The notes: generated from the letters alone by a model not told the origin. Positions 1-64,000 are shown, numbered from the stretch's first letter. The stretch: 64,000 nucleotides of DNA from an uncultured Solirubrobacterales bacterium (GCA_963788975.1 CAWBIJ010000003.1:71156-135155); one strand, 5' to 3'. A program made the numbers and translations.

Positions 1-577
1 CGCGGTCGAACATGATGTTCGAGGCTCGGAACTCGTCGCGCCGGTTGACCACGGTCAGGTCGCTGGCGAACTTGGAGATGAAGATCGAGTCCTCCATCGC
101 CGAGTCGCCGCCGCCGACCACGATCACCTTCTGGCCTTTGAAGAAGGCGCCGTCGCAGACGCCGCAGGTGGAGACGCCGCGGCCGCCCAGCTCCATCTCC
201 CCGGGGACGCCGAGCCGGCGCGGCTCCGCCCCCATCGCCAGGACCACAGCCTTTGCCAGGTGCTCCTCGTCGCCAAGGTAGACCTTCTGGACGCCGCCGT
301 CGGAGAGCTCGACCCGGTCGACGTCGTCGGTGACGAAGCGTGTACCGAAGCGCTCCGCCTGGGCCCGGAACTGGGTCATCATCTCCGGCCCCATGATCCC
401 CTCCGGATAGCCGGGGTAGTTCTCGACATCGGTTGTGTTCTGTAGCTGTCCGCCCCACTGGAAGCCCTCGAAGACAAGCGGCTCGAGGTTGGCACGCGCC
501 GCGTAGAGCGCCGCGGTGTAGCCGGCGGGGCCGCCGCCGACCACGATCAGGTTCTCGACTCTCTTCTCGTCTGCCAT
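1..577 (-). CDS. trxB: thioredoxin-disulfide reductase (3' end cut by window edge)
   Basis: Minus-strand translation from the ATG at 575-577 gives [31 protein letters not shown]...[52 protein letters not shown]. It has the FAD GxGxxG motif, a CxxC redox pair and a second GGGDSA Rossmann motif. It is absent from the ORF track because no stop codon lies in the window. Confidence 0.9.
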
Positions 578-646
578 CTGTTGCCTAAGTCTTTCGTATC
601 CGGATGTCGACCCAATACTTTACTTTGTATAGTACCGCCTTCGAGC

Positions 647-668
647 GGTAGTGGGTCAATTTGAGCGA
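647..668. repeat. left terminal inverted repeat of the IS1-family element
   Basis: GGTAGTGGGTCAATTTGAGCGA, preceded by CTTCGAGC (639-646). Confidence 0.8.
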
Positions 669-766
669 GCCGCAGGATTCATCTAGCTTCGCCTTCCCAG
701 ATTGACCAAAGCGCCCCCCGCGCAGCGCTAACTGCCGGGGGGCCGGCACAGGAAGGCAGGCTTCCC

Positions 767-1012
767 ATGCAGGCGAATCCTAGGCCGCGCAGCACTTGCG
801 CGGATGCGGTCGTCCAGCGCGCAGTCATGGCGATGGCACTGGCCGTGTACCCGATGTGGCGCACGATCCCTGAACTTGGCCGCAAGATCGACTGCGGAGA
901 CGCCGCAGAGCGTGCCGTGCGCGATCTCGTCGGCATCGGCTTGCTGGAGTGCCGGGGTGTCTCCATCAGGCCGACTCTCGCTGCCATCCACTTCGACCGC
1001 CTCGGCCTATGA
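767..1012 (+). CDS. small putative winged-helix DNA-binding protein (passenger gene)
   Basis: 81-aa ORF whose stop overlaps the next gene's start (ATGA at 1009-1012). The segment IPELGRKIDCGDAAERAVRDLVGIGLLECRGVSIRPTLAAIHFDRL resembles small wHTH proteins. The start is uncertain. Confidence 0.45.
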   Translation: MQANPRPRSTCADAVVQRAVMAMALAVYPMWRTIPELGRKIDCGDAAERAVRDLVGIGLLECRGVSIRPTLAAIHFDRLGL

Positions 1013-1281
1013 ACGTCGCGACCTGCTTCGGCAGGAACCTCGCCCGTTGCCGCAAGCAGGTCGGGATCTCGCAGGAAGAGGCGGCGGTGCGAGCCTCGCT
1101 TCATCGCACCGCAGTTGGGCAGCTTGAGCGCGGGGAACGGACGGCTCGCGTGGATACCCTCGTCAAGTTGGCCGGGGCACTGGGCGTCGAGCCTGGCGAG
1201 CTGCTGGACGGCCTCGAATGGGAGCCGGGAGGAACGCGCCTCGGCCGCTTCGAGCTACCCGATGCGGACGCTACGCTCTGA
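1009..1281 (+). CDS. XRE (Cro/C1) family helix-turn-helix transcriptional regulator
   Basis: MNVATCFGRNLARCRKQVGISQEEAAVRASLHRTAVGQLERGERTARVDTLVKLAGALGV is a classic XRE HTH. I chose the internal ATG at 1009 of ORF 949-1281. Confidence 0.8.
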   Translation: MNVATCFGRNLARCRKQVGISQEEAAVRASLHRTAVGQLERGERTARVDTLVKLAGALGVEPGELLDGLEWEPGGTRLGRFELPDADATL

Positions 1282-1283
1282 GC

Positions 1284-1505
1284 ATGACCAAGCAGTCCAA
1301 GAAGCCTGCCGACCTGAATCGCCTCGCTGCTGCCATTGTCGACGATGCGACTAACGAAACACCGCAGGAGCCAGAAAACCGGCACGCACAAGCTGGACGG
1401 AAGGGCGGCGTCAAGGGGGGCAAAGCGCGCGCTGAGCGCCTGACGCCCGAGCGGCGGTCAGAGATCGCTCAAGCCGCTGCCAGGGCACGCTGGAACCGTC
1501 CCTAG
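1284..1505 (+). CDS. small basic hypothetical protein
   Basis: Internal ATG of ORF 1218-1505, 3 bp after the XRE stop. MTKQSKKPADLN...GRKGGVKGGKARAERLTPERRSEIAQAAARARW carries a lysine/arginine-rich C-terminal motif seen in small nucleic-acid-binding-like proteins. The function is unknown. Confidence 0.5.
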   Translation: MTKQSKKPADLNRLAAAIVDDATNETPQEPENRHAQAGRKGGVKGGKARAERLTPERRSEIAQAAARARWNRP

Positions 1506-1891
1506 CGACGAGCAGCAAGGTTCCCGGTGGTACGCAAGACGTGGTTGAGGCGCTTGCGGCCAGCCGTGACCTGATCCATCTTTCCCTCACAGCACAAGAT
1601 CGCACGGGCGAACTGGTGGGACGGCACTGACCTCAGCTCCTTCCGGACAAGGATCACCCCGATTTGGTGCCGGTTCAAAACGTCGATGATTTCTCGATCC
1701 TTCTTGCCCCGATCATGGGTCACTAGCACCGCCCCCTTTTCCGAGCACCAGGTGCAGTTGTCCTCATCGGAGCTGCCGGCAGGGGGTGCTTCAGGCTCAC
1801 CCACGACGTGCGCTTCAAGGCCAAGGGTTCTCAGGGCCGTCCCAATCGCGGCACCGCCTGGAAGCCCCTGATCAAATAGCAGCCGCTGCAA
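1502..1891 (-). CDS. DUF5615-type PIN-like putative toxin
   Basis: 129-aa ORF MQRLLFDQGLPGGAAIGTALRTLGLEAHVVGE...AVLVTHDRGKKDREIIDVL, directly downstream of a DUF433 protein. This resembles the Mut7-C/PIN-like DUF5615 family that pairs with DUF433 antitoxins. Confidence 0.65.
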   Translation of the reverse strand: MQRLLFDQGLPGGAAIGTALRTLGLEAHVVGEPEAPPAGSSDEDNCTWCSEKGAVLVTHDRGKKDREIIDVLNRHQIGVILVRKELRSVPSHQFARAILCCEGKMDQVTAGRKRLNHVLRTTGNLAARR

Positions 1892-1919
1892 GTCGGCCCT
1901 GCTCCTCCCTCGTAAAAGC

Positions 1920-2588
1920 TCAGTTGTGAAGTGCTGAAAGGCGCCGCTCGAAAGTCAAAGCCGCATTGGCCTGCTTGCCGCTGATTCCAAACTGACTGGC
2001 GATCTCGTCCACGCTCGCGTGTCTGGTCATCTCACGGATCGATTCCGTTGGGATGCGAGTGCCCTCTATAACCGGCTCGCCGAACTGGACGCGAGGGTCA
2101 ACAACGATGTACTTCATGGGCATCCAGGCAGAGGCGCTGCCCTCGTCGTAGCGCACATGAGTGAGCCGCTCCTTCACTGCCTCGCGCATCACCTGCTGTC
2201 CGTGACGCTCTGCCGACTCGATCTGACCGCCAGCAACCAGCTCGTCGTCTACGAAGACGCCGCAGCCATCGGTCTTGATGTCTTCGCTTACGAAGGGCCG
2301 GTCGGTCTTCCACTTCCTGCGCAGATATGCCTCGGCCTCCCGGATGTGGCGGCGCTGAACCCCCCTGCGCTTCAGCTCCCGCACCACAAACAGACTGATT
2401 AGGTCGCCGAAGCTGTAGTCGGGCCGCCAGCGAGTATGGCCAACCGGGTTCAGCACCTCAGTAAGCCAGTCAAGGACGTACTCGCCGTCTTTTTGCTCCC
2501 CACTGAAGGAAACGTAGGCACGCAGACTCGCGAGGCTGTACAGCCCCTGGCCAAGCTCAGTTCCGCGCTCAAGCCCTTTGATCGCCAA
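1920..2588 (-). CDS. DUF433 domain protein (putative antitoxin with N-terminal extension)
   Basis: The C-terminus IVVDPRVQFGEPVIEGTRIPTESIREMTRHASVDEIASQFGISGKQANAALTF matches the DUF433 signature (P.v.fG.P.i.GTRI). It sits 29 bp upstream of the DUF5615 ORF. Confidence 0.7.
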   Translation of the reverse strand: MAIKGLERGTELGQGLYSLASLRAYVSFSGEQKDGEYVLDWLTEVLNPVGHTRWRPDYSFGDLISLFVVRELKRRGVQRRHIREAEAYLRRKWKTDRPFVSEDIKTDGCGVFVDDELVAGGQIESAERHGQQVMREAVKERLTHVRYDEGSASAWMPMKYIVVDPRVQFGEPVIEGTRIPTESIREMTRHASVDEIASQFGISGKQANAALTFERRLSALHN

Positions 2589-2720
2589 TCCGTTTCCTTT
2601 CCGATGAGAAGTGCGTGCTGCGTTCGACGGGGTTTGCTAAGACCCTTCGATACCAAAACCTATACCGGGAGGTTTCCACTCAGCCAAGACGCAACTTTTC
2701 CGTCCGATAGCTCAAGCAAA

Positions 2721-3557
2721 ATGGTCAATATGAATCGGCTCTCGACTGAGAAGCGCGCGCAGATCATCGGCGCGCTCGTAGAGGGCAACAGCATCCGCGC
2801 CACGGTGCGAATGACCGGAGCGGCCAAGAACACGATCACCAAGCTCCTAGGCGATCTCGGGGAAGCCTGCACCGTCTACCAGGACCAGACGCTGCGCGAT
2901 CTCCCCTGCAAAGTGATCGAGGCCGACGAGATCTGGGCCTACTGCTACGCGAAGAAAAAGAACGTGCCGGAGGAGTTCAAAGGGACTCCCGGCTACGGCG
3001 ATGTCTGGACCTATACGGCCCTCTGCGCCGACACCAAGCTCGTTCCTAGCTGGCTCGTCGGGGAGCAAAGCACCGACGACGCCTACGTCTTCATGTGCGA
3101 CCTGGCGAGCCGGATGGCGAATCGCATCCAGCTAACGACCGATGGGAACAGCATCTACGAACAGGCCGTGGGGCCAGCCTTCCGCCAGAAGGTCGATTGG
3201 GCGCAGATCCACAAGACCTACAGCTCGCCTGGTCCCACTGCCGAGTACAAATACAGCCCGCCGGTCTGCACTGGCGCGAAGGTCCGGGCCCTGAAGGGCG
3301 ATCCCGACCGGGACCGGATCTCGACCAGCTACGTCGAGCGGCAGAACCTCTCAATGCGAATGGGTATGCGGCGCTTCACGCGGCTGACAAACGGCTTCAG
3401 TCGCAGGGTCGAGAACTTGGCCCACGCGGTCAGCCTCCACTTCCTTCATTACAACTTCGCCCGCTCGCACCAGACGCTCCAGATGACGCCGGCGATGGCG
3501 GCCGGAGTTGCGGATCACCGCTGGAGCCTCGAAGAGATCGCGGCACTATTGGACTGA
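2721..3557 (+). CDS. IS1 family transposase (single ORF)
   Basis: Internal ATG of ORF 2436-3557. There is an N-terminal HTH (LSTEKRAQIIGALVEGNSIRATVRMTGAAKNTITKLL). DDE-type motifs are DEIWAYCYAKKKN, LTTDGNSIY and SYVERQNLSMRMGMRRFTRLTNGFSRRVENLAHAVSLHFLHYNFARSHQTL, typical of IS1-family proteins. Confidence 0.85.
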   Translation: MVNMNRLSTEKRAQIIGALVEGNSIRATVRMTGAAKNTITKLLGDLGEACTVYQDQTLRDLPCKVIEADEIWAYCYAKKKNVPEEFKGTPGYGDVWTYTALCADTKLVPSWLVGEQSTDDAYVFMCDLASRMANRIQLTTDGNSIYEQAVGPAFRQKVDWAQIHKTYSSPGPTAEYKYSPPVCTGAKVRALKGDPDRDRISTSYVERQNLSMRMGMRRFTRLTNGFSRRVENLAHAVSLHFLHYNFARSHQTLQMTPAMAAGVADHRWSLEEIAALLD

Positions 3558-3792
3558 GCGTCCGATGGCGCTGGTATTCGTAGCTCCGCAGTTACCTCTA
3601 AGGGAACTGCTGGTAGTTCATCCCGCGAACCCCTCGGCAGGCATCGTCTCCACGTCTAAGCCCTGTCGAGGGGTTACGACTTTCGACGCCTAGCTTGAGA
3701 TCTCCTTTGGCTGGGGTCTTGCTCAAAGGCTTCGCCAATCATGCTGTTCTGTCCGGACAGAATGACCCAGACTGGATCAGTCTGACCCGAAA

Positions 3793-3814
3793 TCGCTCAA
3801 ACTGACCCACTACC
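3793..3814. repeat. right terminal inverted repeat of the IS1-family element
   Basis: TCGCTCAAACTGACCCACTACC is the reverse complement of the left repeat with one mismatch. It is followed by CTTCGAGC (3815-3822). Confidence 0.8.
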
Positions 3815-3823
3815 CTTCGAGCC

Positions 3824-4942
3824 TCAGCTGGAAGCGGGCTCCAGCGCCTTCGGACCCGCGTCTCGCTCGATCGGCAGCCCCTCGCTCTCCCATTCTTGGG
3901 CGGTGTGGCGAAGCTGGAGGAAGGCGACGATCCCCAGAGGGAGCGGCATCCAGAAGGCAATCAGCCGGTAGACCAGGATCGCCGGGAAGACGGTCTCCTC
4001 GGGGATGCCGAAGAGGACGAAGGCGCCGATCATCCCGGCATCCACCGCCCCGACACCCGCCGGCGCCAGCGGGAAGAGGTTGGCGACCATGCCGAGGAAG
4101 AAGCCCTGGACCACGACCGCGAGCGGGACGTGCACGCCGAAGGCCTTGAAGGAAGCCCAGAGGATGCCGATGTTGGCCGCCCAGAAGCCGGCGGCGCCGA
4201 TCACCGCCAGCCCACCCCGCGACGGGTTGGCGAAGAGCCCGGCCGTGAACCTCAGCCCCTCACCGGCGATCGCCGGCACCTTGGCGATGTTGGCGACGAT
4301 CGCTTTGCTCCGCTCACTGCGGGCGAACCCTTCGACCCGCTTTCCCAGGTCGGGCGGGATCAGAGCCACCAGCACACCGAGGATTAGCAGCAGGCCCGCG
4401 ACCCCGGCCGGAATGATCGTCAGCTCGACCGAGCTCTTGCCCGGCACGACCCCGGTTCGCAGCAGGATCCCGCAGACGATCAGCGCCAGCGGGTAGAAGA
4501 AGTACTGGAGCGCGAGGAAGGCGACCATCCGCCTCCCCACGTCGTGCCGCGGCATCCCGGCCTTGCGCAGCGCCCAGAACGTGAGGGCGATGCCGCCCGC
4601 GCCGCCGGCCGAGAAGAGCCGCGTCGCGGCAACCCCGGCCATGTTGATCTCGTAGGTCTCCTTCCAGCTGAGCGGCAGCGCGTCCCCGCCGACCACGGCC
4701 TTGAACAACGCGATGTAGGTGGCGATCGCGACGACGTTGAAGCAAACCGCGACGGCGACCCAGAGGAGGTCGGCTTCGCTCAGCTTGCCGAGCGCGTCGC
4801 CGAGGCCGACCAGGCGCGGGAAGAGGAAGTAGATCGCGACCAGGAGGATGAGGACGAGCAGGGCGGTCTGGACGACCCGCCGTCGCGTGAACAGCGGCAG
4901 TTCGACGGCGCCGTTACCGTTCGCCGAGTCCTGCGGAGACAC
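3824..4942 (-). CDS. polytopic membrane protein, lysylphosphatidylglycerol-synthase TM-region/flippase-like (UPF0104-like)
   Basis: 372-aa ORF with about 8 hydrophobic helices. The overall pattern resembles the UPF0104/MprF flippase-like domain. The family call is tentative. Confidence 0.6.
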   Translation of the reverse strand: MSPQDSANGNGAVELPLFTRRRVVQTALLVLILLVAIYFLFPRLVGLGDALGKLSEADLLWVAVAVCFNVVAIATYIALFKAVVGGDALPLSWKETYEINMAGVAATRLFSAGGAGGIALTFWALRKAGMPRHDVGRRMVAFLALQYFFYPLALIVCGILLRTGVVPGKSSVELTIIPAGVAGLLLILGVLVALIPPDLGKRVEGFARSERSKAIVANIAKVPAIAGEGLRFTAGLFANPSRGGLAVIGAAGFWAANIGILWASFKAFGVHVPLAVVVQGFFLGMVANLFPLAPAGVGAVDAGMIGAFVLFGIPEETVFPAILVYRLIAFWMPLPLGIVAFLQLRHTAQEWESEGLPIERDAGPKALEPASS

Positions 4943-4952
4943 CCCAGGGAAG

Positions 4953-5897
4953 CTACCCGCTCGCGAGGCGCTCTAGACGCCGCAACCCGCGATTCACCCT
5001 CAGCACCGCCGGTTCGGCGAGCGGCTCGCCGCGTCGCACGGCAGCGACCAGACCCGCTCCGGCGAGCAGATCGGTGACGTAGTGCTCGCCCAGGTAGACG
5101 AGCGCGAAGCCCAACGTCAGCGCGTAGCTCCAGCCAGCCGCCCCCTCGGCGCGTCCCGCTTCGGAAAGCACGATTGCCGCGATCACCGAGGTCGCGAAGT
5201 GCAGCGAGGGCATCGCCGCCCAAGGATTACCTCCGAGCGCCCCGTACATCGCCGGCCACGCCTTTCCCCATGTCGGTTCACCGACCTCGACCATGATCCG
5301 CCGCACCTCTTCCCCGGTCAGGCCCTGCTCGGATGCCCACCACGGTGGCGCCGTCGGCACGGCGAAGTAGCCGACGCAACCGAGGTCGAAGACGGCAGCG
5401 AGCTGGCGAGCCGCGCGGGGAAAGCGCTCGGGGTGGCGGAGGAGGATCCAGACGAGAGCGGCATAGGGCTCGAGGAACCAAAGCCAGTGCACCCAGGTGA
5501 GGAGGCGGTCGACGCCGTTGACCCGGCCGAGTCGGGCGAGGGCGCGCTGCAGACGGGCGTTGGGCAGCCGCCCGAGGCCGATCGCACGGTCGATTGCGAT
5601 CGGGTAGCGGCTGCGCAGGCGCCGGCGCAGGCGCTCCGGATCGTCGTAGGGAAGCTCGTGCACCATCGTGAAGGCCCACATCTGCATCGCGTAGAGGACG
5701 ACGTCGCGCTTGTGGGAGCGCGGGCGCAGAACGGCGACCGCCAACGGCCCGCTCGCGCAGGCTGCAACCGTGACCGGAGCGGGAATGCGCAGGCGACGCC
5801 TCAGCAGCGGCACGGCCACCGCGGCGACCAGCGCGCCCGCCGCCCCGGCGCGCACCACCGTGCGTAGCGCCGGAGATGGCCGGGAGCGCCTGCGCAT
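4953..5897 (-). CDS. PAP2-superfamily membrane phosphatase/phosphotransferase-like protein
   Basis: The C-terminal motifs MPSLHFATSV and YLGEHYVTDLLAG match PAP2 motifs C2/C3 (SxH ... HxxxD). I chose the start at ATG 5895-5897 because the ATG at 5996 lies inside an intergenic repeat. The start is uncertain. Confidence 0.6.
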   Translation of the reverse strand: MRRRSRPSPALRTVVRAGAAGALVAAVAVPLLRRRLRIPAPVTVAACASGPLAVAVLRPRSHKRDVVLYAMQMWAFTMVHELPYDDPERLRRRLRSRYPIAIDRAIGLGRLPNARLQRALARLGRVNGVDRLLTWVHWLWFLEPYAALVWILLRHPERFPRAARQLAAVFDLGCVGYFAVPTAPPWWASEQGLTGEEVRRIMVEVGEPTWGKAWPAMYGALGGNPWAAMPSLHFATSVIAAIVLSEAGRAEGAAGWSYALTLGFALVYLGEHYVTDLLAGAGLVAAVRRGEPLAEPAVLRVNRGLRRLERLASG

Positions 5898-5993
5898 AAG
5901 GTCGGCGAGTATAGGTCCGCGGCAGCGGGCGGGCGGGAGCGGGGCGCCGCCCCTCCTGATTAGAATGGCCGCGCTTTGGAGCCGAGGACTCAT

Positions 5994-6139
5994 CACGAAA
6001 TCCCCGCGTGTGCGGCTGGCGAGCGCCGGACCAAGCGGGGCAAGGACGCAGGGAGGCCCAATAGCAGCGCTATTTGGCCGACCGAGGACGCCGCACCGCG
6101 CCGGTCCGCCGCCGCCAGACGTGCGCGAGGGGTTTCGTG
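5994..6139. repeat. palindromic intergenic repeat, long form (copy A)
   Basis: The termini CACGAAATCCCC...GGGGTTTCGTG are inverted. About 95 nt of core (GGCTGGCGAGCGCCGGACCAAGCGGGGCAAGGACGCAGGGAGGCC.AATAGCA.CGCTATTTGGCCGACCGAGGACGCCGCACCGCGC) are near-identical to 47956-48052. Confidence 0.8.
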
Positions 6140-6844
6140 ATGAGTCCCAGCTCCCCTGGCACCGACCAGATCCAGACCCTGTTCGGCATCGGCTTCGTCG
6201 CTTTTGCGATCGTCGCCGTCGTCGTCAATGGCGCGCTGATCTACGCGCTGCGTCGCCGCCGCGCCGGTCGCGGCGCCCAGGCCGCCGATCCCGAGCCCCG
6301 ATCGGGGCGTCACCCCCAGCTCCGTGTCGGCGCTGCGCTCGGTGTCTTCGCGACGGCGATCCTCGTGCTCAGCCTGGTCTTCACCGAGAAGGCGCGCGAG
6401 GCTCCCGCGACCGGACCCGCCGGTCTCCAGGCCAAAGGTTCGGAGCCGCTGAGGATCACGGCGACCGGTCAGCAGTGGCTGTGGCGCTACGAGTACCCCA
6501 ACGGAGCCTTCTCCTATTACAAGCTGGTGGTGCCGGTCGACACCGCGATCAAGCTCGAGCTCGGCTCCACCGACGTGATCCACACCTGGAACGTGCCCAG
6601 CCTTGCCGGCAAGCGTGACGCCGTGCCGGGCAGGGTCCACGAGGTCTCCTTCCTAGCCGACGAGGAGGGCAGCTACACGGGCCGGGCCGCGACCCTCTCC
6701 GGCGCCGCCTTTGCGGCGATGGGCACCGAAGTCGAGGCCGTCTCTCCCGAGGAGTACGAGAGCTACGTGAAACAGCTCGACGCCGACATCCAGGCCGCCC
6801 AGGACGAGGTCGTCAGCCAAATCGAAAGCGGGGAGACGCCATGA
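6140..6844 (+). CDS. cytochrome oxidase subunit II-like protein lacking the CuA ligands
   Basis: Internal ATG of ORF 6074-6844. It has two N-terminal TM helices and a cupredoxin domain (QQWLWRYEYP, DVIHTWNVPSLAGKRDAVPG). The CuA loop reads GRAATLSGAAFAAM instead of CxExCGxxHxxM. Confidence 0.75.
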   Translation: MSPSSPGTDQIQTLFGIGFVAFAIVAVVVNGALIYALRRRRAGRGAQAADPEPRSGRHPQLRVGAALGVFATAILVLSLVFTEKAREAPATGPAGLQAKGSEPLRITATGQQWLWRYEYPNGAFSYYKLVVPVDTAIKLELGSTDVIHTWNVPSLAGKRDAVPGRVHEVSFLADEEGSYTGRAATLSGAAFAAMGTEVEAVSPEEYESYVKQLDADIQAAQDEVVSQIESGETP

Positions 6845-8529
6845 GCGCGAGCGCAAAGCGCCCGGAGATCATCGTCGACGGATTCCCGCGCAGCCGCTCG
6901 CGCTGGGCTGAGCTGGCGACCAGTGGTGATCACAAGGACATCGGCCGGATCCTGATCGGCGGCGCGCTCGGGTTCCTCTTCATCGCCCTGATCGAGCTGC
7001 TGCTGATGCGGCTGCAGCTGGCGATTCCGGGGAACACATTCCTCTCTCCGGAGACCTTCAACCGGATGCTCTCGCTCTACGGCACGACCGCGATCTTCCT
7101 CTTCGCGCTCCCGCTCGTCTTCGGCCTCTTCTACTACCTGGCGCCGCTGCAGATTGGCGCCCGCGGGACCGCCCTCCCCCGCCTCGGTCAGCTCGGCCTC
7201 TGGCTCTGGGTCGCCGGAGCCACCGTCCTCTACGCGGGCTTCCTCTTCACCCCCTCCGAGGCGGGCATCAACCCCCTGGCGCCGCTCTCCGAGCTGGCCT
7301 TCCTCTCCAACAACGGGGTCGACGCGTGGGCGGCCGCCACCGGCCTGGCGACGCTCGGCTTCGTCCTGCTGGCGATCGACCTGACCACGACGCTGCGCAG
7401 GATGCGGGCGCCGGGCATGGCCTGGAGGCGACTGCCGGTCTTCGCCTGGGCCACGGCGATCGGCTCCTGGCTGATGCTCGTGATCGGCCCGGTGCTGCTG
7501 GCTGCGATCACGATGCTGCTGATCGATCGCAACTTCGACGGAATCTTCTTCGCCGACGGCTCCGGAGGGGCGCCACTGCTCTGGCAGCACCTGAGCTGGA
7601 TCTTCTTCACCGGCACCTACATGCTGGTCATGATCGCCGCCTTCGGCGCGATCTGCGAGATCGTCCCGTCGCTCGTCGGCCGGCCGCTCGAGGGCCGCTC
7701 CACGGTGATCGGCTCGCTCGTCACGATCGCCGTGATCGGCACTCTGGCCTGGATCCAGAACATGTTCACGGCGCCGATCGGGATCGCCTGGATGTACTTC
7801 GCGATGACGATGGCCCTGGCCCTGATCGTCCCCTTCGGGCTGATCGTCTACAACCTGATCGCGACGATCGCTGGCGGCACCGTTCGCATGCGAGCGCCGC
7901 TGCTCTTCGCTGCCGGCGCGGTCTCGGCGATCTCGGTCGGCCTCGCGGCGGAGATCTCACACTCAATGGTCGGCCTCGCCTGGAAACTGAAGAACACGAC
8001 CGATGCCACCGGGGCGACGCATTTCGCCCTGATCGGCGGCGCCGTCTTCGGCGGTTTCGCCGCCCTCCACTACTGGTTCCCGAAGATGACCGGCCGCACG
8101 ATGGGCGAGAGCCTGGCGCGGATCTCCTTCTGGACGATGATCCTCGGTGCCATCCTCGCCTTCGTCCCACTCCTCTTCTCCGGTACCTACGAGGGGCAGG
8201 TGATCGACGCCTACAAGTTCTTCGGCGACGAAAGCATCAGCGGCTACAACCTGGTCGCCTCGATCGGCGCCCTCATGCTCGCCGCCGGCATCGTGATGAC
8301 GCTCGTCAACGCGATCCTCAGCCGTGAGGGCGGGCCCGAGGCCGGGCACGACCCCTGGGGCGGAGACTCGCTCGAGTGGTTTGCGCTCTCGCCCCCTGAG
8401 CCCCACAATTTCGACGTGCTTCCCGACGTGCGCAGCGAGCACCCGATGCGGGACATCCGCACGGCGATCGCCCACCGCACCGCGCGCAAGCCCGAGCGGC
8501 CAGCGCCCGAGTCACAGCCGGTAGCCTGA
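6841..8529 (+). CDS. heme-copper oxidase subunit I-like protein lacking heme a and CuB histidines
   Basis: GDHKDIG start motif and 12-TM pattern. It is colinear with the canonical CtaD in this window, but the ligand positions read SLYGTTAIF, FFTGTYMLV, AWIQNMF and THFALIGG. An ATGA overlap links it to the upstream subunit II-like ORF. Confidence 0.8.
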   Translation: MSASAKRPEIIVDGFPRSRSRWAELATSGDHKDIGRILIGGALGFLFIALIELLLMRLQLAIPGNTFLSPETFNRMLSLYGTTAIFLFALPLVFGLFYYLAPLQIGARGTALPRLGQLGLWLWVAGATVLYAGFLFTPSEAGINPLAPLSELAFLSNNGVDAWAAATGLATLGFVLLAIDLTTTLRRMRAPGMAWRRLPVFAWATAIGSWLMLVIGPVLLAAITMLLIDRNFDGIFFADGSGGAPLLWQHLSWIFFTGTYMLVMIAAFGAICEIVPSLVGRPLEGRSTVIGSLVTIAVIGTLAWIQNMFTAPIGIAWMYFAMTMALALIVPFGLIVYNLIATIAGGTVRMRAPLLFAAGAVSAISVGLAAEISHSMVGLAWKLKNTTDATGATHFALIGGAVFGGFAALHYWFPKMTGRTMGESLARISFWTMILGAILAFVPLLFSGTYEGQVIDAYKFFGDESISGYNLVASIGALMLAAGIVMTLVNAILSREGGPEAGHDPWGGDSLEWFALSPPEPHNFDVLPDVRSEHPMRDIRTAIAHRTARKPERPAPESQPVA

Positions 8530-8535
8530 TCTCTG

Positions 8536-9435
8536 ATGAGCGGCGCCGAGACCGTCGTAGTCGCCGCGCAGCGACCAGCAGCACTGACCGTCCTGCGGGA
8601 CTACGTCACGCTGACCAAGCCGAAGGTGCAGTCGCTACTGCTGCTGACCACGATCACGACGATGTACGTGGCCGGCGATCCCTCGCTCGGCCTCGTCCTC
8701 CTCACCTGCCTCGGCGGCGCCCTCTCAGCGGGCGGCGCCGGTGCGATCAACCACGCGGTCGACCGTGACATCGACCGCACGATGGCGCGCACGGCAGATC
8801 GGCCGGTAGCCAGCGGCCGAGTCTCGCCGGGAGCGGCGATCGCCTTCGGCGCTGCGCTCGGCTTGGCGTCGTTCACGCTGCTCTCGCTGACCGTCAACCC
8901 CCTCGCCGCATCGCTCTCGCTGTCCGGGCTGTTCGGCTACGTCTTCGTCTACACGCTGTGGCTGAAGCGCCGCACTCCGCAGAACATCGTGATCGGCGGC
9001 GCCGCCGGCGCGGTGCCTCCGCTGGTCGCCTGGGCAGCGGTGACCGGAGGGCTCAGCGGCACCGCCTTCTACCTCTTCGCGATCGTCTTCTTCTGGACGC
9101 CGCCCCACTTCTGGGCGCTCTCACTGCTGATGAAGGACGAGTACGCGAAGGCCGGCGTGCCGATGCTGCCAGTCGTCCGCGGCGAGGACGAGACGCGCCG
9201 CCAGATCCTCCTCTACACCGTGCTGCTCTACGCGGTGACCCAGCTGCCCTTCTGCGCCGGCGCCTTCGGGGTCGAGTACCTGGTCGCCTCGATGAGCCTC
9301 GGGGCCGCCTTCATCTACTTTGCGGTGCGGCTGCTGCGCAGCGGCGAGCGGAGCTGGGCCCTGCGCACCTACCTCTTCTCGCTCGCCTACCTGGCGCTGC
9401 TCTTCCTGGCGATGCCGCTCGACCGGGTGCTCTAG
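8536..9435 (+). CDS. ctaB: protoheme IX farnesyltransferase (heme O synthase)
   Basis: UbiA-family motifs NHAVDRDIDRTMARTADRPVASGRV and FFWTPPHFWALSLLMKDEYAKAGVPMLPVV. Confidence 0.9.
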   Translation: MSGAETVVVAAQRPAALTVLRDYVTLTKPKVQSLLLLTTITTMYVAGDPSLGLVLLTCLGGALSAGGAGAINHAVDRDIDRTMARTADRPVASGRVSPGAAIAFGAALGLASFTLLSLTVNPLAASLSLSGLFGYVFVYTLWLKRRTPQNIVIGGAAGAVPPLVAWAAVTGGLSGTAFYLFAIVFFWTPPHFWALSLLMKDEYAKAGVPMLPVVRGEDETRRQILLYTVLLYAVTQLPFCAGAFGVEYLVASMSLGAAFIYFAVRLLRSGERSWALRTYLFSLAYLALLFLAMPLDRVL

Positions 9436-9448
9436 TAGAAATCCGGCC

Positions 9449-9562
9449 ATGGATCGCCAGACGGCAAAAAAGAACATGACCTCGGCCCTGGTCGCCGGGG
9501 GCATCGCCGCCGCGATCTTCGCCCTCTGCTTCGTGGCCGCGACCCTCTACATCGCCTCATGA
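9449..9562 (+). CDS. possible 37-aa single-TM peptide
   Basis: Internal ATG of ORF 9320-9562, giving MDRQTAKKNMTSALVAGGIAAAIFALCFVAATLYIAS. Its stop overlaps the next ORF's start (ATGA). It has no recognisable family. Confidence 0.3.
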   Translation: MDRQTAKKNMTSALVAGGIAAAIFALCFVAATLYIAS

Positions 9563-9849
9563 GCGCAGAGCGGAGCGTTCCCGAGCCCGGCGAGCTGGTC
9601 TACCGGCCGCAGTCCTCCTGGCTGCCGGCCATCCTCGCCTTCGCCCTGGCGCTTGCCGTCTGCGGGATCTTCGCCCCGTTCATGGTGCCTGGGTGGATCT
9701 ACTCGGCGATCGGCATCGTGACCGCCCTGGTGGTCCTCCGCAGGATGACTCGCGGCGCAATCCGCGAGTACTTCCGCCTCCCCCGCAATCAGCGCGTGCG
9801 CGGCGCAGTGCTGCCAGTCGAAACGATCTCCCCGCCACATAAGGGCTGA
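9559..9849 (+). CDS. small two-TM membrane protein, unknown function
   Basis: 96-aa ORF with two hydrophobic helices (WLPAILAFALALAVCGIFAPF, WIYSAIGIVTALVVL), in the respiratory cluster. Confidence 0.5.
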   Translation: MSAERSVPEPGELVYRPQSSWLPAILAFALALAVCGIFAPFMVPGWIYSAIGIVTALVVLRRMTRGAIREYFRLPRNQRVRGAVLPVETISPPHKG

Positions 9850-9865
9850 GGCCAGCCTCAGCCCT

Positions 9866-10267
9866 CTATTCCGGCGTCATCCCGGATGTCGCGCCCTCAG
9901 ATGTCCAGACTTTGACGATGTCGCGCATCGAGAGCACGCCGACCAGCTCTGCGTCGTCGTAGACGACGAGGTGGCGGATGCCGCGGCGCGCCATCTCGGC
10001 CGCGGCGCGCTCCAGGCTCCAGTCGGGCGAGGCCGCGATCACGCTGTCGCTCATGTGGTCGGCGACCCGCTCGGCGTCGGGGTCATCACCGGCGCCGACC
10101 GAGAGCAGGATGTCGCGCTCGGTGACGATGCAGGGCACCGGTGTCTCGTCGTCGCTGACCAGCGCCGCGCCGATCCCTTTGTCCGCCATCATCGCCGCCG
10201 CCTCTCGCAGCGTGTGCGAAGGGCCGACGGTGAGCACCACCTCTGACATCCCGTCCCGTACCCGCAT
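9866..10267 (-). CDS. CBS domain pair protein
   Basis: Two CBS repeats are present (VLTVGPSHTLREAAAMMADKGIGAALV...IVTERDILL; VIAASPDWSLERAAAEMARRGIRHLVV...VLSMRDIVKV). Confidence 0.85.
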   Translation of the reverse strand: MRVRDGMSEVVLTVGPSHTLREAAAMMADKGIGAALVSDDETPVPCIVTERDILLSVGAGDDPDAERVADHMSDSVIAASPDWSLERAAAEMARRGIRHLVVYDDAELVGVLSMRDIVKVWTSEGATSGMTPE

Positions 10268-10396
10268 CTGCGCTCCTTCCCCGCGTCACCGCGAGATCGT
10301 GTGAATCGCCTCAAGCCTACCCATCCATCCCAGTCCTCGCCAGGCATCTTTTCGCGAGTCCTGGGCATATAGACTCCGGCGCGCCCAGCGCCGTGT

Positions 10397-11089
10397 ATGC
10401 CTAACTCAATTCGCCCAACCCGCCTGCTGCTCGCCCTCGCCGTCGTGGTCGCCGTCGCGCTGACCGCCTCCGGCTGCGGCACGAGCAGCGCGGACGAGGA
10501 GCGCGGCCGAGTGCTCTTCAAACAGAAATGCGGCACCTGCCACATCATGGCCCAGGCGGGCACGAGCGGCACGATCGGGCCCGACCTCGACGACGCCTTC
10601 GGCCCAGCGCGCGCCGCCGGCGAGACAGGCAGCACGATCGAAGGCGTGGTCAAGGCCCAGGTCGAGAACCCGCGGCCCATAACCGACAACCCGGCGGTCT
10701 CGATGCCGGCCGACATCGTCGAGGGACAGGATCTCGAAGACGTCGCCGCCTACATCGGCGAGTACGCGGGCGTGCCCGGCGCGGCGCCCCCGACCGTACC
10801 CGGCGGCCCCGGCGCCCAAGTCTTCGCAAACAACGGCTGCGGTGGCTGCCACACGCTCGCCGCGGCCAAATCGGGTGGCGTAACCGGCCCCAACCTCGAC
10901 GATGTCCTACCCGGACAGAGCGCCGCGATGATCCACAAATCGATCGTCGACCCAAACTCGGTCCTCGCCAAAGGCTATCCGGCAAACGTGATGCCGCCGA
11001 CCTACGAAACCGCGCTCAGCCCGAAAGAACTGGAAGACCTCGTCGCCTACCTGGTCAAATCGACCAGCGGCAAATCCAAAGCCGGCTGA
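10397..11089 (+). CDS. dihaem class I c-type cytochrome, lipoprotein
   Basis: Lipobox LTASGC. Two CxxCH motifs (CGTCH, CGGCH), each followed by GPDLDD/GPNLDD, with distal Met regions. Confidence 0.85.
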   Translation: MPNSIRPTRLLLALAVVVAVALTASGCGTSSADEERGRVLFKQKCGTCHIMAQAGTSGTIGPDLDDAFGPARAAGETGSTIEGVVKAQVENPRPITDNPAVSMPADIVEGQDLEDVAAYIGEYAGVPGAAPPTVPGGPGAQVFANNGCGGCHTLAAAKSGGVTGPNLDDVLPGQSAAMIHKSIVDPNSVLAKGYPANVMPPTYETALSPKELEDLVAYLVKSTSGKSKAG

Positions 11090-11141
11090 GCCCGCCCGCG
11101 GCGGCGACCCGACTGTCGCTGGCATCATCCGTCGACTACCG

Positions 11142-12113
11142 ATGCGTGAGCGCCTAGAGATCACGCCGCAGCTCTACGCCAAGGTGACGATCGTCGCCTT
11201 GGCAGCCCTCTCTCTGATCGTGCTTACCGGCGCTGGGGTGCGGCTGACCGGCTCCGGCCTTGGCTGCCCCGACTGGCCGAAGTGCTACGGGAAAACAGTG
11301 CCACCGCTCGACACCCACGCAGTGATCGAGTACGGCAATCGCCTCCTCACCGGCTTCGTCGGCCTCGCCGTGATCGCCGCCAGCGCCCTCGCCTGGCTGC
11401 GGCGGCCGTTCCGCTGGCACCTCGCCTTCTTCGGCGCGCTGCTGCCCATGGGGGTGATCGGACAGGCTGTCCTTGGGGCCCTGGTCGTCAAGCACCACCT
11501 CGCCCCGGAGCTGGTGATGTGCCACTTCCTGCTCTCGATGCTGCTGCTCGACGCCGCTTTCGCGCTTGCCTGGTGCGCCCGCTACGAGTTCTGGGAGCGA
11601 CGACGCTCCTCGGACCGGCTCGGCGTCTGGGCAGTCCGCGCCCTGGTCCCGCTCGGGCAACTGACGATCCTCGCCGGGACGGTCGCGACCGCCTCGGGCC
11701 CTCACGCCGGCGACCACGAAGGTGAGCTGGTCAGGCGGTTCGACTTCGAGGGCGCCGGCACCTTGGAGTGGGTGGTGCAGCGCCATAGCGCGATCGCCAC
11801 GGTCTTCGGCTTCGCGGCGATCGGGGTCTGGCTCCTGCTGAGGCGGCAGGGAGGCGACAGGCGCGCCGTCAGACCCCTCACCGTCGTGATCTGCCTGCTC
11901 GGGGTCCAGGGAGCCGTAGGGGGCCTCCAGTGGGCCCTGGAGCTGCCGGCGGAACTGGTCTGGCTGCACATCGTCCTCGCCACGACCACCTGGCTGGCGA
12001 TGCTGTGGACGGTTGCCACTGCCGGCCGGCTGGAGCCACGAGGGGCCGTCGTGGCTCCCAGCGCTGAGACCATGCCGGAGCCGGCCCTGAGCGCCCCCGG
12101 CAGGGCCCCCTAG
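11142..12113 (+). CDS. ctaA: heme A synthase (COX15/CtaA)
   Basis: GSGLGCPDWPKCYG, IEYGNRLLTG, a multi-TM pattern and conserved His residues in the helices. Confidence 0.85.
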   Translation: MRERLEITPQLYAKVTIVALAALSLIVLTGAGVRLTGSGLGCPDWPKCYGKTVPPLDTHAVIEYGNRLLTGFVGLAVIAASALAWLRRPFRWHLAFFGALLPMGVIGQAVLGALVVKHHLAPELVMCHFLLSMLLLDAAFALAWCARYEFWERRRSSDRLGVWAVRALVPLGQLTILAGTVATASGPHAGDHEGELVRRFDFEGAGTLEWVVQRHSAIATVFGFAAIGVWLLLRRQGGDRRAVRPLTVVICLLGVQGAVGGLQWALELPAELVWLHIVLATTTWLAMLWTVATAGRLEPRGAVVAPSAETMPEPALSAPGRAP

Positions 12114-12128
12114 ACGCGCCCCACGCTG

Positions 12129-12932
12129 ATGCTGCCCTTCGCCGTCTCGATCGCGACGCTCAGCCTCGCGCAGGCGACGCTGGTCGCCCTGCCTCGTCCC
12201 GCTGCCTCCCCCGCCCTCGCGCGGCTCGGCGGTCGTTGGTGGGCGCTCGTCCCGCCCGGGTCGATCGCGCTCGTGGTCGCAGCGATCGCGCTCGAGTCCG
12301 ACTCGGCGCAGGTGCTGACCTACGTCGCCCTACTCGCCGTGCCTCCCCTGGCCGCCCTCGCGCTCGGCGGAGTCATGCGCGGGGCCCGCATCGGGCTGGC
12401 GGCGCTCGTCGCTCCGCTCTTCGCGCTCGCCTGGGCCTCCCAGGAGTCCCTTGCGGGCGAGGGTGCGGCACTGGCGCTCACCGGCCTCGCCTGCGTCAGC
12501 CTCGGCTGGCTGCTGGCCTGCGTGGTCCCGCCGCGTTGGCTGAAGCTGGGGATCTACGCGATGGCGGCAATCGACGCTTGGCTGGTCTCCGCCGAGCTCC
12601 TGCAAGAGCCGAACGCGGTTCTCAACGCCGCCTCGCCGGGCAGCCTGCCGCAACTGCAGTACGCCTCCTTCGGCTCAGCCGTGACCGGGTTCGGCGACCT
12701 CTTCCTCGCTGCCACCCTGGGCGCGCTGCTCGCCGCCGACCGGCGGCTTCAGCTGACCGGTGCCGTCCTGCTCGCAATTCTCGCCCTCAGCTTCGACCTG
12801 CTCTTCCTCGCCGCCGACTCGCTGCCGGCAACGGTCCCGGTCGCGCTCACTCTCGCCGTCCTCGATCTCGGCGGCCGGCGCTGGCCTAAGCCGGCTAGAG
12901 CAGCGCCAGGAGCAGCGCGGTCTGGGCGCTGA
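12129..12932 (+). CDS. polytopic membrane protein with YD-like/GxGD/PAL-like motifs (possible presenilin/SPP-type intramembrane aspartyl protease)
   Basis: 267-aa hydrophobic ORF. It has Asp149 in the helix IYAMAAIDAWLV, GFGD at 187-190 at the start of the next helix, and LPATVPVAL at 232-240. The motif-based function call is tentative. Confidence 0.55.
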   Translation: MLPFAVSIATLSLAQATLVALPRPAASPALARLGGRWWALVPPGSIALVVAAIALESDSAQVLTYVALLAVPPLAALALGGVMRGARIGLAALVAPLFALAWASQESLAGEGAALALTGLACVSLGWLLACVVPPRWLKLGIYAMAAIDAWLVSAELLQEPNAVLNAASPGSLPQLQYASFGSAVTGFGDLFLAATLGALLAADRRLQLTGAVLLAILALSFDLLFLAADSLPATVPVALTLAVLDLGGRRWPKPARAAPGAARSGR

Positions 12933-13143
12933 TCAGCCCGACGAAGGCGGCGAACGCCACCGCGAACAGCTGAATCATGGTCCGTTGCATCAGCTCAAAG
13001 CGAGCATCGACTCGGGCTTCAAACGCGTCGAAGCGGGATTCCAGCGATCCGAAGCGAGCATCCACGCGACGCCCCTGCTCGACGACCTGTTCCTTCAGGT
13101 CGTCCATCCGCTCGTCGGTCCAGCTCTCTCGCACAGCCTCCAT
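12895..13143 (-). CDS. small coiled-coil, C-terminally membrane-anchored protein
   Basis: 82-aa ORF with repeated heptad-like RVDARF/SRFDAF segments, then a hydrophobic tail IQLFAVAFAAFVGLISAQTALLLALL. Confidence 0.5.
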   Translation of the reverse strand: MEAVRESWTDERMDDLKEQVVEQGRRVDARFGSLESRFDAFEARVDARFELMQRTMIQLFAVAFAAFVGLISAQTALLLALL

Positions 13144-13210
13144 ATTGGCAGACTAGAAGACAGAAAGTTACGTGTGGGCACCTCGATGTGACGATTTCGC
13201 AACGACTACA

Positions 13211-13861
13211 TCAGGAAGCCGTGCGCTCGGCGGAGAGATCCACCACGACATGGGTGATCGGCAGGTTGATCTGCTCACGGGCCTGTTCGACCACCCCGTG
13301 CTCCAGCCAGCGCGAGCGCTCCGGCGGATGGGTCGAGATCACGATCTCGTCAGCGGGAAAGGTGCGCAGCGCATCCTCGATCGCAACGTTGGGGTCTGAG
13401 TCGCCGATCTCTCCCCTCCCCTTCAGCCCGAGCTCGTCGATCGCGATCAGCGAGAGCTCCATGCGCTGGCGCGCCAGCTCGATCGCTTCGTCGATCGCAG
13501 AGGCCCAGTGCGCCGCCCGCGAGCCGGCCAGCGCCGGCGTGATCACGAGAATCTCGCAGTCCCGACCGTGGCATCGATTGCCGATCTCCTCCAGCAGCTC
13601 GCCACCGCCGACCGTCTCGTTGGCGACGACCAGCACCCGGTGCTTGCCGTCGCCGCCGCGGGTGACCTCGACCGTGCGTGGCAATGATCCCCGCGAGCTG
13701 CGGTAGGCGATCCCCGCTCCGAACCCGATCAACGCCGCCGCGAGGACGACTCCAAAGACCGGCCGCGTCAGCAGCGTCAGCACGATCACCGCCACGGCCC
13801 CCGCGCCGATCACGACCACCCACCGAAAAGCGTCAGCCTCCGACCTAAGAGGGTTGTGCAT
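13211..13861 (-). CDS. membrane-anchored Rossmann-like (USP/HUP-type) domain protein
   Basis: Two N-terminal TM helices, then RVLVVANETVGGGELLEEI...ILVITPALAGSRAAHW...GEIGDSDPNVAIEDALRTFPADEIVISTHPPERSRWLEHGVV. The same domain occurs twice in ORF 14759-15637. Confidence 0.7.
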   Translation of the reverse strand: MHNPLRSEADAFRWVVVIGAGAVAVIVLTLLTRPVFGVVLAAALIGFGAGIAYRSSRGSLPRTVEVTRGGDGKHRVLVVANETVGGGELLEEIGNRCHGRDCEILVITPALAGSRAAHWASAIDEAIELARQRMELSLIAIDELGLKGRGEIGDSDPNVAIEDALRTFPADEIVISTHPPERSRWLEHGVVEQAREQINLPITHVVVDLSAERTAS

Positions 13862-13863
13862 AA

Positions 13864-13968
13864 CCCCAGTGTTACCCCTGGGGCGGCGAAATCAAGCCTG
13901 GCTAGGACGCAGGGAGCGTGGCGTGCTCTGCACGCGAGCGACCGAGGACGACGCCAGGCGCAGGTTGC
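13864..13968. repeat. palindromic intergenic repeat, short form (copy B)
   Basis: 13894-13961 (AAGCCTGGCTAGGACGCAGGGAGCGTGGCGTGCTCTGCACGCGAGCGACCGAGGACGACGCCAGGCGC) matches 26944-27011 with 2 mismatches. The left end CCCCAGTGTTACCC resembles the long-form terminus. Confidence 0.8.
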
Positions 13969-13974
13969 GCCGTC

Positions 13975-14598
13975 TCAGAGGATGTAAACCGAGACGTAGA
14001 CGATGATCCACATCACGTCGACGAAGTGCCAGTAGATGCCTGGCACCTCAACTCCGAGGTGATCCTCCGCGGCAGGCCCGAAATGACCACGGAAAGCGCG
14101 GATCGTGGCGAAACTGAGGAGGGCGAGGCCGACGAAGACGTGGGCGCCATGCAGGCCGGTGAGGCCGTAGAAGATCGAGCCGAAGGCGAGATCGCGGGCG
14201 GCGAAGCCGATGTGCGCGTACTCGTTGATCTGAATAAAGAGGAAGGTGGCGCCGAGAAGAAGGGTGAGAACCAGGCCCAGCTTCAGCCCAGTGCGGTTCC
14301 CCTTGCGCACCGACTCAAGCGCGTAGTGGATGGTGAAGCTCGAAGAGACGAGGATCGCGGTGTTGATTCCAGCCACTGCGACCGGTAGCTCGTAAGGCTC
14401 GGGCGGCCAGCTCGGCGGGTCGACAACCACGCGGAGGAAGAAGTAGGCGGCGAAGAAGGCGCCGAACAGCATCACCTCGGAGACGATGAAGAGCAGGATC
14501 CCCAGGGTCTGGCGATCGATCCGCGAGCTCTGGTGGGCCTCGGGCGGGCCGTGGTGCTCGTCGTGGGAGTGGCCCAGGGCGACGGTGGCGCTCTCCAT
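13975..14598 (-). CDS. ctaE: cytochrome c oxidase subunit III
   Basis: Internal ATG (14596-14598) of ORF 13975-14715. MESATVALGHSHDEHHGPPE...LGILLFIVSEVMLFGAFFAAYFF...GLHGAHVFVG...YWHFVDVMWIIVY are typical COX3 motifs. Confidence 0.85.
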   Translation of the reverse strand: MESATVALGHSHDEHHGPPEAHQSSRIDRQTLGILLFIVSEVMLFGAFFAAYFFLRVVVDPPSWPPEPYELPVAVAGINTAILVSSSFTIHYALESVRKGNRTGLKLGLVLTLLLGATFLFIQINEYAHIGFAARDLAFGSIFYGLTGLHGAHVFVGLALLSFATIRAFRGHFGPAAEDHLGVEVPGIYWHFVDVMWIIVYVSVYIL

Positions 14599-14758
14599 CA
14601 GTGCCGCCTCCCGTGGGTACGGCCCGGCTCTGACGAGTGGCTGGGCGTGACTGGCAAGTCCGGTGAACGAAGGCGATGCAGCGCATCGACGAGTTCGCTG
14701 GACGCCGCCAGGCACGTCCAGATGCCGTCAGAACGGGGTGTACTCGCGTGAGTCGGCA

Positions 14759-15637
14759 CTAAGCCGTCTCCTCTCCCTCGGCAACGGCGGCGGCCACAGC
14801 GGCCGCCGGCCTGCCGACCTCGAGGTGCTCGACGGTCTTGTCGGTGATCTCGCGAACCCGGCCGATCAGGTCCTCCTCGAGCCAGCGCGAGGTCTCGCCG
14901 GCAAATGTCGAGATCAGCACCTCGTCAATTCGGTAGTGCTCGATCGCGTTTCTCACAGCATGGAAGGGATCGGGGCTCATCGGTTGCCCGGTGGCGTCGA
15001 TGTCGGCGCGGTAGAGCTCGGCAAGGGTCGAGGCGAGGTCGCGCACCACCTCCGACTCCGAGACGTCGTCGGAGCGGGGGCAGATGACCGTGAAGCGGTG
15101 CGGATGGCCCGCGGCTCGTTCCTTCAGCCGGGTGACCAGGTCCGGGGCCGCAACCGTCTGGGTGGCGACGACCAAAGTGTGGTTGACCTCCCAGCTGACC
15201 GCGTCGTCTTCGATCCGCACCGGGATGTGGGTGACGGCGATGTCCGGCTCGAAGCGAGCCCGCGCCCACTCCACCAGGTCCTTGCGAGTCAGCCCGAAAC
15301 GAGTCTCGGAGAGGCAGGAGAGCAGCACCTCGCCGGGGTCATGGGCGCGCACGGCGTCATCCAGGGCGAGCGCTGGATCGGGATCCATCACCTCACCGAT
15401 CGAGTCGATTCCGTACTCGGAGAGGACCGACATCGTCACCTCGACCCGCGCCCGCGCAGCGTCGCGCAGTTCACCGGGCTCGACGACCTGACCGACGGCC
15501 GGCTGGTTCTGCGGTGCCGCGACGGCGACGAAGGGAACCTGCTCGGCCCGCTCCTGAACCGCCTGCAGCAACTTGCGGCCGCCCGCGACCTCGTTGAGGA
15601 AGACGAGCAGGGGTCGGGCGTCGGACGTGGGGCTCAT
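14759..15637 (-). CDS. tandem Rossmann-like (USP/HUP-type) domain protein
   Basis: The ATG at 15635-15637 overlaps the ctaD stop (ATGA). MSPTSDARPLLVFLNEVAGGRKLL... and HTLVVATQTVAAPDLVTRL...IDEVLISTFAGETSRWLEEDLI are two copies of the domain in 13211-13861. The listed 711-aa ORF 14759-16894 is this gene extended through an off-frame reading of ctaD. Confidence 0.75.
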   Translation of the reverse strand: MSPTSDARPLLVFLNEVAGGRKLLQAVQERAEQVPFVAVAAPQNQPAVGQVVEPGELRDAARARVEVTMSVLSEYGIDSIGEVMDPDPALALDDAVRAHDPGEVLLSCLSETRFGLTRKDLVEWARARFEPDIAVTHIPVRIEDDAVSWEVNHTLVVATQTVAAPDLVTRLKERAAGHPHRFTVICPRSDDVSESEVVRDLASTLAELYRADIDATGQPMSPDPFHAVRNAIEHYRIDEVLISTFAGETSRWLEEDLIGRVREITDKTVEHLEVGRPAAAVAAAVAEGEETA

Positions 15638-17541
15638 GTCGAGGTACCCACCGTGGTCGGCTCCGGTTTGGCGACCTCTGCGCCTTCGCCGCCCATGATC
15701 GCGTGGCGGGCGCCGGGCACGCCGAACTCGTAGGGACCGCCAACCACGCGCGGGATCTCGTCGAAGTTGAAGATCGGCGGCGGCGAGGAGACCTGCCACT
15801 CGATCGTCTTCGCGCGCCAGGGGTTGGCCTCGGCCCGCGGGCCGTACTTCCAGCTGACGATCATGTTGTAGAGGAAGACGAGCTGCACGGCACCGAGCAG
15901 GAAGGCGCCGCAGCTGATCAGCAAGTTCCACTCGCCGAACTGCGTGGCGTAGTCGGCGACGCGTCGCGGCATCCCGTCCATGCCTACCCAGTGCATCGGG
16001 ATGAAGGTGAGCCAGGTGCCGATGACGGTGCCCCAGAAGTGGACTCGGCCGAGCCGCTCGTCGTACATCCGCCCGGTCATCTTCGGGAACCAGTGGTAGA
16101 CGCCCGCGAAGATCGTGAAGACCGAGCCGCCGAAGAGCACGAAGTGGATGTGAGCGACGATGAAGTAGGTGTCCGAGACGTGAATGTCGATCGGCACCAT
16201 GCCCAGCATCACGCCGCTGATCCCGCCGATCGTGAAGGTGACGATGAAGGCGAGCGCGAACAGCATCGCGGTCGAGTACGTATGGATCTTTCCGAAGTAG
16301 AGCGTGCCCAGCCAGGAGAAGATCTTGATCCCGGTCGGCACCGCGATCAGCAGCGTGGTGATCATCATCGGCACCCGCAGCCAGCTGAACATGCCGGCGA
16401 CGAACATGTGGTGCGCCCAGACCGAGTAGCTGAGGACGACGATCCCGATCAGCGCCAGAGCCATCAACCGGTAGCCGAAGATCGGCTTGCGGGCGTGGGT
16501 CGAGATGACCTCGCTGATGATCCCGAAGCCGGGCAGCATCATGATGTAGACGGCTGGGTGCGAGTAGAACCAGAAGATGTGCTGGTAGCTGACCACGTCG
16601 CCCCCGGCCGCAAACTCGAAGAAGTTGGTGTGAAGGACCCGATCGAAGAGCACCATGAACTGGGCGCCGGCGATGAACGGGGTTGCGGCGACGACCAGCA
16701 GCGAGGTCGAGAGATTGGCCCAAACCAGCAGCGGCATGCGCCAGAAGGTCATTCCGGGCGCACGCATGGTGATGATCGTGACCAAGAAGTTGAGCGCGGT
16801 CGCGATCGAGGAGGCGCCGGCGAACTGCACTCCTATGTTGAAGAACGATTGGCCGAGCGGTGCCCCCGTGGAGAGCGGCGCGTAGCCGGTCCAACCGGTG
16901 TCGAAAGCGCCCCCCGGAGCGAGGTAGCTACCGATGAAGAGCAGGCCGGCCAGCGGCAGCATCCAGAAGCTGAGCGCGTTGAGCCGCGGGAAGGCCATGT
17001 CCGGCGCGCCGATCATCAGCGGCAGGACGTAGTTGGCGAGCCCGGCGAAGACTGGGATCACGAAGACGAAGATCATCAGCACCGCGTGGGTTGAGAAGAG
17101 GCCGTTGTAGGTGCTCGGATCGACGATCTGCGAGCCCGGCTGGGCCAGCTCGGCGCGGATCAGCATCGCCAGCAGCCCACCGATAAAGAAGAAGAAAAAG
17201 GTGGTGACGACGTACTGGATGCCGATCACCTTGTGATCGGTGTTGAAGCGGAAGTAGTCGCGCCAGCTGGTCGCCCCGTGCTGAGAGTGGTCCTCGGGAG
17301 CGGTCGGCATCCCCGCCGCCCAGCGCAGCCAGTAGTCAAAGCAGCCGAAGCCGAGCAGGAAACCGAGCGGGCCAGTGACCAGCGGCACGACTACATGCGG
17401 GTAGCCCGTCTGCTCGGTCTGGAAGACGTCGAGCCCGGAGACCGCCCGCAGCATTACGACCAGGCCGAAGCCGAACGCGGCGCCCAGCACCATGCCGAGC
17501 GCGCCCCGAATCCACCCTGGCTGCTTGATCGCGGTCACCAT
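15634..17541 (-). CDS. ctaD: cytochrome c oxidase subunit I (canonical)
   Basis: All ligand motifs are present: STHAVLMIF, WFYSHPAVYIMMLPGFG, WAHHMFVAG, VAHIHFVLFGG. Confidence 0.95.
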   Translation of the reverse strand: MVTAIKQPGWIRGALGMVLGAAFGFGLVVMLRAVSGLDVFQTEQTGYPHVVVPLVTGPLGFLLGFGCFDYWLRWAAGMPTAPEDHSQHGATSWRDYFRFNTDHKVIGIQYVVTTFFFFFIGGLLAMLIRAELAQPGSQIVDPSTYNGLFSTHAVLMIFVFVIPVFAGLANYVLPLMIGAPDMAFPRLNALSFWMLPLAGLLFIGSYLAPGGAFDTGWTGYAPLSTGAPLGQSFFNIGVQFAGASSIATALNFLVTIITMRAPGMTFWRMPLLVWANLSTSLLVVAATPFIAGAQFMVLFDRVLHTNFFEFAAGGDVVSYQHIFWFYSHPAVYIMMLPGFGIISEVISTHARKPIFGYRLMALALIGIVVLSYSVWAHHMFVAGMFSWLRVPMMITTLLIAVPTGIKIFSWLGTLYFGKIHTYSTAMLFALAFIVTFTIGGISGVMLGMVPIDIHVSDTYFIVAHIHFVLFGGSVFTIFAGVYHWFPKMTGRMYDERLGRVHFWGTVIGTWLTFIPMHWVGMDGMPRRVADYATQFGEWNLLISCGAFLLGAVQLVFLYNMIVSWKYGPRAEANPWRAKTIEWQVSSPPPIFNFDEIPRVVGGPYEFGVPGARHAIMGGEGAEVAKPEPTTVGTST

Positions 17542-17573
17542 CTAGTCGGTCTCCTCATTATGCCCAGGCGGCA

Positions 17574-18365
17574 CTACGCTCCTCCGGCTCCGACGGGGAC
17601 GGGGTCGGCCTCGGTGTCCTGGACGACCGACTCTTTGAACGGAGCCGGCACTTTCTGGTCCAGTTCGCCGACCCATTTGCGGAACTCGGCCGCCGGCTCG
17701 GCCACCACGGTGGCGCGCATCGTGGTGTGGCCGAAGCCGCAGAGCTCGGTACAGATCAACTGATAGGTCCCCGGCTCGTCGGGCGTGACGATCGCCGTCG
17801 TCGTGATCCCAGGGACGGCGTCCTTCTTGATCCGCCACTCCTGCACCCAAAAGGAGTGGATCACGTCCTGGGCGTGCAGCTTGAACTGGACCTGGCGGTC
17901 GAGCGGCACGTGCAGCTCGCCCTCCGACCAGACTTCGTCCTTTCCTGGATAGCCGAAGCTCCAGGCGAACTGCTGCGCGAAGACCTGGACCGTGAGCGGG
18001 TTCTCGGCCGGCTCCTCGATGTCGTCCAGCACCGCCCAGCTGTAAGCGGCGCCGAAGAGGACGATGATCGTCGGGATCACGGTCCAGGCGATCTCAAGCC
18101 GCGTGTTGCCGTGGATCGGCTCGCCGTCGGACTCGTCGCCCGGCTTGGCTTTGAACTTCCACAGCGCGTAGAAGAGCATCACCATCACCAACGCGAAGAC
18201 GAAGGCCGAGAGGACGATCATCACGTCGAGCAGCGTGTCGATCTTCGGCGCGGCAGTGGAGGCGCCCTGGCCGTTCCAGTTGATCGGCAGCATCACTGCC
18301 GAGATCACCACGGTCAGCGCAATCGTGGCAGCGAGCATCTTCGCTATCGGGAGGCGTCCGATCAT
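17574..18365 (-). CDS. ctaC: cytochrome c oxidase subunit II (canonical, CuA)
   Basis: Two TM helices plus a cupredoxin domain with DVIHSFWV and the CuA loop CTELCGFGHTTM. Confidence 0.9.
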   Translation of the reverse strand: MIGRLPIAKMLAATIALTVVISAVMLPINWNGQGASTAAPKIDTLLDVMIVLSAFVFALVMVMLFYALWKFKAKPGDESDGEPIHGNTRLEIAWTVIPTIIVLFGAAYSWAVLDDIEEPAENPLTVQVFAQQFAWSFGYPGKDEVWSEGELHVPLDRQVQFKLHAQDVIHSFWVQEWRIKKDAVPGITTTAIVTPDEPGTYQLICTELCGFGHTTMRATVVAEPAAEFRKWVGELDQKVPAPFKESVVQDTEADPVPVGAGGA

Positions 18366-18377
18366 CGGCGGGGCATT

Positions 18378-19724
18378 CTATGCAAGCGGCAGACGGTCAA
18401 GCTCGCCTCGCGAGGCGGCGATCACGGCGCGCGCAACGCCCTCCCAGCTCCAGAGCCGCCGAGCCGTCTCCGCAAGCTGCCGGCTAGCTCCCTCTCGCTC
18501 CGCCTCGGGCAAGCGAAGCCACCCGTTCAGGCGCGCGGATATCGCTTCCACCGCCCCGATCTCAACCGGGAACGAGGTCAGCGAACCGACCTCGGATGGC
18601 AGCGCCGCCGCCAGTTGCCGCGAGACCTCGAGCATCCCCGAGTGCCCCGCGGAGACCGGCAGGACCCCGCAGGCCGCCGCCTCCGCGGCGACCATTCCGA
18701 ACGCCTCCGGAAACGTGCTCGGCATCACCAGGGCCTCGGCGCCTGGCAGCAGCTCTGCCACCTCGTCGTGCTCCAAGCGGCCGAGCCACTCGACCGAGCC
18801 CGCCATCCCGCGGGCGGCGTCGAGATAGCCATCTGGCAGATCCGCCAGAAAGGCCGAGAGGATCGGCAACGGCTCCCCTTCCCCGCCCTCGAGCCCTCGT
18901 CCCAGCCTGGCGACCTCACGGGCATCGTCGAGGTCGCCGCGATCCAGCGCACTCAGCAGCCGTCGCAAGCCGTCCTCGTACTCCCCAAACCCCGCAATCT
19001 GCAGTCGCGCGTCGGGGTGCCGCGCCCTGACCAGCGGCCACGCGGCCAGCAGTAGGTCGACTCCCTTCGACACGATCAGCTTCCCCACGAAGACGATCCG
19101 CGTGAGCCCGGTCGCCGATCCCGTCGCTGGACGGAACGCCTCCGGGTCAAGCCCCGGAGGCCCTAGTCGCGTCTTCTCTCTTAGGCCGGGGACATCCGGC
19201 AGCGCCGCCCAGAGTGACTCGGCCGTATGCCGAGAGCCGACGAGAACGCCGTTCGCGACATTCATGCCTCCTTCTGCGTACGGCAGGAACCGAGGGTGCG
19301 GCTTGACCGTGTACTCGAGGGCCGAGCCGTGGATCTTGGCCGCGAAGGGGCCGATACCGGCGCGGGCGAGGATCGCCGGGCCCATTACGAGGTGGTTGGC
19401 GAGCGCGGCGTCGATGGCCCCCGCTCGCTCGGCCACGTCGCGGACGGCGGCGACGTTGGCGTCGATGTAACGACCCAGCTCCTCCTCGGTCAGTTCCGGA
19501 AACGCCTTGACCTCAAACCCCTCATAAGGGTCCTTGACGTAGACCGGCAGCAGGCCGTGGATGTCGGGGTTGTGGATCTCGACACCCTCGATCTTCGTCT
19601 CGCGGTCCTGGCAGAGCAGATGGACCTCGTGGCCCAGCCGGGCGAGGGCGGCGGCGAGGTTGGCGTTGTAGATGTTGCTGCCGGTGCCGCGCAGCATGTA
19701 GCCGTGGAAGAGGAGGACGCGCAT
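18378..19724 (-). CDS. GT4-family glycosyltransferase
   Basis: MRVLLFHGYMLRGTGSNIYNANLAAALARLGHEVHLLCQD at the N-terminus. The C-terminal GT-B motif is STFPEAFGMVAAEAAACGVLPV (EX7E). Confidence 0.85.
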   Translation of the reverse strand: MRVLLFHGYMLRGTGSNIYNANLAAALARLGHEVHLLCQDRETKIEGVEIHNPDIHGLLPVYVKDPYEGFEVKAFPELTEEELGRYIDANVAAVRDVAERAGAIDAALANHLVMGPAILARAGIGPFAAKIHGSALEYTVKPHPRFLPYAEGGMNVANGVLVGSRHTAESLWAALPDVPGLREKTRLGPPGLDPEAFRPATGSATGLTRIVFVGKLIVSKGVDLLLAAWPLVRARHPDARLQIAGFGEYEDGLRRLLSALDRGDLDDAREVARLGRGLEGGEGEPLPILSAFLADLPDGYLDAARGMAGSVEWLGRLEHDEVAELLPGAEALVMPSTFPEAFGMVAAEAAACGVLPVSAGHSGMLEVSRQLAAALPSEVGSLTSFPVEIGAVEAISARLNGWLRLPEAEREGASRQLAETARRLWSWEGVARAVIAASRGELDRLPLA

Positions 19725-19756
19725 CGCTGCCGCGCAAGCTATTAGTCTTCGCCGTC

Positions 19757-20020
19757 GTGAACTCGAAGCAGCTCTACCGGATGCGCGCCAAGGCCTCAGG
19801 CCGCGAGGCGCTCGCCTACGCCGAGCCCGACGAGGTCTACCTCGATCGCGAGACCGGCGAGGAGATGGAGCCGGTGGCGATGGTTCTGCCGCTCGCCCCC
19901 TCCCCCTCCGCCCTGCCGCGCACCCCGGACAACCTGCGCGCCTGCCGCCGCTGCGACCAATTGATCGGCCTAGACGTCAGCGACTGCCCGTATTGCGGGC
20001 TACGCCAAGAACCGCTTTAG
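19757..20020 (+). CDS. small zinc-ribbon hypothetical protein
   Basis: 87-aa ORF with a GTG start. The C-terminal CRRCDQ...CPYCG forms a CxxC...CxxC pair. Confidence 0.45.
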   Translation: MNSKQLYRMRAKASGREALAYAEPDEVYLDRETGEEMEPVAMVLPLAPSPSALPRTPDNLRACRRCDQLIGLDVSDCPYCGLRQEPL

Positions 20021-20181
20021 GGATGTCCAGCGCGCCGCTCATGAGGCGGCGCGGGGCTGAAGACGACCACTACGCCGATCGCCCATAGGCACAGAGCGGC
20101 GACATCAGCCACCTCCGTTCCAACGCGCGTAAGCAGATTGACCAGCACGGCGATTGTCAGCAGCGCGAAGATCCGAGCCAT
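20017..20181 (-). CDS. possible 54-aa membrane peptide
   Basis: My own translation gives MARIFALLTIAVLVNLLTRVGTEVADVAALCLWAIGVVVVFSPAPPHERRAGHP. It is below the ORF-track cutoff, lies in an AT-richer patch, and has no recognisable family. Confidence 0.3.
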   Translation of the reverse strand: MARIFALLTIAVLVNLLTRVGTEVADVAALCLWAIGVVVVFSPAPPHERRAGHP

Positions 20182-20202
20182 ACCAGAGACGACAAGAACG
20201 TT

Positions 20203-20478
20203 TCATAGGGCTGATCCTATCTGAACCACCAGCGCGATCAGATAGATCGCGGTTCCGAGCAAGAGCCCAGCGACTCCTGCCCTGTTGATCGCTTGATCTC
20301 GCTCAACCTTTGACGCCCTTACCTTGACGACGCCAGCAACGATGGCGAAGGCGGCAGCCAAACTCACCGGAAGCTCCAATCCGATCGTGTCCGGCCATGG
20401 ATTCGCGACCCGCGGGACGAGCGAGTCGGCAAGCAGCTCAAGGGCCAGAGAGAGCATGCCCCGACGCTGACGGAGCAC
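20203..20478 (-). CDS. small membrane protein, unknown function
   Basis: 91-aa ORF with two or three hydrophobic segments and a locally lower GC content. Confidence 0.45.
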   Translation of the reverse strand: MLRQRRGMLSLALELLADSLVPRVANPWPDTIGLELPVSLAAAFAIVAGVVKVRASKVERDQAINRAGVAGLLLGTAIYLIALVVQIGSAL

Positions 20479-20557
20479 AGCGCACGCGTGGCGCTACGAA
20501 TGTGAATTTACGCCGACGTCTTCAGCTCTGAGCTTTCCGTGACGGAGCGGATGCACT

Positions 20558-20678
20558 GGATGAGGATCGGGTATCCCTCTTCACGTTTTGCGCGGGAGGA
20601 GGGGAGCGCCTCCATGGCGCCAGCCACTTCCTCTGCTTCGACGAGTTGCGAGTGAGGAGGGGTAACCGATCCTCATCC
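20558..20678. repeat. 22-bp imperfect inverted repeat pair around a 77-bp spacer
   Basis: GGATGAGGATCGGGTATCCCTC (20558-20579) pairs with GAGGGGTAACCGATCCTCATCC (20657-20678), 20/22 complementary. Confidence 0.6.
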
Positions 20679-20695
20679 TCTGCGCCCGACCGGCG

Positions 20696-21463
20696 TCAGG
20701 GTTGCTTGACCAGAGTCGCGGTGTAGAGCAACCGCGCGTTGGAGTAGTAGCAGCCGTAGGTCTTGGCCTTGCCGACGCCCTGCTGGGGGCGGCCTTCCTG
20801 GATGTCGGCCTTGGACGAGCACTGTTTCGGCAGGCGGCTGCCGCGCCAGGTGTCTTCGTCGGAGACGTTGAAGGCGAACATCGGCGCCCAGGTCGGGATC
20901 GTCAGGGCTACCACCTGGCCGCGCAGCACGGAGAGGGGATGCTCTAGGACGAAGATCGGGGTGCTACCGAAGTAGGGGTTGAGCAACTCCAGCGGACTCT
21001 GCCGGACCAGGGTGTATTTGGGCGGCTTGGAGTCCTCCACCGGTCGCAGGACGCCGATCCGCGCCTGCGAGGGCTGGCCGAGGAATTCGTTGAAGAAGCC
21101 GACCTCGTTGGTCGTCGTTTTGCCATCCACCCGCGAGGGCTTCGCCAGCGTGATCGACCAGGCGACGATCTTTCCGTCAAAGGGCGCCTCGTAGGGCCGA
21201 GCCTCTCCGCCGGCGATCGCCTGGAAACCGGTGACGTGGCCCTCGACCCGGCAGGGCAGGATCTCGACGTTGTTGACGACTTTGCCCGGGCAGGACGGCG
21301 GTGGGGTTTCGGCGGTCTGCCCAAGCACGATCACCCGTGGAGGAGCAGAGCCGGCCGCGCCCGGCCACGCCGCCACGACCAGTGCCGCCAGGGCGCAGGC
21401 CAGCGCCAGCGCGCACAGCGCGCGGGTCCTGTCTAGTCGGTTATCGGCTGCCGGAAGCGACAT
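20696..21463 (-). CDS. secreted hypothetical protein
   Basis: Internal ATG (21461-21463, preceded by AGGTGAG) of ORF 20696-21580. The signal peptide is MSLPAADNRLDRTRALCALALACALAALVVAAWPGAAG. I do not recognise a family. Confidence 0.6.
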   Translation of the reverse strand: MSLPAADNRLDRTRALCALALACALAALVVAAWPGAAGSAPPRVIVLGQTAETPPPSCPGKVVNNVEILPCRVEGHVTGFQAIAGGEARPYEAPFDGKIVAWSITLAKPSRVDGKTTTNEVGFFNEFLGQPSQARIGVLRPVEDSKPPKYTLVRQSPLELLNPYFGSTPIFVLEHPLSVLRGQVVALTIPTWAPMFAFNVSDEDTWRGSRLPKQCSSKADIQEGRPQQGVGKAKTYGCYYSNARLLYTATLVKQP

Positions 21464-21606
21464 CTCACCTGCAACCCGGCGGTTTTGCCAGGGTTGCGGC
21501 CTCGATTCTGCCGCCAGCGCGAAGCGAACGCGGTCTCCTGGCGCGTTCTGCACGATCGCAGCCACGCGGGCCAGTGACACCGTCTCTGTAGGGTTGCCAG
21601 CCGGAT

Positions 21607-21804
21607 ATGGAGGCCAGCGAGCGCGCAGAGGAGTTCATCCCGGCCGGGCTCGCCTCGCTCGGGATCGAGGCCGACGAGGTGGAGCTGGCGGTGATGAACG
21701 CCGCCCACGGAATGTTCTGGCCGGCGATCCTCGACCTGCTCTCGCTCGACACGAGCAAGGTCGAGCCGGAGCGCCAGCCCGACCTCTCCAAGGCGCCGCA
21801 GTGA
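21607..21804 (+). CDS. small protein translationally coupled to amidase (AtzG/GatC-like, DUF4089-like)
   Basis: 65-aa ORF whose stop overlaps the amidase GTG (GTGA at 21801-21804). The pattern ...LASLGIEADEVELAVMNAAHGMFWPAILDLLSLDTSKVEPERQPDL resembles small partners of amidase-signature enzymes. Confidence 0.5.
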   Translation: MEASERAEEFIPAGLASLGIEADEVELAVMNAAHGMFWPAILDLLSLDTSKVEPERQPDLSKAPQ

Positions 21805-23176
21805 GCGCGCTCGACCTCTCCCTCCGCGAGCAGGCGGCGGCGATTGCCCGCGGCGACACGGACCCGGCCGAGTTGCTCGACGCGACGCTGGCTCGGATCG
21901 AGCAGCGCAACCCGGCGGTCAACGCCGTGGTCGAGACCTTTCCCGAGCGCTCGCGCGAGATGCTCGCCGCTGCCCCAAAAGGGCCGTTGCACGGGGTACC
22001 GCTAGTGGTCAAGGACGAGTGGCCGCTGCCCTGGCGAGCGCAGCGCTTCGGCGCCGCCGAGCTGCTCGCCCCGACTGCGCCGGCCGAGTCGGGCCCCTAC
22101 CGCGCCCTGCGCGACGCCGGCGCGACGATCGTCGGCGTCGGCAACATGCACGAGCTCGGTGCCGGCAGCACCGGCAACGTCTCGGTCTACGGTCCCGCCC
22201 GCAATCCCTGGGACACCGGGCGCTGCCCCGGCGGTTCCTCGAGCGGGCCGGCGGCGGCGGTCGCCGCTCGTCTCGTCGCCGGCGCGGTTGGTGCCGATGG
22301 CCTCGGCTCGGTCCGCTTTCCCGCCGCCTATTGCGGCCTGACAGGCCTCAAGCCGACCTTCGGCCGCTCGGCGATGGCCGGGCATCACATGGCGGCGATC
22401 ACGTCGCTGATCGTCTCCGGGCCGCTCTGTGTCGACGCCGCCGACTGCCGGCTGCTCGGCTCGGTGCTGTTCGGCGAGAGCCTCGCCACCGGCGACGCCG
22501 CCAACTTGCGGATCGGCATCATCCGCGACCCCGTCTCCGAGGACGTCGACCCAGAGGTACGGAAGGGGTGTGAGGCCGCGATCGAGGGCCTACGCGCCGA
22601 GACGGGGGCGAGGTCCGCGAGGTCTCGCTGCCGGACCTGCCGATGGCGACGCTGGCGGCGATCCTCCTGATCAACGCCGAGAGCCTCAACGGCGCCACGC
22701 CGGAGCGGCTGAACCGCCTGCACCCGGAGATCAGCCCGATCGCCCGCGGCTTCATCAAGTACCGGGCGCTGCTCCCGGCGGCCGCGATCGTGCAGTCGGC
22801 GCGCATCCGAACGATGATGCGCCGCCGCCTCGCCGCCCTCTTCGCCGACGTCGACGTGCTCGCCTGGCCCACGGTGCCCGCCGTCGCCCCGCCGCTGGAG
22901 TCGCCGATAGTGGAGCTGCCCTCCGGCACCCACACCGCGGACCAGGCAAACGTGCGCGGTGCTGCGCTCGCCAACCTGACCGGAATTCCCTCGATCAGCG
23001 TTCCGGTCGGTCTCAGCTCGGAGCAGTTGCCGATCGGCCTGCAACTGGGCGCCGCCTGGGGCCGAGACGAGCTGCTGCTTGACGCGGCGGAGGCGCTGGA
23101 GCGCGCCAACGGCCGCCGCTGGGTGGAGGCGCTCTCGCCGCTGGCCCAGGCGGAGACAGAGACAGCGGGGGCCTGA
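21801..23176 (+). pseudogene. amidase-signature family amidase, interrupted by a 1-nt frameshift at a G5 run
   Basis: The N-terminal part (frame of ORF 21231-22670 from GTG 21801) carries VVKDEW and GGSSSGPAAAVAA. The C-terminal part continues in ORF 22643-23176. The frames join at GGGGG 22604-22608, and one extra G would give ...AETGGEVREVSLPDLPMATLAA. It could be a sequencing error. Confidence 0.65.
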
Positions 23177-23178
23177 CG

Positions 23179-24147
23179 GTGGCGGCGATCGTCGTCGAGG
23201 GGCTGGAGCGAACCTTCGATGACGTGCTCGCTGTGCAGGGCGTCGACCTCGTCGTCGACGCAGGCGAGATCTACGGCTTCCTCGGCCCCAACGGCGCCGG
23301 CAAAACGACGACGGTGCGGATGCTGACGACGCTGCTGCTGCCGACCGGCGGCCGGGCCAGCGTCGCCGGTCACGACGTGGAGCGCGAAGCGCGCCAGGTT
23401 CGCGCCTCCATCGGCGTCGCCCTGCAGGAGGCGGCGCTCGATCCGCTGATGACAGGCCGCGAGCTGATCCGCCTGCAGGCGACCCTGCAGGGACTTCCCA
23501 GCGCCGAGGGCAAGCGCCGGGCCGACGGCCTGCTCGATCGGGTGGGGCTGACCGACGCCGCCGACAGGCGGGTCGGCGGCTACTCGGGCGGCATGCAGCG
23601 CCGCCTCGATCTCGCCGCCGCGCTGGTCCACGAGCCGCGTGTCCTCTTCCTCGACGAGCCCACCACGGGCCTCGACCCGGTCAGCCGCAAAACGATCTGG
23701 GAGGAGGTGCGGGCGCTCAACGACGAGGGGACGACCGTCTTCCTCACCACCCAGTACCTCGAGGAGGCGGATCAGCTCGCCGACAACGTCGGCATCATCG
23801 ACAACGGCAGGATCGTCGCCGAGGGGACGCCGGAGTCGCTGAAGGCGGAGATGGGCAACCCCCATATCCAGCTGACGCTGGAGCAGGGCTCAATCGCCGA
23901 GGCGGAGGCGGCTTGTGCGAAGGTCGGCAAGCTGCTGCCGCCGATCGACGGCAAGACGATCCTGGTCGAGGTCGAGAACGGCGCCGCCGACATCCCGCGC
24001 GTGGTGCGCGCGCTGGACGACGCCGGCGTAGGCGTGGGGTCGCTGGAGCTGGTCCAACCCACCCTCGACGACGTCTTCGTCGCGAAAACCGGCTACCACC
24101 TGGCCCAGGAGGAGGAGAAGGCAGCCGAGGAGGCGATCGAGGCTTGA
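23179..24147 (+). CDS. ABC transporter ATP-binding protein (DrrA/ABC-2 type)
   Basis: Walker A GPNGAGKTT, signature YSGGMQRRL and Walker B LFLDEPTTGLD. GTG start. Confidence 0.9.
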   Translation: MAAIVVEGLERTFDDVLAVQGVDLVVDAGEIYGFLGPNGAGKTTTVRMLTTLLLPTGGRASVAGHDVEREARQVRASIGVALQEAALDPLMTGRELIRLQATLQGLPSAEGKRRADGLLDRVGLTDAADRRVGGYSGGMQRRLDLAAALVHEPRVLFLDEPTTGLDPVSRKTIWEEVRALNDEGTTVFLTTQYLEEADQLADNVGIIDNGRIVAEGTPESLKAEMGNPHIQLTLEQGSIAEAEAACAKVGKLLPPIDGKTILVEVENGAADIPRVVRALDDAGVGVGSLELVQPTLDDVFVAKTGYHLAQEEEKAAEEAIEA

Positions 24148-24197
24148 GTTCCCGACCACAAGGCCTTCACGCTCGCTCCCGGCGCGAAGAATCAGAT

Positions 24198-24998
24198 ATG
24201 CACGCTTGGTCGCTCGGTTCGGCAGCAGCGAACCTGCGGGTCGTGCAGGCGCTGGGGATGCGCTCGGTCCGGCAGACCTTCCGCCGCCCGCAGCTGATGG
24301 CGCCGATCGTCATCTTCCCCACCCTGCTGCTGGCGATCCAGACCGGCGGCGCCGGCGGCGCCGTCGACCTCCCCGGCTTCCCGCCGGTACAGAGCTTTCT
24401 CCAGTTCATGCTGGCCGGGGCGATGATGCAGTCGTTGATGCTGGCCGGCAACAGCGGCGGCATCGCGCTCGCGGTCGACATCGAGATGGGCTTCACCGAC
24501 CGCCTCTTCGCCGCGCCGATCTCCCGCTTCACGATCGTGCTCGGGCGGCTGGTCGGGACGGGGGCGCTGGGTCTGCTCTCCGCCCTCTGGTTCCTGGCGA
24601 TCGGACTGATCTTCGGCGCCGAGATACACAGCGGCGTCACCGGCGCCCTGATCGCGATCGCCCTGGTCACGGCGACGGCGATGGCGGTCGGCGGGATCGG
24701 CGCCGCGATCGCCCTGCGGACGGGCAATGCCAGCGTCGTCCAGGGCCTCTTCCCGCTGGTCCTCGTCCTGCTCTTCCTCTCCACCGCCTTCTTCCCCCAG
24801 GAACTGATGATCGAGCCGGCCCAAACGATCGCCGCCTACAACCCGTTGAGCTTCGTGGTCGAAGGGATCCGCGACCCGATCATTTCGGAGATCGACGCTT
24901 CCGAGCTGCTCAGCGCGGTGGCGGCGATCGCCGGCATCGTGGTCCTCGGGCTGGTGCTGAGCGCCCGCGCCCTACGCCACCGACTGACGACGGGCTGA
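24198..24998 (+). CDS. ABC-2 type transporter permease
   Basis: Internal ATG of ORF 23913-24998, giving a six-helix ABC-2 pattern. It follows the ATPase gene. Confidence 0.8.
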   Translation: MHAWSLGSAAANLRVVQALGMRSVRQTFRRPQLMAPIVIFPTLLLAIQTGGAGGAVDLPGFPPVQSFLQFMLAGAMMQSLMLAGNSGGIALAVDIEMGFTDRLFAAPISRFTIVLGRLVGTGALGLLSALWFLAIGLIFGAEIHSGVTGALIAIALVTATAMAVGGIGAAIALRTGNASVVQGLFPLVLVLLFLSTAFFPQELMIEPAQTIAAYNPLSFVVEGIRDPIISEIDASELLSAVAAIAGIVVLGLVLSARALRHRLTTG

Positions 24999-25789
24999 TG
25001 GACACAGCTCTGACACTTCCCACCTGGCGGGCCAACCTGGCGATGATCGGCGCGCTGATGGCGCGCTCTCGCAACGAGCTGCTGCGGGTGCCGGGGGCCG
25101 CGATCCCTGGGGTGCTGGCGCCGACGATCTTCTTCCTCGGCCTGAACGGGGTCTTTGGCGCGCTCACCCAGCTGAACGGCTTCACCACCGGCACCTACGA
25201 GAGCTTCATCGTGCCGATCAGCATGCTCCAGGGGGCCGGGTTCACCGGCGCGGCGGCCGGCGTCAACCTCGCCCGCGACTTCGAGCACGGCTGGGTCGAC
25301 CGCCTGCTCGTCTCCCCCGCCCCACGCTGGGTGCTGCTTGCCGGCACCGTCCTCGCCGCCAGCACGCGGGCGCTAATCCCGGCCACCTTCGTGCTCGCGG
25401 TGGCACTGCCGCTCGGCGCCGGCTGGCCAGGGATCGACGGGCTGGTGGTCACTTACCTGATGGTTGTCGCGATGGCGGCCATCGCCGCCTGCTGGGGATC
25501 GATGCTGGCGCTGCGCTTCAAGAGCCAGTCGGCGGCACCCCTGATGCAGGCCGGGATGATGGCGCTGATCCTGACCACGACCGCCTACGCGCCGCTCGCC
25601 CTGCTTCAGCCCTGGCTGCGAAGCGTCGCGGAGGTCAACCCGATCACCGAGGTCGTCGAAGCGGCGCGGCAAGGGTTCATCAGCGGAGTCACATGGGCCG
25701 AGACCTGGCCCGGGATCGTGGCGCTGGCCGGGATGCTGGCCCTGCTCGGCGCACTGGCGCTGCGCGAAATGCGCCGCACGGCAGTGTGA
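24998..25789 (+). CDS. ABC-2 type transporter permease (second)
   Basis: ATG 24998-25000 overlaps the previous stop (TGATG). MDTALTLPTWRANLAMIGALMARSRNELLRVPG... is hydrophobic throughout. It is part of the listed ORF 24206-25789. Confidence 0.8.
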   Translation: MDTALTLPTWRANLAMIGALMARSRNELLRVPGAAIPGVLAPTIFFLGLNGVFGALTQLNGFTTGTYESFIVPISMLQGAGFTGAAAGVNLARDFEHGWVDRLLVSPAPRWVLLAGTVLAASTRALIPATFVLAVALPLGAGWPGIDGLVVTYLMVVAMAAIAACWGSMLALRFKSQSAAPLMQAGMMALILTTTAYAPLALLQPWLRSVAEVNPITEVVEAARQGFISGVTWAETWPGIVALAGMLALLGALALREMRRTAV

Positions 25790-26955
25790 ACGAGAGCGCG
25801 ACCGAAATCGCCGAGCGCGTCCTGCGCCAGAACTGGCTGGAGGGCGAGCGCGACGGCGTCCCCTACGCCTACACCCGCCCCAGCCCGACCCGCTACCCGT
25901 GGCAGTGGTACTGGGACTCCTGCTTCGCGGCGATCGTCTGGCGGCGCTTCGACCCGGGCCGGGCACGGACCGAGCTGGAGAGCCTGCTCGCCGCCCAGCG
26001 CGAGGATGGCTTCATCGGCCACACGATCTTCTGGGACCGACCCGTCTCCCTCGTCCGCCTGCCCTTCTACAACGTCTCCTCGCGCCAGGCCCTGCAGACC
26101 GGGACGATCCAGCCACCGCTGCTTGCCTGGGCCTGGTCGATCGCCGTCGGCGACCCGACTGGCGAGCCACGCATCGCCGCTCAAGCGGAGTGGCTGGCCG
26201 CGAACCGCGACCTCGAGGGCGACGGGCTGCTTTGGATCGTCCAGCCCGACGAGTCCGGCCTCGACGCCTCGCCCAAGTTCGACCCGGTCTGGGGGCGGCG
26301 AGCCAACGGGCGAATCGGCTTCCCCTGCCTGGTGCGGCGCAATCGTCGCTTCGGCTTCGACGCGCGGCGGATCGACGCGCACGGCGGCCCGCTGCTCTGC
26401 GAGACCCTGGTCAACACGTTCTGGTCGCTCTCGCTGCAGGCGCTCGGCCTGCCCTCGGCGACCCCGGCTCTGGTCGAGCGGCTCTGGGACGACGGGCGCG
26501 GCCTCTTCCTCGATGAGGTCCGCCCGGGCGGCGCCCGCCCCGGCGTCGTCACCTGGGCGGCCCTCGCCCCCCTCGCCCTGCCGGATCTGCCCAAAGAAAT
26601 CAGCCATCGCCTGATCGAGGAGCACCTGCTGAGTCGGGAGGAGTTCCTCACCCCGGTCGCCCCGCCTTCCGTCGCTGCCTCGGAGCCGAACTACGAGCCG
26701 GACGGAGGCCGCGGCCCGATCCGCCGCTACTGGCGCGGCCCGACCTGGGTCAACTCCGCCTGGATGGTCTGGCTCGGCCTGCGCCGCTTCGGCTACGAGC
26801 AGGAGGCGAACCGCCTCGCCGCGGGACTGATCGGTGCGGTCGAGCGCGAAGGCCTGCGCGAGTACTACGACCCACGGACCGGCAAGGGCCTAGGCGCCAA
26901 AGACTTCGCCTGGTCGGCGCTCGTTGCAGAGTGGGCCCAAACCAAGCCTGGCTAG
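25786..26955 (+). CDS. six-hairpin glycosidase, GH63/GDE_C-like (glucosyl-/mannosylglycerate hydrolase-like)
   Basis: GTG 25786 overlaps the permease stop. The motifs YPWQWYWDSCFAAIVW, LLWIVQPDESGLDASPKFD and YWRGPTWVNSAWMVWLGL resemble GH63-type enzymes. Confidence 0.65.
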   Translation: MNESATEIAERVLRQNWLEGERDGVPYAYTRPSPTRYPWQWYWDSCFAAIVWRRFDPGRARTELESLLAAQREDGFIGHTIFWDRPVSLVRLPFYNVSSRQALQTGTIQPPLLAWAWSIAVGDPTGEPRIAAQAEWLAANRDLEGDGLLWIVQPDESGLDASPKFDPVWGRRANGRIGFPCLVRRNRRFGFDARRIDAHGGPLLCETLVNTFWSLSLQALGLPSATPALVERLWDDGRGLFLDEVRPGGARPGVVTWAALAPLALPDLPKEISHRLIEEHLLSREEFLTPVAPPSVAASEPNYEPDGGRGPIRRYWRGPTWVNSAWMVWLGLRRFGYEQEANRLAAGLIGAVEREGLREYYDPRTGKGLGAKDFAWSALVAEWAQTKPG

Positions 26956-27021
26956 GACGCAGGGAGCGTGGCGTGCTCCGCACGCGAGCGACCGAGGACA
27001 ACGCCAGGCGCCGGTTTGGGC
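26935..27021. repeat. palindromic intergenic repeat, short form (copy C)
   Basis: Termini GCCCAAACC...GGTTTGGGC, with a core matching copy B. It spans the whole gap between the convergent genes, includes the glycosidase TAG stop (26953-26955) and touches the infA stop. Confidence 0.8.
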
Positions 27022-27236
27022 TATTTGTACCTGTAGGTGATCCGACCTCTGTCTAGGTCGTACGGGGAAAGCTCGATCTTCACCCGGTCGCCGGGCAGGA
27101 TGCGGATGTAGTGGCGGCGCATCTTGCCGGAGATGTGTCCGAGGACCTCGTGGTCGTTGTCCAGTTTGACCCGGAACATCGTGTTGGGGAGGGCCTCGGT
27201 GATCTCGCCCTCCATCTCGATCTTCTCCTCTGCCAT
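27021..27236 (-). CDS. infA: translation initiation factor IF-1
   Basis: [71 protein letters not shown]. Confidence 0.97.
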
Positions 27237-27262
27237 AGGCAGGGAGCGTATCCGATGGGCGC

Positions 27263-28687
27263 TCAGCCCCGGATCCGGCGCGCCTGCTCCACGGCCTCGG
27301 CCCTGGTGGCGATCTCGCCTGCATACTGCGCCGCCTCCAGCTCGGCGAGCAGCTCGCCGAGCTCGGGACCCTCCTCCATGCCCAGCTCGGCAGCCAGCTC
27401 GTCGCCGGGAAGCAGCGGCGCCGGAGGTCCGTCGCGACGCCAGTCGAGCGCCGCCACGATCATCTCTCGGGCCAGCTCCAGGTGCGCTGCGATCGCATCG
27501 TCTGTGGCAAATGGGCCGCCGCCGCGGGCGGAGAGGCGGTCGGCCACGGTCAGCAGGGTCACATCGACGGAGACCGGCTCGGTCGCACGCAGGTACTCAT
27601 GGACGCGCCGCGGTGGCAAGGGCATCTCGTGGACGAGGAAGCCGAGCCGCAGGTGGTGGAGGGTCAATGCCCGAAGGTGACCGGTGAGGACGCGACTCGC
27701 TCGCAGCCGCCGGCAGAGTCCGGCGACGATCTCGGCGCCGTCGCTGTCATGGCCGATGAAGGTCACGTAGCCGTTCCGCTCCCCCCGCGTCGCCGGCTTG
27801 CCGACGTCGTGCAGCAGGGCACCGAAGCGGAGCGCGGTGCCGCGGGTCATCTCGTCGGCCAGCGGCTCGGCGAGCAGCGCCCGCACGTCGGCGGCGCGCT
27901 CGCCGGCGAAGCGCTGGAGATCGCCCTCCAGCTCGAGTGTCTGCTCGAGCACGGCGAGCGTGTGGCCGTACACGTCGAGGTGGTGGTTGGGGCCCTGCTC
28001 CACTCCACGCAGCGCCTCCAGCTCGGGCAGCGCTACCGCCGTTAGCCCGAGCTCGCCGAGCAGCTCCAGTCCGGGCAGCGGCCGTGGGCCGCCGACCAGC
28101 AGGCGCAGCTCGACCAGTTGGCGCTCGCCCGCGACCCCGGCGAGGCGCGCGGCTTCCGCGCGGGCGAGCGCGGCCGTGTTCGAGTCGACGTCCAGGTCCA
28201 GCTCAGCGGCAAGTCTGGCGGCGCGCAGCAACCGCAGCGGATCAGCTGCGAAGCTGCCCTCGCCGACCGCTCGCAGCACGCCGCGGTCGAGGTCAGCGAG
28301 GCCGCCGTGGGGGTCGAGCAGCTCGCCCCCGGAGAGTGGCGCCGCGACGGCGCCGACGGTGAAGTCACGCGCCGCCAGGTCTGCCTCGATCGTCTCGCCG
28401 CGCAGCGCCGTCACGTCGATCTGCCAGGAGCCGTCGGCAGCCGCGGCGCGCCAGGTCGCAAACTCTGCAGAGAGCTGAAAGGAGTGGCCGCCGCCCTCAC
28501 GGGCTACCGCCTTGGCGAGGGGCGCGGGATCGCCGGCGGAGGCGAGGTCGAGGTCGGTCACCTCGCGGCCCAAGGCGGCGTCGCGGATCGCGCCGCCGGC
28601 GATCCAGACTCCCTCGCCGCTGCCCAAAGCCCGGCGCGCCAGCGCCACCAGCGGCGAGGCCGCGAGGCGCTCGGCCACAGCGCTCAT
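27263..28687 (-). CDS. cca: CCA tRNA nucleotidyltransferase / poly(A) polymerase family with HD domain
   Basis: [22 protein letters not shown] (PolyA_pol head) and the HD motif LLHDVGKP. Confidence 0.8.
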
Positions 28688-29796
28688 GTCGCTCTGGGCA
28701 CGCGGGCGGAGATCCCGCAGGTGACCTCGTAGTTGATCGTGCCGAGCCGGGCCGCCACCTCCTCGGCGAGGATCGTCTCCCCATTCTGAGTGCCGATCAG
28801 CACCGCCTCGTCGCCGGGCTCGACGTCGGTTTCGGGACCGAGGTCAATCGTCACGTTGTCCATCGAGACGGTGCCGACCAGCGGGCGCCGCCGGCCACGG
28901 ACCAGGACCTCGGCGTTGTTGGAGAGACCGCGTCGCACCCCGTCGCCGTAGCCGAGCGGCAGCACGCCGACGCGGGTCTCCTCCTGTGCTCGCCACGTGC
29001 GTCCGTAGCCGGCGCTGTCACCTGCGGCGAAGCGCTTCACGTCGGCGACGTAGGAGCGCAGCGACATGGCGGGGGCGAGATCGCGCGCGGCGGGGTCGCC
29101 CTGGAACGGGTCGAGTCCGTAGACGGCGACGCCGCAGCGAGCCATGTCGAAGTGGGAACGCGCCTCGCGGAAGACCGCGGCGCTGTTCGCCGCGTGCGCG
29201 ATCGCCTCGGGGAACTCGCTCTTGACCGCCTCGGCGACAGCCGCGAAGCGCTCGAGCTGCTGGTCGAAGAAACCATCGTCCGAATCCGGTTCGTCGGCGG
29301 TGGCGAAGTGGGTCCAGATACCGGCGAGCTCCAGGTCGGGATCCTCCGCGCAAGCGCGGGCCAGAGCCAGAACGGCTTCGGAGTCTCGGTTGCCGAGACG
29401 GCCCATGCCGGTGTCGTACTTGACGTGGACACCGATCGCCCGGCCGTGAGCGCGGGCGCGGTCGGCGACGATGCGCCGGAAGTCCTCGTGCCAAACCGCC
29501 ACCTCCGAGCCGGCCGACAGTGCCGCGTCGAGGTCGTCCGGGGTAAGTGCCCCCATCGCCAGCAGCGGAACGTGCGGGAAGCGGCGTCCAATCTGCGCCG
29601 CCTCCACCCCAGTAGCCACTGCCAACCTCGTAGCTCCGCCGCTAAGTGCGGCGGAGACGCAGGCGTCGGCACCGTGACCGTAGCCATCCGCCTTCACCAC
29701 CGCGCACAGCTCCGCGCCCTCGCGCAGCGTCGCCTTCAGTCGCACGCAGTTGCGCTCGACAGCGGCGAGGTCGATCCGGGCGACTGCCCGTTCCAT
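28684..29796 (-). CDS. alr: alanine racemase
   Basis: PLP-lysine motif AVVKADGYGHGA and a typical C-terminal beta domain. Confidence 0.92.
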   Translation of the reverse strand: MERAVARIDLAAVERNCVRLKATLREGAELCAVVKADGYGHGADACVSAALSGGATRLAVATGVEAAQIGRRFPHVPLLAMGALTPDDLDAALSAGSEVAVWHEDFRRIVADRARAHGRAIGVHVKYDTGMGRLGNRDSEAVLALARACAEDPDLELAGIWTHFATADEPDSDDGFFDQQLERFAAVAEAVKSEFPEAIAHAANSAAVFREARSHFDMARCGVAVYGLDPFQGDPAARDLAPAMSLRSYVADVKRFAAGDSAGYGRTWRAQEETRVGVLPLGYGDGVRRGLSNNAEVLVRGRRRPLVGTVSMDNVTIDLGPETDVEPGDEAVLIGTQNGETILAEEVAARLGTINYEVTCGISARVPRAT

Positions 29797-29842
29797 TAGC
29801 GCTCCCCGTCGTCGCTACCGATGGTGGTCGCGGCGGTGAGCA

Positions 29843-30304
29843 CTAGTCGGCGATCAGCGCGGCCAGCGCGTCGGCCCGCGTGACCAGTCCGGCGAGACGA
29901 CCGTCGGCGTCGACCACGGGCAGGTGATTGTGGTGCTTCTCGGCGATCGTCCTCGCCACCCACTCGGCGGAGTTGTCGACGTTGGCGACAACCGGGTCGC
30001 GGGTCATCAGCTCGGAGACTTTCGTCGCGAAGGCCTTCTCGAGGCGCTCCTCGAAGCCCTTCATCGAGCCGATGAAGACCACGCCTCCCATGATGTTGAG
30101 GAAGTGCGGCAGATGGAGGTCGGCTTCCTCCTCGCTGAGGACCAGATCGGACTCGCTGACTATCCCGACCACGCGCCGGTCCCCGTCGACAACGGGGATC
30201 GCGCTCTTGTCGGTCTTGGCGAGCAGCTCGACCGCAGCGCGGGCATCGGCCTCGGGTGAGACGGCCGGCACGTCGGCGTCCATGATCTCGGCGGCGGTCT
30301 TCAT
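29843..30304 (-). CDS. CBS domain pair protein
   Basis: Two CBS repeats (IPVVDGDRRVVGIVSESDL; LPVVDADGRLAGLVTRADAL). Confidence 0.85.
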   Translation of the reverse strand: MKTAAEIMDADVPAVSPEADARAAVELLAKTDKSAIPVVDGDRRVVGIVSESDLVLSEEEADLHLPHFLNIMGGVVFIGSMKGFEERLEKAFATKVSELMTRDPVVANVDNSAEWVARTIAEKHHNHLPVVDADGRLAGLVTRADALAALIAD

Positions 30305-31824
30305 CGGTCGGGAAGCGTATCCGGAAGCAACGCCGACGGGATCGAGTCGATCACGTCGGTGGCGATGACCGACTCGACGGAGCCGATTTTGTCTGCGGCA
30401 TCACGGCCCGCGCGGGCGTGGGCGAGCACCGCCGCACAGGCAGCAGCAAGGGGGTCGAGACCGCGAGCAAGCAGGGCCGCAATCATCCCGGAGAGGACGT
30501 CGCCGCTGCCAGCGGTGGCGAGCGCCGGAGCGGACAGCGCGTTGACCGCGACTTGCTCGCCGTCGCTGACGATCGTGTCGTCGCCCTTGAGCACGACGAC
30601 GGCGCCGGCGGCACGGGCCGCCTCACGAACCGAGGCGAGACGGCGGGCCGACACCTGCTCGGAGCTGCTCCCGAGCAACCTGCCCAGCTCGCCGGCGTGC
30701 GGGGTGAGGACGGTCGGCGCGTCCCGCGCGGCGATCGGGCTGAGATCGCCGGCGAAAGCGTTGAGCCCGTCAGCATCGAGTACCAGCGGCGCCTCGATCG
30801 CGTCGAGGACTTCGCGCGCCAACTCGATCGAGCCGGGGTCGCGGCCGAGCCCCGGCCCGAGCACGCCGGCGGCGGCGGGCTCGAAAGCGCGCAGCGCAGC
30901 CTTCGCCGAGGCGGGAACGAGACGCCCGTCGCCACCCGGGCAGCCGACCGACATCACCTCCGGCTGGGCGGCCTCGAAGATCGGCTCCAGGTCAGCGGGC
31001 ACGGCCACTGTCGCGTAGCCCGCCCCGGCGCGGATCGCCGCCAGGGAGGCCATCCTCACCGCGCCGGTGAGACCTCGTGAGCCGCCGGCAACCGTCACCT
31101 GGCCCGAGCTGAACTTGGTCGAGCGGGGGCCACGGCGCGGCGCCAGGCTCAGCACGGAGGATGAGATGGCACCGGCGGCGGGCTCGGCCGGCGCGCCATC
31201 GGGGATCCCAATCGGCGCAACCTGCAGTTCGCCCGTATGCCACTTGCCCGGCGCGATCCTGTGGCCGATCTTCGGCGCGTGAAAGCTGACGGTGACCGCG
31301 GCTTCGACCGCTATGCCCTCGACCTCGCCGCTCGAAGCGTCGACGCCGGAGGCGACGTCGCAAGCGACGACCGGCGCCCCGCAGCGGTTGATCGCCTCGA
31401 TCGCCGCGGCGGCGGGCTCGCGCGGCGCCCCTGAGAACCCGGTGCCGAAGATCGCGTCGACGACAGCGCCCGAGCCGGCCAGCCGCTCGTCGAGGTCGTC
31501 ACTCGCCAGCTCGGCCCCGAAGCGCTCCAGGTTGGCGGCGGCATCCGCGCTCAGCTCCTCCGCAGGCCCGAGCAGCAACGCCTCGACCTCGTAGCCCATG
31601 CCGGCCAGGTGTCGCGCCGCGACCAGCCCGTCGCCGCCGTTGTTGCCCTTGCCGCAGACCACGCACACCGGCTCCTGCGGCGCCAGCTCCGCCACCGCCT
31701 CCGCCACCGCTCGCCCGGCGGCCTCCATCAGCTCCAGCGAAGGCACCCCCCGCTCCTCGATCGCCCAAGCGTCGACCGCCCGCATCCCCTCGGCGTCGTA
31801 AAGAGGATTGAGCCAGGGCTTCAT
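30301..31824 (-). CDS. nnr: bifunctional NAD(P)H-hydrate epimerase / ADP-dependent dehydratase
   Basis: YjeF_N motif CGKGNNGGDGLV and a C-terminal carbohydrate-kinase motif GSGDVLSG. Confidence 0.9.
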   Translation of the reverse strand: MKPWLNPLYDAEGMRAVDAWAIEERGVPSLELMEAAGRAVAEAVAELAPQEPVCVVCGKGNNGGDGLVAARHLAGMGYEVEALLLGPAEELSADAAANLERFGAELASDDLDERLAGSGAVVDAIFGTGFSGAPREPAAAAIEAINRCGAPVVACDVASGVDASSGEVEGIAVEAAVTVSFHAPKIGHRIAPGKWHTGELQVAPIGIPDGAPAEPAAGAISSSVLSLAPRRGPRSTKFSSGQVTVAGGSRGLTGAVRMASLAAIRAGAGYATVAVPADLEPIFEAAQPEVMSVGCPGGDGRLVPASAKAALRAFEPAAAGVLGPGLGRDPGSIELAREVLDAIEAPLVLDADGLNAFAGDLSPIAARDAPTVLTPHAGELGRLLGSSSEQVSARRLASVREAARAAGAVVVLKGDDTIVSDGEQVAVNALSAPALATAGSGDVLSGMIAALLARGLDPLAAACAAVLAHARAGRDAADKIGSVESVIATDVIDSIPSALLPDTLPDR

Positions 31825-31825
31825 C

Positions 31826-32197
31826 TCAGGGATTCTCGGCGATCGCGACCGCAGCGGCGAAATCCTGGGAGTGAGTGAGGGAGATCCTCACCTCGCGCCC
31901 GCTCCCCGCCGCGGCGGCGCTGCCCGAGAGGCGCACAGAGGGGGGCTCGCCAGCGACCACCTCTACCTCGCGCAGGCCGAAGCCGCCCGTAAGACCCAGT
32001 GCCTTGACCACGGCCTCCTTGGCGGCAAAGCGCACCGCAAGGTGGCGAGCCGGGCGGGCGCGAGCCGCAGCGTAGTCCCGCTCGGCCGCGGTAAAGACAC
32101 GCTCGGCCAGTCGGGGGTGGCGCTCCAGAGCGCGCTCCAGCCGCTCGATCTCGAGCAGGTCGATGCCGACGCCGGTCGCCATCGCGCCCAGGCTCAC
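31826..32197 (-). CDS. acpS: holo-[acyl-carrier-protein] synthase
   Basis: GIDLLEIERLERALERHPRLAERVFT...FAAKEAVVKALG. Confidence 0.9.
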   Translation of the reverse strand: MSLGAMATGVGIDLLEIERLERALERHPRLAERVFTAAERDYAAARARPARHLAVRFAAKEAVVKALGLTGGFGLREVEVVAGEPPSVRLSGSAAAAGSGREVRISLTHSQDFAAAVAIAENP

Positions 32198-33690
32198 CCC
32201 TTTAGGCCGGCGATCAGCTTCAGGGTCGCCGGGTCGTTCTCGAGGCCGGAGCCCAGAGCGAGGAAGCGAATGCTCCGCAGGAACCGCTTCGCCTGCTCGA
32301 AGTCGGCGTCCGAGGCGGGGATGAGCGCATCGGCGAGGCGCAGCGACGCCGGGCCGTCGGCGAAGCCGATCACCGGCGTGCCGCCAAGCGAGGTGACCGC
32401 GTCGTCATAGGCAGGGTTGTCGGAGAGCGCGCTCCCTTCACCGCTCGCGAGGGCCATTCGTGTCGCGGGCAAGCCGTACCCGATCGCTATCCGGTCGCCT
32501 CGTGTCGCGATGACCAGCGGCTTGGGGCCGAGGTCCTCCGGTTCCCTCACCGAGAACCCTTCCAACGGACCGCCCAGCGCAGTCACCCCTGGCACGTCAG
32601 CCCCGCGCAGCAGCAAGCCGAGGCTGGAGATCGCATCGGTCGCCTGCGACCCCTCCGTGCTCAGCACCAGCGCTCCCCCAAGGCGGGCCTCGGTCTCACC
32701 GACGGCGAAGATCCCGGCGTCGCGGATCGAGCCGGCGATCGCGTCGAGGTCGATCCCCACTTCCTCCAAGCTGTTCTTCAGCTGGCCCGGCGGGACGCTT
32801 TCCGAGATGCCTTCGCGGTCCAGTTCGTCGATCGCCCTTTGCAGCTGCCCGCCGAAGCCGGAGAAAGCGAGGGCCGCAAACGAGCGTCCGGGAAGGGCGC
32901 CGAGCAGCTTCGGCGCGCTTCCTGCCTGTGCTTCGGTCTCGCTGAAATCGCTGCGAATGTCGATCTCCACCTGGTCCGCGCCCGGCGTCAGGCTGACCAG
33001 TGCCGCGGCGCCATCGAGCTGGACGCCAGCTGCCTCCAAGCCCCTTTCGACCTGCTCGTCGACGTCGACCTCGCCCTGGCGCAGCAGGCCGCCGACGTCC
33101 ACGTAAGCGTCGGCGAAGCTGCCCTCCGATGCGAGGGAGATGGTCTCCTCGAAGATCTCTTCGCCCGCGAGCGAGTCGCCCTCCGAGGCGGTGGCGACGG
33201 CGTCGAGCGTCTGCCTGTCGTCGGCGATGACGAGAGCGTCGTCGACGACGGCGACCTCGTTCTCGTTGGAGTCGCCGACGCGATCGATCAGCCTCTGCGT
33301 CACGGCGGTGTCAGTGGACTGGATCAGGATGATCGGCTCAGAGAGCTCCCCATCCTCGAGACGCTGAAAAGCGACCGCGCCGCTGTCTCCCAGCCAAGGT
33401 TCTACGTCCTGCTCGAAATCGAAAGACTCACCCTCGTCCCTGGCGGAGCCCTCCAGCTCAGAGATGACGAGATCGCCCAGGCTGTCGAAGCCGGAGATTT
33501 GGCGGGTCACGGAGTCGACGTTGGACCTCAGCGCGCCTTTGGGCCTCAGCGTCCCTTCGACGAAGACAACGGTCTTCGGCGGCACCAGGCCAGCAAGAGC
33601 GGAGCCCGGCGAGTCGCCGTCATCGCCGCACCCGGCAACGAAGGCAAAAAGGGAGATTTTCAGGACAGTTGAGAGGAGGCGGGTCTTCAT
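32194..33690 (-). CDS. acidic lipoprotein, unknown function
   Basis: Signal plus lipobox MKTRLLSTVLKISLFAFVAGC. 498 aa and D/E-rich. It is possibly DUF3352-like, which I cannot verify. Confidence 0.6.
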   Translation of the reverse strand: MKTRLLSTVLKISLFAFVAGCGDDGDSPGSALAGLVPPKTVVFVEGTLRPKGALRSNVDSVTRQISGFDSLGDLVISELEGSARDEGESFDFEQDVEPWLGDSGAVAFQRLEDGELSEPIILIQSTDTAVTQRLIDRVGDSNENEVAVVDDALVIADDRQTLDAVATASEGDSLAGEEIFEETISLASEGSFADAYVDVGGLLRQGEVDVDEQVERGLEAAGVQLDGAAALVSLTPGADQVEIDIRSDFSETEAQAGSAPKLLGALPGRSFAALAFSGFGGQLQRAIDELDREGISESVPPGQLKNSLEEVGIDLDAIAGSIRDAGIFAVGETEARLGGALVLSTEGSQATDAISSLGLLLRGADVPGVTALGGPLEGFSVREPEDLGPKPLVIATRGDRIAIGYGLPATRMALASGEGSALSDNPAYDDAVTSLGGTPVIGFADGPASLRLADALIPASDADFEQAKRFLRSIRFLALGSGLENDPATLKLIAGLKG

Positions 33691-33712
33691 GCGCGGCAGC
33701 CTAGCCGCCGCC

Positions 33713-35572
33713 TCACTCGACGGTTACGGTCTTGGCCAGATTGCGAGGCTGATCGACGTTGAGGCCGCGCGCCCGCGCGATGTCATAGGCGACCAGCTGC
33801 AGCGGCAGGATCGAGACGATCGGCTGCAGGATCCAGTCCGTGCGAGCGACCTCGACCGTTTCGTCGGCAACCTCGCCGACGCGCTCACAGCCTTCGGTGG
33901 CGACGGCGATCGTCTCGGCGCCGCGCGCCCGCACCTCCTCGACATTGGAGAGGACCTTGTCCAGGACCGGGCTCTCGGTGGCCACGCACACAACCGGCGT
34001 CGACTCGTCGAGCAGGGCGATCGGGCCGTGCTTCATCTCGCCGGCGGCGTAGGCGTCAGTCGGGATGTAGGAGATCTCCTTCAGCTTCAGTGCGCCCTCG
34101 AGGCAGACCGGTAGGCCGATATGGCGACCGAGGTAGAGGAAGAAGCCCTGGTCGCTGTGACGGGAGGAGACCTCGCGCACCCACTCCTCGCAACCCGCCA
34201 GGGTCGTGTCGATCTTCGAGGGCAGCGCCTTCATCTCGGCCACCAGCTCGGCGAGGCGCTCGGGTGCGAGCGTGCCGCGCACCTCCGCCAAGCGCAGCCC
34301 GATCAGGTACATCACCGCGGCTTGGGCGACGAATGTCTTCGTCGCCGCCACGCTGACCTCCATACCGGCGCGGGTGTAGAGAACAGCATCGGCGTCGCGG
34401 GTCGCCTGGCTGTCCATGACGTTGGTGATCGCCAGCACTTTGGCCCCTTTTTCGCGGGCGAGCCGCATTGCTGCCAGCGTGTCCGCCGTCTCCCCCGACT
34501 GGGTGATCCCGATCACCAGATCGTCGGGACCTACCACCGGGTTGCGGTAGCGGTACTCGGATGCAATGTCCATCTCGACCGGCACCCGCGCCCATTCCTC
34601 GATCGCATAGCGACCGACCAGCCCGGCGTGGTAGGAGGTGCCGCAGGCGACGATCACGATCCTTCGCAGACCACGGAGGAAGGCGTCGTCGAGCTCCACA
34701 TCGGAGAGGTCGACGCCCTCGTCGCCGGGAAGCCGGTCGGAGATCGTTTCCGCCACCGCGTCCGCCTGTTCGTGGATCTCCTTCAGCATGAAGGTCTCGT
34801 AGCCGCCCTTCTCGGCCGCTTCCTCGTCCCACTCGACCTGCTTGGCCTCACGCTCAACCGGGTTGCCGTCGCTGTCGGTGATCTGAACTCCCGAGGCGTC
34901 GATCGTGACGATCTCGTCGTTTTCGATCGCGACCGCCTCGCGCGTCTCCGCGAGGAAGGCGGGGATCGCCGAAGCGAGGAAGCTCTCACCGTCCCCGACG
35001 CCGGCGACCAGCGGGCACTCCTTGCGCGCGCCGACGAGCAGGCCGGGTTGGTCGGCGTGCATGGTGACGAAGGCGTAGTGGCCGCGAAGCTCGGCGAAGG
35101 CGGCCCGGACGGCAGCGGGAAGATCGCCGCCGTAGTGGCTGGCGATCAGGTGGGCGACCACCTCGGCGTCGGTTTCCGAGCTGAACTCCTCGCCACCGGC
35201 CTCGAGGCGCCGGCGCAGCTTGGCGTGGTTCTCAACGATCCCGTTGAGGACGATGTGGACCCGGTCGGAGCTGTCGCTGTGTGGGTGGGCGTTCTCCTCG
35301 GTAACGCGGCCATGCGTCGCCCAGCGCGTGTGGGCGACCCCGGTGGTGGCCGCAGGAGCGGCGACGGCAACGACGCCCCCCTCCTCGTCCCGGTCCTCGA
35401 CCGCGGCGCGCAGGTTGGAGAGGTTGCCGACAGCGCGCACGCTCTCAATATGGCCGTCCTCGATCACCGAGACTCCGGCCGAGTCATAGCCCCGGTACTC
35501 GAGCTTCTCGAGTCCGGCGACCAGCAGGGGACGGCACGGGCGCGCCCCGACGTATCCGACGATTCCACACAT
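33713..35572 (-). CDS. glmS: glutamine--fructose-6-phosphate aminotransferase
   Basis: MCGIVGYVG Ntn start, two SIS domains and a C-terminal ...NLAKTVTVE. Confidence 0.97.
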   Translation of the reverse strand: MCGIVGYVGARPCRPLLVAGLEKLEYRGYDSAGVSVIEDGHIESVRAVGNLSNLRAAVEDRDEEGGVVAVAAPAATTGVAHTRWATHGRVTEENAHPHSDSSDRVHIVLNGIVENHAKLRRRLEAGGEEFSSETDAEVVAHLIASHYGGDLPAAVRAAFAELRGHYAFVTMHADQPGLLVGARKECPLVAGVGDGESFLASAIPAFLAETREAVAIENDEIVTIDASGVQITDSDGNPVEREAKQVEWDEEAAEKGGYETFMLKEIHEQADAVAETISDRLPGDEGVDLSDVELDDAFLRGLRRIVIVACGTSYHAGLVGRYAIEEWARVPVEMDIASEYRYRNPVVGPDDLVIGITQSGETADTLAAMRLAREKGAKVLAITNVMDSQATRDADAVLYTRAGMEVSVAATKTFVAQAAVMYLIGLRLAEVRGTLAPERLAELVAEMKALPSKIDTTLAGCEEWVREVSSRHSDQGFFLYLGRHIGLPVCLEGALKLKEISYIPTDAYAAGEMKHGPIALLDESTPVVCVATESPVLDKVLSNVEEVRARGAETIAVATEGCERVGEVADETVEVARTDWILQPIVSILPLQLVAYDIARARGLNVDQPRNLAKTVTVE

Positions 35573-35622
35573 AGGGAGGCGATTAAGAGTAGAGGCCTGC
35601 TGCCAGGCGTGCGCGGGTTTCG

Positions 35623-36942
35623 CTAGGCCAGCTCTTGGCGGACCACGCTGACAAGGCGCTCGCAGACCTCGTCGGCCTCGTCGGCGGTCGGCGCCTCGGC
35701 CATCACGCGGACGAGGGGCTCGGTTCCCGACGGGCGCAGCAGCACCCGGCCGCGGCCCTCGAGCGCCTCTTCCTCGCGCTCGACCGCCTCCCAGACCGCG
35801 GTGGCCCCGGCTACCGCCTCACGCTCTGCGACCTCGACGTTGACCAGAGTCTGAGGCAACTTCTCCATCGGAGCGGCCTCGGCGAGGTCGCGACCGCCGA
35901 GCTCCCGCATCGTCATCAGGGCGGCGGCGATCCCATCGCCGGTGGCGACGAAGCGGGTATCGATGATGTGCCCGGACTGCTCGCCGCCGAGCGCCCATCC
36001 GCGGCTGTGTAGTTCGTCGAGGACGTAGCGATCGCCAACCTTGGTCACGGCCACGTCGATTCCGGCCTTCTCCATCGCCTGGTGGAAGCCGTAGTTGCTC
36101 ATCACGGTCACCGCGACTCCGCCGCCGAGCTCTTCCCGCGCCGACATGCCGCGGGCGGTGAGCGCGATCAGCTCGTCGCCGTCGTGGGGACGGCCGGCGC
36201 CGTCGACGGCGAGGACACGGTCGCCGTCGCCGTCGAAGGCGAACCCAATCGTCGCCTCGGATGCGGCGACCCGGGCGGCCAGGTTGTCGAGGTGGGTGGA
36301 GCCGCAGCCGTCGTTGATGTTGCGCCCGTCGGGCTCGGCGGCGATCGCCTCGACCGTGGCGCCGAGCCGCTCGAAGATCGCCGGACCGGCGCGAAACGTG
36401 GCGCCATTCGCGCAGTCGAGCAGAACCCGGTGGCCCGTGAGGTCGAGTGGGAAGGCCGCCTCCAGCGCCCGCAGGTAGTCCTCCAAGCCGCCGTTCAGCT
36501 CGCGCACGCGACCCGGCTCGGCGGGCGCGGCCTCCGCCTCGATCAGCGACTCGATCAGTGACTCGGCCTCGTCGTCGAGCTTCGTACCCGCCCCCGAGAA
36601 GAACTTGATCCCGTTGTCGCGGTACGGGTTATGGGAGGCGGAGACGACGACCGCGAGGTCGAGCCCGAAGCGCTTCGCGAGGATCGCCGCGGCTGGGGTC
36701 GGCAGCACGTCACCCAGCAGCGCGTCCCCGCCGGCGGCGGCGATTCCGGCGGCGAGGGCAGCCTCCAGCATCGGCCCCGACTCGCGGGTGTCGCGGACGA
36801 TCAGGATCTGCGGTCTCTCCGCCGCCAGCGAAGCGGTGGCGGCCCGCCCCAAGGCAGTGGCCAGCTCGGCGGTGAGGAAGGTCCCCGCCTCCCCTCGGAC
36901 CCCATCGGTTCCGAAGAGCTTGCGCCCCTTCGCCACCAGCAT
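35623..36942 (-). CDS. glmM: phosphoglucosamine mutase
   Basis: Active-site motif SASHNPYRDNGIKFF, plus GDGDR. Confidence 0.95.
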   Translation of the reverse strand: MLVAKGRKLFGTDGVRGEAGTFLTAELATALGRAATASLAAERPQILIVRDTRESGPMLEAALAAGIAAAGGDALLGDVLPTPAAAILAKRFGLDLAVVVSASHNPYRDNGIKFFSGAGTKLDDEAESLIESLIEAEAAPAEPGRVRELNGGLEDYLRALEAAFPLDLTGHRVLLDCANGATFRAGPAIFERLGATVEAIAAEPDGRNINDGCGSTHLDNLAARVAASEATIGFAFDGDGDRVLAVDGAGRPHDGDELIALTARGMSAREELGGGVAVTVMSNYGFHQAMEKAGIDVAVTKVGDRYVLDELHSRGWALGGEQSGHIIDTRFVATGDGIAAALMTMRELGGRDLAEAAPMEKLPQTLVNVEVAEREAVAGATAVWEAVEREEEALEGRGRVLLRPSGTEPLVRVMAEAPTADEADEVCERLVSVVRQELA

Positions 36943-36947
36943 GGCTC

Positions 36948-37742
36948 CTAGCGCTTGCTGAACTGCGGGCGCTTGCGAGCCTTCTTGAGGCCGGCCTTGC
37001 GGCGCTCCTTTACCCGCGCGTCGCGAGTCAGGAAGCCGCGGCGCTTCAGCTCGACCCGCAGCGCGGGATCGATCTCGGTGAGGGCGCGGGATATGCCGTG
37101 GCGAACAGCGCCGGCCTGGCCGCTGACGCCGCCGCCGTGGACGCGGACGCGGACGTCGACGCTGCCCTCGTAGCCGGTGATCGTGAGCGGCTGGCGAGCC
37201 ATCGTCTGGTGCAGGGGCCGCGGGAAGAACTCCTCGAGGGCGCGTTGGTTGACCTCGATCTTGCCGCTGCCGGGCAGCAGGGTGACGCGGGCGACCGAGC
37301 GCTTGCGCTTGCCGGTGGCCAGGTAACGCGCGCCGCTCTCCATTTTCGCCGGCGCGCGACTCGCGGCGCTCGGCTCCTCCTCAGACGTCTCGCCGACCAG
37401 CTCGGCCTCGCGGGCCGCCCGCTCTTCCTCCTCGGCCTCGAGCCGCGCCTTCTCCTCCGCGCTCAGCTCCCGGGTCGCCTCCTCAACCGCGATCGGCTCC
37501 AGGTCGGCCCCGGGGATGACGTCCTTTTTCTTCTCCTCGGCCTTGGGCTTCTCAGCCTTCTCAGCGGCCGGGGCTTCCTCCTCAGCGACAGGAGCCTCAG
37601 CTTGCTCGTCCTCAGCGGCCGGAGCTTCCTCTTCAGCGGCCGGGACTTCCGCAGCCGGAGCGCCCTCGTCAACAGCCTCCGAAGCCTCGTCCTGCGGCTC
37701 TTCTGAAGTCTCAGGCGTCTCTTTGCTCGGCTCGTCCATCAT
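36948..37742 (-). CDS. rpsI: 30S ribosomal protein S9 with about 135-aa acidic N-terminal extension
   Basis: The C-terminal 130 aa ([14 protein letters not shown]...[13 protein letters not shown]) are canonical S9. The ATG at 37740-37742 overlaps the rplM stop (ATGA). An internal Met134 (37343) would give a standard-length S9. Confidence 0.85.
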
Positions 37743-38173
37743 GTGGCGATCTCCATCTGTTTCGGCTGCTGCGCCGCGTGCGGATGCTCCGGCCCCGCGT
37801 ACACCTTCAGCTTGGTCAACTGTTTCCGTGCCAGCCGGTTGCGTGGCAGCATCCCCTTCACCGCCTTGCGGATGACCTCCTCGGGACGACGGTCGAGCAT
37901 CTCGGCCAGAGTGCGCGACTTGATGCCCCCGGGGTAGCCGCTATGGCGCCAGTAGGTCTTCTGCTCCATCTTGTTGCCGGTGACCCGGATCTTCTCGGCG
38001 TTGACGACGACGACGAAGTCGCCTGTGTCGACGTGGGGCGTGTACTCGGGCTTGCGCTTGCCGCGCAGCGCGTCGGCGATCCTGGTCGCGAGGCGCCCCA
38101 GGGTCTGCCCCTCAGCGTCGACGACGTACCAGTCACGCTGGCGGTCGGCGGGTGTCGCTACGTAGGTCTTCAC
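37739..38173 (-). CDS. rplM: 50S ribosomal protein L13
   Basis: GTG 38171-38173 inside ORF 37739-38350. (V)[32 protein letters not shown]... matches L13 from its first residue. Confidence 0.9.
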
Positions 38174-38240
38174 GGCTGGCGCATGATAGGGAACTCCGTT
38201 GCAGGCCAAGGTTCCGGAGGCGAACGGGCCGAAGTAGCCC

Positions 38241-39161
38241 GTGTTGGCGCGAACCTCGATCACACTCGTGACAGCGGCGTTGCTGGCCGCGACGCTCGCC
38301 GCTTCCGCATCCGCGACGACCGGTGGGGCGCCGACGGCTACCGCCGGCACACCGTCCCCCGTCGGCAGCCCAACCGGCGCCCCAGCAGGCGACGGGCCGA
38401 GCGCCGGCGCCCTGCGCCTGCTCTCGGCCGAGGCGGCGCCACGAAGGTCCTTCTACTACGGCTTGCACTACCCGAGGATCAACTTCACGCTCGCCAGCAC
38501 CCAACCGCAGAACGACCTCCGGATCGACGTGGTCGACGCGGCGGGCGCAGTCGTCCGCACTTTCTTCCGCAACGACGTCGCACCAGACGCGGAGACTCGG
38601 ATCCGCTGGGATGGGATCGCCGACGACGGCCGTTCCGCGCGGAGCGGTCGCTACAGCTTCCGGGTTTCCTCGCAGGCGGGGGCGCCGGTGGCCGAGCCGA
38701 GCACGTCGGAGGCGCCGAGCCTCGGCTTCGCCCTCTATGGCTACGCCTTTCCCATCCTCGCCGACCACGACTACGGCGATGCCGGGTCGGTCTTCGGCGC
38801 CGGTCGCTCCGGTCACACCCACCAAGGCCATGACTTGATGGCCGAGTGCGGCGTGCTCATCGTCGCCGCGCGCGGGGGCATCGTCCAGTACTCGGGCTAC
38901 CAGGATGCCGCCGGCAACTATCTCGTCATCGACGGCAAGGGCACCGGCTTCGACATGACCTACATGCACCTCGCCGAACCCTCGCCGCTGCAGGCGGGCG
39001 AACTCGTCCGCACCGGCCAGCCGATCGGTGTCGTCGGCGATACCGGCTCGGCCACCGCCTGCCACCTTCACTTCGAGATGTGGACCAATCCCGGCTGGTA
39101 CGAGGGTGGCGGCCCGATTGACCCGCTTCCCTACCTCCTGCGCTGGGATCGCTACAGCTGA
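38241..39161 (+). CDS. secreted M23 family metallopeptidase
   Basis: Signal peptide, an Ig-like segment ([22 protein letters not shown]), and M23 motifs HTHQGHDL and [14 protein letters not shown]. Confidence 0.85.
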
Positions 39162-39174
39162 TTTTCCTTAGAAT

Positions 39175-39193
39175 GAGAATGAGTCTCATTCTC
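39175..39193. promoter_or_regulatory. perfect 9-1-9 palindrome, candidate Fur/Zur operator
   Basis: GAGAATGAG T CTCATTCTC lies 18 bp upstream of the Fur-family gene, in an AT-rich stretch. It resembles Fur/Zur boxes (..AATGA.A.TCATT..). Confidence 0.6.
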
Positions 39194-39210
39194 TGATACC
39201 GTTCCCCAGC

Positions 39211-39633
39211 GTGAACTGGGCCGAGCATGCGATGAGCCGCCTCGACAAGGCGGGATACAAGAGCGGCGCCGCCCGCCGACAGGTGGTCGAGCTGCTCGGC
39301 GGCGAGCACTGCGCGGTGACCGCGCTCGAGGTCGACCGCAGGCTGGCTGCGGTTGGGCGCGCGAGCGTCTACCGGACGCTCGAACAGCTCGAGCAGCTGC
39401 GCCTGGTCCAGCGGGTCGACATCGGCGGCGACGCCGCCGGCTACGAGCGGCTCGACCCCGAAGAGCACCACCACCACTTCGTCTGCGAGGACTGCGGCAG
39501 GCTTGCCCCCTTCTCCAGCGAGCAGCTGGAGAAGGCGATCGAGGCGATCGGCCGCCAGTCCGACTTCACCGTCGCGGCCCATGACGTGGTGCTGCGCGGC
39601 ACCTGCGCACCGTGCTCGGAGCGCCGTGCCTGA
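39211..39633 (+). CDS. zur: Fur family transcriptional repressor (likely zinc uptake regulator)
   Basis: wHTH N-terminus, EEHHHHFVCEDCG and a CAPC metal site. It is followed by a ZIP transporter. The symbol is inferred from context. Confidence 0.8.
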   Translation: MNWAEHAMSRLDKAGYKSGAARRQVVELLGGEHCAVTALEVDRRLAAVGRASVYRTLEQLEQLRLVQRVDIGGDAAGYERLDPEEHHHHFVCEDCGRLAPFSSEQLEKAIEAIGRQSDFTVAAHDVVLRGTCAPCSERRA

Positions 39634-40363
39634 GGTTGCGATACCGCTGGCCGGCGCTGTCGCGCTGGCGATCCTGATCGGCGGCCGGATCGCGCTCCGG
39701 CTCGCCCACACGCTGCCGACGGTGATCGCGCTCAGCGGCGGCATCGTCGTCGCCGTCGCCCTGCTCGAGGTGCTGCCGGAGGCGATCGAGAACATCGGCG
39801 ATGCCCACGACGCCGTGCCCCTGGTGGCCATCGGCTTCCTCACCTTCTTCCTGCTCGAGCGGGTGCTGGTCCTGCACCACCGCGACGAGCCCGAGGAGGC
39901 GCGCTCGCACGGCCAGGTCGGGGTGCTCGGCGCTCTCGGCCTCTCGCTCCACACCTTCACCGACGGGGTCGGCATCGGGCTCGCCTTCAGCGTCAACGTC
40001 GAGACCGGCCTGCTCGTCTTCCTCGCCGTGGTCAGCCATGGCTTCGCCGACGGCCTCAACACCGTCAGCTTCGTGCTCAGCCAGTCAGGCGACAAGCACC
40101 AGGCGCTGCGCTGGCTGCGCATCGACGCGATCGCGCCGCTGGCCGGCGCGGTCCTCGGCTCGCTGATCTCGGTCTCAGACCAGACGCTTGGGTACTTCCT
40201 CGCCGTCTACGCCGGGTTCTTCCTCTACATGGGCGCCACCGACCTGCTGCCCGAGGCTCACGCCCACGAGCACGACGGCAAAGGGTCCTGGAGCCGCGTG
40301 GCGCTGACGATCGCCGGCTTTGCGGCGATCTACGCGATCACGCTGGTCGCCCACCCGCACTAA
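39626..40363 (+). CDS. ZIP family metal (zinc) transporter
   Basis: GTG 39626 overlaps the end of the fur-family gene. The ZIP motifs are LHTFTDGVGIG and SHGFADGLN. Confidence 0.85.
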   Translation: MPEVAIPLAGAVALAILIGGRIALRLAHTLPTVIALSGGIVVAVALLEVLPEAIENIGDAHDAVPLVAIGFLTFFLLERVLVLHHRDEPEEARSHGQVGVLGALGLSLHTFTDGVGIGLAFSVNVETGLLVFLAVVSHGFADGLNTVSFVLSQSGDKHQALRWLRIDAIAPLAGAVLGSLISVSDQTLGYFLAVYAGFFLYMGATDLLPEAHAHEHDGKGSWSRVALTIAGFAAIYAITLVAHPH

Positions 40364-40484
40364 AGAAAACCGACGGGGCACGTTTAGTCAGTTTTTCTTG
40401 ACTCTCAAGCGAGCCTGTGTTACGGAGCCTTTTGACCCCAGTCGAATTGCTCCGGCCACAGTCGCCGGAAAGGAGGAGAGAAAC

Positions 40485-41195
40485 ATGAGACTCACCAAGG
40501 CTCTCGGCCTTGCCGTCGTCGCCGTCGTCGCGGCGGTGGCAATCATCAATCCTGGCTCGGCTTCGCCTCAAGGAGGGGGCGATCCCGAAGTGGTCATATG
40601 CAACAAATCTGAAGTGTTATGCGCCAAAGGGGAGTACCGCATAAGAAAGGGAATAACCTGGAAAGCCAAAGAAGCTCTTTTCTTAGGCGTTCTCGAGGTG
40701 CAGTCATGCAGCGATGCCGAACTCACGGGCAGGTTCGTGGGGATGGGCAATCCTCTCTTATTGGAAATCTTCACGCTCAGGTTCTACGGGACATGCTCAC
40801 CGTGCACAACCGTCACTGTCGAAAATCTTTCGCATGGCCAAGTCAAAGTAGCGGCCAACGACGTATACACGCTGTTAATGAGCTTCAAAGTCAAAATGTC
40901 CTGCCCCTTCGGACAGACATGCAAATTCGAAGTTCCAGACGCCGTGCTCGCCATCCACAACACTGCAGCTGGCGCGCCGGAATTCTTAGCCGTCGAAGAG
41001 GAAATCAAAGTCGAAGAAAAAGAATTCCTCTGCGGGACGATTGGCGGATGGGACACCAAATTTCTCAACACGTTTGCTCCCTTAAAATACTGGTTCGCTT
41101 TATATAAATTAACCCAGCACGAATCAGAATTAAAAACGGAACAGGAACACAAAGAAATATTAGAAGCTCATACAGAAGACTTAGAAAAAAAATAG
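40485..41195 (+). CDS. secreted Cys-rich hypothetical protein in a low-GC patch
   Basis: The ATG is preceded by AGGAGGAGAG. The signal peptide is MRLTKALGLAVVAVVAAVAIINPGSAS. There are about 10 Cys and a K/E-rich tail. The codon usage is strikingly AT-rich compared with the neighbours. Confidence 0.65.
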   Translation: MRLTKALGLAVVAVVAAVAIINPGSASPQGGGDPEVVICNKSEVLCAKGEYRIRKGITWKAKEALFLGVLEVQSCSDAELTGRFVGMGNPLLLEIFTLRFYGTCSPCTTVTVENLSHGQVKVAANDVYTLLMSFKVKMSCPFGQTCKFEVPDAVLAIHNTAAGAPEFLAVEEEIKVEEKEFLCGTIGGWDTKFLNTFAPLKYWFALYKLTQHESELKTEQEHKEILEAHTEDLEKK

Positions 41196-41216
41196 GAGAA
41201 GCAGGCCCCTGATGGT

Positions 41217-41243
41217 GAAAGGCCGCGCCCCGCGTGGCCTTTC
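41217..41243. terminator. GC-rich hairpin between convergent genes
   Basis: GAAAGGCCGCG-CCC-CGCGTGGCCTTTC. The stem has one bulge and there is no clear U-tract. Confidence 0.45.
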
Positions 41244-41263
41244 TCATGCCGCTGCGCGAACCG

Positions 41264-42925
41264 CTACTCCCACTCGATCGTCGCCGGCGGCTTCGAGGAG
41301 ATGTCGAGGGCGACGCGGTTGACGCCGCGGATCTCGTTGATGACTCGGTTGGAGACGCGCTCGAGCAGGTCATAGGGCAGGCGGGCCCAGTCGGCCGTCA
41401 TCGCGTCGTCGGAGGTGACGGCGCGGATCACGATCGGGTAGGCGTAAGTGCGACCGTCCCCCTGCACCCCGACCGAGCGGACGACCGGCAACACGCAGAA
41501 GGACTGCCAGAGTTGGCGGTAGAGCTCGGCGGCGCGGATCTCCTCCTGGAGGATCGCGTCGGCGGCGCGGAGGATGTCGAGTCGCTCTCTGGTCACCTCG
41601 CCGCCGACGATGCGGATCGCCAGCCCCGGCCCCGGGAACGGCTGGCGCCAAACCATCCGCTCGGGCAGGCCAAGCTCGGCGCCGACCGCGCGCACCTCGT
41701 CCTTGAACAGCATCCGCAGCGGCTCGACCAGCTCGAACTCGAGGTCCTCGGGCAGGCCGCCGACGTTGTGGTGCGACTTGATCGTCGCCGCGTGGTCGCT
41801 GCCACCGGACTCGATCACGTCCGAGTAGAGCGTGCCCTGGACCAGGTAGGCAGCGTCCTGGAGCTTCGCCGCCTCCTCCTCGAAGACGCGGATGAACTCC
41901 TCGCCGATGATTTTGCGCTTGCGCTCTGGCTCGTCGACTCCGGCGAGCCTGGCGAGGAAGCGCTCCTCGGCGTCGACGTGGACGAGGGGTATGCCGAACT
42001 GCTCGAAAGCGGCGACGACCTGCTCGGCCTCGTTCAGCCGCATCAGGCCGTGGTCGACGAAGACGCAGGTCAGCCGCTCCCCCACCGCGCGGTGGACGAG
42101 CAGCGCCGCGACCGAGGAGTCGACGCCGCCGGAGAGGCCGCAGATCACGCGCCCCTCGCCAACCTGGGCCTGCACCTTGGCCACCTGTTCGGCGATCACC
42201 GACTGCGGCGACCACTCCTGCTCGCAGCCAGCGACGTCGCGGAGGAAGCGGGTGAGGATCTCGGTCCCGTAGGGGGTATGGACCACCTCGGGGTGAAATT
42301 GGATGCCGTAGAGCCCGCGCTCCGGGTTCTCGCAGGCAGCGACTGGCGAGCCAGGGCTGGAGGCGAGCGCCGCAAACCCCGCCGGCGGCTCGAAGACTGC
42401 GTCGCGGTGGCTCATCCAGCAGTGCTGCTCCTCCGGAAGCCCACCGAGCAGCTTGCCGCCCCCGTCCCTCAGGGTCAGATCCGTCCGCCCGAACTCCCCC
42501 GCCTCCGCTGCCTCGACCCGTCCACCAAGTGCCTGGACCATCACCTGCATCCCGTAACAGATGCCCAGCATCGGAATCTCAAGATCGAGCAGCTCGGCCG
42601 GAAAGGCCGGAGCGCCCTCCTCGTAGACCGAAGCTGGCCCTCCGGAGAGGACCAGCCCTTTCGGCTTGCGCTCGCGAATCGACTCGACCGAAGCGGTCGC
42701 TGGCAACATCTCCGCGAACACGCCGCACTCGCGGATCCGTCTGGCGATCAGCTGGGAATACTGGCCACCGAAATCAAGGACCAGAACCTCCTCGACCGCG
42801 TTCGTGCCGGCGGGTGGCGCTGTAGGGGGTACCGCCCCCGAGGAAGCTTTAGCTACCGCAGGGGGCGGTGGGTCCCCTGCAGCGACAGGACCCGCCGGCC
42901 CGACCGCGCTGGGACCCTCAGTCAT
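41264..42925 (-). CDS. guaA: GMP synthase (glutamine-hydrolysing) with about 45-aa N-terminal extension
   Basis: [20 protein letters not shown] (GATase), [11 protein letters not shown] (PP-loop) and a C-terminal ...[10 protein letters not shown]. The only in-frame ATG/GTG/TTG upstream of the GATase domain is at 42923-42925. Confidence 0.9.
42810..42895. repeat. 86-bp segment shared with 46232-46317
   Basis: 80/86 identical to 46232-46317. It is in frame in guaA and encodes [29 protein letters not shown]. Confidence 0.85.
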
Positions 42926-44135
42926 CCGATACCGCGACCCCCGTAGCCACAGCCGCCCGCCCGTTGGATCCCATGCCGACAGCCTGCTCGTTCTGCAGCT
43001 TCTTCCCCTCGCTCATCAGCGCCGGAGCGACCATCACCTCGGCCCGCTGGAAGGAGCGGATGTCCTCGTAGCCGCAGGTGGCCATCGAGGTCTTCAGCGC
43101 CCCCATCAGGTTGAAGGTGCCATCGTTCTCCTGCGCCGGACCGAGCAGGATCTCCTCCATCGTCCCGTCCTGCCTGGTGGTAACGCGGGTGCCGCGCGGC
43201 AGCGACGGGTGGAAGGTCGCCATCCCCCAGTGAAAGCCGCGCCCGGGCGCCTCCTTGGCGCGGGCCAGGGGTGAGCCGACCATCACCGAGTCGGCCCCGG
43301 TGGCGATCGCCTTGGAGACATCTCCCCCGGTCCGCATGCCGCCGTCGGCGATTACGTTCACGTACTCGCCGGTCTCCAGCATGTGCTGGGCGCGGGCGGC
43401 CGCGACGTCGGCGATCGCGGTCGCCTGCGGGACGCCGATCCCGAGCACGCCGCGGGTGGTGCAAGCGGCGCCGGGGCCGACCCCGACCAGGACGCCGACC
43501 GCGCCGGTCCGCATCAGGTGCAATCCGGTCGAGTAGGAGGCGCAGCCGCCGACCACGGTCGGCACCGGAACTTCGGCGATGAACTCCTTCAGGTTGAGCG
43601 GCTCGACCGTGGTCGAGACGTGTTCGGCCGAGATCACCGTGCCTTGGATGACGAGGATGTCGATCCCCGCCTCGACCGCGATCTCGTAGTGCTCACGCAC
43701 CTTCTGCGGGGTGAGCGAGCCGCAGGCCACCGCGCCGCGCTGCTTGATCTCGGCGATCCGTTGCCCGACCAGCTCCGGCTTGACCGGCTCGGTGTAGATC
43801 TCCTGCATGATCCGGGTCGCCTCGTGCTTGGGCGCCGCCGCGACCCTCTCCAGCTGCTCTTCGGCGTTCTCGAACCGCGTCCAGATCCCCTCCAGGTTGA
43901 GCACGCCGAGCCCGCCCAGCTCATTGACGAGCACCGCGGTGTCAGGGCTGACCACCCCATCCATCGCAGAAGCGACGAGCGGCAGCTCGAAGCGGTAGGG
44001 GCCGAGGGTCCAGCTGATGTCTATGTCGTCGGGATCGCGGGTGCGGCGCGACGGGACGATCGCGATGTCGTCGAATCCGTAGGCGCGCCGCCCCTTCTTG
44101 CCGCGACCAATATCGATCTCCAATTGGTCCTCCAA
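42918..44135 (-). CDS. GuaB3-type IMP dehydrogenase-related protein
   Basis: [36 protein letters not shown] is typical of the CBS-less GuaB3 family. It has a TIM-barrel IMPDH-like core. Confidence 0.8.
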
Positions 44136-44161
44136 GGGGGTGGCTGCGTTGAAAAGCCAGC

Positions 44162-45118
44162 CTACACTTCGGCGGGGATCTCCAAGTCGTGGACCTCGAT
44201 CTCGTCGAGCAGGCGCTCGACTCGGTTGCGGTCGACCTTGCCGGCGCCGAAGTGCTGGGTCGACTCGGCGCCGCAGGCGACGCCGTAGGCGAGGCAGTCG
44301 GCCGGCGGGCGGCCGTCGTAGCGTGCCGCAACGTAGCCGGCCAGGAAGGCATCGCCTGAACCGACGCTCGAGACTGGCTCCAAGGACTTGGTCTGGACCT
44401 CGACGAAGCGGCGCTCCACCCCATCGCCGGTCACAGCGACGCAGCCATCAGGGCGAGTGATCGCTGCCTCGCCGGCTCCGAGCCTGACCAACTCAGAGAG
44501 GCCGTGGACCAGGTCACCGCGATCGGCGAACTCCTGGCCGACCAGCTCCTCCGCCTCGCGCTCGTTGGGGGTGACGATCGAGGCGCCGGCACGCAGCCCA
44601 GCCAGCATCGCCTCACCCTCGGCATCGAGAACGACGGTGACGTCGCGGGCGCGCAGGTCGTTGACGAGGCGAGCGTAGAGATCCGGCCCGGCACCCGGCG
44701 GAAGTGTCCCGGCGAGCACGCAGAGCTCGGCGCCCTTGGCGAGATAATCGAGCCGCTTGGCGAACGTCTCGATCTCCTCAGGGCTGACCGCCGGGCCCCG
44801 CTCGTTGATCTCGGTCTGCTCACCCGAGGTCGGGTCGACCACGGAGAGATTGATCCGCGTTTCGCCGGCGATCCGGGTGAAGTCGGTCAGCACCGCCTCC
44901 TCTCCCAGCTGCTCCACCACCCGCGTTCCGGTCGGCCCGCCGGCGAAGCCGGTGGCGATCACCGGCCTGCCGAGCAGGCTCAGCGCGCGCGCTACGTTGA
45001 CTCCCTTGCCGCCGGCGACGGTGCGGCTCTCCACCGCACGGTGGCGATGCCCGAGTCGGAAGTTAGGCACCGCGATCGTTCGGTCGATCGCCGCGTTAAG
45101 GGTGACCGTGAGGATCAT
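44162..45118 (-). CDS. pfkB: 1-phosphofructokinase family (PfkB) hexose-phosphate kinase
   Basis: MILTVTLNAAIDRT...GGKGVNVARAL and GSGDAFLAG. Confidence 0.85.
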   Translation of the reverse strand: MILTVTLNAAIDRTIAVPNFRLGHRHRAVESRTVAGGKGVNVARALSLLGRPVIATGFAGGPTGTRVVEQLGEEAVLTDFTRIAGETRINLSVVDPTSGEQTEINERGPAVSPEEIETFAKRLDYLAKGAELCVLAGTLPPGAGPDLYARLVNDLRARDVTVVLDAEGEAMLAGLRAGASIVTPNEREAEELVGQEFADRGDLVHGLSELVRLGAGEAAITRPDGCVAVTGDGVERRFVEVQTKSLEPVSSVGSGDAFLAGYVAARYDGRPPADCLAYGVACGAESTQHFGAGKVDRNRVERLLDEIEVHDLEIPAEV

Positions 45119-46377
45119 CTCGAGAAGCGCCTCAGGAAGATCACTCCCATCAGTATCACGAATCCCGCCAGTCCAATCGCGATCGCGTTGTCGCTGACGA
45201 AGCTGCGGGCGCGGTCGATCGCACTTGCCTTCGGCACGGCTCGCCCGGCCCTGAGCGTCGCCACGGCGGCGCGGCGGCCATCGATAAAGACGGCGGCCCG
45301 TCCAAGCGCCGCACCACGGCGGATCGGCCCCTCGACCTCGGCCGGAGCGCGCACGGCGACCATCAGGCGCTGATCTCGGCGAACGCCGATCTCGATCGTG
45401 CGCGCCGCTCGCAGCGGCAGCTCACCGCCGGAGTAGCGGATCGATGCCTCGGACAGCTCCTGGCCTCGGCGGATCGGCGTTCGCGGCCGGTAGCGGGAAA
45501 AGCCGTACTCGAGCAGGCGGGTGGTCTCCAGGTCGCGCGCGGACTCGGTCCAGGTGCCAAGCACGGCGGAGATCAGCTCCACCCCCTTGCGCTCGCCGGA
45601 ACCAACCAGGACGTAGTCGGCGCCGAAGGTGTGGCCGGTCTTTACCCCGGTCGCCCAGGGCTCGGCGAGGAGGAAGTCGTTGAGCGTCTCGATCCGGCGC
45701 GGCGGCTGCAGGCTGCGCAGCTCAGCGCTGCGCGCGTCGGCGATCTTGGCGAAGACTGGGATGTCGAGCAGGCGACGACCCAGTGTGGCGAGGTCGAAGG
45801 CGCTCGAGTAGTTGCCCGCCTCGTCGAGTCCGATCGGGTTCGCGTAGTGAGTGTCGGAGAGGCCGAGGGCTGCCGCCCTCTGGTTCATCTGTCGCACGAA
45901 GCGCGCTTCGGAGCCCGCGGCGGCGAGGGCTAGATCAGCGGCGGCGTCGTTGCCGCTGCGCAGGATTAGCCCGTAGAGCAGGTCACGCACGCTGACCTGC
46001 TGCCCGGGTCGCAGTTCCAACAGCGACTCGCCGAAGATCGCCGGGTACGGGGCGGCTCGCACAATCCGCCTCAGCGGCAACTCCTGCATCGCCACATACG
46101 CGGTCATCATCTTCGTCGTGCTGGCGATCGGCAGCCGCTGGCCTCCCGCGTGCGATGCCAGCACATCGCCGGTACGGGCATCGATCAGCGCCCATGCACG
46201 CGCTTCTAGTTGTGGCGCCACCGCCTCTTCCGCGGGTGGCGCCGTAGGGGGTACCGCCCCTGAGGAAGCTTTAGCTACCGGAAGGGGCGGTGGGTCCCCT
46301 GCGGCGACAGGCCCCGCGGACGAGACGGTCGCGAGCAGGACCAAGCCGAGCAGCACAGCGAGCCGATGGCCGCTCAC
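45115..46377 (-). CDS. D-alanyl-D-alanine carboxypeptidase (S11, PBP5-like)
   Basis: Signal peptide, SxxK (ASTTKMM), SGN (LRSGNDAA), KTG (VKTGHT) and a C-terminal TM anchor. Confidence 0.88.
   Translation of the reverse strand: MSGHRLAVLLGLVLLATVSSAGPVAAGDPPPLPVAKASSGAVPPTAPPAEEAVAPQLEARAWALIDARTGDVLASHAGGQRLPIASTTKMMTAYVAMQELPLRRIVRAAPYPAIFGESLLELRPGQQVSVRDLLYGLILRSGNDAAADLALAAAGSEARFVRQMNQRAAALGLSDTHYANPIGLDEAGNYSSAFDLATLGRRLLDIPVFAKIADARSAELRSLQPPRRIETLNDFLLAEPWATGVKTGHTFGADYVLVGSGERKGVELISAVLGTWTESARDLETTRLLEYGFSRYRPRTPIRRGQELSEASIRYSGGELPLRAARTIEIGVRRDQRLMVAVRAPAEVEGPIRRGAALGRAAVFIDGRRAAVATLRAGRAVPKASAIDRARSFVSDNAIAIGLAGFVILMGVIFLRRFSR
46232..46317. repeat. 86-bp segment shared with 42810-42895
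   Basis: In frame in the carboxypeptidase gene just after its signal peptide ([29 protein letters not shown]). Confidence 0.85.
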
Positions 46378-46691
46378 CGCAGCTTGAGCTTTTCGCCGGA
46401 GACGAGGATCTGGGGATCGACACCGGGGTTGAGTTCCTCGATCTGTCGTAGGGGTACCCCCGTCTTACGGGCGATCGAGGTGAGGGTGTCGCCGTTCTGG
46501 ACGACGTAGGCGCTGACCACCTTGCGCTGGCCATCGCCCGCCTTCCGCGTCACCTGACCCGCCGGCCTGCGGCCGTCCGAGTCGTCGGAGTCGCCGTCGA
46601 GCGAGCCGCTGACGACTGCGATGAGGACGACGAAGCTGGCGACCAGGGCGATGGTCGCGAGGATGCGGGCAGTGGCTGAGGACTTGGCCAT
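46374..46691 (-). CDS. LysM domain protein with N-terminal membrane anchor
   Basis: YVVQNGDTLTSIARKTGVPLRQIEELNPGVDPQILVSGEKLKL. Confidence 0.8.
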   Translation of the reverse strand: MAKSSATARILATIALVASFVVLIAVVSGSLDGDSDDSDGRRPAGQVTRKAGDGQRKVVSAYVVQNGDTLTSIARKTGVPLRQIEELNPGVDPQILVSGEKLKLR

Positions 46692-46703
46692 GGGGGGGCG
46701 AGA

Positions 46704-47588
46704 TTATGCGGTTGAGACGTCCCAGACCGTGGCGCGCAGGCGCTCGGCTGCTGCCGCCGGGTCGGGCTCGCCGGCGATGCCGCGGGAGACCGGGACCAGG
46801 GCCGCCGCCGGGTGCGGAGCGAAGGCCGGCCCCAACAGCTCAGGCTGCCCGCCCTGGGCGCCGACGCCTGGGATCAGGAAAACCGCGCGTGGCATCAGCT
46901 CCCGCAGGCGGGCGATGTGCTGAGGCGCGGTGGCACCGACGACGGCGCCCATCCCGCTCAAGCCACTCTCCCCCAGCAGCCGCTCCGAGAGGCTGTCGAC
47001 CATGACGGCGAGGATCTCGTGCAGCGGCTGCTGGGGGGCCGGCAGGTCCTGGATCCCAGCGGCCCCCGGATTGCTGGTTCGGACCAGGGCGAAGACGCCA
47101 GCGCCGGCCTCCGCCGCCGCTGCGACGAACGGCTCGAGCGCGTCCTCGCCGAGCAGCGGGTTGGCGGTGAAGGCATCGACCCCCAGGCCCGGAACCGGTC
47201 CGAGGGGCGTCGGCGTCTCCCCGACCAGAGCCTGGGCATAGGCCGCCGCAGTGACTGGAACGTCGCCGCGCTTGCCGTCGGCGATCGTCAGCAGGCCGGC
47301 CTCGCTGGCGCTCGCGCAGACGCTGGCCAGTGCCGCCCATCCCGGCGCCCCTAGGCGCTCGAAGCAGGCGAGCTGCGGCTTGATCGCGACACAGGCAGGA
47401 CCGGCGCGCTCGATCAGCGAGCGGCAGTGCGTCGCGACAGCGTCGGCGACCCGCTCGGCAACCGGAGTGTCCCCACTGGCCTCAACGGCGGCGAGCTGCG
47501 CCGGGTCAGGGTCGAGGCCAAGGCAGATCTGGCTGCGGCGCTCCTCGACGAGCGCCGCAAGCCGATCTGCAAAGAAGCTCGAACTCAG
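46704..47588 (-). CDS. pyrF: orotidine-5'-phosphate decarboxylase (type 2), non-canonical start
   Basis: My translation upstream of listed ORF 46704-47003 stays open and reads SSSFFADRLAALVEERRSQICLGLDPDP...AIKPQLACFE...LLTIADGKRGDV...ALVRTSNPG. No ATG/GTG/TTG is available. The CTG at 47586-47588 overlaps the hup stop (CTGA). Confidence 0.8.
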   Translation of the reverse strand: MSSSFFADRLAALVEERRSQICLGLDPDPAQLAAVEASGDTPVAERVADAVATHCRSLIERAGPACVAIKPQLACFERLGAPGWAALASVCASASEAGLLTIADGKRGDVPVTAAAYAQALVGETPTPLGPVPGLGVDAFTANPLLGEDALEPFVAAAAEAGAGVFALVRTSNPGAAGIQDLPAPQQPLHEILAVMVDSLSERLLGESGLSGMGAVVGATAPQHIARLRELMPRAVFLIPGVGAQGGQPELLGPAFAPHPAAALVPVSRGIAGEPDPAAAAERLRATVWDVSTA

Positions 47589-47863
47589 CCTTTGACCTTG
47601 GCCTTGAGCGCGGAGCCAGCCGAGAAGCGCGGCACTTTGCCGCCCGGAATCGTGATCCGCTCGCCGGTGCGCGGGTTAACGCCCTGGCGGGGGCCACGCT
47701 CGGCGACGTGGAACTTGCCGAAGCCGGTGAAGCTGACCTCGCCGCCACTGCTCAGCGTGTCGGTGATCGCGTCGAGGACCGCATCAACCGCGTCGCCGGC
47801 GGCTTTCTTGCTGCCCACTCGGGCGTCTCCTGCCAGTTGGTCCAGAAACTCAGCCTTAGTCAC
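47585..47863 (-). CDS. hup: HU family DNA-binding protein
   Basis: MTKAEFLDQLA...VSFTGFGKFHVAERGPRQGVNPRTGERITIPGGKVPRFSAG. Confidence 0.95.
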   Translation of the reverse strand: MTKAEFLDQLAGDARVGSKKAAGDAVDAVLDAITDTLSSGGEVSFTGFGKFHVAERGPRQGVNPRTGERITIPGGKVPRFSAGSALKAKVKG

Positions 47864-47930
47864 GTCGAAGCTCCTCCGTCATCCATCGGTGGTCAGGTCG
47901 GCGGCAATCTAACAGCGCAAACGGCGGCTG

Positions 47931-48090
47931 GAGGGCCCAGTGAAACCCATGTCTGTGGCTGGCGAGCGCCGGACCAAGCGGGGCAAGGACGCAGGGAGGC
48001 CGAATAGCACCGCTATTTGGCCGACCGAGGACGCCGCACCGCGCTGCGTCCGCCGCCGCCAGGCGCGGGCAGGGGTTTCACTGGGCCCTC
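47931..48090. repeat. palindromic intergenic repeat, long form (copy D)
   Basis: Perfect 18-bp terminal inverted repeats GAGGGCCCAGTGAAACCC / GGGTTTCACTGGGCCCTC. The central loop is AATAGCACCGCTATT. The core is near-identical to copy A. Confidence 0.85.
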
Positions 48091-49434
48091 CTAGGAGCCG
48101 CTAACCGACATCTCGCCGATCAGCAGGGGTGGGGTGCTGACCGAACCGCCGAACGGCACCCAGCGTGCTTCGGCGCCAACAGCGCGGATCGCCTTCAGCA
48201 TCGAGACCAGATCGCCGGCGATCGTGAACTCCCGGATCGGCTCGGCGAGCGCCCCTTCCCGGATCGTCCGCCCCGCGGCCCCCACCGAGAAGATGCCCGA
48301 CACCGGGTTGACGCCGGAGTGGAGACCGGCCACATCGGTGACGTAGACCCCGTCGCCGGCCGCGGCCAGCATCTGGTCGAACTCGAGCGAGCCGGTCGCG
48401 ACGACCAGGTTGGATGGCGAGACCGAGGGCTGGGAGCGGTAGCTGCTGCGCCCAGCGTTCGCCGTGGAAGAGACCTCGCCGCGCCGGGCGGTGTAGGTGT
48501 CGTAGAGGAAGGTGAGTAGCCGCCCCGACTCGACCAGGGGGGTGCGGCGCCGCGGCGTGCCCTCGGCGTCAAAGGGCGCGGACCCGAAACCTTCCGGGTC
48601 GAGCCCGTCGTCGTGCACCGAGAGCGCCTCGGCCCCGATCTCCTCGCCGACGCGGTCGGCGAACGGCGAGCGGCCGCGCTGTACGGCGGTTGCGCCGAGC
48701 GCCCCGCCCAGAAACGAGACGAAGCTGGCGGCGACGGTCGCGTCGAGAACGACGGGGCAGGAGCGGGACTGCGGCTTGGCGGCACCGACCATCGAGGCGG
48801 CCCGCTCTCCTCCCTCGCGGCCGATCGCGGCCGGATCGAGTCCGGCCGGGCCGCGCGCCAGCCCAAATCCGAGGCCGGTCTCCTTGCCGCCCTCGCCCTC
48901 CGCCAGCGCCTGCAGGTAGGCATGGCAGCTCGATGACTCGTACTCGCCGGCGACGCCGCGGGAAGAAGCGATCGCGACCTGTTCGGCGCTGTCAGCGTAG
49001 ACCGCCTGTTCGACCGCAACGACGCGAGGATCGGCATCCAACCCGCCGCGCTCGACCGCTAGCGCCAGCTCGACCAGGCGCGCTGCCGGCCACTCCGCGA
49101 CCGAGCGGTCGCTGAGCTCCAGGGTGGCCGCCGGCTCGCCACCACTCGGCGGCCCGGCAAACTCGTCCTCGTCGGCAACTTGCGCCATTGCGACAGCACG
49201 GTCGGCGAGCGCCGAGACGCCGTCGTCGGAGAGATCGGTCCCGTAGGCATAGCCGCCCCGCTGGCCGATCCAGGCGCGAACGCCGACGCCGCGCTGCGTG
49301 GCGGCGGTCAAGCTCTCGACGGCACCGTCGTGCACGCGCACCTCGCGTCCCGTGTCTGAGGCGGCGTAGGCCTCCGCGTCGGTGGCGCCGGCGGCAAGCG
49401 TCGCCTCGACGGCACGCTCGGCGAACTCGATCAT
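48091..49434 (-). CDS. pmbA: TldD/PmbA family metalloprotease, PmbA-type subunit
   Basis: Whole-length PmbA_TldD pattern, with a C-terminal ...GGSVSTPPLLIGEMSVSG. Confidence 0.85.
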   Translation of the reverse strand: MIEFAERAVEATLAAGATDAEAYAASDTGREVRVHDGAVESLTAATQRGVGVRAWIGQRGGYAYGTDLSDDGVSALADRAVAMAQVADEDEFAGPPSGGEPAATLELSDRSVAEWPAARLVELALAVERGGLDADPRVVAVEQAVYADSAEQVAIASSRGVAGEYESSSCHAYLQALAEGEGGKETGLGFGLARGPAGLDPAAIGREGGERAASMVGAAKPQSRSCPVVLDATVAASFVSFLGGALGATAVQRGRSPFADRVGEEIGAEALSVHDDGLDPEGFGSAPFDAEGTPRRRTPLVESGRLLTFLYDTYTARRGEVSSTANAGRSSYRSQPSVSPSNLVVATGSLEFDQMLAAAGDGVYVTDVAGLHSGVNPVSGIFSVGAAGRTIREGALAEPIREFTIAGDLVSMLKAIRAVGAEARWVPFGGSVSTPPLLIGEMSVSGS

Positions 49435-49498
49435 GAGTCACCTTCGCGCTTCGCTCGCGGCGCGAATAACCAGACATGCACGCTTGCTCGCTCCGCGC

Positions 49499-50890
49499 TC
49501 ACGCCGTCCCCCCGACTGTCATCGCGGCGATCCGGACGTGCCCCTGGCCGGTTCCGACCGGGACGCGCTGCCCACCCTTGCCGCAGATCCCCGTCTTCAT
49601 CTCGAAGTCGCTGCCGAGCGCGTCGATCGCCGCCAGGGCATCGAGGCAGTTGCCAACCAGGGTCGCGCCTCGGCACGGCCGGGTCAGGCGCCCGTCCTCG
49701 ATCAGGTATCCCTCGGAGACGCCGAAGACGAAGTCCCCGGTCGCCGGCTCAACCTGCCCGCCGGCGAACGAGGCGGCGTAGAAGCCCCGCTTCACCTCGG
49801 CGATCATCGCCTCCGGCTCAGCTTCTCCCGGCGCGATGTAGGTGTTGGTCATGCGCGGGATCGGCAAGTGGCGGAAGCTCTCGCGACGGCCGTTGCCGGT
49901 GGAGGCGACGTCATCGCGGCCGGCGCAAAGGCGGTCGTAGAGGAAGGAGGTGAGCCGGCCTTCCTCGATCACCAGCGTCTTCTGGGTCGGGGCGCCCTCG
50001 TCGTCGATCGAGTCGCTGCCCCACTCGTTCGGCATGCGACCGTCGTCATAGGCGTTGAGCAGGGGTTGCGCCACCTGCTCGCCGAGCTTGCCGGTATAGA
50101 CGCTCGCGTCCTTCTGGATGTGGTCCGCCTCCAGCCCGTGCCCGGTCATCTCATGGAAGAGGACGCCGCCAAACCCACCCGCGACTACGACCGGCATCGA
50201 GCCCGAGGGGGCGGGCGAAGCGTCGAGCAAGTTCAGCGCCTTACCGGCAGCCTGCTCGGCAATCGCCCCGGGATCGCCGTCGAAGAGCTCAAATCCGCGA
50301 TGACCACCCAGCGTCTCGGCGCCGGTCTCGACCGTGTCGCCGCGTCGAGCCACTGTCTGGACTCCGATCCGGACCCTGGTGCGATCGTCAGTCGCGAGGA
50401 GGCCCTCGGAGTTGGCAACCGCGATCTCGCGGCGTGCCTCGGCGTAGGACGCCGTCAACTGCGCGATCTCGCTGCCGGCGGCGCGGCCGCGCTCGTCGAG
50501 CTCCCGCAGTAGGGCGGCCTTGTGATCGGCGGGAACCTCCTCGGGACGGCGCTCGACCGGCTGCGGCGTCGTGGCGACCGCCGTTAGGGGGCGAGGCTCA
50601 CGCCGCTCTCCGCGCAGTGCCGAGGCGGCTTCGGTGGCGGCTCGCTCCAGGTCGGCGGGGTCGAGGCCGTCGACGTGGGCGAAGTAGGCGGTACCGCCGC
50701 TGATTACTCGTACTCCCGCCCCCTCCTCGTCGCCCGCCTGAACCGACTCGATCCGCGACTCGTCGATCGACATCGTCTGGCCGCCGCGCCGTTCGGCGAA
50801 GATCTCGGCGAACTCGCCGCCCGCGGCAAGGGCGCGGGCGAGAACGCGCTCGGCTACCTCGGGCTCGAGCAGCTCACTGGAGGTGCTCAC
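49499..50890 (-). CDS. tldD: metalloprotease TldD
   Basis: HExxxH motif HEMTGHGLEADH and a C-terminal GICGKGGQRVPVGTG. GTG start. Confidence 0.9.
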   Translation of the reverse strand: MSTSSELLEPEVAERVLARALAAGGEFAEIFAERRGGQTMSIDESRIESVQAGDEEGAGVRVISGGTAYFAHVDGLDPADLERAATEAASALRGERREPRPLTAVATTPQPVERRPEEVPADHKAALLRELDERGRAAGSEIAQLTASYAEARREIAVANSEGLLATDDRTRVRIGVQTVARRGDTVETGAETLGGHRGFELFDGDPGAIAEQAAGKALNLLDASPAPSGSMPVVVAGGFGGVLFHEMTGHGLEADHIQKDASVYTGKLGEQVAQPLLNAYDDGRMPNEWGSDSIDDEGAPTQKTLVIEEGRLTSFLYDRLCAGRDDVASTGNGRRESFRHLPIPRMTNTYIAPGEAEPEAMIAEVKRGFYAASFAGGQVEPATGDFVFGVSEGYLIEDGRLTRPCRGATLVGNCLDALAAIDALGSDFEMKTGICGKGGQRVPVGTGQGHVRIAAMTVGGTA

Positions 50891-51087
50891 GGCCGCGACC
50901 GCTTTCCGGCGACCTCGATCAGGCGGCCCGCCGCGACGAAGAGCTCACCGCCAGCGACAGAGTCAGCGGCGTGGTCGCTGCCACGGCCACCGGAGTAGTA
51001 GAGGCGGGCAAAGGGCCGGCGGGCGACGCGACGTCGCCGCATGTAGGCCGCGGCCTCGTCGGCGTAGCCAGAGACGCGGTCGAGCAA
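50887..51087 (-). CDS. possible 66-aa protein coupled to tldD
   Basis: TTG start in the frame of listed ORF 50887-51363, giving (M)LDRVSGYADEAAAYMRRRRVARRPFARLYYSGGRGSDHAADSVAGGELFVAAGRLIEVAGKRSRP. GC3 is high and the stop overlaps the tldD GTG (GTGA). I see no clear RBS. Confidence 0.35.
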   Translation of the reverse strand: MLDRVSGYADEAAAYMRRRRVARRPFARLYYSGGRGSDHAADSVAGGELFVAAGRLIEVAGKRSRP

Positions 51088-51109
51088 ACGCGGTGGGGCT
51101 TCGGCGGGC

Positions 51110-51508
51110 TCACGACGCGGCGGCCTCCCCGGCGCGTCCGTCCCCACCGCGCGCCAGGTCGCGCAGCACCGAGCGCATGTCGAAGAAGAGCAACGAGGCG
51201 AGAGCGAAGCGGTCGGTAACGGCGATCGCGGTAAGGCCGTCGTGGCGCAGGGCGAAGACCTCGCCCTGCTCGGTCGCGACGTGGATCTGCTGGACCGGCT
51301 CATCGCCAGCCCGGTCGGCCACCTCGAGCAGCGCCCGGGCGTCCTCGCTCCAGCGATCCGCATGGTCGCTCGCCGCCAGCGCCAACCCGGTCGAGTCGAG
51401 GATCGCGCCGCCGCGCAGGTCGGGGGACATCTCGGTCAGGTAAGCGAGCGCGCCCTTGGCAGCGCCGCCTGAGACCGCGTCGGTGGTCGCGTCGGGCATC
51501 TCGGCCAA
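51110..51508 (-). CDS. roadblock/LC7 (MglB-like) domain protein
   Basis: ALAYLTEMSPDLRGGAILDSTGLALAAS...VFALRHDGLTAIAVTDRFALASLLFFDMRSVL. Confidence 0.75.
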   Translation of the reverse strand: MAEMPDATTDAVSGGAAKGALAYLTEMSPDLRGGAILDSTGLALAASDHADRWSEDARALLEVADRAGDEPVQQIHVATEQGEVFALRHDGLTAIAVTDRFALASLLFFDMRSVLRDLARGGDGRAGEAAAS

Positions 51509-51824
51509 AATACCGACCGTGTCCCTGGCTCGAGCTTCCTGGATGGTCGTCGTCGCCGTCTGCGCGATCGCAGTCGTCCTTTTCGCGATCAGTGGCTACA
51601 CCGGCTACTCGATCACCGTCGGCGCCGTCGGCCTCGCCGCCGCGGTGAACCTTCTGCCTAGCCCTTAGTCCCGTCGCGGGGCCTCCAGCCCGGCTGTACA
51701 AAGTGGACAAGAAAGAAAACTCCTGTCTGCCATTCACGCTTCAAGATGTTTATGCAATCCGTCGATGCGCCCCGACTGGCGGGCCAGATCCCGCTTTCTC
51801 GCAATTTGACAAGGGGGATCGAAG

Positions 51825-52295
51825 ATGAGTTGGACGACAGGGAAGCGCATGCTTGTGGCGCTCGGCTGCGTAGCCGCGCTGACGGCCGCGGGCGCAGCCA
51901 TCGCCTATTTCACGTCGAGCGGATCGGGCACCGGAACTGCCGCGGTTGGCTCGAGCTCGGCCGTGACGCTTCACGCCACGATCTCCTCCGACCTCTACCC
52001 CGGCTCCTCCTCGCCGGTATCGCTCACCGTCGACAACCCGTCCTCGGGCTCGCAGCGCGTGGGAACGGTCACCTTGGCGAGCATCTCCGTCGATGTCGGG
52101 CATTCGGCCTGCAGCACCACGATCTCGGGTGGGAACCCAGACTTCACCATGCCCGCGGTCAACGTGAACAAAGTCTTCCCATCTGGGAACGGCCAGAGCG
52201 TGACGCCGAGCGGCACCCTGACGATGAACGAAACCGGCGTCAACCAGGACGCCTGCCAGGGCGCGACCCTGACGCTGAACCTGACCAACAACTGA
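51825..52295 (+). CDS. TasA/camelysin-like exported protein with SipW-type signal peptide
   Basis: TM helix then AIAYFTSSGSGTG, and a C-terminal NETGVNQDACQGATLTLNLT. Compare TasA: GGGTWAAFND ... QNKYQGNSIKLQFSF. Confidence 0.6.
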   Translation: MSWTTGKRMLVALGCVAALTAAGAAIAYFTSSGSGTGTAAVGSSSAVTLHATISSDLYPGSSSPVSLTVDNPSSGSQRVGTVTLASISVDVGHSACSTTISGGNPDFTMPAVNVNKVFPSGNGQSVTPSGTLTMNETGVNQDACQGATLTLNLTNN

Positions 52296-52311
52296 TCCGC
52301 TCCCGTGAAGG

Positions 52312-53088
52312 GTGGTACCCGTAGAGAGAGGCGGCCGCGCTGGAAGCAGCGCGATCCCCGGAGCGCTGATAGCGACGCTCGGTGTGGCCGCCTGCCTCGG
52401 CGTCGTCGCCTACGCGGCTGCGTCGCACGGAGCCGCCGGGACCCGTACCGAGCGCCGGCCAGCCTCCCTGCGGCTCCCGACGCCGACGATCACCAATCAC
52501 CCCAACAAGCTGGCCACATCGACTCGCGCCAGGTTCGGTTTCGCCGTGCGCGGGCGCAACCCGCGCTTCCAGTGCCGCCTCGACCGGCGCGGGTGGCGAG
52601 CCTGTCGGGCGCCGATCGTCTTCGCGGGGCTCGCGCCCGGCAATCACGTGTTCTCCGTGCGAGCGCTAGACCGGCGGCACCGCCGTCGGCACGGGAGGGC
52701 AGCTCGTTTCCGCTGGAGCCTGCTCGCGCCGAAGGACTTCTCGATCGTGCCGCAGCTGGCCGGCCTCGGCTCGCTCTACCCCGGAGCGCCGCCGGTGGCG
52801 CTGCCGCTGACGATCTCCAACCCCAACCCGGTGCCGATCTACGTCACCAGCCTCAGGGTCGCGGCGACCACCAATCCCCCGGGATGCGCGAGCGCCGCGA
52901 ATCTCGATCTGACCCACTCCAGCGTGTCGAGCGCGGCGCCGCTCAGAGTGCCCGCCGGGGGATCGGTGGGATTGCCGGCAGAGGGCGCCTCGGCACCCGC
53001 GATCCAGCTGCGTGACCTGCCCGTCAACCAGGACGCCTGCCAGCGTGCCCAGTTCCCCCTCGCCTTCTTCGGGGAGGCAAGGGGATGA
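52312..53088 (+). CDS. exported protein: N-terminal anchor, Ig-like domain, TasA-like C-terminal domain
   Basis: GVVAYAAAS after the TM helix. An Ig-like segment (RFGFAVRGRNPRFQCRLDRRGWRACRAPIVFAGLAPGNHVFSVRA). The C-terminal domain is paralogous to the previous ORF (LYPGAPPVALPLTISNPN...VNQDACQRAQFPLAFF). Confidence 0.55.
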   Translation: MVPVERGGRAGSSAIPGALIATLGVAACLGVVAYAAASHGAAGTRTERRPASLRLPTPTITNHPNKLATSTRARFGFAVRGRNPRFQCRLDRRGWRACRAPIVFAGLAPGNHVFSVRALDRRHRRRHGRAARFRWSLLAPKDFSIVPQLAGLGSLYPGAPPVALPLTISNPNPVPIYVTSLRVAATTNPPGCASAANLDLTHSSVSSAAPLRVPAGGSVGLPAEGASAPAIQLRDLPVNQDACQRAQFPLAFFGEARG

Positions 53089-54944
53089 AGTCGGTGCGGA
53101 CCGGAATCGCCGGGACCGCCCTGGTCCTGATCATGGTCGGGACTCTTTCCAGCGCGGCCTTCGCCTACTTCTCGACCAAAGGCGCGGGCAACGCAACCGC
53201 GGGCGTCTCGAAACTGTCCACGCTGACGACCGTCACCGCGACACCCGCTGTCGGCGGCACGGTGGCGTTGAGCTGGAGCGCGGTGGTCCCCCCCGGGCCG
53301 GGCACCGTCACCTACGCCGTCTCGCGCAACGGGGGGGCGCCCAGCGGCGCCTGTCCGAGCGCCTCTGCCCGGACTCCGGTCACCAGCTGCACCGACAGCG
53401 GTCTCGACGTCGGCACCTACGACTACGTCGTCACGGCGTACTGGCGCTCCTGGAGCGCCGGCAGCTCCACCGCCACGGCGAAAGTCACGGTCGGGCAGGC
53501 GACGCACCTGGACCTCAAAGCCGCGTCCACGACCCCGACGGCGGGAGCCACGAACAACCTGACGATCACCGCCCAGGACGCGAACGACAACACCGTCACC
53601 ACCTACACCGGCTCTCGCAGCCTCACCTTCTCGGGCGCCTCGGCCAGCCCCAACGGAACGAACCCCACCGTGAGCAACAGCTCCGGAACGGCGATCGCCT
53701 TCGGTTCGGCGACCACGATCAGCTTCAGCTTGGGGGTCGCCGAAGTCTCCTCCAAAAACGGGGTGATGAGGCTCTACAAGAGCGGGGCGACGAGCGTCAA
53801 AGTCACCGACGGCTCGATCTCCAGCTCGCCGGATCTCGCCCTCACCGTCGCGCTCGAGGCGTCCTCGAAAATCTCGCTCGCCGCTGCCTCGGCGACGCCC
53901 ACGGCGGGGGTCGCGAACGACCTGACCATCACGGTTTCCGACACCTACGGCAACCCGCTGCCGACGTATACGGGACCGCGCAACCTGACCTTTACCGGCG
54001 CCTCGCCCAGCGCTTGGGGCAATACACCTACTGTCAGCGACAGCTCCGGGGTCGACGTCCCGCTCGGCTCGACAACCGCGATCGACTTCGACGCCGGGGT
54101 GGCAAAAGTCGCCGGCGCCGCCAACGGCGTGTTGAAACTCTACAAAAGCGAGAGCACCAGCATCAAAGTGAGCGACGGCTCGCTCAGCGCCTCGACCTCC
54201 GTGACCGTCGCTGCGGCGGCAGCGACGAGCCTCTCGCTCGCCGCTGCCTCGACGACGCCCACCGCGGGAGCCTCCAACAACCTGACCACCACCGCGTTCG
54301 ACCCCTACGGGAACACCGCGACCTCCTACACCGGCTCCCGCAACCTCACCTTCTCGGGCTCCTCGGCGAGCCCCAACGGAACCCTGCCGACCGTGACCAG
54401 CAGCGGCGGCACCGCCATCGCCTTCGGTGCGGTAACTGCGATCAACTTCAACTCAGGCGTCGCCAAAGTCTCTTCGTCGAACAACGGGGTGATGAAACTC
54501 AATCGCGCCGGTGCGGCGAGTGTCGTAGTCAGCGACGGCACCATCTCCTCGGCCCCTCTGTCCGTCACCGTCAGCCCGGGGCCCCCGTCAAGGCTGGCCT
54601 TCTCCGGCGTCGGAATCAGCGGCGGCGTTCTCAGCTCGATCTGCTCCTTCACCTGCTCGGTGACTGGGCTGGGCAACAGCGGCACGATCACTGCGAAAGT
54701 CAGCGTCACCGACAGCCTCGCCAATACCGTCAACGCGGTGGGCACAGGCCAGAGCGTCAAAGTCACCTCGACCGGCGGCGCCATCGTCGGCAGCCCCCTC
54801 ACGATTAACAGCTCCGGCCCTGCCGAATCCGCGACCCAGTTCACCTTCACCGCCAAATCGAAAGGCAGCTACACCGAGACGATCACCGCCGCGACCTCAG
54901 CCGGCACCACCTACACCAGCGCGACGCTGACAGCGAGCCGGTAG
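53085..54944 (+). CDS. large exported repeat protein with SipW-type signal peptide and Ig-like (Big/invasin-like) repeats
   Basis: ATGA overlap with the previous ORF. SSAAFAYFSTKGAGNA follows the TM helix. It then has an Fn3-like segment and four repeats of roughly 100 aa (L.AAS.TPTAG..N.LTIT..D.YGN....YTGSR.LTFSG.S.SPNG..PTVS..SG...). Confidence 0.7.
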   Translation: MKSVRTGIAGTALVLIMVGTLSSAAFAYFSTKGAGNATAGVSKLSTLTTVTATPAVGGTVALSWSAVVPPGPGTVTYAVSRNGGAPSGACPSASARTPVTSCTDSGLDVGTYDYVVTAYWRSWSAGSSTATAKVTVGQATHLDLKAASTTPTAGATNNLTITAQDANDNTVTTYTGSRSLTFSGASASPNGTNPTVSNSSGTAIAFGSATTISFSLGVAEVSSKNGVMRLYKSGATSVKVTDGSISSSPDLALTVALEASSKISLAAASATPTAGVANDLTITVSDTYGNPLPTYTGPRNLTFTGASPSAWGNTPTVSDSSGVDVPLGSTTAIDFDAGVAKVAGAANGVLKLYKSESTSIKVSDGSLSASTSVTVAAAAATSLSLAAASTTPTAGASNNLTTTAFDPYGNTATSYTGSRNLTFSGSSASPNGTLPTVTSSGGTAIAFGAVTAINFNSGVAKVSSSNNGVMKLNRAGAASVVVSDGTISSAPLSVTVSPGPPSRLAFSGVGISGGVLSSICSFTCSVTGLGNSGTITAKVSVTDSLANTVNAVGTGQSVKVTSTGGAIVGSPLTINSSGPAESATQFTFTAKSKGSYTETITAATSAGTTYTSATLTASR

Positions 54945-54979
54945 CGCGCGCAGGGGCACTCCGACGGTCGGGACGCCCG

Positions 54980-56530
54980 TCAGCTGGAACCGACCACTCC
55001 AGCGACACCACCGGCCCGTCCTAGCTGTGAGAGCGGTTCGTCGTCCCCCGGGTTGTGCGGCGGCACCCAGCTTGGACAGGTATGCCGCGGGGGGAAGGCC
55101 GGGGCTTCGTCGCAGAGGACGAAGGTGCCGGTCGTGATCCATTCGTCGACGCAGTACGCCTCTTCGGTTTGGCCCTGAGTCGGGTAATAGCATTCGTGGT
55201 AGTAGTTCGCCCCACTCGACTTTTCGCAGTGGAAGTACTGCCGCAGGCCAGCGCACTCGGCCGAGCTCGGCAGATGGCGTTCGGTGACGAGCATGTAGTC
55301 GGTCACCTTCACCGTGTACAGGGGTCCCATGAAGTCGTTCAGGTACACCTTGGCCGAGCAGTGGTCCAGCGAGCCGAAGGGGCGCTGCGTCGCTTCCCCG
55401 GCCCAGTAAGCGCCGCCCTCGGTCTTGACGGTAGTTCCGACCATCTCGGGTCCGGACACGCCGTCGAACGGGACGCCGTACCCGCTCATTGTCGTCTTCC
55501 ACCGGAAGTCGGTTCCCTCGGCTTCGAATTTGCCATATTTGAGGACGCTGGAGCGATTGCGTATGTGAAAGCGGCATTCGGAGCTGTTCGGTGGGTTGCC
55601 GATGCTGGGATCGATGAAGAGGCTGACGCCGCGAAAGCGCCGGGGCGGCGGAAGGCGCGGCGCCAGGCCGTCAGCGAGCCAGCTCCCGCCCTGTTTGAGC
55701 CGGCGGGCGTCGAGGCGCAAGACCGAGCCGTCGAGGCGCGGGTTGCTCAGCTCGAGAGCGACCGAGGCGCCACGGCCTGAGCGCGCAAGCACGTCGAGGG
55801 CGCCGTTGGGCGAAGAGTCGGAGAACAGGCTGCGCCACCAACGTCCGAAGAAGGACGGCGAGCCGACGTTGTAGCTGAGGTCGACCGGGTGATCGGAGAA
55901 GGCGACCACGTGGTCGCGAACCCCCCTCAAGGTCAGCTCGTACCCGCCTTTCCTGCCCCGATCGAGGCGACCCGACTCCGCTCCGGTGACGAAGAGGAGG
56001 TCCACCCCGACCCGCTTGCGCGGAGCGGATTCGGGTCGCCCACCGCCGCGGGGGCGGGTATCGAAGAAGAGACTGGCCGATCCGAAGCGACGCGGCGGAG
56101 TTCGATCGACGCGGTGGGCGTAGTGATCGAGATCGCTGCTGTGAGTGGCCGGGACCCGAGCGGCCAGCCGCAGAGTCCCGCCTTTCAGGCGAGGGTGGCT
56201 GACGGTGAGGACCAGGGCATCCCGGCGGTTGTCGGAGTCGCGTAGGTCGAGCGCCACCGACGGAGGCATCGGGTTCGCTCGCCGCCAGAACGCCCCAAAG
56301 AAGCGACGGGTCGCCATGCTGAACGCGTCGCGGCGCGGCCGGTCCGAGAAGCCGACGACCCGATGCGGCAGCCCGGACAGGGTGAGCGAGTAACGGCCCT
56401 CCCCCTTCGGCACCAACCTGCCTCCCTCGGCCTGAACCGCGAAGAGCACGTCCGCGCTGGACGAAGCGCGTCCGCCGTCAGCCGCAGCGGGGGGGCCCGC
56501 AGCTAGAAAGCCCACCGTAAGCAAGACCAT
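54980..56530 (-). CDS. secreted protein: two tandem domains of about 135 aa plus Cys-rich C-terminal domain
   Basis: The repeats are ADVLFAVQAEGGRL...HRVVGFSDRP...RRFGSASLFFD and VDLLFVTGAESGRL...DHVVAFSDHP...RRFRGVSLFID. The C-terminal 200 aa carry about 9 Cys. The start is uncertain because the hydrophobic leader continues upstream of the ATG. Confidence 0.6.
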   Translation of the reverse strand: MVLLTVGFLAAGPPAAADGGRASSSADVLFAVQAEGGRLVPKGEGRYSLTLSGLPHRVVGFSDRPRRDAFSMATRRFFGAFWRRANPMPPSVALDLRDSDNRRDALVLTVSHPRLKGGTLRLAARVPATHSSDLDHYAHRVDRTPPRRFGSASLFFDTRPRGGGRPESAPRKRVGVDLLFVTGAESGRLDRGRKGGYELTLRGVRDHVVAFSDHPVDLSYNVGSPSFFGRWWRSLFSDSSPNGALDVLARSGRGASVALELSNPRLDGSVLRLDARRLKQGGSWLADGLAPRLPPPRRFRGVSLFIDPSIGNPPNSSECRFHIRNRSSVLKYGKFEAEGTDFRWKTTMSGYGVPFDGVSGPEMVGTTVKTEGGAYWAGEATQRPFGSLDHCSAKVYLNDFMGPLYTVKVTDYMLVTERHLPSSAECAGLRQYFHCEKSSGANYYHECYYPTQGQTEEAYCVDEWITTGTFVLCDEAPAFPPRHTCPSWVPPHNPGDDEPLSQLGRAGGVAGVVGSS

Positions 56531-56645
56531 TACAGCCAGAGACAGGGGGGCGACGACGGCCCGCCACCAGCGCGAATTGCCAACCGAGACCTCGATGGCC
56601 GCGCAGGCTATCCACAGGATTGGACGCTCTTGGCCCGCGGTCTCA

Positions 56646-57470
56646 TCAACGCCGGTAACCCACGGCCATCAGCCCACCGTTACTGGAGAGCTGGCCGACT
56701 TCTCTGCGCAACGCGTTAGGGTCGAAGCCGCTCCGCACCTCGAGGCGCCTGGGCAGGGCGTAGAGGGTGAAGACGTAGGTCTCGCTCAAGCCTTGCGGCG
56801 GGCAGACCGTGTAGCCGACCTTGCCGAAGCTGTTGCGGCCCATGACGGCGCCCTTGGGGAGCCGACCTGCCGGTATGCCTGTCAGGTCCGGGTCGATGCC
56901 CGCAACGGCCCAGCTGTAGGACAGTTCGCCTTCGACCGGCCTCAAGCTCATCGCGAAGAGCGCCAGTTCGGCGGTGTCGGGGGGAATTCCCTGCCAGGCG
57001 AGCTCGGGCCAGATGTCCTCACCGTCGCAGGTGTTGGCGGCGGCGAGCATGGGCGGGCCGCCGGTGGACGCGGGCTGAAGCGTCGGGCTTTCGAGGCGCA
57101 TGCTCTGCGTCGTAGCTTCGGCGCGCTGCCTGGGGGTGATCCCCTTCTCCCGTTCGCCGGAGGGAACCACGACTTCCGGACTGGGCTCGCCCTGAGTCTC
57201 CGGTCCCTGCCTGCCCTGGCTCGAAGCGGCCTTTGACCCCGGGCCCGGGACTGGGTTCGGGCCCGGGGTCGCAGGCTCGTTCGCAGGGCTTTCCGTCTCT
57301 GCCTGTTCGCCCTGCGAAGTCGGCGCGCTCGCCGTCTGGTCGTCGGAGGAGCCGTCTCCACAGCCGGACAGGGCGAGCGTCGCCGCGGCGGCGAGTGCCA
57401 GGATCACCCTGGCACTCGCCTGCCGGATCTTGGGGCTCAGGACACGCTCAGCGCGGCTTCTCGGTTCCAT
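56646..57470 (-). CDS. lipoprotein with divergent PEBP (YbhB/YbcL-like) domain
   Basis: Lipobox LALSGCG and a low-complexity linker. The C-terminal SYSWAVAGIDPDLTGIPAG...GRNSFGKVGYTVCPPQGLSETYVFTLYALP fits the PEBP G.n..g...Y.GP.PP.G..H.Y.F.lyAL pattern with substitutions. Confidence 0.55.
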   Translation of the reverse strand: MEPRSRAERVLSPKIRQASARVILALAAAATLALSGCGDGSSDDQTASAPTSQGEQAETESPANEPATPGPNPVPGPGSKAASSQGRQGPETQGEPSPEVVVPSGEREKGITPRQRAEATTQSMRLESPTLQPASTGGPPMLAAANTCDGEDIWPELAWQGIPPDTAELALFAMSLRPVEGELSYSWAVAGIDPDLTGIPAGRLPKGAVMGRNSFGKVGYTVCPPQGLSETYVFTLYALPRRLEVRSGFDPNALRREVGQLSSNGGLMAVGYRR

Positions 57471-58057
57471 CCAAACCCTTCGGAGGGGAAGAACCCGTTC
57501 CATTCGACCGGTTCACCGAACGCTTCCAGGGTCGTGCCCGTCGCTTTGAAGCTCGACGGGCTGAACGTCGCGCTTTCGGTCGCGTTGCTGAGCAGGCCGC
57601 CGGCGGAGCCGGTGACGTTGACCCACCATCCCCACACCGGGCAGAACCAGCCGCCGTAGAGGATCCAGACGTCAACGCCTTTGACCGTCAGGTAGTTGCT
57701 GCTGCTGACCGTGGACAGTTTGGCGGGCCAGGGGAACGATTCGGCTTCGATCGCTTCCACCGTGCAGGTCGTGTTCGTGTAGCAGTTGAACAGGGGCAGG
57801 TCGGTGACGTTTCCTTCGCCCGTCCCCCCGGTGTTCCAGATCGATACCTGGTAGAGGAAGTTGTCGCAGGTGGTCGTCATCCCCCACATGCTGAGGCCGC
57901 TTTTTTCGGCCCCACCGAGGAGCGTTTCCGTGCCTTTCAGTTCTGCTCCGCCGAACCTCCAGGCAGGAGCCGCGCTCGCGCCGGCCGCTAAGACGCCGCA
58001 GAGCGCCAAGGCCGCGAGCAGGCCCGCCAGGAGGGCTCTTGCTCTCTTCGTATTCAT
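57437..58057 (-). CDS. secreted Trp/Cys-rich hypothetical protein
   Basis: Internal ATG (58055-58057, preceded by AAGGAGAGAG) of ORF 57437-58177. The signal peptide is MNTKRARALLAGLLAALALCGVLAAGASA. Confidence 0.6.
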   Translation of the reverse strand: MNTKRARALLAGLLAALALCGVLAAGASAAPAWRFGGAELKGTETLLGGAEKSGLSMWGMTTTCDNFLYQVSIWNTGGTGEGNVTDLPLFNCYTNTTCTVEAIEAESFPWPAKLSTVSSSNYLTVKGVDVWILYGGWFCPVWGWWVNVTGSAGGLLSNATESATFSPSSFKATGTTLEAFGEPVEWNGFFPSEGFGWNREAALSVS

Positions 58058-58272
58058 GATCTCTCTCCTTGCAGTGCTTGTTAGCAACGCAGACTGGGTA
58101 GGGCGCTCTGCGCTTCTCTCCCTTGCCGTCCCTCGCTCAGTCGACCGCAGCCGATCAGTTGAGCACGGTTCGCTCATTAGGAACGCCCGCCAATCTTCTA
58201 CCGCACCGGTCAGACAAGAGCAAGTAATCGCGGTCTATGTCGTCTAACTAGCCAGTCAGAGCTTGAGGAGAA

Positions 58273-58303
58273 GGCGGACAACCGGATTCGAGCCGGCGAC
58301 CCC
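58273..58303 (-). other. tRNA 3'-half-like fragment (T-arm plus acceptor 3' strand), no complete tRNA
   Basis: The minus strand reads GGGGTC GCCGG CTCGAAT CCGGT TGTCCGC C, that is a T-stem, a TTCGAAT-like loop, a T-stem, a 7-nt acceptor strand and a discriminator. I could not fold an anticodon arm, D-arm or matching 5' acceptor strand (GCGGACA) upstream. Confidence 0.4.
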
Positions 58304-58318
58304 GGATGCGTCTGGTGT

Positions 58319-58867
58319 TCAGGTAGCCCCCCGGGCGGTGAGCGCGGGCGTGTCGGGGATGACGTCTTTCGGCTCGCGCGAGAGCTTTCCGAGGCCCCGG
58401 AGAACCCGCACGAGGGTCAACAGACCCTTCGGCGATCTCAGGTTGATGGCACCGAGGAGCTGTCGCAGGAACGAAAGCTGATCGAAGTAGACCCGCTCAC
58501 AGACGAGCTCCTCGTTCTCGTCGAAGACGAAGAAGGCAGTCATCCGAACCTTGAAGGAACCGCCCGTCGGCGGCACTGGGCCGAGCGGTCCCAGGTGGGT
58601 GCCAAGCAGATAGAACTCGACGACCACCGCGTCTTCGCAGTGCCGGAGCGCGATCATCTCGTGCCGCTGATCGGGAAATGCCACACGCGTTTCGTGGTAG
58701 TACCCGCGCACCGCCGAATTGCCGTCGTGCACAGTCTGCGTGGGCACGATCTCATAGCGTGGATGCGGGAAAGTCGAGAGGACCGCGTCCCAGTCCTGCT
58801 CTACCTCATCATGGAAATGGTCCAGCACGACCTTCTCGCGCCGTGCTCGGACCTCGTCGGTAAGCAC
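58319..58867 (-). CDS. SnoaL-like / NTF2-fold (ester cyclase-like) protein
   Basis: REKVVLDHFHDEVEQDWDAVLSTF...AVRGYYHETRVAFPDQRHEMIALRHCEDAVVVEFYLLGTHLG...MTAFFVFDENEELVCERVYFD. Confidence 0.7.
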   Translation of the reverse strand: MLTDEVRARREKVVLDHFHDEVEQDWDAVLSTFPHPRYEIVPTQTVHDGNSAVRGYYHETRVAFPDQRHEMIALRHCEDAVVVEFYLLGTHLGPLGPVPPTGGSFKVRMTAFFVFDENEELVCERVYFDQLSFLRQLLGAINLRSPKGLLTLVRVLRGLGKLSREPKDVIPDTPALTARGAT

Positions 58868-59076
58868 TTTGCTCCTCCCTCGGTCAAGGCTTCAGGCTTT
58901 CGCCCGGCGACCCTCGGCCACCGGACTCGATCATCTTGCCGCAGCCGATACCCGCCGTGCACGAAGGTCCAGCGAGCCGGCCAGTGACACAGCGCACGAA
59001 AAAAGCCGCCGGCCCGATTCCGTGATCGAGCCGGCGGCCTCGTAGGTCCTAGCTGTGGCCAGGCCCTAGCTGACGA

Positions 59077-61911
59077 TCATTTGGTCACCAGGCTGACAGT
59101 GACCGTGCCGTTGCCGTCCCAGTCCCCCGTCACCGGGTCGTACTGCGAGCCGCCGAACTGGAAGGAGATGTCGCTGCCGTTGGTGCCGTTGTTGGCGTTG
59201 CGCAGGATCCAACTGCCGGCGTTTTTTTCATATAGCCCGATCGTGGTGCCGCCTTTGCCGTCCCAGTCGCCGGTGAGCGGCGTGAACTGCGAGCCGCCGA
59301 ACTGGAAGGAGATGTCGACAGGGCCGCTGCTGTTGCTGTTGCGCAAAGCCCAGGTACCGGCGTTTTTTTCGAAGAGCCCGATCGTCGTCGTGCCGTTGCC
59401 ATTCCAGTCGCCGGTTATCGGCGTGAACTGCGAGCCGCCGAACTGGAAGGAGATGTCTTTGCCGTTGTTGCCGTCGTTTGCGTTGCGCAGGATCCAAGTG
59501 CCGGCGTTTTTTTCATACAGCCCGATCGTCGTCGTGCCGTTGCCGTCCCAGTCGCCGGTTATCGGCGTGAACTGCGCGCCGCCGAACTGGAAGGAGATGT
59601 CGACAGGGCCGCTGCTGTTGCTGTTGCGCAGCTTCCAGGTGCCGGTTGCCGGGTAGTAGACACCCGGCGTCTCGGTGCCGTTGCCATCCCAGTCTCCCAC
59701 CACAGCCGTTTCCCCGGGCCAACCGAACCAGAAGTTGAGATCGGGCGATCCCCCCGAGTTCGAGTTGCGGGAAAGCCAGTTGCGTTCCACGGGCGAGTTC
59801 GGATCGGCGAGGCCTATCGAGGTGCCGCCTTTGCCGTCCCAGTCGCCGGTGAGCGGCGTGAACTGCGAGCCGCCGAACTGGAAGGAGATGTCTTTGCCGT
59901 TGTTGCCGTCGTTTGCGTTGCGCAGGATCCAGCTGCCGGCGTTTTTTTCATAGAGCCCGATCGTCGTCGTGCCGTTGCCGTCCCAGTCGCCGGTGAGCGG
60001 CATGAACTGCGAGCCGCCGAACTGGAAGGAGATGTCTTTGCCGTTGTTGCCGTCGTTTGCGTTGCGCAGGATCCAAGTGCCGGCATTTTCTTCAAATAGG
60101 CCGATCGTCGTCGTGCCGTCGCCGTCCCAGTCGCCGGTGAGCGGTTTGAACTGCGCGCCGCCGAACTGGAAGGAGATGTCTTTGCCGTTGTTGCCGTCGT
60201 TTGCGTTGCGCAGGATCCAGGTGCCGGCGGTCGGTTCATAGAGCCCGATCGTCGTCGTGCCGTTGCCGTCCCAGTCGCCGGTTATCGGCTTGAACTGCGA
60301 GCCGCCGAACTGGAAGGTGATATTGGCCGAACCCGTGCTGTTGCTGTTGCGCAGCTTCCAGACGCCGGTCGCCGGATCGTAGGCTCCTGGCGTCTCGGTG
60401 CCATTGCCATCCCAGTCGCCCACCACGGTGGTTTGGCCCGGCAAGCCGAACCAGAAGCCGGCATCGGGAGCCCCTCCCGAGTTGGAGTTGCGGATATGCC
60501 ATTTCACACCGGTCGTGAAGCTCCGATCCCCGCCATAGGTGGTCCCGGCCGGGCTCGTCCCTACCACCCGGTAGTGGTAGTGGGTATTCGGCTGGAGGTT
60601 CGTGATCGTGACGCTTTTGGGAATCGGAACCGAATCCGATCCGACTACCGCATTGGGCACCGGCATTGAGGTGCCGTAAGCCGTCGACGTCCCATATTCG
60701 AATCTGTATGACGTCTGCCAAGAGTTGGGATTGATGGTCCCATGGAGCGTCGCTTGGGTTTCCTGGATCGACGTCGCATCCCCGGTCACCACGCTCGGAA
60801 GGGGCCAAGGCGCAGCCCCCGTCTGTTCCTGGAATGCTCTCCAGGAAGGCCTATAAGCACCCCCGCGATCCCGCAAACCACAGTTTTCAGCCCAGTTATT
60901 CGGGTGCAGCGCGCCGTCCTGGATGTTGTACCAGAAGGCCGCCTGGATATTGAGCGCACCAGCGGCGCCTTTGACCCAGTTGTAGGCTTCGGTCAGGAGT
61001 GTGGCCTGCTGTGCCTCGGTGACGGTCGGTGCATCGCCAGCCACCGGCCAGCCCATCTCGGTGATCCACAGCGACCGGCTTGATCCCCAAGGCAAGGTGT
61101 TCAGCTTTTCGCGTACGAATCCGATCTCGGTCGTGAACTCGACCATTTTGCCGTTGAAGGCATAGGGGTGGATCGAGAGGCCGTGGTAGGAGCTGTAGAG
61201 GCCGGGCACTTCGTAGGCTTTTTCGAGGAACCACGGGTAGTTGGCAGTGCCCGTCATGTAGAGGCCGGCGAAGAGGACCTGGGTGCCGCCGCCGCTCTGT
61301 TCCTGCGAGCCCGCCTGGATCGCCGCCGCGGTGTAGATCAGGAAGCTGGCGTACTCATGGGGCAGGATTTTTTCTTCCCCGCCGACCAGAGGATTGTTGT
61401 GGTAGAGGTTCGGCTCGTTCCAGACCTCCCAGGTTGCCACGGGCCTCGGGTTCGCCTTTCCGGCCCAGAATTCGCCGTTGTAGCCGTAGCGCCTGATCAC
61501 GGCCTTGGTCCACGTGTACCAGCTTCCCCATCCCGGGTCCGAGGAGAGCAGGAAGCGAGTTCCCTGTGCGTTGCTGCGCACCAGGTAGGGGGAGATCGTG
61601 ATGCCGCGTTCCCAGGCGGCCTGGAAGATCGGGTCGTAGTGGGCCACCCAGTTCGGCGCCGCTTGGTCGATCGGCAGCCGGTAGTGAGTGGCACCCGAGC
61701 GCTTGACGGTCTCCAGTTCGTTGGGGCTGTAGTTCATCCACCCCAGGCCGATCGAGAGGGCCGAGGCGCTGGAGGCGCCGGCCAGGAGCAAGGTGAGGCT
61801 GGCGAGGCTCGATACGAGGAAAAGCCTCAGGCCCCGTGGCAATCTACTGTCATTTTCCCTGGCGATCATCATCTTTTCTCCCTCTGTTATTGCAACCGAG
61901 ATCTCGCTCAT
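59077..61911 (-). CDS. secreted clan GH-A (GH5/GH39-like) glycoside hydrolase with Fn3-like domain and 48-aa GDWDG repeats
   Basis: Catalytic motifs WEVWNEPN and LWITEMGW. An Fn3-like segment (YRFEYGTSTAYG...THYHYRVVG). Then about 10 repeats of GDWDGNGTTTIGLYE..AGTWILRNANDGNNGKDISFQFGGSQF.P.T. Confidence 0.8.
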   Translation of the reverse strand: MSEISVAITEGEKMMIARENDSRLPRGLRLFLVSSLASLTLLLAGASSASALSIGLGWMNYSPNELETVKRSGATHYRLPIDQAAPNWVAHYDPIFQAAWERGITISPYLVRSNAQGTRFLLSSDPGWGSWYTWTKAVIRRYGYNGEFWAGKANPRPVATWEVWNEPNLYHNNPLVGGEEKILPHEYASFLIYTAAAIQAGSQEQSGGGTQVLFAGLYMTGTANYPWFLEKAYEVPGLYSSYHGLSIHPYAFNGKMVEFTTEIGFVREKLNTLPWGSSRSLWITEMGWPVAGDAPTVTEAQQATLLTEAYNWVKGAAGALNIQAAFWYNIQDGALHPNNWAENCGLRDRGGAYRPSWRAFQEQTGAAPWPLPSVVTGDATSIQETQATLHGTINPNSWQTSYRFEYGTSTAYGTSMPVPNAVVGSDSVPIPKSVTITNLQPNTHYHYRVVGTSPAGTTYGGDRSFTTGVKWHIRNSNSGGAPDAGFWFGLPGQTTVVGDWDGNGTETPGAYDPATGVWKLRNSNSTGSANITFQFGGSQFKPITGDWDGNGTTTIGLYEPTAGTWILRNANDGNNGKDISFQFGGAQFKPLTGDWDGDGTTTIGLFEENAGTWILRNANDGNNGKDISFQFGGSQFMPLTGDWDGNGTTTIGLYEKNAGSWILRNANDGNNGKDISFQFGGSQFTPLTGDWDGKGGTSIGLADPNSPVERNWLSRNSNSGGSPDLNFWFGWPGETAVVGDWDGNGTETPGVYYPATGTWKLRNSNSSGPVDISFQFGGAQFTPITGDWDGNGTTTIGLYEKNAGTWILRNANDGNNGKDISFQFGGSQFTPITGDWNGNGTTTIGLFEKNAGTWALRNSNSSGPVDISFQFGGSQFTPLTGDWDGKGGTTIGLYEKNAGSWILRNANNGTNGSDISFQFGGSQYDPVTGDWDGNGTVTVSLVTK
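59100..60480. repeat. tandem 144-bp coding repeats (about 9-10 units)
   Basis: Recurring ...GCCGTCCCAGTCGCCGGTGAGCGGCGTGAACTGCGAGCCGCCGAACTGGAAGGAGATGTC... with a period of about 144 bp inside the glycosidase gene. Confidence 0.8.
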
Positions 61912-61913
61912 GA

Positions 61914-64000
61914 CTAACCCTGCTCGACGCCGACGATGTCGGCCTTGCCGTCACCGTCGATGTCACCTGTGTTGAGGAAGTAAGGACCTCCCATCCCCGT
62001 GAGCACCGCGCTCCAACTCGAAACTCCGGAGCCGCTGCTGATTCCGAACATGTAGCGGTATTTGCCACCGCCTTCCGCCTCGACGCTGACGATGTCGGCC
62101 TTGCCGTCTTTGTTGACATCGCCGAGATCCATCATCTCCGAGTAGCTCATTCCCGTCAGGACAGAGCCCCAGCTCGAGATGCCGGAACCACTGCTCACCC
62201 CCCGCATGTAGCGGTATTTGCCGCCTTCGGACTCGACGCTGACGATGTCGGCCTTGCCGTCGCCAGTGAAGTCGCCGAGGGCCATCTTGTGTGGATAGCC
62301 CATGCCTCCCAGCACCTGACTCCAACTGGAAATCCCGGTGCCGCTTCCGATTCCGAACATGTAGCGATAGGACCCTCCGCCGGCTGGCTCGACGGCGACG
62401 ATGTCGGCCTTGCCGTCGGCATTTACGTCTGCAACCCCGAATCTGGTCGGCTCGCTCATCCCGCTCAACACGCTGGTCCAGCTCGACACCCCGGAGCCAC
62501 TGCTGATTCCGAACATGTAGCGGTATTTGCCACCGCCTTCGGGCTCAACGCTGACGATGTCAGCTTTGCCGTCTTTGTTGACGTCGGCGACCGCCATCGC
62601 AGTCGGAAGACCCATTCCGCTCAGAACGGTCTTCCAGCTCGCGACCCCGCCGGATCCCCCACTGGCTCCGAGGACATAGCGGTACTGGGCCCCTTCGGAC
62701 TCGACGCTGACGATGTCGGCCTTGCCGTCGCCGGTGAAGTCGCCCATGTCCGTCCGCTGCGGAGTCTTCATCCAGCTCTGAACCGTGTCCCAGCTGGAGA
62801 CCGCTCCACCCGTGCTGAATCCGACCTTATGGCGGTAGGAACCGCCCGGCTCGGCCTCCGTGCTGACGATGTCCGATTTCCCGTCGGCGTTGAAATCGGC
62901 CACGTCCATCTGCTCGGCATAACTCATCCCAGTGAGAACAGAACCCCAGCTCGACACTCCGCCTCCAGAGCTTTTGCCCAACATGAAGCGGTATTTGCCG
63001 TTGCCTTCGGACTCGACACTGACGATGTCGGCCTTGCCGTCACCGGTGAAGTCGCCGAGGGCCAGCTGGCCGGGGGCGCTCATCCCGGAGAGGACCGAGC
63101 CCCAGCTCGAGACCCCAGATCCACTGCTGATCCCAAGCATGTAGCGGTATTTGCCGTTGCCTTCGGACTCGACACTGACGATGTCGGCCTTGCCGTCACC
63201 GGTGAAGTCGCCGAGGGCCAGCTGGCCGGGGGCGCTCATCCCGGAGAGGACCGAGCCCCAGCTCGAGACCCCAGATCCACTGCTGATCCCAAGCATGTAG
63301 CGGTATTTGCCGTTGCCTTCGGACTCGACGCTGACGATGTCGGCTTTGCCGTCACCGGTGAAGTCGCCGAGGGCCAGCTGGCCGGGGGCGCTCATCCCGG
63401 AGAGGACCGAGCCCCAGCTCGAGACCCCAGATCCACTGCTGATCCCAAGCATGTAGCGGTATTTGCCGTTGCCTTCGGACTCGACGCTGACGATGTCGGC
63501 TTTGCCGTCACCGGTGAAGTCGCCGAGATCGAAGTTGGCGGGAAGGCCCATCCCGCTCAGCACGGAACTCCAAGCCGAGACACTACTTCCCGAGCCGGTA
63601 CCCAACCGATAGCGGTACGAGTTCCCTCCTTCGTATTCGACGCTGACGATGTCGGCTTTGCCGTCGCCGGTGAAGTCGCCGACCTCGGTGGGACCGAAGG
63701 CCATACCGAGCGACGTATTCCAGCTCGAGATCCCTGCGCCGCTGCTCAAGCCACGCATATAGCGGTACCCGGTCGTCGTGAAGCTTCCATTCGCACCGTA
63801 GCTGGTGCCGCCAGCGTGCGTCGCGACCAGGCGGTAGTGGTATGTGGTGCCGGGCAACAACCCAGATACGACTGAGCTGACGTTGACGATGCTTAGTCCA
63901 GAGCCAGCATTCGCACTGGGAATCGGTACCGATCTGCCGTACTCGGTCGTAGTTCCGTATTCGAAATGGTAGGCCGTCGAATATCCGCCGGGATTGATTG
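61914..64000 (-). CDS. FG-GAP/VCBS repeat (beta-propeller-like) protein with N-terminal Fn3-like domain, 5' end outside window
   Basis: About 12 units of GDFTGDGKADIVSVESEG..KYRYMLG.SSGSGVSSW.SVLSGM. The frame stays open upstream of the listed TTG (63860) to the window edge (INPGGYSTAYHFEYGTTTEYG...TTYHYRLVA). Confidence 0.8.
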   Translation of the reverse strand, partial: INPGGYSTAYHFEYGTTTEYGRSVPIPSANAGSGLSIVNVSSVVSGLLPGTTYHYRLVATHAGGTSYGANGSFTTTGYRYMRGLSSGAGISSWNTSLGMAFGPTEVGDFTGDGKADIVSVEYEGGNSYRYRLGTGSGSSVSAWSSVLSGMGLPANFDLGDFTGDGKADIVSVESEGNGKYRYMLGISSGSGVSSWGSVLSGMSAPGQLALGDFTGDGKADIVSVESEGNGKYRYMLGISSGSGVSSWGSVLSGMSAPGQLALGDFTGDGKADIVSVESEGNGKYRYMLGISSGSGVSSWGSVLSGMSAPGQLALGDFTGDGKADIVSVESEGNGKYRFMLGKSSGGGVSSWGSVLTGMSYAEQMDVADFNADGKSDIVSTEAEPGGSYRHKVGFSTGGAVSSWDTVQSWMKTPQRTDMGDFTGDGKADIVSVESEGAQYRYVLGASGGSGGVASWKTVLSGMGLPTAMAVADVNKDGKADIVSVEPEGGGKYRYMFGISSGSGVSSWTSVLSGMSEPTRFGVADVNADGKADIVAVEPAGGGSYRYMFGIGSGTGISSWSQVLGGMGYPHKMALGDFTGDGKADIVSVESEGGKYRYMRGVSSGSGISSWGSVLTGMSYSEMMDLGDVNKDGKADIVSVEAEGGGKYRYMFGISSGSGVSSWSAVLTGMGGPYFLNTGDIDGDGKADIVGVEQG
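62982..63530. repeat. tandem 156-bp coding repeats, three nearly identical copies
   Basis: The phase marker CATGTAGCGGTATTTGCCGTTGCCTTCGGACTCGAC recurs at 63138, 63294 and 63450, with a diverged copy at 62982. The encoded 52-aa units are identical (GDFTGDGKADIVSVESEGNGKYRYMLGISSGSGVSSWGSVLSGMSAPGQLAL). Confidence 0.85.

Follow-up and report, generated by a model that had tools for sequence, protein, structure and literature searches.

A probable cargo-carrying insertion sequence of a divergent IS1 branch upstream of trxB in a Solirubrobacterales bacterium, and its apparent preference for a host motif

The ends of IS1-family insertion sequences (IS) begin with GGnnnTG, and with regard to targets IS1 is known only for a loose preference for A+T-rich DNA. 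One subgroup of the family, the ISMhu11-like elements, has a single ORF and reaches up to several kb owing to passenger genes; ISfinder lists this type, together with transporter IS (tIS) of the IS1595 family, among the tIS. In neither of the two do we know of a description of a fixed backbone encoding winged helix-turn-helix (wHTH), XRE and basic proteins, of a covarying leader hairpin or of site-specific targeting. Nor, to our knowledge, have IS1-type DDE transposases been described as inserting at a distance from a host motif that is exact to the base pair. [quoted passage not shown] The tIS concept itself covers IS derivatives with passenger genes inside their inverted repeats (IRs) (PMC7986276, PMC9330008), and PIN-COG2442 pairs have been described as VapBC-type toxin-antitoxin (TA) systems (PMC3834315, PMC2701414).

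The window analysed here is a stretch of 64,000 nucleotides from an uncultured Solirubrobacterales bacterium (GCA_963788975.1 CAWBIJ010000003.1:71156-135155). It holds a single copy of the element in question. The left inverted repeat (IRL), the 22-bp GGTAGTGGGTCAATTTGAGCGA, occupies 647-668 on the plus strand, and its reverse complement, which differs at position 13 only (A vs G), forms the right one (IRR) at 3793-3814 on the minus strand. The IRR agrees with the family consensus; in the IRL, of which bases 1-18 are the family core, position 13 is A where the consensus has G. A search with the 22-mer, allowing up to three mismatches, yielded these two sites only in 64 kb and none in 100 shuffles. 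As in the IS1 family (GGnnnTG tips, repeats of about 20-25 bp, duplications of 8-9 bp), both ends read GGTAGTG, the repeats match at 21 of 22 bases, and an 8-bp target duplication, CTTCGAGC, stands directly outside both arms (639-646 and 3815-3822). Since bases 638 and 3814 are both C, a duplication of 9 bp is also compatible with this copy taken alone; in its relatives the length is 8 bp. The G+C content is 0.58-0.68 within the element and 0.68-0.72 outside. The original prediction of a complete element of the IS1-family type, with these repeats and this duplication, is borne out. It had named closer inverted repeats around the transposase gene as an argument against itself; a search of the window sequence found none.

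The 18-bp end GGTAGTGGGTCAGTTTGA is common to the window element and 57 related elements from other genomes (n = 58). Their 8-bp duplications are all different in sequence; they are perfect in 47 of the 58 and agree at 7 of 8 positions in 4. Most elements are 2.3-5.5 kb long, the extremes being a truncated copy of 1.5 kb (L055) and a 7.5-kb outer element that encloses another copy (L001). An empty site in a relative, which the prediction had proposed to look for, was found in the closest one (L081): it is collinear with the window minus the element and one copy of the duplication. The flanking genes of L081 are 94-96% identical to those of the window, in line with the claim of a fairly recent insertion. 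The common 18-bp core and the empty site also uphold the view that the whole 3.2 kb moves as one unit; the mobile unit is shown to be the entire 3,168 bp between the two IRs, and it makes 8-bp duplications. We regard it as highly probable that 647-3814 is one complete cargo-carrying IS, i.e., a transporter IS, of a divergent single-ORF IS1 branch with apparently motif-directed insertion. This branch, large and so far little described, is abundant in Solirubrobacterales.

The backbone runs, in its left part, from the IRL over a leader with a covarying hairpin and the genes of the wHTH, XRE and 73-aa basic proteins to a variable cargo slot and, in its right part, from a conserved block upstream of the transposase gene (tnp) over the DDE transposase and a second variable slot to the IRR. 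An alignment of 20 left ends reveals a conserved box upstream of the first gene, CTAGCTTCGCC (683-693, plus strand); it contains TAGCTT, a -10-like TANNNT, and may act as a promoter. Then follows a conserved leader hairpin with a 12-bp stem (713-743, plus strand). Among 21 elements, compensatory double changes are seen in 7 of its 12 pairs and almost no pair is broken; a match in Rfam was not found. A small hairpin (751-765) pairs a Shine-Dalgarno-like GGAAGG with CTTCC.

The first gene (767-1012, plus strand) encodes an 81-aa protein, which is probably a winged helix-turn-helix; its matches to MarR_2, HTH_20, HTH_IclR and the AdcR structure (E 0.003) are all weak. Homologues in the same position at about 30 loci mark it as a backbone gene of the closer clade. 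Its stop overlaps the start (ATGA) of the next backbone gene, which encodes a 90-aa XRE-family HTH protein (1009-1281, plus strand; Pfam HTH_3, 54.6 bits) with homologues in about 35 loci and a restriction-modification 'control protein' as top PADLOC match. The third protein, basic and of 73 aa (1284-1505, plus strand), displays the motifs KKPADLNRLAAAIV and GGKARAxxLTPERRSEIAxxAAxARW. Its gene is a near-universal companion of the transposase: ORF clustering places it in 57 of the 58 elements, and tblastn gives 73 hits over most of 80 loci. The 1011 homologues of the protein are all unnamed and none has a Pfam family; the AlphaFold model consists of three helices (pLDDT 71.6). The XRE and wHTH proteins and the leader hairpin may regulate the expression of the element.

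The transposase is encoded by a single ORF of 278 aa (2721-3557, plus strand); the true start is probably the ATG at 2730, which yields 275 aa. The NCBIfam model (NF033558) scores 50 bits (E 3e-13), below its cut-off of 100, and Pfam PF03400 scores 20.4 bits, below its cut-off of 24.1. By hhalign, a profile of 16 family sequences matches InsAB' of E. coli IS1 with 94.8% probability (E 5e-8). The match covers InsAB' residues 54-226 with the HTH and DDE regions, and DEIW/DEQW, TDG and ERxNL are aligned. D69, D141 and E206 are invariant in the family, and more than 8000 close homologues are named IS1 family by JGI and NCBI. The IS1-like nature predicted for this ORF is accepted; the kinship to InsAB' is real but distant. 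The alignment begins at residue 54, past the zinc finger, and there is no cysteine in the first 49 residues of the transposase. An assignment to the classical IS1 subgroup (insA/insB', -1 frameshift, InsA zinc finger) was considered and rejected, the ORF being single and uninterrupted (275-278 aa). With its single ORF and its length (3.2 kb; relatives mostly 2.3-5.5 kb), the element would fit the ISMhu11 subgroup, to which it may be related. The block upstream of tnp (2695-2732, plus strand; family consensus TTTTCCGTCCGAxxGCTCAAGCATAATGGTCAGTATG) is conserved between elements regardless of cargo and is probably the promoter of a leaderless mRNA. L002 and L060 here have TTGACA-N17-CATAAT / CATAGA; the -10-like hexamer is CAAAAT in the window and CATAAT in the family.

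Between the 73-aa gene and tnp lies a slot whose gene content differs from element to element, as is typical of a transporter IS. In the window it is occupied by two adjacent, co-oriented genes on the minus strand, 28 bp apart, in the VapBC-like arrangement of PIN-COG2442 pairs. The putative antitoxin (1920-2588) has 222 aa and a C-terminal DUF433 domain (COG2442; Pfam, 41 bits). The putative toxin (1502-1891) is a 129-aa DUF5615/PIN-like protein (Pfam DUF5615 25.0 bits, cut-off 23.8), which also matches PIN_10 with 21.1 bits, under the PIN_10 cut-off. Homologues of the two are found only in L003 and L035; there, too, the genes are adjacent and sit at the same junction, at other loci and in elements with duplications of their own. 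The pair may stabilise the element. Elsewhere the slot is filled with genes for ATPases, proteases and methylase-nuclease fusions and with further genes of defence or TA-like type; the families seen in 109 cargo ORFs include SDH-type protease, AAA_16/AAA_22/nSTAND, methylase-Mrr fusions, HTH-Peptidase_M78, P63C, NYN, SocA_Panacea, Fic, GmrSD and AbiEii-like proteins. The right-hand variable region of the window (3558-3792, 235 bp) contains no conserved ORF and resembles no other element in sequence; its counterpart in relatives ranges from 0 to 2.3 kb, with further cargo inside. The genes originally listed for the element are all present. Their designation as cargo holds for the variable DUF433/DUF5615 pair; it fails for the wHTH-XRE-73-aa trio, which is a conserved backbone module with position and order kept across about 30 elements.

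The start codon of trxB (577-575, minus strand) lies 69 bp from the left end of the element, and the stop codon of the 3824-4942 gene lies 1 bp from the right-hand duplication, in agreement with the predicted position some 60-70 bp upstream of trxB and right after the stop of that gene. trxB still has the target motif and 69 bp of its own upstream DNA attached. This motif, the dyad ACTATACAAAGTAAAGTATT on the trxB strand (TACTT-N4-AAGTA in its dyad form), is found at 614-636, outside the element; the 20-nt weight matrix matches nowhere else in the 64 kb. Counting that of the window, 34 of 60 elements have their duplication exactly 5 nt away from the 20-nt motif. The offset is identical on either element end and recurs in six locus classes, in which the motif is followed by trxB, trxA, cysK/M, a rhodanese-MoeB/MoeZ-like gene, erpA/iscA and a redox-type RrpB/HxlR-like regulator. 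In 1.26 Mb there are 58 motif sites, of which at least 37 border directly on the end of an element, an occupancy biased upwards by the gathering of loci via the transposase. Four relatives sampled via a flanking gene, without regard to the element (L081, L208, L209, L210), all have the motif and an empty trxB site. At least six other genomes have an element at this position; insertion there is evidently tolerated, and both orientations occur: that of the window and L084, and that of L083, L002, L004 and L022. In other relatives, then, the site has been occupied independently. Seven elements have the end of another copy on the far side of the duplication; such tandem stacking is expected if one site is used repeatedly. 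That the position upstream of trxB is incidental, as had been supposed, is not supported; it is a preferred target of the clade. The window insertion is best read as the use of a preferred landing site, not as an accident that broke a promoter.

A fixed offset, independent insertions and unoccupied copies of the motif in relatives are what a site-specific IS would leave behind, and target choice by this clade is apparently site-specific. The motif is absent in 26 of the 60 elements and wholly absent from the metagenomic ends of other lineages, which implies a specificity that is limited to the clade and less than absolute. Among 131 unrelated metagenomic ends, 13 have a TTGACA-like hexamer beginning at +7, compared with about 0.4 per other position; the IR of the element carries GGTCAG 7 nt from its own tip. 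What directs insertion might be sequence-specific recognition, either of the motif or of the hexamer that it has 7 nt from the duplication. The HTH of the transposase, the 73-aa protein conserved in the family or a protein of the host bound to the dyad could be the recognising factor. We tentatively propose, and hold to be nearly as probable as its opposite, that this IS1 branch reads a short sequence 7 nt from the joining site, a constant spacing that the GGTCAG of its own IR also has, and that it homes to the thiol-redox/sulfur motif in the window's clade and to a -35-like TTGACA in others. The hexamer position is filled by TATACT, by TTGACA or, on the other strand, by an IS end, and no single recognition code covers the three.

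Other explanations have to be weighed. The ends, the duplication, the gene content and the variable TA pair are as they should be if all but the transposase were passenger DNA and the element had landed upstream of trxB by chance, where it may have displaced the promoter. This is very improbable and largely refuted already: the trio is kept in place and order, the 73-aa gene is missing from one element only, 33 other elements share the geometry to the host motif, and the same trxB site is used repeatedly. The shared sites could also be due to vertical inheritance and selection, a few old insertions having been inherited and only the neutral ones having survived. The loci do come from related Solirubrobacterales genomes, and a host should tolerate intergenic insertions that lie upstream of promoters. 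Yet we find this hardly credible, since both orientations are seen at every locus class with elements on both sides, one exact offset is common to six different loci, stacking brings another element to an 8-bp site that is already in use, and neither the closest relative nor the three others sampled have an element at the site. The left modules of the trxB-site elements are, moreover, only 73% identical, as compared to 88-91% for the host flanks, and a base-pair-fixed offset is beyond the reach of selection.

A host protein on the dyad, for instance the regulator of the thiol-redox regulon or RNA polymerase at the promoter, might tether the transposase, in which case no protein of the element would read DNA. 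This idea profits from the dyad nature of the motif, from its coherent regulon, which includes a redox-type regulator gene, from the spacing of about two helical turns between the centres of duplication and dyad, from the -35-like TTGACA at the same spacing in other lineages and from the IS1202 precedent (PMC10132070). We nevertheless consider it rather unlikely: the wHTH of the element has no similarity to the host HxlR-like regulator, and the ends of other copies serve as targets at the same spacing, which points to the element's own end-binding protein. Finally, the window copy could be a relic, structurally complete and no longer mobile. Position 13 of its IRL does not have the consensus base, CAAAAT stands in place of the family's CATAAT before tnp, and no second copy is seen in the 64 kb. 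A full-length transposase with the invariant D69, D141 and E206, five accessory ORFs that are all open, a perfect duplication and the empty site in a relative with flanks 94-96% identical make this improbable. The window element is a real and, on the evidence of its sequence, probably active transporter IS. The window copy itself would then still be active; it may be less so than its relatives, given its IRL and the CAAAAT hexamer.

IS with passenger genes being already known, adding one more that is IS1-like and has a TA pair would alone be routine. The present family has thousands of transposase homologues, a fixed architecture and defined cargo slots, and thus offers a tractable, naturally occurring means of gene delivery in an actinobacterial order that has been little studied. 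The base-pair-exact insertion upstream of thioredoxin, cysteine and Fe-S genes provides a testable model of target selection by a simple transposase or a 73-aa helper. If the targeting reading is true, the elements are promoter-seeking vehicles that park interchangeable TA/defence cargo just upstream of stress-gene promoters, and the uncharacterised but universally conserved 73-aa basic protein becomes a candidate targeting or regulatory factor. As a by-product, the data yield a candidate motif for a thiol-redox regulon in Solirubrobacterales.

How does the element compare with known systems? With IS1A of Escherichia coli (InsA/InsAB') it shares the HTH + DDE transposase, the GGnnnTG tips, duplications of 8-9 bp and a small regulatory gene upstream of the catalytic part. 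In contrast to E. coli IS1, it has one ORF, no frameshift and no InsA zinc-finger region; its catalytic domain contains two insertions, its length is 3.2 kb versus 768 bp, and three backbone genes, cargo slots and a strong target preference are added. Like the tIS, it carries passenger genes inside the IRs of an otherwise IS-like element. The Tn3-family transposons with TA passengers (cited in PMC9330008) also have a TA pair beside the regulatory/transposition module of a DDE transposon, where it presumably stabilises the element; they differ in transposase family, in being replicative with a resolvase, in duplications of 5 bp and in having no comparable targeting. The cargo resembles vapBC10 of Synechocystis (PMC3834315; predicted in PMC2701414) in that one operon holds a DUF433 gene followed by a PIN-like one. 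Unlike in the described PIN-COG2442 pairs, however, the DUF433 protein has 222 aa with an uncharacterised N-terminal part of 160 aa, and the putative toxin fits DUF5615/PIN_10 only marginally. In targeting, the nearest parallel is the IS1202 family, likewise a DDE-type IS; in many replicons it has repeatedly been found close to a dyad-type protein-binding site, with a fixed spacing. Its transposase family is unrelated, it inserts in one orientation only and it carries no cargo; its target is a recombination site, while the target here is a promoter or operator motif.

As judged from its sequence, the mobile unit is the entire 3.2 kb between two inverted repeats (647-3814). GGTAGTGGGTCAATTTGAGCGA (22 nt) occupies 647-668 and its reverse complement, but for one mismatch, 3793-3814; both arms are bordered on the outside by CTTCGAGC (639-646 and 3815-3822). 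No inverted repeat that a repeat finder lists for 300-4300 is longer than this pair; if as many as 3 mismatches are tolerated, the 22-mer has two sites only within 64 kb and 0 in 100 shuffles. The inverted ends and the 8-bp duplication are thus present as the original prediction had it. That the transposase might own a closer pair had also been considered; the repeat lists contain none around its gene, nor is there a third match of the 22-mer at 3 or fewer mismatches in 64 kb. The G+C content is 0.58-0.68 inside the element versus 0.68-0.72 outside. The sole mismatch between the repeats falls in 654-659, at position 13 of the left repeat (IRL), which is A there and G in the family consensus.

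A scan of one genome per species yielded 80 loci, and the 18-bp core GGTAGTGGGTCAGTTTGA bounds 57 further elements. Their lengths range from 1.5 to 7.5 kb, mostly 2.3-5.5 kb; the shortest is a truncated copy (locus L055), the longest the outer element of locus L001, in which a second copy is nested. Among the 58 elements, 47 have a perfect 8-bp duplication and 4 match at 7/8, and all these duplications differ. The nested insertion of L001 (5798-13479 and 9937-13311) is flanked by GTCGAGGG for the element sitting inside and by GCTGGACA for the enclosing one. The empty site that the original prediction had suggested looking for in relatives was found in L081, the closest relative retrieved via the flanking membrane protein, the flanks being 93.7% and 96.2% identical. 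There, trxB follows the membrane-protein gene after 67 bp with no element between; taking the element and one duplication copy out of the window leaves a sequence that lines up with this spacer at every base. An exact 32-nt empty-site pattern had no match in metagenomes.

The transposase (278 aa, 2721-3557, plus strand) is hit by two models, NCBIfam IS1 (E 3e-13) and Pfam DDE_Tnp_IS1, with scores under their curated cut-offs. Over 8000 homologues reach at least 75% identity to it, mostly from Solirubrobacterales, and many of them are labelled "IS1 family transposase" by their sources. Exact-protein look-ups of the transposase, of the related protein P0001 and of the flanking membrane protein had at first given no match, and homologues were used instead. 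A family profile of 16 transposases was compared by hhalign with the InsAB' fusion of IS1A from E. coli K-12. It aligned to InsAB' residues 54-226 with 94.8% probability (E 5e-8), a span that takes in the HTH and the DE(I/Q)W, TDG and ERxNL motifs; D69, D141 and E206 are invariant in the family alignment. This homology, together with the lack of a frameshift and of a zinc-finger region, marks the enzyme by alignment as a distant, single-ORF member of the IS1 family, and its predicted IS1-like nature is thereby confirmed. The element agrees with IS1 in transposase homology, end sequence and duplication length, and does not fit the classical frameshifted subgroup. A sequence search of solved structures gave no significant match for the transposase. 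The protein is a mosaic: it is nearly identical to P0001 over most of its length, and its last ~30 residues match another homologue, P0002, instead, a switch that suggests recombination between elements.

Backbone and cargo were separated by tblastn of the window proteins against the loci, by ORF clustering and by maps. Three genes on the plus strand lead the element: an 81-aa protein (767-1012; no family at first pass), a 90-aa XRE protein (1009-1281; HTH_3, 54.6 bits) and a 73-aa basic protein of no family (1284-1505). They had been read as cargo. The 73-aa gene is, however, present in 57 of the 58 elements, and in about 30 of the closest it comes after the 81-aa and XRE genes, their order unchanged; the trio is therefore not cargo. 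The other passengers of the original prediction, a putative toxin-antitoxin pair, do behave as such. They are encoded on the minus strand, as a 129-aa protein (1502-1891; DUF5615 at 25 bits, PIN_10 below cut-off) and a 222-aa protein with a C-terminal DUF433 (1920-2588; 41 bits). L003 and L035 are the only other loci in which tblastn found the pair, each time at this junction; its stop and that of the 73-aa gene overlap in the window as well as in L003. PIN-COG2442 pairs are described as VapBC-type toxin-antitoxin systems (PMC3834315, PMC2701414). The searchable literature has no paper for ISMhu11 and none for DUF433 with DUF5615. An ORF cluster joining the DUF433 gene with ~400-aa AAA ATPases proved to be an artefact of antisense ORFs overlapping the transposase start. 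The variable slots (109 ORFs) otherwise carry SDH-type ClpP-like proteases, AAA_16/AAA_22/nSTAND/KAP ATPases and N6_N4 methylase-Mrr fusions, further HTH-Peptidase_M78, P63C, NYN, SocA_Panacea, Fic, DUF3800, GmrSD and an AbiEii-like ATPase.

By profile, the 81-aa family has weak winged-helix matches only (MarR_2, HTH_20, HTH_IclR and the AdcR structure, E 0.003); apart from the last, a sequence search of solved structures gave nothing significant. Kinship with the HxlR-like regulator of the host was rejected (hhalign probability 0.1%). The 73-aa family comprises 1011 unnamed members with two conserved motifs. Its structure model, of moderate confidence (pLDDT 71.6), has three helices, and a sequence search found no significant match among solved structures. 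The C-terminal motif, GGKARAxxLTxEERxEIAxxAAxxRW, recurs as the N-terminus of P63C-domain cargo proteins (e.g., L001 10805-11878) and of phrog_2384, and has the look of a small mobile module that binds DNA or protein.

In the alignment, the left ends have in common a CTAGCTTCGCC box and a 12-bp hairpin (713-743), located between IRL and the first gene, with compensatory changes in 7 of its 12 pairs over 21 elements. A small second hairpin (751-765), just before the ATG, pairs a Shine-Dalgarno-like GGAAGG with CTTCC. The leader hairpins may control expression of the wHTH-XRE-basic operon; Rfam had no match on the element. Upstream of the transposase gene, a ~40-bp block (2695-2732) is kept regardless of cargo. 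Its -10-like hexamer, CATAAT in most relatives and CAAAAT in the window, stands 7 nt before ATGAAC, the second ATG, which points to a leaderless mRNA with its start at 2730 and not at 2721. Beside the right repeat (IRR), only the repeat itself is conserved.

When the reconstructed targets of elements with perfect duplications were aligned, many adjoined one A+T-rich motif. A 20-nt matrix from 29 instances has the consensus GCTATACTTTTTGAAGTAAw with the dyad TACTT-N4-AAGTA. The motif starts exactly 5 nt past the duplication in 34 of 60 elements, at a constant offset, on the IRL side in 14 and on the IRR side in 21, L006 having it on both and being counted in each. Its match at 614-636 is the sole one in the 64-kb window; of the 58 motif sites in the loci (1.26 Mb), at least 37 adjoin an element end. 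The genes reading away from it encode thioredoxin reductase (trxB), thioredoxin (trxA), cysteine synthase (cysK/M), a rhodanese-MoeB/MoeZ-type adenylyltransferase, ErpA/IscA and an RrpB/HxlR-like redox regulator; the dyad is a candidate for the operator, or for a promoter element, of a Solirubrobacterales regulon for thiol redox and sulfur. The L006 element (5696-11179) lacks a duplication and has the motif on both sides (the cysK site and the moeB/moeZ-like site); two copies at neighbouring targets have probably recombined to give it.

Shared sites could also reflect inheritance plus selection. Look-up of members of the transposase's 90% cluster in other metagenomes revealed further occupied trxB spacers. 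L084-L087 have the window's orientation and an AAA_15/AAA_21 ATPase as cargo; two of them, L084 and L085, have both ends, and there the insertion is placed as in the window, with the duplication CTCCGGCA. L083 is inserted at this position too, in the opposite orientation; its duplication is CGCCCGAG, and the end of an older element lies on the far side. Between the window and L084 or L083, the left modules are 73% and the host flanks 88-91% identical. The four relatives sampled via the membrane protein alone were all empty, with the motif upstream of trxB in each (L081 6134, L208 7113, L209 7087, L210 7175). Inheritance and selection fail to account for one exact offset shared by six loci and by both orientations, and directed insertion at the motif is the best reading. 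In seven elements, another element's end lies directly past the 8-bp duplication (L083, 3310-3335; L002, L012, L016, L046, L060, L073), as would result from a new copy landing at the measured position beside an older one.

As originally proposed, the element sits just behind the co-oriented gene of a flippase-like LPG_synthase_TM membrane protein (3824-4942, minus strand), 1 bp after its stop, and 69 bp before the start of trxB (minus strand, ending at 577; TIGR01292). Read-through into trxB from that gene is predicted to be cut; the motif and all DNA downstream of it remain with trxB. Under the rules of the promoter-scan tool, no sigma-70-type site was found in 450-4000. Read outward to trxB, the A variant of IRL turns CTGACC into the better -35-like TTGACC. 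With TACTAT, this would form a hybrid promoter with a spacing of 19 nt, outside the usual 16-18, and the idea is therefore kept as a remark only. Its repeated occupation in other genomes speaks for tolerance of insertions at the trxB site.

Of 131 ends gathered from metagenomes by their exact match to the 18-bp core, none has the thiol-regulon motif. At +7, 13 of these ends have the start of a TTGACA-like hexamer (other positions: about 0.4 each), and 23 have TTG; in the window's clade, +7 to +12 is filled by TATAC(A/T) or TACACT. Positions 8-13 from the tip of the inverted repeat read GGTCAG, a spacing equal to that of the target hexamer, which points to measurement of the two by a single DNA-binding module. 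The two hexamers differ in orientation, and no single code for both emerged. In Verrucomicrobia/Proteobacteria, related elements (L060, 7326-9594; L066; L079) lie 4-7 bp upstream of CTATTGACT or TTGACT; in L060, TTGACT is the -35 of a TTGACT-N17-TATAGT promoter before a LexA-like gene.

In the searchable literature, which does not extend to ISfinder, we found no description of this IS1 branch, its backbone module or its targeting. The element works like the transporter IS (tIS; PMC7986276, PMC9330008) and is built on an IS1-type transposase. Its targeting resembles that of the IS1202-family elements, which sit 5 bp from XerC sites (PMC10132070).

Follow-up and report, generated by a model that had tools for sequence, protein, structure and literature searches.

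The 64,000-nucleotide stretch of DNA analysed here, which we call the window, comes from an uncultured Solirubrobacterales bacterium and carries two adjoining genes for degenerate oxidase subunits, dCOX2 (subunit II) and dCOX1 (subunit I), among the neighbours collected in Table 1. A Shine-Dalgarno-like motif, GGGGAG, lies upstream of the ATGA overlap that joins them, both read from the sequence itself. The stop codon of dCOX1 (8527-8529) and the ATG of ctaB (8536) are separated by only 6 bp, which places ctaB in one operon with dCOX1; ctaB adjoins subunit I in the degenerate loci and in most loci with a canonical A1-type oxidase, with a ctaA-like ORF between them in some. An earlier, sequence-only reading of this DNA had described the two ORFs as uninterrupted, GC3-rich, overlapping by ATGA and followed 6 bp later by ctaB, and all of this holds, their GC3 of 0.86 and 0.92 being similar to that of neighbouring genes. 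Its further succession of ctaB, dihaem cytochrome c and ctaA agrees with the Pfam and NCBIfam matches but passes over the 96-aa ORF and the opposite-strand CBS gene, both of which lie between ctaB and the cytochrome. For the 96-aa ORF, a PDB search returned no relative and Pfam gave a faint hint of actinobacterial oxidase subunit IV (PF12270, E 0.014, below threshold), and for the 267-aa ORF Pfam and NCBIfam searches returned no match. The A2-type operon farther downstream is presumably the organism's working oxidase. On the other side, the MprF-like and PAP2 genes mark one common site in all Thermoleophilia genomes compared.

Table 1. Features of the degenerate oxidase locus and its surroundings, in window coordinates.
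Feature	Position	Strand	Basis or context
dCOX2, degenerate oxidase subunit II, 234 aa	6140..6844	+	Pfam COX2, alignment to 1ar1_B, AF2/Foldseek
dCOX1, degenerate oxidase subunit I, 562 aa	6841..8529	+	Pfam COX1, phmmer to PDB, AF2/Foldseek
ATGA overlap, subunit II stop/subunit I start, translational coupling	6841..6844	+	direct sequence reading
ctaB, haem O synthase	8536..9435	+	NF003349 360 bits, cut-off 246
96-aa membrane ORF, conserved	9559..9849	+	3' of ctaB; synteny L001-L034
CBS-domain protein, conserved neighbour	9866..10267	-	Pfam CBS 85 bits and synteny
Dihaem c-type cytochrome	10397..11089	+	Pfam Cytochrom_C, two stretches; synteny
COX15/CtaA-like haem A synthase	11142..12113	+	PF02628 100 bits; synteny
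Conserved 267-aa ORF, 3' of ctaA	12129..12932	+	syntenic in close subfamily
Intact A2-type cytochrome c oxidase operon	13975..18365	-	ctaC, ctaD, soluble ORF, COX3
A2 ctaC, full CuA site	17574-18365	-	
A2 ctaD, with six His, YSHPAVY motif, both channels and Arg pair all present	15634-17541	-	
Soluble ORF, ~290 aa, in A2 operon	14759-15630	-	
COX3 of A2 operon	13975-14715	-	
MprF-like flippase-domain gene, divergent	3824-4942	-	Pfam; upstream synteny anchor
PAP2-family gene, divergent	4953-5996	-	Pfam; upstream synteny anchor

By sequence and by its 12-helix COX1 fold, dCOX1 belongs to subunit I of the HCO superfamily. It matches the Pfam COX1 profile (PF00115) over positions 2-436 of 436 (283 bits, E 4e-84), although it stays under the NCBIfam equivalog cut-off (TIGR02891, 378 vs 671). 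The AF2 model, of moderate confidence like that of its partner (mean pLDDT 67), has 12 transmembrane (TM) helices (pTM 0.77) and is matched by Foldseek to Mycobacterium tuberculosis CtaD 8hcr_F with TM 0.79. In HCO subunit I, six histidines are invariant: the low-spin haem takes two of them, the high-spin haem one and CuB/FeB three (PMC3084760). We read the corresponding columns from a phmmer alignment to 8hcr_F, a BLASTP alignment to the window's own CtaD and MAFFT alignments, and found five of the six histidines missing, H394, the second haem a ligand, being retained. The first haem a His column holds Y80, the CuB His column T257, the CuB His-His columns Q306 and N307, and the haem a3 column A392. 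The Tyr that is cross-linked to a CuB His in the oxygen-reducing HCOs (A, B, C) is replaced by M261, and its neighbour Y260 has no His partner for a cross-link; the whole HPEVY stretch reads T257-G258-T259-Y260-M261, with T259 in the column of the D-channel Glu286. These columns largely reproduce what the sequence-only reading had proposed for the 562-aa ORF, namely colinearity with canonical CtaD, Tyr80 for the haem a His, loss of the cross-linked Tyr, Gln306-Asn307 for His-His and His394 as the sole remnant of the haem a3/haem a HxH, and these alignments, the kind of check that it had asked for, put no histidine at five of the six positions. The CuB His is lost as it stated, but the residue it numbered Thr258 is T257.

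Beyond that list, the D-channel, the K-channel, the Arg pair and the Mg-site Asp are gone as well. The channel residues typical of A1-type enzymes are replaced by Y98, G109 and G116 in the N/D/N columns of the D-channel and by F332 and I335 in the T/K columns of the K-channel, the propionate Arg pair by I455 and D456, and the Mg-site Asp by N385. R57, the Arg that contacts the formyl group of haem a, is kept. In total, 72 of the 161 columns that are invariant in both canonical oxidase types differ in the degenerate family.

The partner subunit tells a similar story. In dCOX2 a cupredoxin domain follows two TM helices, with another helix at the C-terminus, and the protein matches Pfam COX2 (PF00116, 76 bits), falling short of the NCBIfam equivalog cut-off (TIGR02866, 135.7 vs 147.7). 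Its AF2 model shows two TM helices and a beta-sandwich, and the periplasmic domain is matched to CoxB 4w9z (TM 0.72, target-length normalised, rmsd 2.6 A), so the structure prediction advised by the sequence-only reading finds the folds of both subunits retained, including the two helices and cupredoxin that it had ascribed to the 234-aa ORF. The binuclear CuA site, H...CxExCxxxHxxM, is broken, as the altered loop had already indicated: in the alignment to Paracoccus denitrificans 1ar1_B, H148 and M194 are kept, the two Cys have become A183 and S187, the Glu T185 and the second His F191. These columns were compared across 80 loci, and the homologues of dCOX2 (at least 120 clusters) are 230-234 aa long except for four outliers of 219-254 aa.

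The degenerate pair is a family rather than a curiosity of one genome. It comprises at least 240 protein clusters at 90% identity, and the search for syntenic orthologues that had been suggested recovered it in 33 species-level Solirubrobacterales genomes at one shared chromosomal site, with subunits I and II degenerate jointly in every locus. The ligand substitutions of dCOX1 are identical and fixed in all 120 closest protein clusters, which is why chance offers no explanation for them. As a separate observation on the wider superfamily, 37 of the 107 full-length representatives in a representative search lack at least one of the six histidines, a hint of further HCO-like lineages whose ligand sets are incomplete.

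Gene order in the 33 degenerate loci is identical: MprF-like and PAP2 on the minus strand, then subunit II, subunit I, in some cases ctaA, ctaB, the 96-aa ORF, the minus-strand CBS gene, the dihaem cytochrome c and the A2 operon. At the same site, about 23 loci from Thermoleophilaceae, Solirubrobacteraceae and Paraconexibacter hold a fully canonical A1 enzyme (subunit I residue string NDNHWHEYHHTKHHRR; CuA string HWCECHM). A neighbour-joining (NJ) tree gathers the degenerate sequences in a single clade (100/100) inside the A1-type sequences (100/100), on a stem of 0.44 substitutions per site; the grouping of this clade with the syntenic Thermoleophilia A1 clade reaches only 56/100. Since sister Thermoleophilia keep a canonical A1 enzyme at this site, the pair is orthologous to an A1 aa3 oxidase whose death was a single event, and synteny and tree together make it well supported that the two ORFs are positional orthologues of A1-type subunits II and I (ctaC and ctaD). 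The earlier description of them as paralogues of the window's own ctaDC is thereby revised: they are not recent paralogues but descend from a separate A1-type oxidase that is intact in sister lineages. On this well-supported view, the ancestor carried this oxidase in a ctaC-ctaD-(ctaA)-ctaB operon beside the second, A2-type operon, and one Solirubrobacterales sublineage then lost, a single time, the haem a/a3 ligands, CuB and CuA, the cross-linked Tyr, the Arg pair for the haem propionates, the D- and K-channels and the Mg site. A burst of change gave way to a new, slower regime of purifying selection, under which the pair has probably been kept as an intact, co-translated heterodimer. That it is a selected, cofactor-free derivative of an A1 oxidase we consider very probable.

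Evidence for selection comes from substitution rates as well as from the integrity of the genes. Between the window and its closest relative (L001), dN/dS is 0.163 for dCOX1 (Fisher p 2e-19) and 0.256 for dCOX2 (p 3e-6), although dS by NG86 is probably underestimated at a GC3 of about 0.9, so that absolute values are inflated and comparisons alone are reliable. Medians are 0.385 for dCOX1 and 0.426 for dCOX2, against 0.37 for the dihaem cytochrome c, 0.31 for the MprF-like gene and 0.16 for the working CtaD, and the closest pairs of a second degenerate subfamily give 0.19-0.20. Within dCOX1, dN/dS is 0.362 in TM segments, 0.256 in loops and 0.132 in the C-terminal tail, compared with 0.124, 0.123 and 0.131 for CtaD of the same genomes, meaning that the membrane core is relaxed about 3-fold, whereas constraint on the tail equals that in the functional oxidase. 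The part of dCOX2 under the tightest constraint is its cupredoxin domain (0.34). A decaying pseudogene would be betrayed by frameshifts or stops, by a dN/dS close to 1 and by retention in only some relatives; here dN/dS is 0.16-0.43, length is constant, gap codons number 0-4 among the 20 closest genomes, and the only loci with broken ORFs belong to some Nanopore-derived MFD MAGs in which neighbouring genes are fragmented too. The sequence-only reading was therefore right that these are not decaying pseudogenes: the dN/dS it proposed to calculate is well below 1, disrupted ORFs, which it would have taken as counter-evidence, are confined to those MAGs, and the pair persists across its many clusters and genomes. 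Lost catalytic residues and purifying selection, two marks of a pseudo-enzyme, are thus both seen, and the third, a non-catalytic role, would fit them.

That reading had also left it between a maintained non-redox derivative and an unconventionally liganded one. The former is strengthened by ligand loss under purifying selection; the latter is weakened, and to go by the ligand columns both haem and copper are probably absent from the pair. We find it very unlikely that the pair is still a redox or ligand-binding protein, with a low-spin haem pocket formed by His394 and Tyr80, that carries, buffers or chaperones haem (B, O or A) or works as a cytochrome of low potential. His/Tyr ligation is established in haemophores and haem-transfer proteins (HasA, Isd proteins), all 120 close homologues have Y80 and H394, the formyl-contacting R57 is retained and dCOX1 is presumably co-transcribed with ctaB. 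The pockets, too, are not obviously occupied: added up over 348 TM columns, the side chains take up about 2,000-2,500 cubic angstroms less than those of canonical enzymes and include some 17 fewer aromatic residues, so the haem cavities are not visibly filled by bulkier residues, which may leave room for a bound ligand or may reflect mere GC-driven drift to Ala, Gly and Leu. Yet the sister subfamily, which occupies the same locus, has F-F, A-L, A-I, G-G or Y-Y in the Y80/H394 columns, and in 52 of its 119 clusters all six ligand columns are devoid of His; since even the last His is lost in the wider family, haem ligation cannot be the family's conserved function. Both propionate-binding Arg are gone, one of them replaced by an Asp that would repel propionates and that is found in all 120 close homologues, all 119 second-subfamily clusters and the locus-encoded proteins in which the column is aligned. 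The former haem a axial columns co-vary as polar with polar (Y-H/Y-Y) or apolar with apolar (F-F/A-L/A-I/G-G), by statistics that ignore phylogeny, which suggests direct contact, the pattern to be expected of residues that meet where no haem separates them any longer, and the loss of CuA removes the canonical entry of electrons.

A functionless relic, held open by operon mechanics through polar effects on a still-essential ctaB and through selection against a toxic misfolded membrane protein, would fit the short and ancestral coupling to ctaB (6 bp here, 1-50 bp in other loci). Amino-acid composition is shifted towards residues with GC-rich codons (Ala 13.3% vs 9.1%, Leu 13.3% vs 9.3%, with fewer aromatics), which, like a dN/dS 2-3 times above that of the working CtaD, is as expected under relaxed constraint. 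However, it is the loops, the C-terminal tail and the soluble cupredoxin domain that are most constrained, not the hydrophobic helices, the opposite of what mere membrane compatibility would demand. Indels are almost absent up to 30% amino-acid divergence and no more than small at 50%; none of the 33 genomes has a shortened version, though an in-frame deletion would preserve coupling; and subunit II is conserved too, though coupling needs translation of the last ORF only. The pair is retained across a clade as deep as 47% identity and in closed-chromosome genomes of just 2.5-2.8 Mb, in which one would expect 2.4 kb of useless DNA to be lost. Together with the invariance of the family-specific polar residues Q306, N307 and D456, this makes the relic quite improbable. 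The same residues, together with Q104 and R108, sit inside the former active site and propionate region and speak for a neo-functionalised membrane protein outside oxidase biogenesis, such as a sensor, a lipid-binding protein or a transporter or channel built on the 12-TM scaffold and its unfilled internal cavities; the long stem branch fits adaptive remodelling, and two lipid-related genes (PAP2, MprF-like flippase domain) lie upstream, albeit divergently transcribed. We nevertheless judge it unlikely. Every known proton-path residue is now Gly, Tyr, Phe or Ile, the column comparison reveals no new conserved acidic/basic ladder across the membrane, constraint is weakest in the TM core where a transporter should conserve its pore, and PAP2 and MprF stand equally beside the canonical A1 oxidase and are thus uninformative on a new function. 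The ion channel suggested by the sequence-only reading is disfavoured in particular, because all D- and K-channel residues are gone.

On balance, we lean towards the whole reading of the pair as a former A1, cofactor-free pseudo-oxidase with a structural or scaffolding role, possibly in haem A or oxidase biogenesis; the specific role of a scaffold in biogenesis is put forward more tentatively, as a possibility. Such a pseudo-enzyme would still fold as a subunit I/II complex and act through its surfaces instead of redox chemistry. Its most plausible client would be machinery with which it is presumably co-expressed and on which it would once have depended, either the synthesis and delivery of haem O and haem A (CtaB, CtaA) or the assembly of the remaining A2 oxidase or of a respiratory supercomplex. 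The linkage to ctaB is ancestral, being found in canonical A1 loci too, and is therefore no specific argument for a role in haem biogenesis. The precedent for a scaffold between subunit I and a haem synthase is also weak, because a stable CtaA-subunit I complex was not detected in Paracoccus (PMC5249081). In a further, rather improbable version, the apo heterodimer would take farnesylated haem O or A from co-translated CtaB/CtaA into its emptied pockets, hold it without axial ligation and pass it to the nascent A2 oxidase. If true, this would be an oxidase-derived haem a chaperone or buffer in the role that Surf1 plays elsewhere; it would also be the haem-copper superfamily's first pseudo-enzyme and would offer a new answer to the unresolved insertion of haem a into subunit I.

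A literature search found no description of such a ligand-less oxidase pair, in line with the novelty that the sequence-only reading had claimed for a subunit I lacking the haem a ligand and all CuB histidines. The standard HCO classifier took the six invariant histidines as an inclusion criterion and discarded sequences without them (Sousa et al. 2011, PMC3084760), and ligand-less members are therefore invisible by construction. Our results indicate that a complete subunit I/II pair can lose its cofactor sites and both proton pathways and still be selected across an order-level clade of abundant soil actinobacteria, and this implies that the oxidase scaffold has a role outside redox chemistry. 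Comparisons are ready to hand, because sister lineages have a canonical orthologue at the matching site and a working A2 oxidase is encoded next door, and these could be used to separate the parts of subunit I that serve folding, assembly and partner binding from those that serve catalysis, to order the steps in the death of a respiratory enzyme, and to test whether an oxidase subunit takes part in haem O/haem A delivery. A more practical implication is that the respiratory capacity of these MAGs is overcalled by automated annotation, whose names include "cbb3-type cytochrome c oxidase subunit I" and "cytochrome c oxidase subunit I/II".

Among known systems, the rogue and super-rogue D1 proteins of photosystem II (including ChlF), the iRhoms and the Derlins are intact and conserved copies of catalytic membrane subunits that lack metal or catalytic ligands and have structural, regulatory or new-reaction roles. 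They are analogies only, with unrelated folds, and their functions are experimentally supported, whereas our pair is known from sequence. Another purely functional analogy, again without homology, is offered by Surf1/Shy1 and by the intermediates of Cox10/Cox15 with Cox1, membrane proteins that accompany the haem O/A synthases and the hemylation of subunit I. Surf1 binds haem a via a conserved His, and the pair, in contrast, has no conserved haem ligand. Yeast Cox15 is described as associating with Cox1 intermediates, in work cited in PMC5249081.

The best match, by sequence and by structure, is the A1 aa3 CtaD/CtaC of Actinomycetota (for example the M. tuberculosis or M. smegmatis bcc-aa3 supercomplex, PDB 8hcr, 8ovc; E 2e-83, 34% identity, TM 0.79), with which the pair shares a 12-TM subunit I, the conserved C-terminal DPW...LEW...PP.HNF...R segment, a subunit II of two TM helices and a cupredoxin, and the order II-I. 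Unlike these enzymes, it lacks five of the six histidines and the His-Tyr cross-link, the D-channel with Glu286, the Lys of the K-channel, the Mg-site Asp, the Arg pair and the Cys-Cys-His of CuA, and it cannot be an oxidase. The A-family quinol oxidases (bo3 CyoA/CyoB, aa3-600 QoxA/QoxB) likewise have a cupredoxin-fold subunit II without CuA ligands, but their subunit I keeps the six His, the Tyr and the proton channels that are degenerate in dCOX1, and the pair scores far below the NCBIfam quinol oxidase cut-offs (64 vs about 241-266 for subunit II, 305-323 vs about 1,015-1,020 for subunit I). Departures of the HCO fold from the canonical CuB/Tyr site, like that of the pair, are described for cNOR/qNOR, eNOR, bNOR, sNOR, gNOR and nNOR, and the account of these NOR-type families gives gNOR a cupredoxin subunit without CuA, reports the active-site Tyr as absent and a metal-site ligand as replaced in some, and models them as NO reductases (Murali et al. 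2024, PMC11214002). As far as that account goes, these variants presumably keep both haems. They derive from the B/C side of the tree, whereas the degenerate pair derives from A1 and has kept no metal site.

The degenerate subunit II and subunit I genes (dCOX2 and dCOX1) have the same GC3 as neighbouring genes (0.86 and 0.92, respectively), and the remainder of the window consists of ordinary chromosomal housekeeping genes. The sequence-only reading had described two intact ORFs joined by an ATGA overlap, with ctaB starting just after the second stop codon, and the sequence confirms this arrangement. It had also placed a dihaem cytochrome c and ctaA further downstream; Pfam matches show that all three genes are present, although a 96-aa membrane ORF (orf96) and a CBS gene intervene before the cytochrome c. 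A scan of positions 5800-13200 found no sigma-70-like promoter, and the count of terminator-like sites in the same region was not above chance.

Positions of the degenerate oxidase genes and of other features in the window
Feature	Position	Strand	Basis and remarks
dCOX2, 234 aa	6140-6844	+	ATG start; ORF listing and translation; Pfam COX2, 76 bits
dCOX1, 562 aa	6841-8529	+	ORF listing and translation; Pfam COX1, 283 bits
ATGA overlap of dCOX2 and dCOX1	6841-6844	+	Sequence read; GGGGAG motif before dCOX1 start
ctaB, UbiA-family haem O synthase	ATG at 8536; dCOX1 stop 8527-8529	+	Pfam, NCBIfam
orf96, 96-aa membrane ORF	9559-9849	+	Between ctaB and cytochrome c
CBS gene	9866-10267	-	Between ctaB and cytochrome c, opposite strand
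Dihaem cytochrome c, then COX15/CtaA-like protein	after ctaB		Pfam
A2-type oxidase operon, intact	13975-18365	-	Order ctaC, ctaD, ~290-aa soluble ORF, COX3
Working CtaD, 635 aa	15634-17541	-	Pfam COX1 match starts only at residue 106
~290-aa ORF	14759-15630	-	Between ctaD and COX3; soluble, acidic, without Pfam family
216-aa ORF	13211-13861	-	Just downstream of COX3; homologous to ORF 14759-15630
373-aa ORF	2436-3557	+	Weak sub-threshold IS1-transposase match (PF03400, E 0.0013)

Several of these neighbours deserve a brief comment. The conserved orf96, apparently with two transmembrane (TM) helices, might be the vestige of a small subunit that the dead oxidase once had; it is left unassigned rather than called subunit IV (CtaF), as its match to actinobacterial cytochrome oxidase subunit IV (PF12270) is faint and sub-threshold (E 0.014) and no PDB relative was found. 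The ~290-aa ORF and its 216-aa homologue keep their positions across Thermoleophilia loci (phmmer), and the working CtaD carries an N-terminal extension of ~100 residues with hydrophobic stretches, which looks like extra TM helices before the canonical core. At the other end, GC around the 373-aa ORF is 0.60-0.62 vs 0.65-0.72 in nearby stretches, and this ORF, at the margin of the conserved locus, may be what is left of a mobile element.

The COX1 profile match of dCOX1 spans positions 2-436 of 436. Against the NCBIfam equivalog cut-offs, dCOX1 scores 378 (CtaD_CoxA, cut-off 671) and dCOX2 135.7 (CoxB, cut-off 147.7), while ctaB clears its own (360 vs 246). The ligand columns of dCOX1 were read from three independent and fully concordant alignments, namely phmmer (M. 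tuberculosis CtaD, 8hcr_F, E 1.9e-83), BLASTP (the window's own CtaD, 32% identity, E 7e-74) and MAFFT. The haem a His of TM2 is replaced by Y80, the CuB His of TM6 by T257, the cross-link Tyr by M261, the CuB His-His of TM7 by Q306 and N307, and the haem a3 His of TM10 by A392; only the second haem a His of TM10 (H394) is kept. All ligand losses proposed from the sequence alone are thus borne out, except that the TM6 CuB column is T257, not Thr258, and degeneration goes further than had been listed: the D-channel Asn/Asp/Asn read Y98, G109 and G116, the K-channel Thr/Lys read F332 and I335, the haem-propionate Arg pair reads I455 and D456, and the Mg-site Asp is N385. Among columns invariant in both canonical oxidase types of these genomes (n=161), 72 are changed and 62 strictly kept in the degenerate proteins. 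Compared with P. denitrificans 1ar1_B, dCOX2 keeps H148 and M194 of the CuA site, with Cys/Glu/Cys/His replaced by A183, T185, S187 and F191. The A2 operon nearby encodes a ctaC with a full CuA site and a ctaD in which every ligand and the YSHPAVY motif are present.

These losses characterise a whole protein family. At least 120 clusters at the 90% identity level are 77-100% identical to dCOX1, their names, where given, being those of Solirubrobacterales MAGs, and the seven columns read Y / T or S / M / Q / N / A / H in 120/120 of them. Relatives of dCOX2 likewise form at least 120 clusters of 230-234 aa (four exceptions, 219-254 aa) with the CuA-loop consensus [AS]ATLSG[AQ][AS][YF]AAM. A search seeded from a Conexibacter-labelled MAG added a second subfamily of 119 further clusters, ~47-55% identical. 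There, the first CuB His column holds Ala, Thr or Ser; Gln occupies the second in 101/119 and Asn the third in 84/119, and the Arg482 column is Asp in 119/119. The haem a columns are variable (Y or F; H, F or Y), and 52 of the clusters are without His at all six positions. All matches are MAGs: a named isolate was absent among the at least 240 homologous clusters and the best 80 of 568 loci. An exact look-up of the window protein itself gave no entry. Public names of the family's proteins are "cbb3-type cytochrome c oxidase subunit I", "cytochrome c oxidase subunit I/II" and "hypothetical protein". One protein of the second subfamily, P0311 (875 aa), carries both PF00116 and PF00115. Either subunits II and I are naturally fused in this protein, or its gene call reads through the stop and start codons where they overlap.

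Beyond the family, among the 107 full-length 50%-identity representatives nearest dCOX1 (P0127-P0270), a set biased by the degenerate query, 37 appear to be without at least one canonical His and 24 without three or more of the six. One type that recurs outside the Solirubrobacterales family apparently retains the two low-spin-haem His and has neither the a3 His nor the CuB His (P0160, P0174, P0180, P0206, P0209, P0239, P0253, P0261, P0270); its named members are Acidimicrobiales or Actinomycetota MAGs.

We searched for syntenic relatives by scanning one genome per GTDB species, taking the best 80 of 568 confirmed loci, searching their ORFs with the window's proteins and reading the ligand columns. 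Among these best 80 of 568, the window's gene order recurs in 33 loci with a degenerate subunit I: MprF-like and PAP2 genes on the minus strand, then subunits II and I, a ctaA-like gene in some, ctaB, orf96, the CBS gene on the minus strand, the dihaem cytochrome c and, further along, the A2 operon. The degenerate loci (L001-L034 except L019, plus L058) are all Solirubrobacterales or Conexibacter-like. In every degenerate locus with a readable intact subunit II (it is fragmented in L020 and L021) that subunit is CuA-less, whereas every canonical subunit I adjoins a subunit II reading HWCECHM (or Q/N at the Glu column), so the two subunits are degenerate together. In ~23 of the best 80 of 568 loci, the same site (PAP2, then II, I, ctaA in some, ctaB) is occupied by an A1-type oxidase that is canonical throughout, its ligand columns reading NDNHWHEYHHTKHHRR; these loci belong to Thermoleophilaceae, Solirubrobacteraceae and Paraconexibacter (L035-L054, L061, L079); many of them also have a separate A2 operon within the stretch fetched.

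In a neighbour-joining tree (536 columns, 97 sequences), the degenerate clade is monophyletic and nested within A1-type sequences, both in 100/100 bootstraps, and joins the syntenic Thermoleophilia A1 enzymes in 56/100. Its stem is 0.44 substitutions per site long, and path length measured from the shared ancestor is 0.91-0.94 in the degenerate clade vs 0.28 in the canonical orthologues. From synteny, ligand columns and tree together, we infer that the pair is the orthologue of an A1 aa3 oxidase whose function was lost once. A recent duplication of the window's ctaDC, as the earlier description of the pair as its paralogues might imply, was rejected, since the two pairs share only 32% and 28% identity and this one falls within A1 rather than A2 in the tree.

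Two further observations concern these loci. A divergent CtaA-like ORF, scoring only 36-66 bits against the window's CtaA, lies between subunit I and ctaB in degenerate loci L022-L027, L029, L030 and L032 and in canonical A1 loci L035-L038. The window's subfamily has no such ORF there and carries a CtaA-like gene after the dihaem cytochrome c instead, which suggests that the haem A synthase gene was relocated or replaced. In addition, the record of L040 (CAMCVN010000003.1), titled "MAG: Bifidobacterium breve", shows the typical Thermoleophilia order with canonical A1 and A2 operons and looks like a mislabelled or contaminated MAG.

The degenerate genes are maintained by purifying selection. 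Against the closest genome (L001), dCOX1 has dN 0.029, dS 0.178 and omega 0.163 (Fisher p 2e-19) and dCOX2 has omega 0.256 (p 3e-6); the closest pairs of the second subfamily give dN/dS of 0.19-0.20. Across codon alignments of the window and 20 loci, the approximate Nei-Gojobori method gave median dN/dS of 0.426 for dCOX2 and 0.385 for dCOX1, followed by the dihaem cytochrome c (0.37), MprF-like (0.31), PAP2 (0.27), CtaB (0.25), CtaA (0.24), COX3 (0.185) and the working CtaD (0.16); these comparisons outweigh the absolute values, since dS is probably underestimated at GC3 ~0.9. Alignment to the window protein opens only 0-4 gap codons across 20 genomes, and several of the chromosomes that carry the pair are closed, at 2.5-2.8 Mb. 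Split copies are confined to some long-read MFD MAGs (L019, L020, L021, L066, L073), where fragmentation also affects the flanking PAP2, MprF-like, CtaA, COX3 and canonical CtaD genes; pseudogenisation by frameshift was rejected on this ground, and these frameshifts are most likely long-read assembly indel errors. The initial view that the two ORFs are not decaying pseudogenes agrees with all of these patterns, which exclude a decaying pseudogene. A mirror-tree comparison of residual distances among dCOX1, dCOX2, CtaB, CtaA and neighbours drew on only 8 genomes with every gene complete, and even dCOX1 with dCOX2 gave a partial correlation of ~0.

Where constraint lies was examined by region in five genomes, identical for the two proteins, with helices taken from an AF2 model. 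The working CtaD is uniform (TM helices 0.124, loops 0.123, C-terminal tail 0.131) and dCOX1 is graded (0.362, 0.256 and 0.132), so that constraint is relaxed ~three-fold in the membrane core and ~two-fold in loops, with no relaxation in the cytoplasmic C-terminal segment (residues 498-545). The most constrained part of dCOX2 is the cupredoxin domain (0.34 vs 0.43-0.66 in TM helices). Such a pattern is the expected signature of a protein needing its fold and surfaces, not a mere open frame.

The fold itself is predicted to persist. The AF2 model of dCOX1, built on a 45-sequence alignment, has 12 TM helices (pTM 0.77, mean pLDDT 67) with confident helices and poor loops, and Foldseek returned mycobacterial CtaD first (TM 0.79-0.80). 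The dCOX2 model (mean pLDDT 67) has two TM helices, a beta-sandwich and a C-terminal helix predicted with confidence, its periplasmic domain matching Bradyrhizobium CoxB (4w9z) with TM 0.72, normalised to target length, and rmsd 2.6 A. Within this fold, the former haem a axial positions of the second subfamily co-vary polar-polar or apolar-apolar: Y-H in 66 clusters and 1 locus, Y-Y in 9 and 1, F-F in 30 and 4, A-L in 0 and 3, and A-I and G-G each in 0 and 1. Mixed pairs are few (Fisher p 5e-20, uncorrected for phylogeny), as expected if TM2 and TM10 were in contact at the former haem site. This co-variation, the dispensability of the last His in the wider family and the replacement of the propionate-binding Arg by an invariant Asp argue that the cofactors are absent, and the pair is almost certainly cofactor-free. 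As an argument from sequence, filling of the pockets by bulkier side chains was rejected: where Gly-to-bulky substitutions had been expected to bring a rise, summed TM side-chain volume over 348 columns is ~2,000-2,500 cubic angstroms lower (47,060-47,510 vs ~49,550 in canonical groups, sd 200-300), with ~17 fewer aromatic residues in degenerate subunit I. This drop may reflect GC-driven drift under relaxed constraint (more Ala, Leu), or may leave room for a non-ligated hydrophobic ligand.

Taken as a whole, the evidence establishes a conserved, co-translated subunit I/II pair derived from an A1 oxidase, which is probably a pseudo-enzyme. The original proposal of a maintained non-redox derivative of an A-type oxidase core is in line with the ligand loss, the purifying selection and the site shared with relatives. 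We favour a structural or scaffolding role, in which the pair would act through its extramembrane surfaces. Three features speak against a relic whose frames stay open through polarity on ctaB: where the constraint lies, the lack of indels and of shortening, and polar residues that are specific to the family and do not vary. Transport or sensing as a new function is conceivable but disfavoured, as all channel residues are gone and the TM core is where constraint is weakest. In the close subfamily only, the protein might bind a His/Tyr-ligated haem, a reading that the sister subfamily and the Arg-to-Asp change contradict.

For a structural or scaffolding pair, the most plausible clients would be processes co-expressed with it: the making and delivery of haem O and haem A, or the assembly of a supercomplex or of the A2 oxidase that remains. 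Support for these clients is weak. The ctaB linkage was inherited from the canonical ancestor, and a stable CtaA-subunit I complex was not seen in Paracoccus, although yeast Cox15 is reported to associate with Cox1 intermediates (PMC5249081).

Full-text literature searches on haem-copper oxidases (HCOs) and Solirubrobacterales returned no description of ligand-less HCO subunits, and a reference HCO classifier threw out sequences without the six His (PMC3084760). The fold and ancestry of the pair are known, but a selected, cofactor-free oxidase core has no precedent in the literature searched. A recent expansion of the superfamily deals with active-site variants modelled as NO reductases (Murali et al. 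2024, PMC11214002); those variants presumably keep their haems.

Follow-up and report, generated by a model that had tools for sequence, protein, structure and literature searches.

The window analysed here is a stretch of 64,000 nt from the genome of an uncultured Solirubrobacterales bacterium (GCA_963788975.1 CAWBIJ010000003.1:71156-135155), and it contains a cassette of three genes on the plus strand: ORF1 (51825-52295), ORF2 (52312-53088), and ORF3 (53085-54944). All three reading frames are present where the initial annotation had placed them; their GC3 is 0.85-0.88, that of the neighbouring tldD gene is 0.86, and that of the alternative frames is 0.64-0.66. The overlap of ORF2 and ORF3 by ATGA (53085-53088), also described earlier, was found again, and the same 4-nt overlap occurs in nearly all relatives. 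Each gene opens with a hydrophobic segment leading to A-x-A-Y, and the N-termini read as they had been quoted (ORF1 ...AGAAIA|YFTSSG, ORF2 ...LGVVA|YAAAS, ORF3 ...SSAAFA|YFSTKG). The cassette is kept in more than 70 species of uncultured Solirubrobacterales and, more loosely, elsewhere in Actinomycetota. The three-gene order is present in 60 of the 71 close loci that were parsed, while three relatives lack ORF2 between ORF1 and ORF3. In a comparison of 15 distant loci, the cassette genes were the only families common to all, and no assembly factor was encoded in the cassette. The N-terminus A-x-A-Y-F-(T/S)-x-x-G is found in only two genes of the whole 2.48-Mb genome, ORF1 and ORF3. Since this motif is limited to the two genes and the order is kept in so many loci, the cassette is not a chance arrangement.

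ORF1 is preceded by the ribosome-binding site AAGGGGGA (51811..51818, plus strand), conserved as ACAAGGGGGA in relatives. The gene belongs to a family with 1321 close homologues and 1621 representative clusters. Its product begins with a signal peptide (aa 1-27; 51825..51905) composed of MSWTTGKR, a hydrophobic core, and A-I-A, after which cleavage is predicted; among 84 relatives, A is found at position -3 in 81 and at -1 in 82. The N-terminal arm YFTSSGSGTGTAAVGSSSAV (aa 28-47; 51906..51965), a proposed donor strand, is the most conserved stretch of the family, with Y or F at +1, F or W at +2 (82/84), and G at +6, +8, and +10; there is no Asp at +4. The arm is common to ORF3 and missing from ORF2. 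In the AlphaFold2 monomer model (pLDDT 87.6 overall), it lies outside the predicted fold, is devoid of secondary structure, and has a pLDDT of 56-76. The body (aa 48-156 and the stop codon; 51966..52295) is modelled as a small six-strand beta-sandwich with a pLDDT of 94-98. It contains Cys96 (83/84 relatives), Gln141 and Cys144 (84/84 each), and a C-terminal NQDACQGATLTLNL strand, and the protein ends in VNQDACQGATLTLNLTNN. The mature protein would have 129 aa and be acidic. In the natural tandem protein P0222, the arm-like linker is not modelled as a strand (pLDDT below 50).

The ORF2 product has a signal peptide (aa 1-33; 52312..52410) ending in V-V-A|Y-A-A, and A-V-A-Y-A-A or a close variant was found in 43 of 55 relatives. 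Compared with these relatives, the ORF2 start is displaced by 7 nt through a 2-nt deletion. A linker and an Ig-like middle domain follow (aa 34-141; 52411..52734), which by composition are very basic (pI 12); the pI of mature ORF2 is 11.8, with a median of 11.06 over the 55 relatives. The middle domain has no family match in Pfam or NCBIfam. The C-terminal part (aa 142-258 and the stop codon; 52735..53088) is an ORF1-like body that lacks the arm and is proposed to be acceptor-only; it ends in VNQDACQRAQFPLAFFGEARG. The paralogy of ORF1 and the C-terminal half of ORF2, claimed in the initial annotation, is borne out by BLASTP (30% identity over 103 residues, E 1e-4) and by HHalign, in which the ORF2 family matches the ORF1 profile (97.7%, E 1.4e-12) within the body positions 57-153 only. 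P0222 and other ORF2-like relatives carry a long membrane segment followed by Pro/Thr-rich linkers.

ORF3 shows the complementary pattern. Its signal peptide (aa 1-27) and arm YFSTKGAGNATAGVSKLS (aa 28-45), together at 53085..53219, form a proposed donor-only end; the N-terminus is 41% identical to that of ORF1, and the match of the ORF3 family to the ORF1 profile (HHalign, 96.4%, E 1.2e-9) is confined to ORF1 positions 1-50. The motif is present in 53 of 55 relatives. The rest of the protein had been described as an Fn3-like domain with four Ig-like repeats of about 100 aa. The Fn3-like domain (aa 46-136; 53220..53492) stands by its pattern (..ALSWSAV...YAVSR...GTYDYVVTAY..), with no match in Pfam; the four equal repeats do not, as there are three Ig-like repeats of about 120 aa (aa 137-252, 253-374, and 375-494; 53493..54566), pairwise 54-68% identical, and a divergent C-terminal domain (aa 495-619 and the stop codon; 54567..54944). 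Relatives have three to six repeats, which gives length classes of about 620, 865, and 985 aa.

Upstream of ORF1, two conserved elements can be noted in an alignment of 72 regions. Judged by the pattern TAAA, about 15 nt, and GCCGATAA upstream of a gene, together with a cognate sigma factor in the genome, the first is a sigma-28 (FliA/WhiG)-type promoter (51741..51768, plus strand), with TCAAG as the -35 element, a 16-nt spacer, and TCGATGC as the -10 element (family consensus GCCGATG). T(C/A/T)AAG-N16-(C/T)CGATG is present in 68 of the 72 related loci at a fixed distance before the start codon, with a median of 55 nt, and the spacer sequence varies. The genome has a FliA/WhiG sigma factor, with a score of 285.6 bits (cut-off 189.6), and no flagellar genes were found in it. 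No sigma-70-like site is present upstream of ORF1. The second element, which precedes the -35 by about 46 nt, is an inverted repeat, CTGTAC-AAAG-TGGACAAGA (51694..51712, plus strand; TTGTAC-N5-GTACAAGA in the family consensus); 37 of the 72 regions match it by regular expression, at a fixed distance to the -35. This conserved block may serve as an operator. Most likely, the cassette is transcribed from the sigma-28/WhiG-type promoter with this putative operator upstream.

The relationship of the cassette to the TasA/camelysin family, asserted in the initial annotation, is weak but consistent in profile comparisons, and the window proteins themselves stay below every curated threshold of Pfam and NCBIfam. 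ORF1, ORF2, and ORF3 have no match to PF12389 even at E <= 10, and none to TIGR04088, TIGR04089, or TIGR04090 at E <= 1; the HMM searches by which the kinship was to be checked were thus negative for all three. Among the 84 relatives, PF12389 is the commonest weak match (16/84, all sub-threshold, best E 1.3e-4), and weak NCBIfam matches were obtained for TIGR04088 (5/84), TIGR04089 (2/84), and TIGR04090 (6/84; best E 0.0018). HHalign comparison of the family profile with PF12389-positive actinobacterial proteins gave 95.5% (E 1.3e-8) and, in a second comparison, 96.7% (E 3.8e-10, 143 collinear columns), with 0.2% for a reversed control. The bulk of this score comes from the signal peptide/cleavage region and the N-terminal arm; from the mature N-terminus onward, the probability values are P = 0.006 (local) and 0.0005 (global). 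The N-terminal motif of the family is similar to the SipW type (aromatic at -2, A at -1, aromatic at +2, T/S at +3) except for the missing Asp at +4. In structure searches, the top Foldseek match of the ORF1 model is the TasA fibre 8aur_A, which is not significant (E 0.057, TM 0.32). For the model of the distant relative P0222, there is no TasA among the top 50, which are led by hydin/ASH, transglutaminase barrels, and RbmA. Fold searches yield Ig-like sandwiches of a generic kind and are not TasA-specific. Among PDB sequences, AbpX is one of the best matches to the family profile, though not a significant one (E 0.14), in the PG...N.G strand region.

The three co-transcribed genes appear to encode the subunit of a self-assembling surface fibre, a distant relative of TasA, along with two end-pieces. 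With slightly better than even confidence, we read the cassette as encoding an extracellular fibre of the TasA-superfamily kind that is reduced to its minimum. All three proteins would be exported via Sec, and the single LepB would cut after A-x-A, leaving an N-terminal Tyr. ORF1 would be the repeating subunit, with a disulfide-stapled six-strand beta-sandwich body and a Gly/Ser/Thr-rich arm (YFTxxGSGTGxAxVG) that inserts into the body of the neighbouring subunit by donor-strand complementation. Such insertion would produce a polar chain with no need for a chaperone, an ATPase, or a sortase. ORF3, having an arm and no body, could only donate a strand; it would sit at one end, either as a cap with an adhesin stalk or as a TapA-like nucleator. 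ORF2, having a body and no arm, could only accept; it would sit at the other end, where its very basic domain may hold the fibre on the anionic cell wall. Arm and body in ORF1, the body only in ORF2, and the arm only in ORF3 would fit the needs of a polar strand-swapped fibre with two ends. A major subunit with two special partners, as suggested earlier, agrees with the homologies: ORF2 repeats the body of ORF1 only, and ORF3 its signal peptide and arm only. The missing Asp at +4, the generic fold matches, and the three relatives that lack ORF2 weigh against the fibre reading. As for the roles of anchor and tip that had been assigned to ORF2 and ORF3, the sequence does not tell which is which.

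Two other kinds of surface fibre do not match the cassette. None of the three proteins carries the C-terminal LPXTG sorting signal and membrane segment of sortase pili; the ends are ...LNLTNN, ...FFGEARG, and, for ORF3, ...ATLTASR. Type IV and Tad pilins, defined by a prepilin-peptidase site (G|F/M-T-L-x-E or G|xxxxEY) ahead of the hydrophobic helix, were rejected, as in the cassette proteins the conserved motif comes after the hydrophobic segment and position +5 is not Glu.

The absence of polymerisation is an unlikely alternative. The three products would then be Ig-like proteins that are secreted or associated with the wall, or would make up a fixed 1:1:1 surface complex, and would share a private signal peptide and N-terminal tag, such as a motif for sorting or quality control; the TasA likeness would be convergent and the body an ordinary ASH/CARDB-like sandwich. 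This agrees with the body having no specific fold match, since hydin/ASH, CARDB, arrestin, and pMMO-B sandwiches score equally to TasA, with the dependence of the HHalign score on the signal region, and with the lack of an encoded assembly factor. However, independent proteins would hardly account for such strict complementarity, with only an arm in ORF3, only a body in ORF2, and both in ORF1, and PF12389 is by far the commonest weak match among relatives. Moreover, the arm is better conserved than the fold that follows and lies after the predicted cleavage site. No other protein of the genome has its motif, which speaks against a general sorting tag.

Still less probable, in our estimation, is that the hydrophobic segments are uncleaved signal anchors and that the products, controlled by WhiG, build an envelope structure tethered to the membrane, linked for instance to cell division or a resting stage, and not a released fibre. 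The stretches of 16-20 hydrophobic residues, the membrane segments of P0222 and other ORF2-like relatives with their Pro/Thr-rich linkers, and the presence of WhiG in a genome free of flagella are compatible with such a structure, as is the fact that developmental genes of Streptomyces are under WhiG control. A mere anchor, however, would not need the near-invariant A at -3 and -1, nor A-x-A-Y even in ORF2. TasA-type homologues are cleaved at this very position (PMC9674648), which also argues against anchoring.

The initial annotation had reported no signal peptidase near the cluster, and for SipW this is true of the whole genome. SipW (TIGR02228, archaeal/ER-type) is absent from the locus and from the genome, which is 92.9% complete, and so is the SPase I + DUF5305 partner of the Tafi/AbpX type from the window and the genome. 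The sole S26 gene, adjoining rplS/trmD/rnhB, is LepB, with a match of 143 bits to TIGR02227 and one of 26 bits to TIGR02228. Five closed single-chromosome relatives likewise have a single LepB (about 25 bits to TIGR02228) and no SipW. The six genomes of the same order in which the family occurs (96-100% complete) all lack a SipW-type match, and one above the family cut-off is absent from 9 of 14 class-level genomes carrying the family. One relative, G141, has a SipW+DUF5305 fusion some 2 kb away from the cassette; it forms a neighbouring locus of its own, with a separate set of small cargo genes whose N-terminus differs (AFAYTNTISG). The label "SipW-type" given earlier to the N-termini is not justified: the A-x-A sites are ordinary LepB sites, and LepB is the only type I signal peptidase in this genome and in the five closed relatives. 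Standard SPase I sites explaining the N-termini had been named in advance as evidence against the claim, and for its peptidase part they are what was found. That a dedicated enzyme is still needed, one of a non-SipW kind outside S26 or a distant one that was missed, is very improbable: the incompleteness of the genome and the G141 fusion leave some room for it, but the closed relatives and the six same-order genomes speak against it, as do the separate cargo of the G141 enzyme and the lack of any other gene family common to all the compared cassette loci.

Returning to the minimal fibre, its closest counterparts are the tapA-sipW-tasA operon of B. subtilis and CalY of B. cereus (PF12389, TIGR04088). 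The three-gene operon type for a secreted matrix or fibre protein is the same, as is the layout of the N-terminus (hydrophobic core, aromatic at -2, Ala at -1, aromatic at +2, T/S/N at +3), and the 'PG....v.f.v.N.G' strand and C-terminal 'N..QG.s.t.f.f' strand follow in the same order. The accessory protein TapA starts the fibre with a donor strand (PMC10151520), and a like role is proposed for ORF3. Unlike TasA and CalY, the cassette proteins are below curated thresholds, lack Asp at +4, have a conserved Cys pair, and have no SipW in the operon or the genome. Mature TasA is about 230 aa long, whereas mature ORF1 has 129 aa; the cassette partners are half subunits, one arm only and one body only; and TasA is controlled by SinR/Spo0A, in contrast to the sigma-28/WhiG-type promoter found here. 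BsaA of Clostridium perfringens (TIGR04090), a SipW-dependent polymerising matrix protein, is the most frequent weak NCBIfam match, below threshold. It requires SipW and makes isopeptide bonds (PMC11580942), whereas the cassette has no conserved Lys.

The Tat-fimbriae (Tafi pili) of haloarchaea have a strand-donating pilin, a multi-domain tip, and a one-helix protein with a pilin-like jelly-roll domain (PMC12337348); the parts are the pilins TafA/TafE, the tip TafC, the anchor TafF, the peptidase TafD, and the DUF5305 protein TafG. This layout fits ORF1, ORF3, and ORF2 in architecture, as an analogy of layout, and is kept in the 15 distant loci and the 60 of 71 close loci. Tafi was assigned to the TasA superfamily through remote homology (bioRxiv 10.64898/2026.01.04.697558). 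The cassette differs in being bacterial, in its Sec-type signal with no twin arginine (not Tat), and in the absence of the TafD/TafG pair. AbpX, the AbpA bundling pili, and the Sulfolobus threads are chaperone-free donor-strand filaments of small beta-sandwich subunits. The ORF1 arm shares with AbpX the aromatic residue at position 2 of the donor strand, called critical in the AbpX study (bioRxiv 10.64898/2026.01.04.697558). AbpX loci have a dedicated SPase I, often with DUF5305, and Asp at position 4 binds Ca2+; the cassette lacks both genes and its arm lacks this Asp. The logic of a polar fibre is the same in chaperone-usher pili (Fim/Pap), where ordinary subunits donate and accept and end subunits do one only: FimH has no donor arm, and PapH terminates. 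The analogy is of mechanism only, since the cassette has no chaperone, usher, or outer membrane and the sequences are unrelated.

The cassette family appears distantly related to known TasA-like fibres, of which it would be a smaller form lacking the peptidase. We tentatively propose, at somewhat less than even confidence, that it is a minimal branch of the TasA superfamily that has so far gone undescribed. Its donor-strand fibre would form without a dedicated peptidase, a chaperone, or an anchor enzyme and have the half subunits ORF3 and ORF2 as its ends, and the branch would belong to a WhiG regulon in non-flagellated soil Thermoleophilia. To our knowledge, all described TasA-superfamily systems (TasA, AbpX, AbpA, Tafi) have a dedicated SipW-type peptidase; a large conserved family running on the housekeeping LepB would show that the assembly mechanism does not inherently depend on such a peptidase. 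The partners that have only an arm or only a body provide a clean, testable model for the start, the capping, and the attachment to the cell of a strand-swapped fibre that uses no chaperone, and a subunit of 129 aa would make an attractive minimal scaffold in structural work. In soil, uncultured Solirubrobacterales are abundant, and we know of nothing reported about their surface structures; the WhiG-type sigma factor in the absence of flagella hints at a developmental or attachment programme in which the cassette may take part. If the proposal is true, this minimal branch would be the simplest among the genetically defined polar fibre systems that are known from bacteria.

The cassette consists of three ORFs on the plus strand: ORF1 (51825–52295, 156 aa), ORF2 (52312–53088, 258 aa), and ORF3 (53085–54944, 619 aa). 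The sequence bears out these coordinates, and the N-terminal strings, the C-terminal strings, and the ATGA overlap reported in the initial annotation are all correct, so that the cluster was confirmed overall. The initial annotation also ascribed an Fn3-like domain and four Ig-like repeats to ORF3. The Fn3-like stretch is present; instead of the four repeats, there are three clear repeats of ~120 aa (54–68% mutual identity) and a divergent last domain. The GC content at the third codon position of the three ORFs is 0.85–0.88, equal to that of the adjoining tldD, versus ~0.65 in the alternative frames overlapping them.

The cassette is a plus-strand gene island flanked by minus-strand genes, with tldD/pmbA and a small gene upstream and genes encoding secreted proteins downstream. 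A 132-aa protein encoded upstream (51110–51508, minus strand) has no Pfam match at E ≤ 1. The downstream secreted proteins, one of 516 aa (54980–56530), convergent to the cassette, and the other of 246 aa (57437–58177), are both encoded on the minus strand and have no family match in curated scans; a PEBP-family lipoprotein (56646–57503) sits between them. At the start of ORF2 (52305–52330), a 2-nt deletion (AGAGA--GAGG) can be noted in comparison with three close relatives. It lies eight codons after the start codon usual for ORF2 (GTG at 52305, MKGG.RRER...), and the frame is restored by the GTG at 52312 (MVPVERGGRAG...). The start may truly be shifted, or the assembly may be wrong here.

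The cassette is conserved and is not a chance cluster. A clustered protein collection contains 1321 homologues of ORF1, most of which are 156 aa in length and 76–95% identical, and 1621 representative clusters matched ORF1 when the limit was set to E ≤ 1e-3. In species-representative genomes, 80 loci were obtained. Uncultured Solirubrobacterales with genome sizes of 2.5–2.9 Mb account for nearly all of them; the few distant loci belong to Gaiellaceae, Acidimicrobiia, and Streptosporangiaceae. Within the class, the ORF1 family was found in 15 of the 151 sampled genomes. The three-gene order was parsed in 60 of the 71 close loci, and the 4-nt overlap between ORF2 and ORF3 is kept in nearly all of these. 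When all ORFs of the 15 distant loci were clustered, the cassette genes were the sole family common to all of them; in addition to an ORF2-like and a large ORF3-like protein, such loci encode one small subunit or two. The ORF3 proteins fall into length classes of ~620, 865, and 985 aa, which corresponds to three to six repeats. In three loci (L096, L113, and L133), the ORF3 homologue directly follows ORF1, with no ORF2 between them.

An alignment of 84 sequences of the ORF1 family gave an N-terminal consensus of KKR, a hydrophobic core, and A-(Y/F)-A | Y-(F/W)-T-x-x-G-S-G-T-G-x-A-x-V-G, followed in order by L-x-P-G, V-x-F-T-x-x-N, C, F-x-M, and N-Q-D-A-C-(K/Q)-G-A-T-L-T-L. Mature ORF1 is acidic (pI 4.4). 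In the AlphaFold2 model of ORF1, residues 48–156 (the body) form a six-strand beta-sandwich with pLDDT of 94–98, while the conserved residues 28–47 (the arm) have no structure. Thus, the arm is the best conserved part of ORF1, yet in the model it is outside ORF1's own fold. Since Cys144 is invariant in all 84 sequences and Cys96 is present in 83, a Cys96–Cys144 disulfide is likely. A Cys–Gln thioester (Q141-x-x-C144) was considered and set aside as the main reading, because the presence of Cys96 in 83 of the 84 relatives makes the disulfide simpler. Gln141, also invariant in 84/84, lies three residues before Cys144 in the N-Q-D-A-C motif (Gln141 to Cys144, 52245–52256); the disulfide would account for Cys144 and not for Gln141.

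ORF2 and ORF3 match different parts of ORF1. In profile–profile comparisons, the ORF2 family aligns only to the ORF1 body (positions 57–153; 97.7%, E 1.4e-12) and lacks the arm, whereas the ORF3 family aligns only to positions 1–50 (96.4%, E 1.2e-9), comprising the signal peptide, the arm, and the first strand, and lacks the body. In the distant loci, the ORF2-like proteins have plain signal peptides, and the ORF3-like ones always have the arm motif. Across the window genome, the pattern of a hydrophobic core followed by A-x-A-Y-F-(T/S)-x-x-G occurs only in ORF1 and ORF3. ORF2 is extremely basic owing to its middle domain (pI 11.8; median 11.06 across 55 relatives). Its A-V-A-Y-A-A motif, or a near variant, is kept in 43 of the 55 relatives, which suggests that ORF2 is also cleaved and not membrane-anchored.

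A lone metagenomic gene (locus L153, 3593–4603) encodes the distant relative P0222, which carries two ORF1-like bodies in tandem along with a membrane segment and a Pro/Thr-rich linker. Between the two bodies runs ...FTYS-NGG-TGTATVGG..., in which an arm-like strand comes straight after a tight turn, and the protein may be a naturally self-complemented form. In its model, used as a surrogate for strand donation, the arm-like linker between the bodies has pLDDT < 50 and the alignment spanned the first body only. No close relatives of P0222 were found, and it is alone in its locus.

The assignment to the TasA type was partly supported. Curated family scans, which also covered four neighbours, gave no match for the three cassette proteins; a weak profile link is seen through the relatives of ORF1. 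PF12389 (TasA/camelysin) is the commonest weak Pfam match among the 84 relatives (16 members, best E 1.3e-4), followed by CARDB with four, and TIGR04090 and TIGR04088 are in front among the NCBIfam matches. PF12389-positive proteins were gathered from other Actinomycetota and aligned. The ORF1 family alignment matched this set in HHalign at 95.5% and a more homogeneous subset at 96.7% (E 3.8e-10), with 143 collinear columns including the C-terminal 'N..QG' strand; the reversed-sequence control gave 0.2%. The score climbs steadily the further the compared stretch reaches into the signal region. From the mature N-terminus on, the match is weak, at P 0.006 (local) and 0.0005 (global), with three motifs still in the same order. 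In the PDB, all sequence matches to the family profile had E ≥ 0.037, AbpX being touched at E 0.14. The top Foldseek match of the ORF1 model was the TasA fibre (8aur, E 0.057), while the P0222 model matched hydin/ASH, transglutaminase, and RbmA sandwiches instead of TasA; both models found only generic Ig-like sandwiches. Taken from these comparisons, homology of the ORF1 family to the TasA superfamily is rather probable, mainly on account of the N-terminal half.

SipW, the defining companion of TasA-type systems, is demonstrably absent here. The SipW-type model TIGR02228 gave only a 26-bit match in the window genome (92.9% complete), and the gene behind it is an ordinary LepB adjoining rplS, trmD, and rnhB. 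This LepB scores 143 bits against the bacterial signal peptidase I model and is the sole such gene in the genome. The observation that no dedicated signal peptidase lies near the cassette holds, and the genome-wide search also found LepB only. The same single weak TIGR02228 match was obtained in five closed-chromosome relatives with the cassette. In the class sample, a SipW-type match above the cut-off is absent in 9 of the 14 other family-bearing genomes, including all six of the same order (96–100% complete). The signal peptides had been called SipW-type; instead, their cleavage regions follow the textbook A-x-A pattern: of the 84 relatives, 81 have A at −3 and 82 have it at −1. LepB is the obvious candidate for the cleaving enzyme.

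In the class sample, G141 was the only genome with a SipW-type gene lying no more than a few kb from the cassette. This locus (L033, G141:C10, 4790–8649, minus strand) lies beside the cassette with a CAP-domain gene between them. It encodes a SipW-type peptidase fused to DUF5305 (5682–7334) and its own small secreted cargo proteins with a different N-terminus (..AFAYTNTISG..). The locus looks like the AbpX and Tafi loci, which share this peptidase and DUF5305 arrangement (bioRxiv 10.64898/2026.01.04.697558; PMC12337348).

Upstream of ORF1, the motif T(C/A/T)AAG–16 nt–(C/T)CGATG is kept in 68 of the 72 aligned regions, with a variable spacer sequence and a median distance of 55 nt to the start codon. 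The sigma-28 consensus is TAAA-N15-GCCGATAA, and the motif is close to it; in the window, the putative sigma-28-type promoter lies at 51741–51768. No sigma-70-like site is present upstream of ORF1. Of 13 distant cassettes, only 4 have the motif. Genome-wide, there are 26 sigma-28-like sites versus 7–11 in shuffles, with no clear regulon. Outside the window, the genome has a gene for a FliA/WhiG sigma factor (G000:C4:54262–54939; 285.6 bits, well above the cut-off). Flagellin and FlhA were not found in the window genome, so this factor must control something non-flagellar. A conserved inverted repeat (51694–51712; family consensus TTGTAC-N5-GTACAAGA, then CTGTCTGCC), which keeps a constant distance of 46 nt from the −35 element on its upstream side, is probably the site for a regulator.

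Sortase pili, type IV/Tad pilins, and Tat export were ruled out from the sequence. After Sec export and cleavage by LepB, ORF1 subunits would chain head to tail, the arm of one entering the body of the next. ORF3 would only donate and ORF2 only accept, placing them at opposite fibre ends. In the simplest scheme, basic ORF2 on the wall would be the base that takes the first arm, and growth would occur at the free groove until ORF3 caps the chain and displays its Ig-like stalk. Reverse roles are equally allowed by the data, ORF3 being a nucleator like TapA (PMC10151520) and ORF2 the distal cap. While its family membership is unproven, the cassette is best classified by its proposed mode of action, that of a TasA/Tafi-type donor-strand fibre.
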